Shown here: in pieces, positions 1 to 20,000 of the stretch | How the letters are laid out: every line of letters starts with the position of its first letter | Numbering within the stretch: position 1 is the stretch's first letter | Virus record (IMG/VR): IMGVR_UViG_2061766007_000736 | Length of the DNA: 20,000 nt | Reading direction: 5' to 3' (one strand) | From: an uncultured virus (IMG/VR IMGVR_UViG_2061766007_000736) | Taxonomy: Duplodnaviria; Heunggongvirae; Uroviricota; Caudoviricetes | Position numbers and translations under genes: made by a program | The notes under the pieces: generated by a model | Database searches by the model: none | Seen by the model: only the letters and a program-made list of their open reading frames with translations | What the model was told of the DNA's origin: nothing

Positions 1-11
1 TTTGAATAAAA

Positions 12-269
12 ATGCAAAATGATTTAATATGTCCAAACTGTAATTCCCTACTTTATTGGAGTCTTGACGAATGGGGTAGAACACCATGGCATTTACATTG
101 TGATAAATGTTCTATTAATATTGGTGTAACTAAACAAAATAAAGCTATTGAATTAATTCAAAAATATCATAAACCAAACACTTGGATTGAATATTATAAT
201 AATGAGATTAAAATATTATTTGAAAATAATAAACAAATAATATTTAAGGAGATAGATAATGCAAAGTGA
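12..269 (+). CDS. Small hypothetical protein with a Zn-ribbon-like CxxC...CxxC motif
   Basis: 85 aa ORF with CPNC and CDKC; its TGA overlaps the start of the topoisomerase gene. Confidence 0.7.
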   Translation: MQNDLICPNCNSLLYWSLDEWGRTPWHLHCDKCSINIGVTKQNKAIELIQKYHKPNTWIEYYNNEIKILFENNKQIIFKEIDNAK

Positions 270-2559
270 TTTAATAAAAGAATTAAGTACAAACTTTATT
301 GAATATGCCGCATCTGTTAATTCAGACAGAGCAATACCAAATGCTACTGACGGTCTTAAACCAGTTGCTAAAAGAATTCTTTATGGAGCTTTTACAGGAG
401 GAAGGACTAGTAATAAACCTCATGTAAAGTGTGCGAAGATTGTCGGAGATGTAATGGGATCCTATCATCCTCATGGCGATTCATCTATATATAGTGCATT
501 AGTTCGTCTTGCCCAAGACTGGGTAATGCGTTATCCTCTTATTGATTTTCACGGCAATGTTGGCAATCAGGCTGGAGATGAACCTGCCGCATCTCGTTAT
601 ACAGAAGCAAGACTTTCTAAATTAACAGAAGAAGGTATGCTTCAAGGGTTAAAGAAAAATAATGTTGATTTCATTCCTAATTATGATGAAACAACAGAAG
701 AACCTATAGAGCTACCAAGTATTTTTCCAAATCTTCTTTGTAATCCCAATAGTGGTATTGGTGTTGCTATGGCTTGCTCTTGGGCGCCTCATAATCTTGG
801 GGAAGTGGCCGCGGCGATTAATCAATATTTAATTGGTGAAGAACCAATGCTGCCGGGTCCAGATTTTCCAACAGGAGGAGTTATTATCAACTCAAAAGAC
901 ATTCCTGTAATTATGCGGACTGGACATGGTAGTGTAAAAATTCGTAGTAAATATGAAATTGATAAGCAAAAAATCGTATTTACAGAAATCCCCTATGGGA
1001 CAACTATTGAAGGGTTAATGACAGAAATTGGTAAAATTTCTGATGATAAAGAAATTGAAGGAATTGATAATATTCGTGACGAATCTAATAAAAAAGGTAT
1101 TAGAATTGTTATTGAATGTGATAAAGGCATTAATCCAGCAAATATTGTAAATAAATTATTTGCAAAAACAAATTTACAGAGTTCATTTAGCTATAATCAA
1201 GTTGCTCTTGTTAATAAGGTGCCAACTGAATTAAATCTTAAAAATTGTATTAAAATTTATGTTGACCATAATATTGATTGTATTGTAAGAGAGACTAAAT
1301 TTGATTTAAATAAAGCTATTGATAGACTTGAAATTGTTAATGGTTTGTTGCGGGCGCTTGAGGATATTGACAACATCATAACCCTGATTAAGAGTTCTGA
1401 AAATGCGACTGCCGCAAAGGAAAAATTAATTGCAAAATATCAGTTTACAGAAAATCAAGCTAAGGCAATTTTAGCTATGCGTCTGTCTTCTCTTGCTAGA
1501 CTTGAAAAGATAGAATTAGAGAAGGAAGCAAAAGAATTAGAAAATAAAATTGCAGATTTAAAAGATATTTTAACAAATGAAGAAAGGCAAAAAGGTATTC
1601 TTAAATCTCGCCTTTCTGATATTGTAAAGAAATATGGAGACGCCCGCCGCACAGAATTAACTCAGATTGATATTAAACCAGAAGATAAGGTAATTGAAGA
1701 AGTCATTCCAGAAGATTGCGTTGTAATTCTCTCTCAGGGTGGAAGTATTAAAAGAGTTCCGCAAAAATCTTTTAAGGTTCAGCGCAGAAATAGTAAAGGC
1801 GTAAAAACAAAAGATGATATTGTAATGTCTACTATTTCAACTAACACTATTGATAATTTACTTTTATTTACTAAAAAAGGTAAAATGTTTAAAATCATAG
1901 TTGATGAAGTGCCAGTTGGAACTAATGCTTCAAAAGGAGTCCATGTGGGAACATTAATTAATATGGACCAGGATGATGAAGTAATTGCAATCACTTCTCT
2001 CGCAAGAAGCAATACAGCAAAATATGTAGTATTCTTTACTAAAAAAGGTTTAATGAAAAAGACCTATTTAGAGGAATATACAAAAGTAAAACGTAGTACA
2101 GGTATTGCGGCAATTAAAATTAATGATGGTGATTCTATTGCTAATGTAGAATTTATTAATGAAGAAGATATTCTCGTAATTACTAAAAATGGAATGTCTA
2201 TTCATTTTGAAAGTAAACTTGTAAATCCCATTGGAAGAATTGCAGCAGGTGTAAAAACTATTAAACTTGATGACGATGATGAAGTCGTAGTTGGTATCCC
2301 GATTAAAGCTGATGATAATATTGCAATCTTTTCAACAAAAGGATATGGAAAAAAGACTTCTGTAAAAGAATTTACAGTACAAGGACGCGGCGGCAAGGGC
2401 CTTATGATTTATAGACCAAGCACTGTTTACGGTGAAATAGCTGGAGCGGCAGTTGTATCTAATGATGATACTATTTTACTCACAGGTCAGCCTAATTCTA
2501 TATGCATTGCTGCATCAGATTTACCTTCATTAACCAGAACCAGTTTTGGTAATATTATG
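259..2559 (+). CDS. gyrA: Type IIA topoisomerase subunit A (GyrA/ParC family); 3' end lies in the N gap
   Basis: DGLKPV, HPHGDS, catalytic AASRYTE, PNLLCN, GPDFPTGG and C-terminal beta-pinwheel repeats (QRRNSKG, QGRGGKG). SD AAGGAG upstream. No in-frame TAG. Confidence 0.95.
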
Positions 2560-2797
2560 NNNNNNNNNNNNNNNNNNNNNNNNNNNNNNNNNNNNNNNNN
2601 NNNNNNNNNNNNNNNNNNNNNNNNNNNNNNNNNNNNNNNNNNNNNNNNNNNNNNNNNNNNNNNNNNNNNNNNNNNNNNNNNNNNNNNNNNNNNNNNNNNN
2701 NNNNNNNNNNNNNNNNNNNNNNNNNNNNNNNNNNNNNNNNNNNNNNNNNNNNNNNNNNNNNNNNNNNNNNNNNNNNNNNNNNNNNNNNNNNNNNNNN

Positions 2798-2956
2798 GTT
2801 GAACATAATTATATGGATGATGTTGCTATTACATATGCCAAAACCAAAGAAGAAGCCATGGAAAAGTTCAAAGAATTTTATAATGATGTAAATAGTAAAA
2901 ATGTATCTGAACCATATTTCAATTATGGTGGAGTTGCGATACTTACTGATTACTAA
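2798..2956 (+). CDS. C-terminal part of a small hypothetical phage protein (start in gap)
   Basis: Open frame VEHNYMDDVAITYAKTKEEAMEKF...ILTDY ending in TAA. Confidence 0.6.
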   Translation, partial: VEHNYMDDVAITYAKTKEEAMEKFKEFYNDVNSKNVSEPYFNYGGVAILTDY

Positions 2957-2996
2957 TAGAAANNNNNNNNNNNNNNNNNNNNNNNGAGGAGAAAAA

Positions 2997-3314
2997 ATGT
3001 TTAAAAAAATTAGTCAAAAAATATTAGCCTATAAATACGAAAAAGCTAAAAATATTTATATAGTTGGTTGTTGGGCGCGATGGGGTGTGCTTCCCGCAAA
3101 ATTTAGCGGAAAATTTGATAAAGAAGGAAATCCATTAACAATTTATTATACAGATTGTAATGGTACCCAAGACCTCTATTATATTCATGAATGGTATAAA
3201 GAAACCACAGGGTCTACCATAGCTTATTTTTTTAATGAAGACCAAGCAGAAACTTTAGCAAGATATTTAAATGAAAAGGAGAATAAATGGAAGAGTGGAC
3301 TATTAGAAGTTTAA
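2997..3314 (+). CDS. Hypothetical protein (105 aa)
   Basis: GAGGAG SD then ATG at 2997 (MFKKISQK...); ends TAA and overlaps the ligase start. Confidence 0.7.
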   Translation: MFKKISQKILAYKYEKAKNIYIVGCWARWGVLPAKFSGKFDKEGNPLTIYYTDCNGTQDLYYIHEWYKETTGSTIAYFFNEDQAETLARYLNEKENKWKSGLLEV

Positions 3315-4426
3315 TAGATGAATTAAATAGATTAACAGAACTTTATGACAAAGGGACTCCAGAAGTTTCAGATGAATATTGGGACAATCTTTATTTTAAA
3401 CTAAAACAGATGGAGGAAGAAACTGGTCTTATTTATCCAGACTCGCCAACACAAAGTATTCATTTTGAGAAAGTTTCTGAATTAAAAAAAGTTAAACATA
3501 ATCATCCAATGCTTTCTCTTGATAAAACTAAAAATCTTGATGATATAAAATCATTTATTAAAGGATATAGCTGGATTTCTATGGCAAAATTAGATGGATT
3601 AACTTGTTCATTAAAATATGTTAATGGTGAGTTAGTTTCTGCTGAAACAAGAGGAAATGGCATCGAAGGTGAGGATATTACTCATAATGCAAAAGTTATT
3701 TCGTCAATCCCTCAAAAAATTAATTATATAAATGAATTAGTTGTAGATGGTGAAATTATTTGCACATATGAGGATTTTGAGCAATTTGAGACTTTATATA
3801 AAAATCCTAGAAATTTTGCAAGCGGAAGTATAAGGCTACTTGATTCACAAGAATGTGCAAGAAGACATCTTACATTTGTTGCTTGGGATTTCTTTTGTAA
3901 TAGTCAAATTTATGAACAATATTTTTATAATGAATATCTTAATTGGCCTCATAATATTCAAAAAACACTTTCTTTAAAACTTCAAATTTTAGGAGATTTA
4001 GGATTTACTGTTGTTCCCAATTTAACAGATTGTGATGTGGATTCGGTCGATAGGGCGGTTTCTATTATTAAAGAAAATTGCGTTTATCCCATTGATGGAA
4101 TTGTTTTTAAATATGATGATGTTGATGATTATGCGGCGGCTGGCCGCACAGATCATCATTTTAAAGGCGGTTTAGCATATAAGTTTTATGATGAAACTTA
4201 TGAAACTAATTTAAAAAATATTGAATGGACAATGGGGAGGACAGGAGTTCTTACTCCAGTAGCAGTATTTGATCCTATTAATATTGATGGTTCAACAATA
4301 GAAAGAGCCTCTCTTCATAATATAAGTATTATGAAAGAACTATTAGGAACTCCATATATAGGACAAAAAATTCAAGNNNNNNNNNNNNNNNNNNNNNNNN
4401 NNNNTGCAGAAAAAATTCCACAATAA
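3287..4426 (+). CDS. ligA: NAD+-dependent DNA ligase, N-terminal part (domain Ia, adenylation, OB fold)
   Basis: HPMLSLDK, KLDG (adenylated Lys), TRGNG, NPRNFASGS, DGIVFK, AYKF, GRTGVLTPVA, RASLHN. SD AAGGAG. Ends TAA after the OB domain, with a short N gap near the end. Confidence 0.93.
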   Translation: MEEWTIRSLIDELNRLTELYDKGTPEVSDEYWDNLYFKLKQMEEETGLIYPDSPTQSIHFEKVSELKKVKHNHPMLSLDKTKNLDDIKSFIKGYSWISMAKLDGLTCSLKYVNGELVSAETRGNGIEGEDITHNAKVISSIPQKINYINELVVDGEIICTYEDFEQFETLYKNPRNFASGSIRLLDSQECARRHLTFVAWDFFCNSQIYEQYFYNEYLNWPHNIQKTLSLKLQILGDLGFTVVPNLTDCDVDSVDRAVSIIKENCVYPIDGIVFKYDDVDDYAAAGRTDHHFKGGLAYKFYDETYETNLKNIEWTMGRTGVLTPVAVFDPINIDGSTIERASLHNISIMKELLGTPYIGQKIQXXXXXXXXXXAEKIPQ

Positions 4427-4441
4427 TGGTCAGATTCTTTT

Positions 4442-4493
4442 AATTTAAAGTTTTTATTTTTTATATTATAATGAAAAATAGAAACTTTAAATT
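4442..4493 (+). promoter_or_regulatory. Long inverted repeat upstream of the endonuclease RBS
   Basis: AATTTAAAGTTTTTATTTTT (4442-4461) pairs with AAAAATAGAAACTTTAAATT (4474-4493) with one U-G. The intervening 12 nt contain TATAAT. AAGGAG follows at 4495-4500. Confidence 0.6.
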
Positions 4494-4510
4494 CAAGGAG
4501 AAGAAATTAT

Positions 4511-5239
4511 ATGGCAAAAACACAAGATTTAACAGGGATGAGTTTTGGAAGATGGAAAGTTTTAAATTTAGCATTTAGAAAAAATGGAAAAATATATTGG
4601 CATTGTCAATGCCAATGTGATAAAAAAACAGAAAAAGATATTCAAGGACAACATTTAAAAGAAGGACGCTCTAAAAGTTGCGGTTGTTTAAGAAAAGAAC
4701 TTATCTCTTAGAAAACTAAAATTAATATGATAGGACAAAAATTTGGACATTTGATTGTTATTGCTTAGGCAAAAAGCAGTAAAGATAGACATGCTCAATG
4801 GCTTTGTCAATGTGATTGTGGAAATCAAAAAATTATTTTAGGAAAAAGTTTAAGAAATGGTAGCACTCAATCATGCGGATGCTTAAAATCAAAAGGTGAA
4901 GAAAAAATTATAAAACTTTTGAAAGAAAATAATATTTCTTTTTAGACAGAAAAAAGTTTTAATAATTGTAGATATACTGATACTAATTTTAAAGCAAAAT
5001 TTGATTTTTGGGTTAATAACTAGTATATTATCGAATATGATGGAAAACAGCATTTTGGAATTGGAGGATGGAATGATGAAAATAATTTTAAAATTATTCA
5101 ATAGCATGATTATTTTAAACAAGCATGGTGTAAAGAAAATAATATTCCATTGATTCGTATTCCATATACTCATTTATCTTCTCTTTCTATAAAAGATTTA
5201 TTATTAGAAACATCTCAATTTAAGGTATAGGAGGTATAA
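4511..5239 (+). CDS. Free-standing putative homing endonuclease (2x CxC...SCGC Zn repeat + Vsr/DUF559-like EYDGxQH nuclease), 242 aa with TAG as sense
   Basis: Continuous frame through TAGs at 4709, 4766, 4943, 5021, 5102 and 5228 to TAA at 5237-5239. Motifs WHCQCQC..SKSCGC, WLCQCDCG..TQSCGC, SKGEEKI, FDF, IEYDGKQH, LIRIPY. Confidence 0.85.
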
Positions 5240-5244
5240 TTATT

Positions 5245-6081
5245 ATGTATAAATTTTTAGAAATTCCAAAAATATGTCCATATTGTAATCAACCTACTGA
5301 AATAATTATTTCAGAAGCAAATGTAGAAAAATTATTTTGTACAAATCCAAACTGTAATGCTAAATTGATTAATCGTTTAGAAAATTTTGCAGGTAAAAAA
5401 GGTCTTGATATAAAAGGACTTTCAAAAGCAACTTTTGAAAAACTTATTGATTGGGGTTGGATAAATAATATCGAAGATATTTTTAATCTTTATACCCATA
5501 AGAATGAATGGATTAATAAGCCAGGCTTTGGTGTAAAATCTGTTGATAAAATACTTAAATCAATAGAAGAACATAAACATACAACACTTGATGCCTTTAT
5601 ATCTTCTATTGGTATTCCTTTTATTGGTAAAACAGCGGCAAGGGATTTAAGCAATTATTTTGAAACTTATGAAGATTTCCGTAATGCTATAAAAGATAAT
5701 AATTATCATTTTTATGATTTAGATAATTTTGGCGTAGAAATGGATAATAGTTTAAAAATTTTTAATTATGCGGAAGCTGATAGAATTTCTAAATTTTTAA
5801 TTATTGATGCCCCTGTTGTTAACAACGATTTAATAAAAAATAATCTTGTGGGAAAAACTATTGTCATTACAGGAAAACTTACAAAATTTAAGAATAGAGA
5901 CGAATTAAAAGCCGCCATTGAAAAACATGGTGGTAAAGTATCAAGTTCTATTTCAAAGAAAACTTTTTTACTTATTAACAATGATTTTGAAAGTCAGTCA
6001 TCAAAGAATAAAACTGCAAAAAGCTATGGAATACCAATTATCACAGAACTCGATTTTATGACACAATATCTTGAAAATTAA
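5245..6081 (+). CDS. ligA: NAD+-dependent DNA ligase, C-terminal part (Zn finger, HhH, BRCT)
   Basis: CPYC...FCTNPNC, LDIKGLS, GFGVKS, IGIPFIG, BRCT GKTIVITGKL...GGKVSSSISKKT. Has its own SD GGAGG (5230-5234) and ATG. Confidence 0.92.
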   Translation: MYKFLEIPKICPYCNQPTEIIISEANVEKLFCTNPNCNAKLINRLENFAGKKGLDIKGLSKATFEKLIDWGWINNIEDIFNLYTHKNEWINKPGFGVKSVDKILKSIEEHKHTTLDAFISSIGIPFIGKTAARDLSNYFETYEDFRNAIKDNNYHFYDLDNFGVEMDNSLKIFNYAEADRISKFLIIDAPVVNNDLIKNNLVGKTIVITGKLTKFKNRDELKAAIEKHGGKVSSSISKKTFLLINNDFESQSSKNKTAKSYGIPIITELDFMTQYLEN

Positions 6082-6099
6082 AAAAATTTTTGTTATTAT
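6071..6099 (+). promoter_or_regulatory. sigmaA/sigma70-type promoter
   Basis: TTGAAA-17 nt-TATTAT with extended TG; 16 nt of the spacer are identical to the promoter at 9687. Confidence 0.7.
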
Positions 6100-6168
6100 A
6101 AATATAGATGAAAAAGATAAATCATCTAGTAAGTATATAGATTAATTTTAAATTATAAGGAGAAAAAA

Positions 6169-6450
6169 ATGAAACAAAATAGTATTGATGTTTTTAATTA
6201 TGTGAAAAACCATGCTGACTAGAATCTAACAGCTAATGATATTGCAGAAGGACTAGGTTTATCACCAAGATCTGTAAATGCAATTATTACTTCTGTTTTT
6301 GTTCGTCATAAGGACGAAGATAAAAATGTTATTCCTCTCATGGAAAGAGTACCCGCAGAAGTATTTGATGATGTAACTGGATTCCATAAAGCTGTAAAGT
6401 TCATCAAACTGACAGATGATGGCGAAGTTTTTGAACCCGTTATTGACTAA
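6169..6450 (+). CDS. Winged-helix DNA-binding protein (93 aa, one in-frame TAG)
   Basis: AAGGAG SD. MKQNSIDVFNYVKNHAD*NLTANDIAEGLGLSPRSVNAII...FIKLTDDG; TAG at 6220; ends TAA. Missed by the ORF track. Confidence 0.8.
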
Positions 6451-6463
6451 GCACATTTTACGA

Positions 6464-6499
6464 AAGAGGATTGGATTTTAAAATCTAATCCTTCTTTTT
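6464..6499 (+). terminator. Rho-independent terminator
   Basis: AGGATTGGATTT / AAATCTAATCCT stem (one G-U) followed by TCTTTTT. Confidence 0.65.
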
Positions 6500-6513
6500 G
6501 TATAAGGAGAAAA

Positions 6514-7438
6514 ATGGTTCCAATAATTTTTAGTATTATATTTTTAATATGCGGTGGTATACTCTATTATAAGGCCCACCGCATAAAAATTGAAAAAAAT
6601 ATATAGCAATAGCAGTATAATAAAGAATTATTTGAATATAAAACCAATTTAGAACAAGAAGTTGAAAGAGTTCAACAGAGAAAGAATGATGAACAACTTT
6701 TAGTTCAGCAAATTTTAGAGCTTAAAAAACAAAGAAAATAGGAATTAGAAAATGATTTTTAGAAAGAACAAAATCTAATTCAATTAAAACTTCAAAAAGC
6801 GCAAGATAATTGTGACCGCTAGATTGNNNNNNNNNNNNNNNNNNAAAATAAGATAGTCTGCTCGCGAGTAGGCTAAACAAATACAAGAAGATATTAATAA
6901 ATTAAAAAATTCTTTAAGTGCCAGTGTCGAAGCACGTCTCCGCGAACAAGAGAAAAAAGAAAAAATTAATTTTTATAAGTTATCTATCACTGATGCGGAT
7001 TTAGCAGATGTTAAAATGTTAGAAAACTTAAAAGTATCTTTTCATAAACCTGTTGTTTTAAGTAAACTTATTTGGACTCAATATTTTCAAAAGCAAATGA
7101 CAGAATTATGCGATAGGGTTTTGGGAAAGAATGTAATTTGTGGAATTTATAAAATTACTAATTTATTAACTGAACAATGTTATATTGGACAAAGTGTTAA
7201 TATTGCAGATAGATGGAAGCAACATTGTAAATGCGGTTTAGGTATTTAGGCATCTGCAACAAATGTTTTATATAATGCTATGCAGCGAGATAAAATTTGG
7301 AATTTTTCTTTTGAATTACTGGAGGAGTGTCCAAGAGAATTATTAAATGAGAAAGAGCGTTTTTGGATAAATATGTATCAAAGTAATAACTATGGTTATA
7401 ATAGTAACGCAGGAGTAAAGAGTGCCAGCAAAAATTAA
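6514..7438 (+). CDS. N-terminal TM helix + coiled coil + C-terminal GIY-YIG nuclease (8 in-frame TAGs; spans an N gap of inexact length)
   Basis: AAGGAG SD. MVPIIFSIIFLICGGILYY hydrophobic start, E/Q/K-rich helix, then CGIYKITNLLTEQCYIGQSVNIADRW...LNEKERFWI...GYN. Ends TAA at 7436-7438. Confidence 0.8.
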
Positions 7439-8127
7439 ACATTAGATAGGTTAGATTATTAATACAAATAAAATATTAGAAGAAATAAGAAAAAATCATA
7501 AAATTTATTATAGAGTAGAATGTATTTTATGTCATAATATTAGATAGGTTAGAGCAGATAATTTAAATCAGACTTGTCGTTCCTGTGCAGCAAAAATTAG
7601 AGATAAAAAATATTCTAAAGTAAAAAAAGATTTAACAGGTCAACGATTTGGTAATTGGATAGTTATAAATAAAGCCTAGAAAACTAATTATTGGCATTGC
7701 AAAGACATTGAAACCGGAACGGAAAGAGATGTTTTTAGAGGCAATTTAACACAGGGCCTATCTAAAGGAGACGGTTCTGTTTTTTCTTGGGGACAAAGGC
7801 AAATTATTTATTTACTAAATTAGAATAGTCTTTCATATATAACAGAATGTACTTTTTCAGATTTAAAAACAGATAAAAATGGGACTCCAAGATTTGATTT
7901 TGCTATTATGGACACGCATAATAATGTCTATTGTTTAATAGAATATGATGGAAGACAACATTTTTATTATGATAAAAATTGGAAAATGTCAAAAAAAGAT
8001 TATTAGAGATTACAATATATAGACAATTTAAAAAATTAGTATTGTAAAATCCATAATATAAAGTTATATAGATTTAATAAAAATTCTATTTTATAGGAAT
8101 AGATTAATCAAATTGCACAAGAATTTT
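7422..8127 (+). CDS. Free-standing putative homing endonuclease (EYDGxQH family; GTG start; 9 in-frame TAGs; end in gap)
   Basis: AGGAG SD then GTG at 7422. CILC...CRSC, DLTGQRFGNW, RFDFAI, CLIEYDGRQH. TAGs at 7443, 7452, 7545, 7677, 7821, 8004, 8037, 8094, 8100. Confidence 0.8.
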
Positions 8128-8143
8128 NNNNNNNNNNNNNNTA

Positions 8144-9016
8144 ATGAAATTTGAACATACTTAGGTATTTAATTTTTAGGGAGCTTTTAGAGGACTTAGA
8201 AATCCCAAAAATAGTTGGAATAAAAGCGACAGCTTTTTTGGAATTATACCTATTGATTCTTATGATTACGAATCTGATGTAGCAGATAAATGGATCGGTT
8301 TTTCACATCCATAGTTAAAATGGCCTCAAGAATATACTGAAGAAGGATATAATCTTGAAGAACAGTATTGTGAAAAATTAATTAAAGATGGTGTATTAAG
8401 ATTAAATGATAATGATGAAATGGCAGAGGTTGCTTTTATTGGTCCTAATGATATGAAATTAGCACAAACCTTAATTAAAGGCGGCCCTGAACATCGTAAG
8501 TTTTTACGACAGATTTTTGTTTCTGTTGACATTACCGCGCCGCTTTATTGGTGGAAATAGATGGACACTTATAAAGTAGGAACAGTTGCCAACAGTACAT
8601 CAACAATGCACAAATTGGCAAGTAAGCCAATCACTCTTGATTGTTTTGAAACAGATGATTTTAATTAGGATTTAGTATATTACGAAATTCCAGGTGCGGC
8701 AAATGAAGTTGGTATGTTTGCAGACTTTATGATTGAACAACTTGAATTTCTTCGCCAGAAATATCTTGAAACAAAAGATAAAAGATATTGGAAAGAACTT
8801 GTGCGATGGCTGCCTTGTGGATGGCTCCAGACGAGAACTTGGACAGCTAATTACGAGACTATCCGCGCTATTTGTCACCAACGCCGCGACCATAAATTAA
8901 ATGAATGGAGTGGTAAAGATGATTCGTCTAAGGATACTTTTATCGCGTGGGCGCGTACATTACCATATGCTCAATATTTAATTTTTGATGATTAGAATGT
9001 TCCTTTTCAAATTGAA
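8144..9016 (+). CDS. thyX: Phage ThyX-like (flavin-dependent thymidylate synthase family) protein; 6 in-frame TAGs; end in gap
   Basis: GAFRGLRNPKNSW, GPEHRKFLRQIFVSVDITAPLYWWK*MDTYKVGTVANSTSTMHK, LP..WLQTRTWTANYETIR...RRDHKLNEW. TAGs at 8162, 8177, 8312, 8558, 8666, 8993. Confidence 0.75.
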
Positions 9017-9322
9017 NNNNNNNNNNNNNNNNNNNNNNNNNNNNNNNNNNNNNNNNNNNNNNNNNNNNNNNNNNNNNNNNNNNNNNNNNNNNNNNNNNNN
9101 NNNNNNNNNNNNNNNNNNNNNNNNNNNNNNNNNNNNNNNNNNNNNNNNNNNNNNNNNNNNNNNNNNNNNNNNNNNNNNNNNNNNNNNNNNNNNNNNNNNN
9201 NNNNNNNNNNNNNNNNNNNNNNNNNNNNNNNNNNNNNNNNNNNNNNNNNNNNNNNNNNNNNNNNNNNNNNNNNNNNNNNNNNNNNNNNNNNNNNNNNNNN
9301 NNNNNNNNNNNNNNNNCAAGAA

Positions 9323-9697
9323 ATGACTAAAAGAGAAGCATTTATTCAAATTGTAGATGATTTTTTTGAAAAAGCGATTTTAACAGGTGTAGATGATAAA
9401 TATGATTTAAATGCTGCGCTGGATTTTTTTAATGACTTTAAAAATGGTAAAACAAAAAATTCTGGAGCTATGACTGAAAATGGTCAGAAAATTCTTATTT
9501 GGATGCAGGAAAATGTAGATTCAATGAATAACATTTTCACATCTAGGGAGGCGGCAGAGGCACTCTTTACCAGCGGCCGCTCCATCGCAGGTTCTATGAG
9601 AAAACTTGTTAATGATGGTTATGTAGATAAAATTGGTAAAGACCCTGTCCAGTATTCACTGACAGATGCTGGTAAAAACTACCAGTTTGACAATTAA
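9323..9697 (+). CDS. Winged-helix DNA-binding protein
   Basis: TENGQKILIWM...FTSREAAEALFTSGRSIAGSMRKLVNDGYVDK...YSLTDAG matches a wHTH pattern. Confidence 0.8.
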   Translation: MTKREAFIQIVDDFFEKAILTGVDDKYDLNAALDFFNDFKNGKTKNSGAMTENGQKILIWMQENVDSMNNIFTSREAAEALFTSGRSIAGSMRKLVNDGYVDKIGKDPVQYSLTDAGKNYQFDN

Positions 9698-9715
9698 AAA
9701 AATTTTTGATATAAT
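9687..9715 (+). promoter_or_regulatory. Consensus sigmaA promoter upstream of the SSB-like gene
   Basis: TTGACA (9687-9692), 17 nt, TATAAT (9710-9715), with extended TGn. Confidence 0.88.
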
Positions 9716-9753
9716 ATAAGAGTAAAAGTTAGTTGATTAACGAGGAGAAAAAA

Positions 9754-10740
9754 ATGAAAACAAATGCAAATTTTATTAATACAGAAAAGATTGAAGGATA
9801 TGTTTATAGCACAGGCAGTAATTTTAATCAGCTTTCTGAAAGAGTTTCTGGAGCGAATTCTAAAAATCCAGGTACGCCATATATCGCGGGAGACCTTGAT
9901 ATTGCCGTAGATGAAGCAGGTTTAAATGTAATTACCGTTCATTACACTTATGTAACAAAAACCTATAAAAATGGACAGGTTAATAACACTTATGTTGCTC
10001 TGAAAAGAATTATTGATAATCCCGATAAGACTTGGTTAAATGGTGGAAAAGAAAATGCGTTTAAGGTTCAGTGCACCGGAGTTTCTATTGCTCTTAACGA
10101 TTTCATCGCTGGTGATGGTTCCAAGGTTGCAGCAATTAGAAATGAAAACGGATTTTGTTCTATTGTGAATGAACTCGGTCCTGAAGAAAAAAGAAATACC
10201 TTTACAGCAGATATGTTAATTACAAGAGTAACTCATATTGATGCAGACGCAAATAAAAATAATACAAAAGATTTTACTGCTGTTGGTGGTATTATCTTTG
10301 GATATGGTCCAATTATTCTTCCTATTGCCTTCGTTGTTCATAACGAAATGGGAATGAATTATTTTGAAAATCTTGATATTACCCCTTCAAATCCTATTTT
10401 TACAAAAGTTTGGGGACGTATTAATTGCATGACTGTTAAGACTGAGAGAGTTGAAGAATCTGCTTTTGGTGAAGCTGCAGTTCAGACTTATGAGAGAAAG
10501 AGTCGTGAATATGTTATTACTGGAACAGCAAAAGTTCCTTATGATTTTGGTGACGAACAGGTTCTTACACTTGCGGATGTTAATAAGATGAGTCAGGATC
10601 GTCAGACTATGTTAGCAGAAATTGAGAAAAGATATAACGAACGTCAGGCTAATAAAGCTGATGGAGTTAATTTTGATGTGGCTGGCGTAACTAAGCCCGC
10701 TCAGCAGGCGCCGGTTTCTATCGGAGATTTTAAATTTTAA
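9754..10740 (+). CDS. Putative single-stranded DNA-binding protein
   Basis: GAGGAG SD then ATG at 9754. Beta-rich body, flexible tail ending GDFKF (SSB-like), strong promoter, and position directly before an AAA_24/Sak4-like ATPase. Function is inferred. Confidence 0.6.
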   Translation: MKTNANFINTEKIEGYVYSTGSNFNQLSERVSGANSKNPGTPYIAGDLDIAVDEAGLNVITVHYTYVTKTYKNGQVNNTYVALKRIIDNPDKTWLNGGKENAFKVQCTGVSIALNDFIAGDGSKVAAIRNENGFCSIVNELGPEEKRNTFTADMLITRVTHIDADANKNNTKDFTAVGGIIFGYGPIILPIAFVVHNEMGMNYFENLDITPSNPIFTKVWGRINCMTVKTERVEESAFGEAAVQTYERKSREYVITGTAKVPYDFGDEQVLTLADVNKMSQDRQTMLAEIEKRYNERQANKADGVNFDVAGVTKPAQQAPVSIGDFKF

Positions 10741-10743
10741 TAA

Positions 10744-10767
10744 AAAGGGGATTTAATCCCCTTTCTT
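10744..10767 (+). terminator. Rho-independent terminator or stem-loop after the SSB-like gene
   Basis: AAAGGGGAT-TTA-ATCCCCTTT followed by CTT. Confidence 0.65.
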
Positions 10768-10785
10768 ATTATAGAAAGGATAATT

Positions 10786-12840
10786 ATGGCAAATATTGAT
10801 ATTCTTAGTATTTAGCCTCATCAAGTCAGTAGAGATTTAAGAGGATATTCTATCTTTTTCTATGGTGAGAGAGTTTAATGGTTGGCTCACCCTATATAGT
10901 AATATATAGTAAAAAATTCTTAGAAAAATAGGGGACGGCTGAGATGCTTGCCCTAGCGGAAGTTATTAAGTAATATTAATAACACGCACAACGCATTGGT
11001 ATGAAACTAATTTTAAGGGAGATTGCTCAAAAATGAACAACCAAGAAATAATAAAGGCTTATGAAGATGGCGCTTCTTTAGCTTCATTAAGCAGACAAAC
11101 AGGTTTATCTACTTATAAAATTAAAAAAATATTACAAAATAATTCAGTTAAAATTAGAACTCGTTTTGAACAGACTATTTTTACAAATATGTCAAGAGGA
11201 AAACAGATTAATCATAATTATTTTGATGAATTAAATAATGAAAAAGTATACTATTTAGGTTTTCTTGCGGCAGATGGATGCGTAAGACCAAATAGAAATG
11301 AAATTAAAATAGGATTATCTGCAATAGACCGAGAATGGCTTGAAGAATTTAAATTAAAATTAAATTCAGAACGAGAAATCGAAGACTATATTACTGGTAA
11401 AGGATTTGCTGTTAGTGAATTAAAATTTTCATCATTAAAAATAAAAACTGAATTAGCTAAATACAGTATTATTCCTAATAAAACTTATTTAGGAATTACA
11501 ATGAAAGCTATTCCAGATAAATATAAATTAGCTTTTATTAAAGGATATTTTGATGGTGATGGTTGTTTTGTTTTTAATAAAAACACAAAACAGTGTTCTT
11601 NNNNNNNNNNNNNATTTTAGAAGAAATATCTTATTTTTTTAGAGCTGGTAATATTTATTCACATGGGAAAAATTTTGAATTAGATTTTTCAACTAACCCA
11701 ACATTAAAAATAATGGAATTATTTTATAATTTANNNNNNNNNNNNNNNNNNNNNNNNNNNNNNNNNNNNNNNNNNNNNNNNNNNNNNNNGGACGCCTCAA
11801 AAGAGGATGAAAGTTTATGCTGAACTTATACGAATATGAAGTATAAGAATTATAAGATAAAAAACTTATAAGATAACAAAATGCCAAAAAGCGGTAAAAC
11901 AACAACTGCTTCAAAATTTTAGAATAATTTGCTTCTGGCTTTTGAAAAAGGTTACAATGCTATTCCAGGGGTTATGGCTCAACCCATTAATAACTGGGCT
12001 GAATTTAGAAAAGTTCTTAGACAATTAAAAGACCCAAAGGCAAAAGAAAGATTTTATACTATTACAATAGACACATGTGATATTGCATATGATTATTGCA
12101 CAAAATACATTTGTGATAATGCTCTTCGTCCAGATGGCGGATATGGCGTAGATAGTATAAGTGACATCCCATATGGTAAGGGTTATGGTCAAGTTTCAAA
12201 AGAATTTGATGAATGTTTAAGGTCTATCGTCATGATGGATTATGGACTTATTCTTATTTCGCACGCAACTGATAAAGTTTTTAAAGACGAATCAGGTGCA
12301 GAATATAATAAAATTGTACCAACTCTTGATAAAAGAGCTAATAATGTTGTAGCTAGAATGGCAGATATAATTGGTTATTCAAGAATTGTTACCGATAAAG
12401 AGGGACATACTTCAACTAAATTATTTATGCGTGGGACTCCACGATATGAAGCAGGTTCAAGATTTAAATATACACCAGATTATATTGATTTTTCTTATGA
12501 TAATTTAGTAAATGCTATTGGAGATGCTATTGATAAACAAGCTAGAGAAGATGGCAAAGATTACTTTACCGATAAGAGAAATAATCTTTATAAAGACACG
12601 ACTGAAGATCTTAATTTCGATGAACTTATGCGGAATTGTAACGATTTGATTCAGTCTATGATTAGTAATAATTCTGATGAAGTCTTTGTTCAATATTATC
12701 AACCTCGTATTATTCAGATTACTGATAAGTACCTGGGTCGAGGTCAAAAGATGAGCCAATGCTCAAGAGAACAAGTTGAAGCTCTATCTTTAATTCTCGA
12801 CGATCTTCTCTTACTTTCCAAAGAGGCGCCATCAGAATAA
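10786..12840 (+). CDS. AAA_24/Sak4-like P-loop ATPase, join(10786..10869,11884..12840), 346 aa after splicing
   Basis: Exon 1 MANIDILSI*PHQVSRDLRGYSIFFYGE plus exon 2 PKSGKTTTASKF*NNLLLAFEKG restores Walker A GEPKSGKT. Walker B TITIDT, LISH, AGSRF. TAGs at 10813 and 11920. SD AAAGGA. Confidence 0.88.
10870..11883 (+). ncRNA. Group I-like self-splicing intron with an internal LAGLIDADG ORF
   Basis: IGS TTGGCTCACC (10882-10891) is complementary to the ligated exons GGTGAG|CCAA. P2 CTATATA-GTAA-TATATAG; P4 TAGGG/CCCTA; P6a GTTATTAA/TTAATAAC; P7 GCAT (10993-10996)/ATGC (11817-11820); hairpins CCTC/GAGG, CTTATAC/GTATAAG, TTATAAG/CTTATAA; terminal G at 11883. Confidence 0.85.
11033..11823 (+). CDS. 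Intron-encoded double-motif LAGLIDADG homing endonuclease with N-terminal HTH (3' end uncertain, two N gaps)
   Basis: YEDGASLASLSRQTGLSTYKIKKIL (HTH), YYLGFLAADGCV and AFIKGYFDGDGCF motifs. The frame continues after the gap as ILEEISYFF... Confidence 0.88.
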
Positions 12841-12850
12841 TTATATATTA

Positions 12851-12897
12851 AAGACTTGTCAAAGGATTTGCCACTTTGACAAGTCTTATTTTTTTTT
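12851..12897 (+). terminator. Rho-independent terminator
   Basis: Perfect 14-bp stem AAGACTTGTCAAAG / CTTTGACAAGTCTT followed by A and T9. Confidence 0.85.
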
Positions 12898-12904
12898 ATA
12901 TAAT
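12876..12904 (+). promoter_or_regulatory. Consensus sigmaA promoter for the helicase operon, embedded in the terminator
   Basis: TTGACA (12876-12881), 17 nt, TATAAT (12899-12904). Confidence 0.8.
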
Positions 12905-12937
12905 TTAATAAGAAGAAAAATTTTAAAGGAGATTATA

Positions 12938-13453
12938 ATGGCTCATAAAGTTATTTGTTTTTATTGTAAAAAACAATTTGATAGAGATAAAGAACCAACG
13001 AAACAAGTCTCCGCGCGTAGATATGCTCATATGAAATGTTGGGAAGAACATGAAGCCAACATGACTCAAGAGGAAAGAGATATGAGAGCCTTTTATGAAT
13101 ATACACAAAAATTATTCGGAGAAGATTATAATTATATCTTAACTAAAAAACTAGCAGAAAGATATGTAAAAGAAAATCATTATACATATACTGGAATGTT
13201 AAAAACTTTAAAATGGTATTATGAGAAAGAAGGCAACTCGATAGAGAAAAGTAATGGCAGTATAGGAATTATTCCATATATATATAAACAAGCCTTAAAT
13301 TATTACTATTCTTTGTATTTAGCACAACAGATAAATGAAGAAAAAGATATTTCAGATTTTATAATATCAAAAGAAAGAGAAATAAGTATTCAATCACCGA
13401 GAGTATATGTGCGGCCGCCGCATATGTGGTTAGAAGAAGAGGAGGATGAATGA
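12938..13453 (+). CDS. Hypothetical Zn-binding protein coupled to the helicase (possible loader or initiator)
   Basis: CFYC...HMKC motif, AAGGAG SD, ATGA overlap with the helicase start. Confidence 0.75.
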   Translation: MAHKVICFYCKKQFDRDKEPTKQVSARRYAHMKCWEEHEANMTQEERDMRAFYEYTQKLFGEDYNYILTKKLAERYVKENHYTYTGMLKTLKWYYEKEGNSIEKSNGSIGIIPYIYKQALNYYYSLYLAQQINEEKDISDFIISKEREISIQSPRVYVRPPHMWLEEEEDE

Positions 13454-14994
13454 GTTCAAAATATGTAGATATATCTGCGAATATGCAAGTGATTGGTGAC
13501 GTTTTTATAAACCCTTCTCTATTGGATTTAGAAGATAAATATAAATTTAATGAGCAGGATTTTCCGCAAGAGTTTCATAAGATTTTATTTGGTTCAATTT
13601 ATAATCTTCATCAACTTGGAATGAAACAGATTTCTATTGAAGATATTGAAAAATATTTAGAGCAAAGACCAAAAAAATATGCCGTTTATAAAGTTAATAA
13701 AGGCTCTGAATATTTAGAGAATATAAAAGAAATGTGCCAATTAGCAGCATTTGATTATTATTACAGTCGAATGAAGAAAATGACACTTTTAAGAATGTAT
13801 AATCAAAATGTAGGAATGGATTTATCTTGGCTTTATGACCCTGATAATATATTAGATATAAAGCGAAAAGAAGCTCAAGAAACCTGGTTTGATAATACTT
13901 CGATTAACGAAATAGCTAATACTATTAATGATAAGATAGATGAAATTAAAGCAAAATATGTTGATAATTCAGAAGATGGGGTTATCCAAGCTGGAGATGG
14001 TGCGGCTGCGCTGTTAGAAAGATTACGAACAAATCCTGAAATTGGTTATCCTCTATATGGGAGATTAGTTAACACAATTCATAGAGGAGCCAGATTAAAA
14101 AAGTTTTATTTGCGGTCTGCAGCCACAGGTGTCGGAAAGACGCGTTCTATGATTGCAGATGCCTGTCATATTGCTTGTAATAAAATTTATAATCTTGAAA
14201 CCCAACAATGGGAAAATAATGGAACTCGTGAACCTACTCAATTTATTACAACAGAGCAAGAAGAAGATGAAATTCAAACTATGATGATGGCTTTCTTGTC
14301 CGGTGTTAATGAAGACCACATCCTTGAAAATACATATGTCGGAGATGAATGGGAACGAGTAAATGAGGCTGCCGCAATTCTTTCAAAAAGTCCTTTATAT
14401 ATTAAAAAACTTCCAGATTTTTCATTACAAGATATTGAGAATACAATAAAATTTGGTATTCGTCAATATGGTGTGAGATATGTCTTTATGGATTATATCC
14501 ATTCTAGTATGAAAATTCTTAGTGAAATTAGTTCAAAAGCTGGAGTAAAAGGGCTAAGAGAAGATAACATTCTTTTTATGATTAGTGTAAGAATCAAAGA
14601 TTTATGCAATCAGTATGGTGTATTTGTAATGTCAGCTACGCAGTTAAATGCAGATTATGTATCAGCTCAACAGTATGACCAAAACCTATTGCGTGGCGCA
14701 AAAGCTATTGCAGATAAAATTGACTGTGGTATGATTATGTTACAGACCAGTCAAGATGATAAAGAAGCATTAAAAGCTATTATTGATTCAATGGGCATTG
14801 AAATGCCTGATATAAAAATCTCTGTTTATAAGAATAGGCGCGGCCGCTATAAAGATATACTACTCTGGTGTAAATCTGACAGAGGTACTTGTCGTTTTCA
14901 TCCTATTTTTGTAACTAATTATAATTATGAATTATTAAGTATTGAAGATTTAAAAATTAAAGTAACACCTAGAATTGAAAGTAGTGCTTTTTGA
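13450..14994 (+). CDS. dnaB: DnaB-like replicative helicase
   Basis: Walker A SAATGVGKT, ITTE, VFMDYI, ATQLN, LRGAKAIADKID, KNRRG. Confidence 0.92.
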   Translation: MSSKYVDISANMQVIGDVFINPSLLDLEDKYKFNEQDFPQEFHKILFGSIYNLHQLGMKQISIEDIEKYLEQRPKKYAVYKVNKGSEYLENIKEMCQLAAFDYYYSRMKKMTLLRMYNQNVGMDLSWLYDPDNILDIKRKEAQETWFDNTSINEIANTINDKIDEIKAKYVDNSEDGVIQAGDGAAALLERLRTNPEIGYPLYGRLVNTIHRGARLKKFYLRSAATGVGKTRSMIADACHIACNKIYNLETQQWENNGTREPTQFITTEQEEDEIQTMMMAFLSGVNEDHILENTYVGDEWERVNEAAAILSKSPLYIKKLPDFSLQDIENTIKFGIRQYGVRYVFMDYIHSSMKILSEISSKAGVKGLREDNILFMISVRIKDLCNQYGVFVMSATQLNADYVSAQQYDQNLLRGAKAIADKIDCGMIMLQTSQDDKEALKAIIDSMGIEMPDIKISVYKNRRGRYKDILLWCKSDRGTCRFHPIFVTNYNYELLSIEDLKIKVTPRIESSAF

Positions 14995-15005
14995 GGTATT
15001 TTAGT

Positions 15006-15680
15006 ATGGGAGCTTTATTAAAATTATAGGGAGAGAGATTTGGACGATTAACTGTTTTATTTCGTAGTCCAAATAAAGGACATAGAACAGTTTGGCATTG
15101 TAAATGTGATTGTGGGAATGAAGTTGACGTACTTACAGATCATTTACGAAGTGGTCATACTCAGAGTTGCGGTTGTTTGCAGAAAGAAAGGATTTCAAAA
15201 GCTAGAAGTTCTGATTTATTAAATTAGCGATTTGGAAAATTAAAAGTAATTGAAAAAACAAATGAAAGATTAAATGGATTTATTCTATGGAAATGTCAAT
15301 GTGACTGTGGCAATATTATAAAGGTTAGAACTCCAGACTTAACTTCAAAACATACTCAAAGTTGTGGATGTGTCTTATCAAAAGGAGAATAGAAAATTAG
15401 TCAATTATTACGAGAAAATAATATATTATTTGAAACACAAAAAAGTTTTAAAGATTGTCGATTTTCAGATAGTAATTATATGGCTTATTTTGACTTCTAT
15501 TTACCAAAATATAATTGTTTAATTGAATATGATGGGAGTCAACATTTTAAATATAGAGATAGTGGTTGGAATACAAAATAGAATTTTTTAAAAACAAAAA
15601 AACACGATCTTTAGAAAAATAAATATTGTTGGAATAATAATTTAAATCTTATTCGAATACCATATACTTATTTTGATAAT
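15006..15680 (+). CDS. Free-standing putative homing endonuclease (2x CxCDCG...SCGC + EYDGxQH; 5 in-frame TAGs; end in gap)
   Basis: GAGG SD, ATG at 15006. WHCKCDCGN..TQSCGC, WKCQCDCGN..TQSCGC, SKGE*KI, FDFYL, IEYDGSQH, LIRIPY. TAGs at 15027, 15225, 15390, 15579, 15612. Absent from the ORF track. Confidence 0.87.
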
Positions 15681-15723
15681 NNNNNNNNNNNNNNNNNNNN
15701 NNNNNNNNNNNNNNNNNNNNNNT

Positions 15724-15876
15724 ATGATTGAAGTCATAACCACTTGTCAAGGTAATCCAAAAGTTAAATATAAAGGATATAATTTTTTTAAAGCTATATA
15801 TATTTGGATAAGAGAGTGGTATATATATCATAAATATCATACAATGAATTTTTGTTTAAAATTTAAAATAAGATAA
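15724..15876 (+). CDS. Small hypothetical protein (50 aa)
   Basis: MIEVITTCQGNPKVKYKG...; fills the space before the next SD. Confidence 0.55.
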   Translation: MIEVITTCQGNPKVKYKGYNFFKAIYIWIREWYIYHKYHTMNFCLKFKIR

Positions 15877-15891
15877 TAGAGAGGAAAAATA

Positions 15892-16295
15892 ATGATTATT
15901 TGTGGTTTCCCTGGGGTTGGAAAATCTACCTTAGCAAAATTTTCTAATTGGGTAGATTTAGAAAGTACCCCATTTGAGAAAAATTGGGTTTGTTATGCGA
16001 AAGTGGCAAAACACATGAGCGATAATGGATATAATGTTATGGTGTCTACTCATCCTTAGCTATTAGAACAATTTGAACAAATGGAAGTAAAATATACTGT
16101 TGTAGTACCTTATTTTACTGATGTTTCTATCTATAAAGATAGATATATTAAAAGAGGAGATAATATTGATTTTACTACTTTAATTGAAATAAATTGGGAT
16201 AAATGGATTGGAGATATTATAACAAAACCTTCAGTTAATAAAACTGTTGTAATATTACCAAGAGATGGCTGTTTACAAGCCTATATTGAAAAATA
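15892..16295 (+). CDS. Small P-loop NTPase/kinase (one in-frame TAG; end in gap)
   Basis: GAGG SD. MIICGFPGVGKSTLA Walker A. The frame reads through TAG 16057 into the tracked ORF at 16081. Confidence 0.8.
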
Positions 16296-16312
16296 NNNNN
16301 NNNNNNNNNNNA

Positions 16313-16438
16313 TGGAGCTGGCTAGGTTTTGTAATATGGTGCGGAAATTGGAGAAAAGCTGAAGAAACTTGTCAAAAAATTGATACAATCGCAAAAGAAC
16401 ATCCAATTATAAATTTTATTGCCATGATACTGTCTTAA
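16313..16438 (+). CDS. C-terminal part of a small, possibly membrane-associated hypothetical protein
   Basis: WSWLGFVIWCGNWRKAEETCQKIDTIAKEHPIINFIAMILS-TAA, directly before the next SD; start lies in the gap. Confidence 0.45.
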   Translation, partial: WSWLGFVIWCGNWRKAEETCQKIDTIAKEHPIINFIAMILS

Positions 16439-16448
16439 AAGGAAGATT

Positions 16449-16658
16449 ATGAATATCAATAAAGAAAATTTTATTAAAGATTATAGACAACTATGTCAAA
16501 AATATAATGTAATGTTAGAACCAGATATTATGGCNNNNNNNNNNNNNNNNNNNNNNNNNNNNNNNNNNNNNNNNNNNNNNNAAGAAACACGTCATATTGA
16601 AGAAGAAGTAGAAAAACAAATGCTATCTTTAAAATATTTAAAAATAGTAAACTTATAA
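16449..16658 (+). CDS. Small hypothetical protein (spans an N gap)
   Basis: AAGGA SD, ATG; ends TAA just before the primase. Confidence 0.5.
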   Translation: MNINKENFIKDYRQLCQKYNVMLEPDIMXXXXXXXXXXXXXXXXXETRHIEEEVEKQMLSLKYLKIVNL

Positions 16659-16663
16659 AGAAA

Positions 16664-17634
16664 ATGTATAAATACGATAAAGACACCTTAAAAGAAAATC
16701 TATCAATAGAAGAGGTATTTGATTTAGTAAGTGAATTAGGCGGTGAGCCTACTATGGGGAATGGTATGTTCACCGCCCGTACCATCTGTCACGGTGGTGA
16801 TAGTCATAAACTTTATTATTATGAGAATACACATCTTTTTCATTGTTATACAGGATGCGGTGATGCCTCTTTCGACATCTATGATCTGGTCCTGAGAGTT
16901 AATAAGACAGCTGGTATTGAAAATTTTTCTCTTCCCCGCGCGATTCTTTTTGTAGCTAGATATTTTGGATATACCGCAGAAAATTTTGATTTTGAAGATA
17001 TTCAAGAAACAACAGAAGATTGGAAGATTATTCACAACTTCAAAAGAAATAAAGAAAAAACTCAATCACAAATTGTAGAATTAAAACTTTACAATAATAA
17101 AATATTAAAATATTTACCTCATCCGCGCATCATCCCCTGGGAGAAAGAGGGCATTTCCTTTGATGTTATGGAATCAAGAGGAATCTGTTATGACCCATTA
17201 AATGAAGCGGTTGTTATTCCGCACTATGATATAAATGGAAATCTTGTTGGAATCAGAGAGCGAACTTTAATTAAAGAAAATGAAATATATGGTAAATATC
17301 GTCCTGCGGTAATTAGTGGAAAGATGTATAATCATCCACTAGGATTTAATCTTTATAATCTTAACAATAGTAAAAGAGCCATCGCCGCCTTACAAAAAGC
17401 TATTGTATTTGAGGGTGAAAAAAGTTGTCTGAAATATGCTTCTTATTTTGGAAAAGATAATGATATTAGTGTGGCTTGTTGCGGCAGTAACTTAATTAAT
17501 TATCAAGTTAAATTACTCTTATCTCTTGGTGTTAAAGAAATCATAATTGCATTTGATAAACAGTTTCAAGAAATAGGAGATGATGAATGGCGGAAATGGG
17601 TTATTAAATTAAAAACTTTATATAATAAATATAA
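16664..17634 (+). CDS. dnaG: DnaG-like primase (Zn-binding + TOPRIM); end in gap
   Basis: ICH...HCYTGC Zn domain, VIPHYDINGNLVGIRER, LYNL, IVFEGEKS, IIIAFDKQ. The tracked 509 aa ORF wrongly merges downstream genes across gaps. Confidence 0.88.
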
Positions 17635-17896
17635 NNNNNNNNNNNNNNNNNNNNNNNNNNNNNNNNNNNNNNNNNNNNNNNNNNNNNNNNNNNNNNNNNN
17701 NNNNNNNNNNNNNNNNNNNNNNNNNNNNNNNNNNNNNNNNNNNNNNNNNNNNNNNNNNNNNNNNNNNNNNNNNNNNNNNNNNNNNNNNNNNNNNNNNNNN
17801 NNNNNNNNNNNNNNNNNNNNNNNNNNNNNNNNNNNNNNNNNNNNNNNNNNNNNNNNNNNNNNNNNNNNNNNNNNNNNNNNNNNNNNNNNNNNNNNT

Positions 17897-18118
17897 ACAA
17901 TTAATTTAAATGATTTAAAAAATGAAATTTCTTCATATCAAACGTCTAATAAAAAAGACCCTATTATATTAATGAATAAAGATACTTATAATTTTTTAAA
18001 AGACAAAGATGATACGTTAGATTTTATTTTTATACCAAATGAAGAAGAAATTGCTTTAATTTATAACTGTCGCCTAGCTATTGCCCCTTGGGTGCCATTT
18101 GGGGAGGCGTTAATACGA
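17897..18118 (+). CDS. Part of a small hypothetical protein between gaps
   Basis: Open frame TINLNDLKNEIS...APWVPFGEALIR, unrelated to primase motifs. Confidence 0.5.
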
Positions 18119-18142
18119 NNNNNNNNNNNNNNNNNNNNNNNN

Positions 18143-19945
18143 CAAACAAAAATTTTTCAACAATTTAGCAAATTTTATATAATAGAGGGATAGCGCAAGA
18201 TGATATTCTGCATTATGTAAATCTATCTGACCAGGATATTAATTCTCCATTGTTATTAGGAAAGTAGAATTTAAAAAATGGAACAATAGCTTTATCAACT
18301 GCCATAGGTTTGCAACGGGATGCTCTAGTTGTCGTAGATTGCGATTGTGATGGATATACATCTGCCGCACTTCTAATCAATTACTTATATAAAATTTTTC
18401 CCACATGGGTAGAAAATCATTTAACTTGGTATATGCACAATGGCNNNNNNNNNNNNNNNNNTTGATTTTATTATGAATAAAAACCCAGGTTTAGTAATCT
18501 GCCCAGACTCAAGCAGTAATGATTATGATTATCATAAAAGGTTAGCAGATAAAGATATTTCAGTTTTAGTTTTAGACCATCACTTAGCAGACCATATTAG
18601 TGAATATGCAATAGTTATTAATAATCAACTATCTGATTATCCTAATAAAGAGCTTTCTGGAGTTGGAGTAGTATGGCAATTTTGTCGATACCTTGATTCT
18701 TGTTTAGGCTTAAATTATGCAAATGATTTTCTTGACCTTGTTGCTCTTGGAAATTGCGGAGATATGATGTCATTACGGTCTTTTGAAACTCGTTATCTAA
18801 TTACTAAAGGATTTAAAAAAGAAAATATTAAAAATCCTTTTATCGACTATATGATTGATAAAAACTCTTTTCCTTTATCAAAAGCAGATTATGTTCCTGC
18901 AGATTCCAGTATGGAATGTACATCAATGGGCGCCGCCTTCTTTATTGTTCCTTTTGTTAATGCTATAACAAGAAGTGGTACATTAGAATAGAAATATTTA
19001 CTTTTTAATTCTATGTTAAATCACAAAGCATTTTAGGAAGTTTTATCAAACAAAAGAGGTCACAAACTTGGTTAGAAAGAAAAATTAATTTTACAAGCAA
19101 TTAGAACTGCCACAAATGTTAAAAATAGACAGACAAGAGCAGAAGATGCTGGATTAGATATGTTAGAAAAAATGATTGAAACTAATCATATGCTTGACCA
19201 TAAAATTCTTCTATTTTTATTAGAACCTGGTCAAATAAATCCTGAAATTCGTGGTTTAATTGCAAATAAATTTATGGCAAAATATCAAAGACCCTGTTGT
19301 TTATTAACGCGTACAACAATAAAGAGAGATGTCCTTATCCAACTTATTTGCTGTGAACATAAAGAACTTCCTAAATTTTTTTAGACATCAGAAACAAAAG
19401 AAGTTATCGCTTATTAGGGGTCAATGCGAGGATACACAAAAACTGGAATTAATAGTTTTAAAGAAGTGCTTGAACAATGTCCAGGAGTTTTGTATGTATA
19501 GGGACATGATAATGCGGCGGGGCTTGGTATAGAAGCAAATTATATAAATGATTTTCTTTATAAGATTGATTAGCTTCTCAAAGACGTTCCTGTTGACCCT
19601 ATTTATCGAATAGATTATGATTTTAAAGAAACTGATAATAATAATCAACGAATTTTAGATATTGCTAATATGAATGATTATTGGGGCCAAGACGTTGACC
19701 GAGCATATGTAAATATTAATTTTAAAATTACAAATTCCAATTTTCAGATTATGAAAAGTAATACTTTAAAATTTAATTTACCAAATGGACTGTCTATTAT
19801 AAAGTTTGGTGGAACANNNNNNNNNNNNNNNNNNNNNNNNNNNNNNNNNNNNNNNNNNNNNNNNNNNNNNNNNNNNNGTCGAATCTATCCACAACTTATT
19901 ATGTAGGATTATGAAATTATAGATTCATCTAAATATTTCTTTTAA
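18143..19945 (+). CDS. recJ: RecJ-like DHH-family ssDNA exonuclease (start in gap; 10 in-frame TAGs)
   Basis: ILYNRGI, VDCDCDGYTS, ICPD, VLDHH, LSGVGVVW, DLVALG..GDMM, GLIANK, GSMRG, GHDNAAG. TAGs at 18166, 18265, 18989, 19034, 19073, 19382, 19415, 19499, 19571, 19904; ends TAA at 19943-19945. Confidence 0.92.
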
Positions 19946-20000
19946 CTGCTCAGTGCGCAGGTGGTCGATATCTTGAAACGAAAAATGCGTTTGGATTTTT

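Follow-up and report, generated by a model that had tools for sequence, protein, structure and literature searches.

Glutamate at TAG is a feature of NCBI tables 30 and 31 (peritrich ciliates and Blastocrithidia), nuclear codes of eukaryotes that translate TAA as Glu too. In gut phages with genetic code 15, such as the crAss-like phages, the Lak phages, and the TAG clades of Borges et al., TAG is read through as Gln, TAA and TGA serve as stops, and a phage tRNA(CUA) is encoded, usually without a phage synthetase. The recoded codons occur in late genes and are missing from much of the replication module. Among phages with a code unlike that of their host, Borges et al. (bioRxiv 10.1101/2021.08.26.457843) report having seen just two reassignments, TAG to Gln and TGA to Trp. 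The phAss-1 phage and the proposed Phassvirus group (PMC10607447) have genomes of ~135 kb, lie in the neighbourhood of SPbeta, EF1, and Enterocloster phages, and carry tRNA(CUA) but no synthetase; they are reported from the human gut, with Gln at TAG and 2-3 suppressor tRNAs.

The DNA analysed here (the window) is a 20,000-nt stretch of an uncultured virus, and all genes discussed below lie on its + strand. It appears to derive from an AT-rich cattle-gut phage of ~135 kb that belongs to the SPbeta/EF1-like group and translates TAG, mainly as Glu, while TAA and TGA remain stops; judging from comparative sequence analysis, we give this reading a probability of roughly 0.8. The phage resembles the code-15 phages in its read-through, stops, and placement of recoded codons and, in its clade, in the phage tRNA(CUA), but would differ from them in inserting Glu. 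With the phAss-1 group it shares genome size and neighbourhood, and its relatives share the tRNA(CUA) without a synthetase. Tables 30 and 31 have the same TAG assignment, but TAA is the main stop in the window phage and the change would be imposed by the phage. The Agate clade of Borges et al. is similar in genome size and cattle source, and there too standard, TGA-recoded, and TAG-recoded phages are closely related; its TAG members are filed as code 15, unlike the Glu suggested here. Such mixed-code relatives are suggestive of the Agate clade, although other clades mix codes too.

The first-pass annotation had proposed that TAG is a sense codon in this phage, and the follow-up bears this out. 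A recount agreed with every per-gene tally: the nine window genes (2,443 codons) contain 48 in-frame TAG codons and no TAA or TGA, whereas the two other frames of the identical DNA hold 96 TAG, 255 TAA, and 148 TGA. Interruption of genes by TAA and TGA as often as by TAG, which would have spoken against the proposal, is thus not seen. Both remain stops, as had been claimed: wherever the end of a window gene is visible, it is TAA or TGA, and TAA, which never occurs inside genes, terminates most of them. The stop-to-stop cover of the window is 0.71 under table 11, 0.95 with TAG read, and 0.77 with TGA read, all three values being inflated by runs of N. In eight close relatives (118-144 kb), coding cover rises from 0.54-0.66 to 0.85-0.89 when TAG is read, whereas a TGA read-through control adds just ~0.03-0.07, so that the suggested comparison of coding density shows a gain specific to TAG in the window and in 8/8 close relatives.

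Assembly errors or decayed genes might be suspected, as the window assembly is gappy (1,158 N) and frame is not kept across runs of N inside several genes. The probability of this explanation is practically negligible, given the 48 in-frame TAG codons against no TAA or TGA and the genome-wide rise in coding cover of all eight close relatives. Moreover, identical TAGs recur in relatives (at 8558 in 18/46 loci, at 18989 in 17/44, and at 19904 in 20/28), and contigs from runs of other studies match a TAG-bearing endonuclease gene without a single difference over 14940-15122 and with 2 differences over 15091-15680. The TAGs are therefore real and not the consensus errors against which the annotation had cautioned. 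Runs with a small share of matches were left out of this comparison, and the RNA run matched to the window, taken as contigs only, is uninformative on expression or splicing.

TAG is frequent in late genes and in free-standing endonucleases. One such endonuclease gene (4511..5239; PHROG 374/559, HNH-type) lies within a split NAD-ligase gene and has six TAGs (4709, 4766, 4943, 5021, 5102, and 5228) in weakly conserved columns. A conserved ORF of 93 aa (6169..6450) has one, at 6220, where the aligned codons of relatives encode E 33 times, Q 5 times, and K 5 times (n=46). Eight TAGs (5+3) fall in a membrane/coiled-coil and GIY-YIG gene (6514..7438; PF01541); relatives have E at site 6610 in 15/15 and at 6820 in 4/4, TAG 8 and E 4 at 6760, E 17 and TAG 9 at 6869 (n=32), and K in 13/15 at 6739. 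The next endonuclease gene (7422..8144; PHROG 559/9084) contains nine TAGs and nine GAA/GAG codons. It is followed by a conserved phage gene (visible part 8144..9016) with six TAGs, including 8177 (E 36/44), 8558 (E 27, TAG 18, Q 1; n=46), and 8993 (E 29/30). The earlier identification of this gene as thyX-like was dropped, as were the labels 'wHTH' and 'kinase' for other genes, there being neither a Pfam match nor a PDB relative; the supposed thyX-like gene belongs to PHROG 6721 and the supposed kinase ORF to PHROG 4182, both of 'unknown function'.

The Sak4-like AAA_24 ATPase gene consists of exon 1 (10786..10869), which stops in the codon preceding the Walker A tail and has one TAG at the Gln-leaning site 10813, and exon 2 (11884..12840; PF13479, PHROG 124), with one TAG at 11920 (E 36, P 32 in relatives; n=72). 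Farther on are an endonuclease gene (visible part 14991..15680; PHROG 374/559) with five TAGs, near-unchanged in the runs of other studies, and a P-loop ORF (visible part 15892..16293; PHROG 4182) with a single TAG at 16057, a Gln site. The RecJ-like DHH exonuclease gene (visible parts 18145..19945; PHROG 2484, PF01368) has ten (2+7+1), at sites such as 18989 (E 27, TAG 17; n=44), 19073 (E 31, TAG 9; n=44), and 19904 (TAG 20, E 8; n=28). Core replication genes are without TAG: the visible part of the gyrase A gene (259..2559; PF00521) and the DnaB-like helicase gene (13450..14994; PF03796) have none beside 52 and 36 GAA/GAG codons, respectively. This total avoidance agrees with a host that uses the standard code.

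The residue implied by the annotation was Gln, as in ordinary code 15. The published reports consulted all give Gln (Borges et al., bioRxiv 10.1101/2021.08.26.457843; PMC10607447; PMC11210395), and distant members of the family of the window phage do read Gln. The assignment did not hold for the window phage when the otherwise invariant columns of 90 family alignments (nine genomes and the window) were compared. TAG columns had E 152, Q 10, K 8, and D 4 (n=190), and GAG columns of the same alignments had E in 337/390, whereas CAG columns had Q 218 and E 14 (n=284; TAG versus CAG, p about 1e-78). In a pairwise comparison of five genomes, TAG stood opposite E 208 times and Q 19 times (n=261); with non-TAG-recoded genomes alone as reference, E accounted for 204/242, a count in which columns recur between genomes. 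In a second lineage, the share of E was 29/31. For the TAGs of the window itself, the log-likelihood ratio over 31 columns, which leave out site 10813, was +32.4 for E and -8.8 for Q. Intron-less relatives have GAA 17, GAG 6, and TAG 15 at the Walker A position, and a Gln codon in 0/38.

Where Gln was expected, the identical test returned it: recoded crAss-like phages gave Q 36 and E 10 (n=66), and G017, a distant member of the family, gave Q in 27/35. The crAss-like control was made up of recoded IMG/VR relatives (25/80 loci); five GenBank Suoliviridae genomes tried as positive control were not recoded. TAG appears to be read mainly as Glu, resembling GAG and unlike CAG, and an ordinary code 15 is extremely unlikely.

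Three window sites lean to Gln. Relatives have Q 32, TAG 21, T 5, and E 3 at 10813 (n=64), Q 30 and E 18 at 18166 in the RecJ-like gene (n=50), and Q 26, TAG 5, and E 0 at 16057 (n=31), the last being the site that speaks most strongly against Glu alone. The Gln share is also higher at TAG than at GAG columns (5.3% versus 1.8%, p 0.03), and a CUA anticodon retains U35, which GlnRS also reads (PMC9976931). TAG might accordingly specify a mixture of Glu and Gln, if GatCAB amidated part of the charged tRNA or if GluRS and GlnRS both charged it; Glu would then dominate, or the ratio would depend on the host. We consider this unlikely. Lys is raised as much as Gln (4.2% at TAG versus 1.0% at GAG columns) and Asp is lowered (2.1% versus 4.9%), which fits one-step mutation of CAG or AAG to TAG in an AT-biased genome. 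Furthermore, TAG occupies invariant Glu sites of many genomes where a Gln codon is never found, and each genome has a single CUA tRNA.

A tRNA with the CUA anticodon, expected by the annotation to lie outside the window, was present, one per genome, in 9/9 TAG=Glu relatives and in 0/5 others. No tRNA was found in the window, and an Rfam search of it gave no match. For G013, a loose cloverleaf scan recovered an intact CUA tRNA whose T loop is unusual, and a low-threshold ARAGORN intron scan yielded noise only; a 'CUA' tRNA called by ARAGORN in the TGA-recoded G019 looks by eye like tRNA-Arg(UCU) and was excluded from the count. The first pair of the CUA tRNAs of TAG=Glu genomes is C1-G72 in 7/9; U1-A72 occurs in 0/9 versus 7/10 phage tRNA-Gln, and G73 in 0/9 versus 8/10. 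For two of the CUA tRNAs, the top matches among cultured phages carry a tRNA-Glu annotation, with no Gln among the matches listed. A profile classifier rejected Gln for 8/8 CUA tRNAs and ranked Glu first for just 2/8. U11-A24 and A73, read by eye, occur in crAss-like CUA tRNAs too and are therefore not diagnostic.

The likely mechanism is that the glutamyl-tRNA synthetase of the host attaches Glu to the phage tRNA(CUA). Amidotransferases are described as requiring U1-A72 (PMC9976931, PMC2811023); with a first pair that is mostly C1-G72 and never U1-A72, and no G73, the tRNA(CUA) would escape both GatCAB amidation and GlnRS. It would compete with host RF1, and, as has been suggested for phages with code 15, full-length products of TAG-rich genes may form only after enough of this tRNA has accumulated.

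U34 and C36 are strong GluRS determinants (PMC9976931), and both are lost in the CUA anticodon, so that a C34/A36 tRNA should be a poor substrate for host GluRS. This would favour an unrecognised phage charging protein, or a host that itself reads TAG as Glu, and the many phage ORFs lacking a Pfam match (G001 scan) leave room for such a protein. We rate the two variants together as very unlikely: tRNA-synt_1c and RF-1 domains were absent from 5/5 relatives searched, and of the families present in at least five of the eight close genomes, none occurs in G013 as well while being missing from every one of the five non-TAG genomes. The TAG-free replication genes are also as expected of a standard-code host. 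A Pfam scan of 71 of the 148 ORFs called in the complete relative G001 found no translation factor; the phage release factor or synthetase once suggested was thus not found in the genomes searched. Charging by the host enzyme remains our preferred reading.

Relatives were fetched with the DnaB-like helicase as query, and the first scan gave 64 loci of this common rumen lineage. The wider family holds standard, TGA-recoded, and TAG-recoded large gut phages side by side; a tree of 18 genomes, from which G020 (a 39 kb fragment with one informative TAG) was excluded, has 4 standard, 3 TGA-recoded, 9 TAG=Glu, and 2 TAG=Gln members. G006 and G007 are phage contigs within genome bins of an archaeon and an Endomicrobiaceae bacterium, neither of which was accepted as a host. 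A code with TAG as Glu and TAA and TGA as stops was found described for no phage or bacterium in the literature searched. It seems probable, if well short of certain, that two or more lineages of a single family assigned amber to Glu and a further one assigned it to Gln, in a family that also includes standard and TGA-recoded phages, and that the choice of amino acid needs no phage protein and depends on the acceptor stem of one tRNA gene, which is small and movable.

Such a family would offer a natural experiment on a tRNA alone setting the code. A Glu reading would counter the published view of Borges et al. that host GlnRS makes TAG recodable. A natural Glu amber suppressor lacking two GluRS anticodon determinants may also be useful for work on tRNA identity and code expansion. 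Described phage gene-calling pipelines insert Gln at recoded TAG unless told otherwise (PMC11210395); each TAG in the proteins of this lineage would then be mistranslated, and metaproteomics would miss the peptides. Codon usage also speaks for Glu: per 1000 aligned codons, the TAG clade has 9.1-11.9 GAG and standard-code relatives have 15.9-18.7. GAG is likewise low in two TGA-recoded genomes (11.6 and 13.0 per 1000), and GC content may therefore explain part of the drop.

The nine genes that carry TAG in frame contain 48 such codons and no internal TAA or TGA over 2,443 in-frame codons, exactly the count in the first-pass annotation; the other two frames of the same DNA contain 96 TAG, 255 TAA, and 148 TGA. 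Reading through TAG gives joined proteins, as had been proposed, with full family matches for several (three HNH-type endonucleases, the GIY-YIG gene, the AAA_24/Sak4-like ATPase, and the RecJ-like exonuclease). The earlier labels thyX-like, wHTH, and kinase could not be confirmed by Pfam, PHROG, and PDB comparison. The window is phage DNA with genes for gyrase A, NAD ligase, DnaB, and primase; by helicase, its closest cultured phages are SPbeta-like and Enterococcus EF-like (approximately 40% identity), and the best-matching sequencing runs are labelled bovine gut. TAG recurs in relative loci at positions 8558 (18 of 46), 18989 (17 of 44), and 19904 (20 of 28), and contigs from other studies' runs carry the TAG-rich endonuclease with no differences over 14940-15122 and two over 15091-15680, which includes four TAGs. 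Because identical sites are TAG in many relatives and the endonuclease is nearly identical elsewhere, the TAGs are real, and consensus or assembly errors were ruled out. It is virtually certain that TAG is a sense codon in this phage.

Relatives were used in place of the phage's own full genome. A helicase query returned 64 loci, mostly at 87-93% identity. Coding density had been proposed as a check, and in all eight near-complete close genomes (118-144 kb) coding cover was 0.54-0.66 under table 11 and rose to 0.85-0.89 once TAG was translated; treating TGA as sense added only about 0.03-0.07. Among the more distant relatives, coding cover indicated the standard code in G006, G011, G014, and G016, a gain with TGA read in G012, G015, and G019, and a gain with TAG read in G013, G017, and G018. 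The TGA-recoded G012 and G019 have a long-armed tRNA with anticodon UCA. Two whole 139-kb phage contigs of the same family, L130 (G006:C1) and L131 (G007:C44, TAG-recoded), lie inside GTDB bins of Methanobrevibacter and an Endomicrobiaceae bacterium and were probably mis-binned.

To assess the residue, 90 gene families were aligned and the columns that are invariant apart from TAG were scored. The invariant residue was E in 152 of 190 columns, Q in 10, K in 8, D in 4, and L in 4, and the Gln implied by the first-pass annotation (code 15) therefore fails. The same test returned E 337, D 19, and Q 7 for GAG (n = 390) and Q 218, K 19, and E 14 for CAG (n = 284). With only five non-TAG genomes as reference, TAG stood opposite E in 204 of 242 cases and Q in 5 to 7, the cases being non-independent as columns recur between genomes. 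A second TAG lineage (G013, L180, L181, L183, L187) gave E in 29 of 31. In the window by itself, 31 TAG columns had 8 or more aligned sense codons; this set, which leaves out site 10813, scored +32.4 for E and -8.8 for Q, and the window's CAG and CAA codons scored as Q. At the Walker A position ahead of the ATPase intron, 38 intron-less relatives carry GAA (17), GAG (6), TAG (15), and no Gln codon. That the test is able to yield Gln is clear from two controls: among 80 crAss-like loci fetched, the 25 recoded ones gave Q 36 and E 10 (n = 66), and G017, from the same phage family (helicase 58%, 39 genes in common with the close relative G001), gave Q in 27 of 35. In G018, Q was found in 5 of 9 columns; G017 (L398-L401) and G018 (L402-L410) are distant family members reading TAG as Gln. 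Judged from these alignments, TAG would be read mainly as Glu in the window's phage, with a probability of roughly 0.9.

Some columns favor partial mixing of Glu and Gln at TAG. Site 10813 leans to Gln in 64 relatives (Q 32, TAG 21, E 3), although its addition to the window score is estimated to have too small an effect for a reversal; sites 16057 (Q 26, TAG 5, E 0) and 18166 (Q 30, E 18) also alternate with Gln, which is mildly enriched at TAG versus GAG columns (p 0.03). However, Lys is likewise enriched (p 0.02) and Asp is lower, a pattern that would fit one-step mutation from CAG and AAG, and we regard such mixing as improbable. Endonuclease columns are too variable to inform on the residue.

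The candidate decoder is a phage tRNA with anticodon CUA. The window has no tRNA on scanning, as previously stated, and its Rfam search gave no match. One tRNA(CUA) was found in each of the nine TAG-as-Glu genomes (the eight close relatives and G013) and in none of five non-TAG genomes scanned alike. That of G013 (G013:C1:23216-23289; L205:3216-3289) has a non-canonical T loop and was missed by ARAGORN; nearby tRNA-like genes also have odd T loops, and CUA tRNAs of this sort may account for some of the recoded phages that seem "suppressor-less". Of the nine CUA tRNAs, seven begin with a C1-G72 pair, one with G1-C72, and one with G1.U72. U1-A72 and G73 are absent from all nine, versus 7 and 8, respectively, of 10 tRNA-Gln(UUG) of the same family. 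Within the available text of PMC9976931 and PMC2811023, the 1-72 pair and discriminator take part in Gln identity, amidotransferases rely on U1-A72, and U11-A24 is part of Glu identity; the strong GluRS determinants U34 and C36 (PMC9976931) are both absent from CUA. All CUA tRNAs of the TAG-as-Glu genomes have U11-A24; this pair and A73 are also present in crAss-like CUA tRNAs, most of which start with U1. The G018 CUA tRNA, read by eye, has a Gln-type acceptor end (unpaired A1.C72, with G2-C71, G3-C70, and G73) and a long variable arm. Eight CUA tRNAs were put to a tRNA profile classifier, which rejected Gln for all of them and ranked Glu first in only two. For both scaffolds queried, tRNA-Glu came first among the cultured-phage matches, and one of the two next matched Lys, Asn, and Trp tRNAs. 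In E. coli, amber suppressors engineered from tRNA-Glu insert Glu for the most part. In G003, a tRNA-like gene (G003:C1:90223-90295) with anticodon UUA, which would decode TAA as well as TAG, is unpaired at its first position; TAA serves as the main stop in that genome, and the gene is perhaps decayed.

The phage release factor or synthetase suggested earlier was not found: searches of five relatives gave neither a class Ib synthetase nor a release factor, and the 71 G001 ORFs selected for scanning likewise included none. Among the widely shared protein families, none was found to track TAG as Glu. Given these results, host GluRS would be the simplest charger, and a route in which it charges the phage tRNA(CUA) with Glu is likely.

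In eukaryotes, TAG encodes Glu under tables 30 and 31. A full-text literature search, with coverage excluding most subscription journals, returned no report of this reading in a phage, nor was a case found in the accessible portions of PMC8629427 and PMC11122139. In the main text of Borges et al. (bioRxiv 10.1101/2021.08.26.457843), as far as available, alignments placed TAG opposite Gln "in most cases", and the sole reassignments reported are of TAG to Gln and of TGA to Trp; the supplementary tables may hold exceptions. In the available parts of the respective sources, table 15 is used (PMC10607447, PMC11210395, PMC13037316), Gln at TAG is confirmed by proteomics in crAss-like phages (PMC9523058), and bacterial stop reassignment is given as UGA alone (2026 preprint, 10.64898/2026.05.03.722492). 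The window's phage works as code-15 phages do but fails the defining test of that code, TAG as Gln. Gut phages are already known to recode stop codons; the amino acid in this case differs from the known one.

TAG usage is uneven. Eight window genes, mostly core replication, hold no TAG versus 211 GAA/GAG, and seven other gene stretches hold 37 versus 104, the groups having been picked after the counts were known. Across the clade, the TAG share of Glu codons is about 0.15-0.35 in many genes with putative virion and packaging roles (labels from our own analysis), compared with 0.00-0.01 for the polymerase, gyrases, ligase, helicase, primase, and sigma factor. This late-gene bias, shared with code-15 phages in the available text of Borges et al., would fit a standard-code host. 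Some putative major virion proteins (G001:C1:14990-15946 and 19897-21559) are nearly TAG-free (0.00-0.02 of Glu codons) within the TAG-rich late module, the expected outcome if abundant proteins pay a cost for incomplete read-through. TAG at a conserved gene end is rare (12 of 612 genes flagged). In an NT5C-like gene (G001:C1:52534-53118), TAG lies at the end of conservation, and the gene end at G009:C1:46476-46952 looks similar; there TAG may still be a stop early in infection. GAG frequency is 9.1-11.9 per 1000 in the TAG clade versus 15.9-18.7 in standard relatives, suggesting that TAG codons arose mainly from GAG, with the caveat that low-GC TGA-recoded genomes are also low in GAG.

The three free-standing endonucleases are the TAG-richest genes in the window (20 TAG versus 30 GAA/GAG) and therefore would function under a TAG-sense code only. 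One such gene separates the two ORFs (adenylation/OB and HhH/BRCT) of the NAD-dependent DNA ligase at 3287-6081; in each of the 36 related loci where both halves occur, the ligase is unsplit, and no intron was recognised in the split ligase. At 10870-11883, the AAA_24 ATPase is broken within its Walker A motif by an intron-like insert that contains a LAGLIDADG ORF, and the insert recurs at this site in the relative locus L020. The insert ends in G, as group I introns do, but the upstream exon would end in G instead of U, and Rfam gave no match for it. In contrast to the other endonucleases, the LAGLIDADG ORF has no TAG in 189 visible codons.

In a 10-gene tree, the eight close TAG-as-Glu genomes form a clade, G013 pairs with the standard-code G014, and the TAG-as-Gln genomes form a separate branch together with the standard G016. 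Holding all nine TAG-as-Glu genomes in one group was rejected at p-AU 0.0004, on a quick tree and with the group defined once the helicase tree had been viewed. The Glu reading would thus have arisen or been transferred repeatedly, or G014 would have lost it. The C1-G72 ends common to the tRNAs of G013 and the main clade may hint at a common origin.

What the first reader, a model, noticed from the sequence alone, without database searches (positions are those of the whole stretch)
10864..11887. Group I-like intron with a non-canonical 5' splice site (G-C, no U-G wobble) and a variant P7
Seen: removing 10870-11883 restores Walker A GEPKSGKT. The guide TTGGCTCACC is the exact reverse complement of the ligated junction GGTGAG|CCAA, which fixes the register. 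The 5' exon ends in G paired with C. Shifting the junction by one base gives the same mRNA, but the intron would then end in U rather than G. Established: group I introns normally use a U-G pair at the 5' splice site, a terminal G, and a P7 of the GACUA/UAGUC type. Here P7 reads AAC-GCAU / AUGC-U, which keeps the G-C guanosine-binding pair but swaps its neighbours, while P2, P4-P6 and P8/P9-like helices are recognisable. Inference: a divergent ribozyme subclass with altered splice-site selection that standard models may miss. P3' probably lies in the N gap.
Basis: partly seen in the sequence, partly recalled or inferred. Interest (0 to 1): 0.8.

Follow-up and report, generated by a model that had tools for sequence, protein, structure and literature searches.

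The report
Phage intron cut after G-C pair
A self-splicing-type (group I) intron with its own homing nuclease splits a DNA-repair ATPase gene of a rumen phage, and it marks its first cut site with an ordinary G-C pair where nearly all such introns, including its own close relatives, use a U-G wobble pair.

Summary
Removing 10870-11883 joins ...FYGE|PKSGKT..., the same ten residues (FYGEPKSGKT) as in an uninterrupted Enterococcus phage Sak4-like ATPase. The guide TTGGCTCACC (10882-10891) is the exact complement of the joined exons.

The intron belongs to a very large phage and bacterial group I family of the IA2 kind. Its helices covary strongly, and a model of its 3' half also finds the introns of phage Twort. 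The P7 variant ACGCAU/AUGCU is the norm in this family, and Rfam's group I model misses the family.

The P7 variant is not linked to the odd splice site. Hand-checked relatives with the same P7, including a second intron in the same gene of a sister phage, use U-G.

The G-C splice pair is confined to one lineage of four contigs. One of them carries a compensatory exon/guide change (GGCGAG/CTCGCC), which argues that P1 is under selection.

In this lineage two joining regions next to the P1 docking site also differ from otherwise invariant family residues. Splicing itself was not observed.

Precedents are the group B IStrons, which splice after G but keep a shifted U-G, and earlier unchecked notes of this scan on other phage DNA. 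I rate it a new variant of a known kind.

The parts
10786..10869 (+). Exon 1 of the Sak4-like (AAA_24) ATPase gene: 28 codons with one in-frame TAG. It ends with the first half of Walker A (YGE).
   Evidence: Aligns to the N-terminus of the uninterrupted VRE9_3 protein.
10864..10869 (+). P1 5' strand (GGUGAG). G10869 is the last exon base and pairs with C10886.
   Evidence: the MFE fold forms this helix. In L143 the exon reads GGCGAG and the guide CTCGCC, a compensatory change.
10870..11883 (+). Group I intron, 1014 bases as shown, of which 69 are masked as N.
10882..10891 (+). Internal guide sequence. UUGG (10882-10885) pairs with the first four bases of exon 2 (P10). CUCACC (10886-10891) pairs with the last six bases of exon 1 (P1).
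   Evidence: single match, 0.01 expected by chance.
10892..10909 (+). P2 hairpin: CUAUAUA, loop GUAA, UAUAUAG.
10917..10923 (+). P3 5' strand (UUCUUAG). Its partner is CUAAGGA in relatives; in the window only GGA (11790-11792) is visible after the N run.
   Evidence: P3 covaries in the family: 6 of 7 pairs carry compensatory changes.
10929..10955 (+). P4-P5 with L5 UGAGAU. The internal loop J4/5-J5/4 reads GAC/UG, where most relatives have AA(N)/UAA.
   Evidence: Column 187 is A in 15 of 15 family rows and U here.
10956..10987 (+). P6 hairpin.
   Evidence: 9 of 10 family pairs carry compensatory changes.
10991..10996 (+). P7 5' strand: A, bulged C, then GCAU. G10993-C11820 sits where the guanosine-binding pair would be.
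   Evidence: The strand is invariant in the family. In the aligned Twort introns UAGUCU lies opposite the family's UAUGCU.
11033..11823 (+). LAGLIDADG homing-endonuclease ORF, placed in the loop of the extra helix between P7 and P3' (P7.1 type). It runs on through P3', P8 and J8/7, and its stop codon TGA lies inside P7'. The two N runs interrupt it, so its frame in the window cannot be followed.
   Evidence: LAGLIDADG_3, E 4.5e-9; phrog_4645, E 1.3e-39; 271 aa and intact in L048 and L121.
11793..11809 (+). P8 hairpin: CCUC, loop AAAA, GAGG, with two outer pairs.
11810..11816 (+). J8/7 (AAAGUUU). G11813 replaces an A that is invariant in 63 of 63 family sequences outside this lineage.
11817..11821 (+). 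P7 3' strand (AUGCU).
11825..11871 (+). P9 (11825-11847) and P9.1 (11850-11871). The P9.1 loop AUAAAAA(A/G) is conserved in the family.
   Evidence: z-score -4.15.
11883..11883 (+). Terminal G of the intron (omega G).
   Evidence: It stays G in L121, where the preceding base changes from U to C. A G stands at this aligned end in all 63 rows of A3, but the ends of those rows were set by a script that looked for a G.
11884..12840 (+). Exon 2 of the Sak4-like ATPase (PKSGKT... to the stop codon), with one in-frame TAG.

Best explanation
This is a mobile group I intron of the phage IA2 kind. It carries a LAGLIDADG homing endonuclease and sits inside the Walker A codons of a Sak4-like (AAA_24) recombination ATPase gene of a TAG-recoded rumen phage.

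The intron's guide sequence pairs with the last six exon-1 bases (P1) and the first four exon-2 bases (P10). The transcript should therefore be cut after G10869 and rejoined to C11884, restoring GEPKSGKT.

Shown here:
- the exon junction;
- the guide complementarity;
- membership of a covarying intron family;
- that the family normally uses a U-G splice pair;
- that this lineage has G-C, with one compensatory P1 change;
- that the intron is nearly identical between phages whose exons have diverged, which indicates recent horizontal spread by homing.

Inferred:
- that the ribozyme really cleaves after a Watson-Crick G-C pair;
- that this is made possible by lineage-specific changes in J4/5-J5/4 and J8/7, the joining regions that dock P1 and read the wobble pair in other group I ribozymes, or by help from a protein.
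For: Junction:
- The uninterrupted homologue reads FYGEPKSGKT.
- Exon 2 lacks AAA_24 profile positions 1-10.
- A contig in run X1 joins 10866 to 11883 with TA between them, giving ...GGT TAG CCAAAA. That is an intron-less allele, or a spliced form, with the same junction.

Guide:
- The 10 of 10 complement occurs once in the window, against 0.01 expected by chance.

P1 is under selection:
- L143 has exon GGCGAG with guide CTCGCC, where the window, L048 and L121 have GGTGAG with CTCACC.

Family and fold:
- 51 pairs were counted on 15 ORF-less members. 94.8% of cells are paired, against 34-42% when partners are slid. 32 pairs carry compensatory changes.
- The window keeps 54 of the 61 invariant family columns it covers.
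- A model of the 3' half, trained without this lineage, scores the window at 69.8 bits, E 2.5e-12.
- The same model hits phage Twort three times, each in the gap of a split gene or beside an intron nuclease gene. Each hit scores about 30 bits, with E about 1e-3 per genome.

The family norm is U-G:
- L047 and L040 lie in the same gene, 3 bases downstream.
- L003, L004 and L046 lie in capsid genes; L012 and L001 in tape-measure genes.
- A second intron in the same gene of the L121 phage also has U-G.

Mobility:
- Window versus L048: non-coding intron parts are 98.8-100% identical, exons 84-88%, and the upstream gene 67%.

Against a separate start for exon 2:
- In L121 the intron ends ACG, not ATG.

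Precedent for splicing after G:
- BcISt1, by RT-PCR (PMC4227781, section 18 read in full and passages found).
Against: - No spliced RNA was seen. The two RNA runs laid (X5 and X6) do not cover the junction. The joining contig comes from a run labelled 'RNA? (probably DNA)' and differs by one base, so it may be an intron-less DNA allele.
- In the Anabaena intron, swapping the first pair from T-G to G-T abolished the reaction, and the authors require a pyrimidine at that exon position (PMC12355055, passages). A purine before the cut may therefore be a severe handicap.
- The near identity of the intron between phages means it spread recently, so long-term selection for splicing is shown only by the single compensatory change in L143.
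- P7 never varies, so covariation neither supports nor refutes it.
- The window's two N runs are shorter than the matching stretches of L048 and L121 (13 versus 26 bases, 56 versus 80). If the runs keep true length, this copy has lost bases in the nuclease ORF and near P3'.
- Rfam's group I model gives no hit.
Confidence: 0.68

Rival explanations
1. It is a group I intron that landed at this site recently by homing and splices poorly or not at all because it lacks the U-G pair. The phage tolerates a weakened or lost Sak4-like protein, and the perfect guide match reflects the way the intron arrived.
For: - The intron is 98.8-100% identical between phages whose exons are only 84-88% identical, which indicates recent spread.
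- No RNA evidence for splicing was obtained.
- G-T in place of T-G abolished the Anabaena reaction.
- The N-run lengths may point to deletions in this copy.
Against: - The compensatory exon/guide change in L143 is hard to explain without selection on P1.
- Exon frames and Walker A are kept intact in all four contigs.
- The ribozyme core keeps 54 of the 61 invariant family columns it covers.
- The nuclease ORF is intact in L048 and L121.
Confidence: 0.2
2. Splicing after the G-C pair depends on a protein helper, such as the intron's own LAGLIDADG protein acting as a maturase or a host RNA chaperone. The ribozyme alone is inactive.
For: - LAGLIDADG proteins with maturase-like activity and host chaperones such as StpA are known for bacterial and phage group I introns (PMC3984707, passages).
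- Every copy of this lineage seen over its full length carries the nuclease ORF.
Against: - Nothing here tests it.
- Related introns with U-G also carry LAGLIDADG ORFs, so the ORF is not specific to the odd splice site.
Confidence: 0.15
3. Exon 2 is translated on its own from ATG 11881, and the intervening DNA is a free-standing nuclease gene between two genes.
For: The last three intron bases, ATG, are in frame with exon 2.
Against: - L121 has ACG at that place.
- No purine-rich ribosome-binding stretch precedes it.
- Walker A would lack its first glycine, and the 28-codon exon 1 aligns with the homologue's N-terminus.
- The intervening DNA carries a complete covarying ribozyme fold.
Confidence: 0.03
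4. The true 5' cut is after U10866 (GGU|GAG), a pyrimidine as in other group I introns, which gives a protein one residue shorter (YGPKSGKT).
For: - That position is U in three contigs and C in L143; these are the two bases known before group I cut sites.
- The product stays in frame.
Against: - That base forms a U-A or C-G pair in the middle of P1, not a wobble pair at its end.
- P10 would no longer abut P1.
- The product would break the G-x4-GK[ST] spacing (a textbook motif, recalled) that VRE9_3, SPbeta YorG, L047 and L040 all keep.
Confidence: 0.04

Closest known systems
Group I introns of Staphylococcus phage Twort (nrdE and the split structural gene near 17 kb). From recall, these are the IA2 introns shown to self-splice, one of which has a solved structure.
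   Same: The 3' halves share one layout: J8/7, P7', GAAC, a P9 hairpin with a GGAAAC-type loop, GAAG, P9.1, then (G)UAACA...UUG. The family model hits all three Twort places at about 30 bits. An extra helix lies between P7 and P3'. Homing-nuclease ORFs sit in loops.
   Different: Twort has the usual P7 (UAGUCU on the 3' side), where this family has UAUGCU. The window lineage also lacks the U-G splice pair. The link to the published self-splicing work is from recall; the calls show only that the hits lie in gaps of split genes.
Group B IStrons, for example BcISt1 of Bacillus cereus ATCC 10987 (Tourasse et al. 2014, PMC4227781)
   Same: They are IA2-type group I ribozymes whose 5' exon ends in G instead of U. 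The splice pair lies at the end of the P1 stem, next to a loop. Splicing after G was proven by RT-PCR.
   Different: IStrons keep a U-G pair: the U is the first intron base, so the cut is shifted by one position. In the window the first intron base is A, and the pair at the cut is a Watson-Crick G-C. IStrons carry IS607-type transposase genes, not a LAGLIDADG nuclease.
[quoted passage not shown] Only the reference listing was seen; the paper is not held.
   Same: A Watson-Crick pair replaces the wobble pair at the cut site.
   Different: Those introns keep a pyrimidine on the exon strand and G in the guide. Here the purine is on the exon strand and the guide base is C.
Rfam RF00028 (Intron_gpI)
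   Same: The same order of helices. The second intron of the phiCD211 tape-measure gene, right beside a member of this family, matches RF00028 at 41.7 bits.
   Different: There was no match to the window (E up to 10). There was also none to the phiCD211 member of this family, whether searched at E up to 10 on 621 bases or with three other loci at E up to 0.1.

Membership tests
Group I intron | An internal guide sequence pairs with the 5' exon end (P1) and the 3' exon start (P10). | tested here: met
   10 of 10 contiguous complement at 10882-10891. A compensatory change occurs in L143.
Group I intron | Conserved core: a P4-P6 stack and a P3-P8 stack, joined by the P3/P7 pseudoknot. | tested here: met
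   P3, P4, P5, P6, P8 and P9.1 covary in 15 family members: 94.8% of cells paired and 32 compensatory pairs. The window keeps 54 of the 61 invariant columns it covers. P7 is complementary but invariant, so covariation does not bear on it.
Group I intron | A guanosine-binding G-C pair in P7 next to a bulged base. | tested here: inconclusive
   A-[C bulge]-G-C-A-U faces A-U-G-C-U, which places G10993-C11820 after a bulged C. That matches the layout of RF00028 and phiCD211 intron 2, but binding cannot be tested here.
Group I intron | The intron ends in G (omega G). | tested here: met
   G11883. It is kept in L048 and L121 even though the base before it varies.
Group I intron | [quoted passage not shown] | tested here: not met
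   G10869 pairs with C10886, and the same holds in all four contigs of the lineage. Hand-checked relatives meet this feature. This is a near-universal property of the class rather than part of its definition, and proven exceptions exist.
Group I intron | Guanosine-dependent self-splicing. | not testable with these tools
   The only read-laying run gave no RNA across the junction.
Subgroup IA2 (phage type) | Extra helices between P7 and P3' (P7.1/P7.2) and an extended P9 domain (P9.0, P9.1...), as described in PMC4227781. | tested here: met
   A covarying helix lies between P7 and P3' (columns 248-252 with 302-306; 4 of 5 pairs compensatory). P9 plus P9.1 are present. The 3'-half model finds the Twort introns. 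GISSD subgroup models are not available here, so there is no formal subgroup call.
LAGLIDADG homing endonuclease (intron ORF) | Two LAGLIDADG motifs in one chain. | tested here: met
   Pfam LAGLIDADG_3, E 4.5e-9, two stretches. The motifs are read as LGFLAADG and IKGYFDGDG. The ORF is a full 271 aa in L048 and L121. The window copy is masked in part.
Sak4-like / AAA_24 ATPase (host gene) | Walker A P-loop and the AAA_24 domain. | tested here: met
   AAA_24, E 1.7e-32. phrog_124 Sak4-like, E 3.2e-45. 53.6% identity to the Enterococcus phage Sak4-like proteins.

The most novel reading that the evidence does not exclude
One lineage of a common phage group I ribozyme has changed how it reads its 5' splice site. 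It cleaves after a Watson-Crick G-C pair, with the purine on the exon strand. It manages this because the joining regions that normally read the U-G wobble and dock P1 have changed with it:
- J4/5-J5/4 is GAC/UG instead of tandem adenines;
- an invariant J8/7 A has become G;
- the top pair of P7 has been lost.

If so, natural sister ribozymes in the same gene, one using U-G and one using G-C, would form a ready-made pair for working out what the wobble pair is needed for. They could also free engineered group I systems from the need for a U at the cut site.
Probability: 0.35. Interest if true: 0.7.

Novelty: new variant of a known kind. Interest (0 to 1): 0.55.

Why it matters
[quoted passage not shown] One source describes the exon base there as 'virtually always a U (or exceptionally a C)' (PMC4227781). 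It is also treated as a design rule for engineered circular-RNA systems (PMC12355055).

A natural intron that keeps a perfect guide, shows a compensatory change in P1, and has G-C at the cut would show that the rule can be broken in a new way, provided it splices. Close U-G relatives are at hand for swap experiments.

As a result, genes split by it are annotated as fragments, for example in phiCD211, Lbo-JY46 and crAss cr128_1.

Tried and rejected
- **Rfam.** No match at gathering scores on the whole window. At E up to 10 on 10780-11960, only two chance snoRNA matches appeared. Four related loci searched at E up to 0.1 gave nothing.
- **Reads.** The one read-laying run used four contig-only runs. 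RNA runs X5 and X6 gave no cover of either junction. The one joint (10866 to 11883, with TA between) is in a run labelled 'RNA? (probably DNA)', so splicing is neither shown nor excluded.
- **Automatic splice-site assignment.** Four scripts searched for P1/P10 without assuming U-G, and all were noisy.
  - In one search, 34 of the 62 loci with a solution had U-G at or tied for the top score.
  - In one search, 19 of 47 distinct sites were U-G alone and 9 more were ties that include U-G.
  - Several non-U-G calls were wrong when checked by eye or by protein homology: L004, L024, L040 and L048 itself.
  - I therefore rely on hand-checked cases and give no family-wide percentage.
- **Covariation in P7.** The two loci with AUGCC in place of AUGCU (L375 and L002) showed no recognisable 5' strand in the DNA held.
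- **Own genome.** None is held for this window.
- **More lineage members.**
  - The 17-base P4-P5 pattern gave 3 viral loci, of which 2 are real.
  - It gave 120 metagenome loci, of which 80 were fetched. Five of these also had the P7 motif within 140 bases; two (L143 and L189) belong to the lineage and the rest are chance matches in GC-rich DNA.
  - A P2 pattern found only the two known viral contigs.
- **T4.** The best hit of the 3'-half model is weak (E 0.23) and is not used.
- **Earlier findings.** A look-up by sequence returned nothing.
- **Intein and group II readings.** Rejected: there is a stop codon three codons into the intron, and no reverse transcriptase or domain V-like element was seen.
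Full report
**What is in the window**

The window is phage DNA in which many long frames are open only if TAG is read as a residue: 35 ORFs of 80 aa or more with TAG=Q, against 24 under table 11, and several frames with 5-9 in-frame TAG codons.

At 10786 a 28-codon frame starts. It reads MANIDILSIQPHQVSRDLRGYSIFFYGE and stops being readable at 10869. At 11884 a 318-residue frame, PKSGKTTT..., runs to 12840.

The second piece is an AAA_24 / Sak4-like ATPase. It matches Pfam at E 1.7e-32, starting at profile position 11, and phrog_124 at E 3.2e-45. The closest named relatives are the Sak4-like proteins of Enterococcus phages, at 53.6% identity. The uninterrupted VRE9_3 gene reads MANTIDIFNVEPHKVSKDLKGYAVMFYGEPKSGKTTTA.

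The two window pieces are therefore the two exons of one gene, and the joined protein must read FYGE|PKSGKT. At the nucleotide level only two cuts give this mRNA: after G10869 and G11883, or one base to the left of both.

**The intervening 1014 bases**

They begin with a stop codon in the exon frame (TAA at 10876), so this is not an intein. They hold a LAGLIDADG ORF that starts at 11033 (Pfam LAGLIDADG_3, E 4.5e-9; phrog_4645, E 1.3e-39).

The 10-mer TTGGCTCACC at 10882-10891 is the exact complement of the joined exons. It occurs once in the window, where 0.01 matches are expected by chance.

Plain energy folding of the non-coding parts gives these helices:
- P1 (GGUGAG/CUCACC) and P2;
- a P4-P5 arm and P6;
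- P8, P9 and P9.1 (z-score -4.15 for the 3' part).

Two N runs (11601-11613 and 11734-11789) hide part of the ORF and most of P3'.

**A large family**

The last 80 bases of the intron are 77-82% identical to unannotated DNA between the halves of split genes in several phages:
- the tape-measure gene of C. difficile phage phiCD211;
- the DNA polymerase gene of Leptolyngbya phage Lbo-JY46, which also has a LAGLIDADG ORF;
- the major capsid genes of crAss-like phage cr128_1 and of bajarodcaudo virus.

A 17-base core pattern found 112 viral stretches and 120 stretches in bacterial and archaeal genome assemblies.

I aligned fifteen ORF-less members whose ends I had fixed by hand. RNAalifold recovered P3 (a long-range helix), P4, P5, P6, an extra helix between P7 and P3', P8 and P9.1.

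I then counted the full structure, with P7 written in as a pseudoknot. It gives 94.8% paired cells, against 34-42% when partners are slid by 1-3 columns. 32 of the 51 pairs carry compensatory changes, and none of 500 shuffles reached any of the five measures. P7 (6 pairs) and the base of P9 never vary, so covariation says nothing about them.

The helix order, the P3/P7 pseudoknot, the guide sequence and the terminal G are those of a group I intron. The extra helix after P7 and the extended P9 domain are the marks of subgroup IA2, as described in PMC4227781 (passages).

**Link to proven group I ribozymes**

I built a covariance model of the 3' half from 63 family sequences, leaving out the window's lineage.
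- It scores the window at 69.8 bits (E 2.5e-12), L048 at 84.2 bits and L121 at 83.4 bits.
- In the whole genome of Staphylococcus phage Twort it gives three hits of about 30 bits (E about 1e-3 per genome; 1e-4 on the 9 kb around them).
- One hit lies in the gap between the two halves of the ribonucleotide reductase large-subunit gene. Two lie between a structural gene and an 'intron encoded nuclease' gene.

From recall, these are the Twort introns shown to self-splice, one of which has a solved structure. The calls show only their positions and the aligned layout. In the alignment, Twort has UAGUCU where the family has UAUGCU.

**P7 and Rfam**

In phiCD211 two introns lie side by side. The second has the usual ACGACUA/UAGUCU P7 and matches RF00028 at 41.7 bits (E 3e-9). 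The first is a member of this family and gives nothing at E up to 10. The window gives nothing either.

Compared with the usual P7, the family keeps the bulged base and the G-C pair that follows it, and it swaps the next two pairs (A-U, C-G becomes C-G, A-U).

It is the family norm, not a peculiarity of this intron. It is invariant in 15 of 15 aligned members. The 3' strand is invariant in 63 of 63 further sequences, but the pattern used to collect them fixed that strand.

Whether the variant is already represented in the GISSD subgroup models could not be tested. A 2025 study notes that IA2 is heterogeneous and that RF00028 alone gives only partial hits in phage introns (PMC11878797, passages). 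Another reports that over half of viral group I introns are IA2 (PMC11835236, passage).

**The splice site**

Members of the family that I checked by hand have a U-G pair closing P1, directly followed by the loop that holds the P10 guide.

| Locus | Host gene | 5' junction and guide |
|---|---|---|
| L047 | Sak4-like, 3 bases downstream of the window's site (FYGEP\|KTGKT) | GAGCCU\|AGGUUUUGGGC |
| L040 | Sak4-like, same site as L047 | GCGCCU\|...GGGGCG |
| L003, L004, L046 | capsid | AAGGGU\|...GCCCUU |
| L012, L001 | tape measure | AUGCU\|...GGCGU |
| L026, L044, L080 and others | various | U-G |

In the L121 phage the same Sak4-like gene holds a second intron of this family. It reads GAUACGGU|GAAUGUUUGCCGU, with a six-pair P10 and a U-G pair.

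The automatic searches that did not assume U-G were noisy and are reported under Tried and rejected. I give no family-wide percentage.

The window's lineage consists of four contigs: the window, L048 (the same contig as L119 and L189), L121 and L143. All read GG(U/C)GAG|AGAGUUUAA(U/C)GGUUGGCUC(A/G)CC.

In L143 the synonymous exon change GGT to GGC is matched by A to G in the guide. That is a compensatory change in the fourth pair of P1 counted from the cut. It is the best evidence that P1 forms in this register and is under selection.

In L121 the base before the terminal G changes (AUG to ACG) while the G stays. This also removes the ATG that could have started exon 2 separately.

**Derived state and accompanying changes**

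By similarity of the core, the nearest relatives of the lineage are L059, L060, L022 and L047. Where I could read their junctions (L060, L022 and L047), they have U-G. G-C is therefore the derived state.

Against the family alignments the lineage differs at 7 of the 61-70 invariant columns it covers. Three of these lie beside the place where P1 docks in other group I ribozymes (structural knowledge of the Tetrahymena, Azoarcus and Twort ribozymes, from recall):
- the J5/4 A (column 187) is U, and the whole J4/5-J5/4 loop reads GAC/UG instead of AA(N)/UAA;
- an A in J8/7 that is invariant in 63 of 63 other sequences is G (11813);
- the top A-U pair of P7 is a U-U mismatch.

That these changes compensate for the loss of the wobble pair is an inference from a single lineage. 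J4/5 reading GAC also occurs in one U-G member (L033), so only the J5/4 and J8/7 changes are specific to the lineage.

**Mobility**

Between the window and L048:
- the non-coding intron parts are 98.8-100% identical;
- the nuclease ORF is 97.1% identical;
- the exons are 84-88% identical;
- the upstream gene is 67% identical.

The intron has therefore moved between diverged phages recently, as expected for homing.

In L048 and L121 the nuclease ORF has 271 codons, contains no TAG, and ends with a TGA inside P7'.

**Is it spliced?**

This is not shown. The single read-laying run used contigs of four bovine-gut runs. One contig of run X1, labelled 'RNA? (probably DNA)', joins 10866 to 11883 with TA between them, which gives ...GGT TAG CCAAAA. 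It has the predicted junction but TAG in place of GAG, so it comes from another strain. It may be an intron-less DNA allele, that is, the homing site. The two RNA runs do not cover the junction.

**What is known**

Tourasse et al. state that the last exon base is 'virtually always a U (or exceptionally a C)'. They showed by RT-PCR that the IA2-type IStron BcISt1 splices after a G. In that element a U-G pair is still present, with the U as the first intron base (PMC4227781, passages and section 18).

In the window the first intron base is A, and there is no U-G pair at or beside the cut.

In the Anabaena intron, T-G to G-T at this position abolished the reaction (PMC12355055, passages). C-G splice pairs were reported in 1995; I saw only the reference listing.

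This scan's own earlier notes, which are unchecked AI notes on other DNA, record another phage group I intron with a G-C splice pair and several with C-G or A opposite G. The scan has therefore met this kind of exception before.

**Verdict**

This is a real, mobile group I intron of a very common phage family that Rfam does not capture. The P7 variant is ordinary within that family. The G-C splice pair is a rare, derived state confined to one lineage. It is supported by protein homology, guide complementarity and one compensatory change, but its activity is untested.

Noticed in passing
window 4511-5239, 7422-8144, 14991-15731, 18440-19945 and others: Many long frames are open only if TAG is read as a residue (5-9 in-frame TAG codons each). 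Where the window and L048 have TAG in exon 1, L121 has CAA (Gln). An intron-less contig has TAG where the window has GAG. No suppressor tRNA lies in the window.
   Followed up: partly
L047, L040, L021, L060, L022, L059, L371 (L121 phage): Sak4-like ATPase genes of different phages carry introns of this same family at five or more sites: GE|P, EP|K, W(A/G)|(E/D), DT(C/V)|DIAYD and PYG|KGY. A single gene holds up to two of them. This gene looks like a hot spot for the family.
   Followed up: partly
L249, L255, L263, L347 (Bacilli MAG contigs): Close relatives of the intron core sit inside what reads as a tRNA gene with anticodon loop CUCCAAA (CCA, Trp). The insertion lies between the anticodon stem and the loop, with a canonical U-G pair. 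ARAGORN did not call the split genes.
   Followed up: partly
L001 2294-2870 (phiCD211 tape-measure gene): Two group I introns lie back to back, separated by a mini-exon of roughly 25-33 bases. Only the second is annotated (Intron_gpI). The first belongs to the family described here, and the gene is annotated as two separate tape-measure proteins.
   Followed up: partly
window 11601-11613 and 11734-11789 versus L048 and L121: The two N runs are 13 and 56 bases long, while the matching stretches in both relatives are 26 and 80 bases. Either the masking does not keep length, or this copy carries deletions. A 13-base deletion would shift the frame of the nuclease ORF.
   Followed up: no
window 11593-11823; L048 and L121: The homing-nuclease ORF does not end in its loop. 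It reads through P3', P8 and J8/7, and its stop codon TGA lies inside the 3' strand of P7. Ribozyme core and protein-coding sequence therefore overlap for about 60 bases.
   Followed up: partly
L371 / G002 38851-38955 and 7074-7173: The contig of the L121 phage holds at least three introns of the family (85.3, 83.4 and 68.7 bits). One has AUGCC instead of AUGCU in P7', and its 5' strand was not found in the DNA held.
   Followed up: partly
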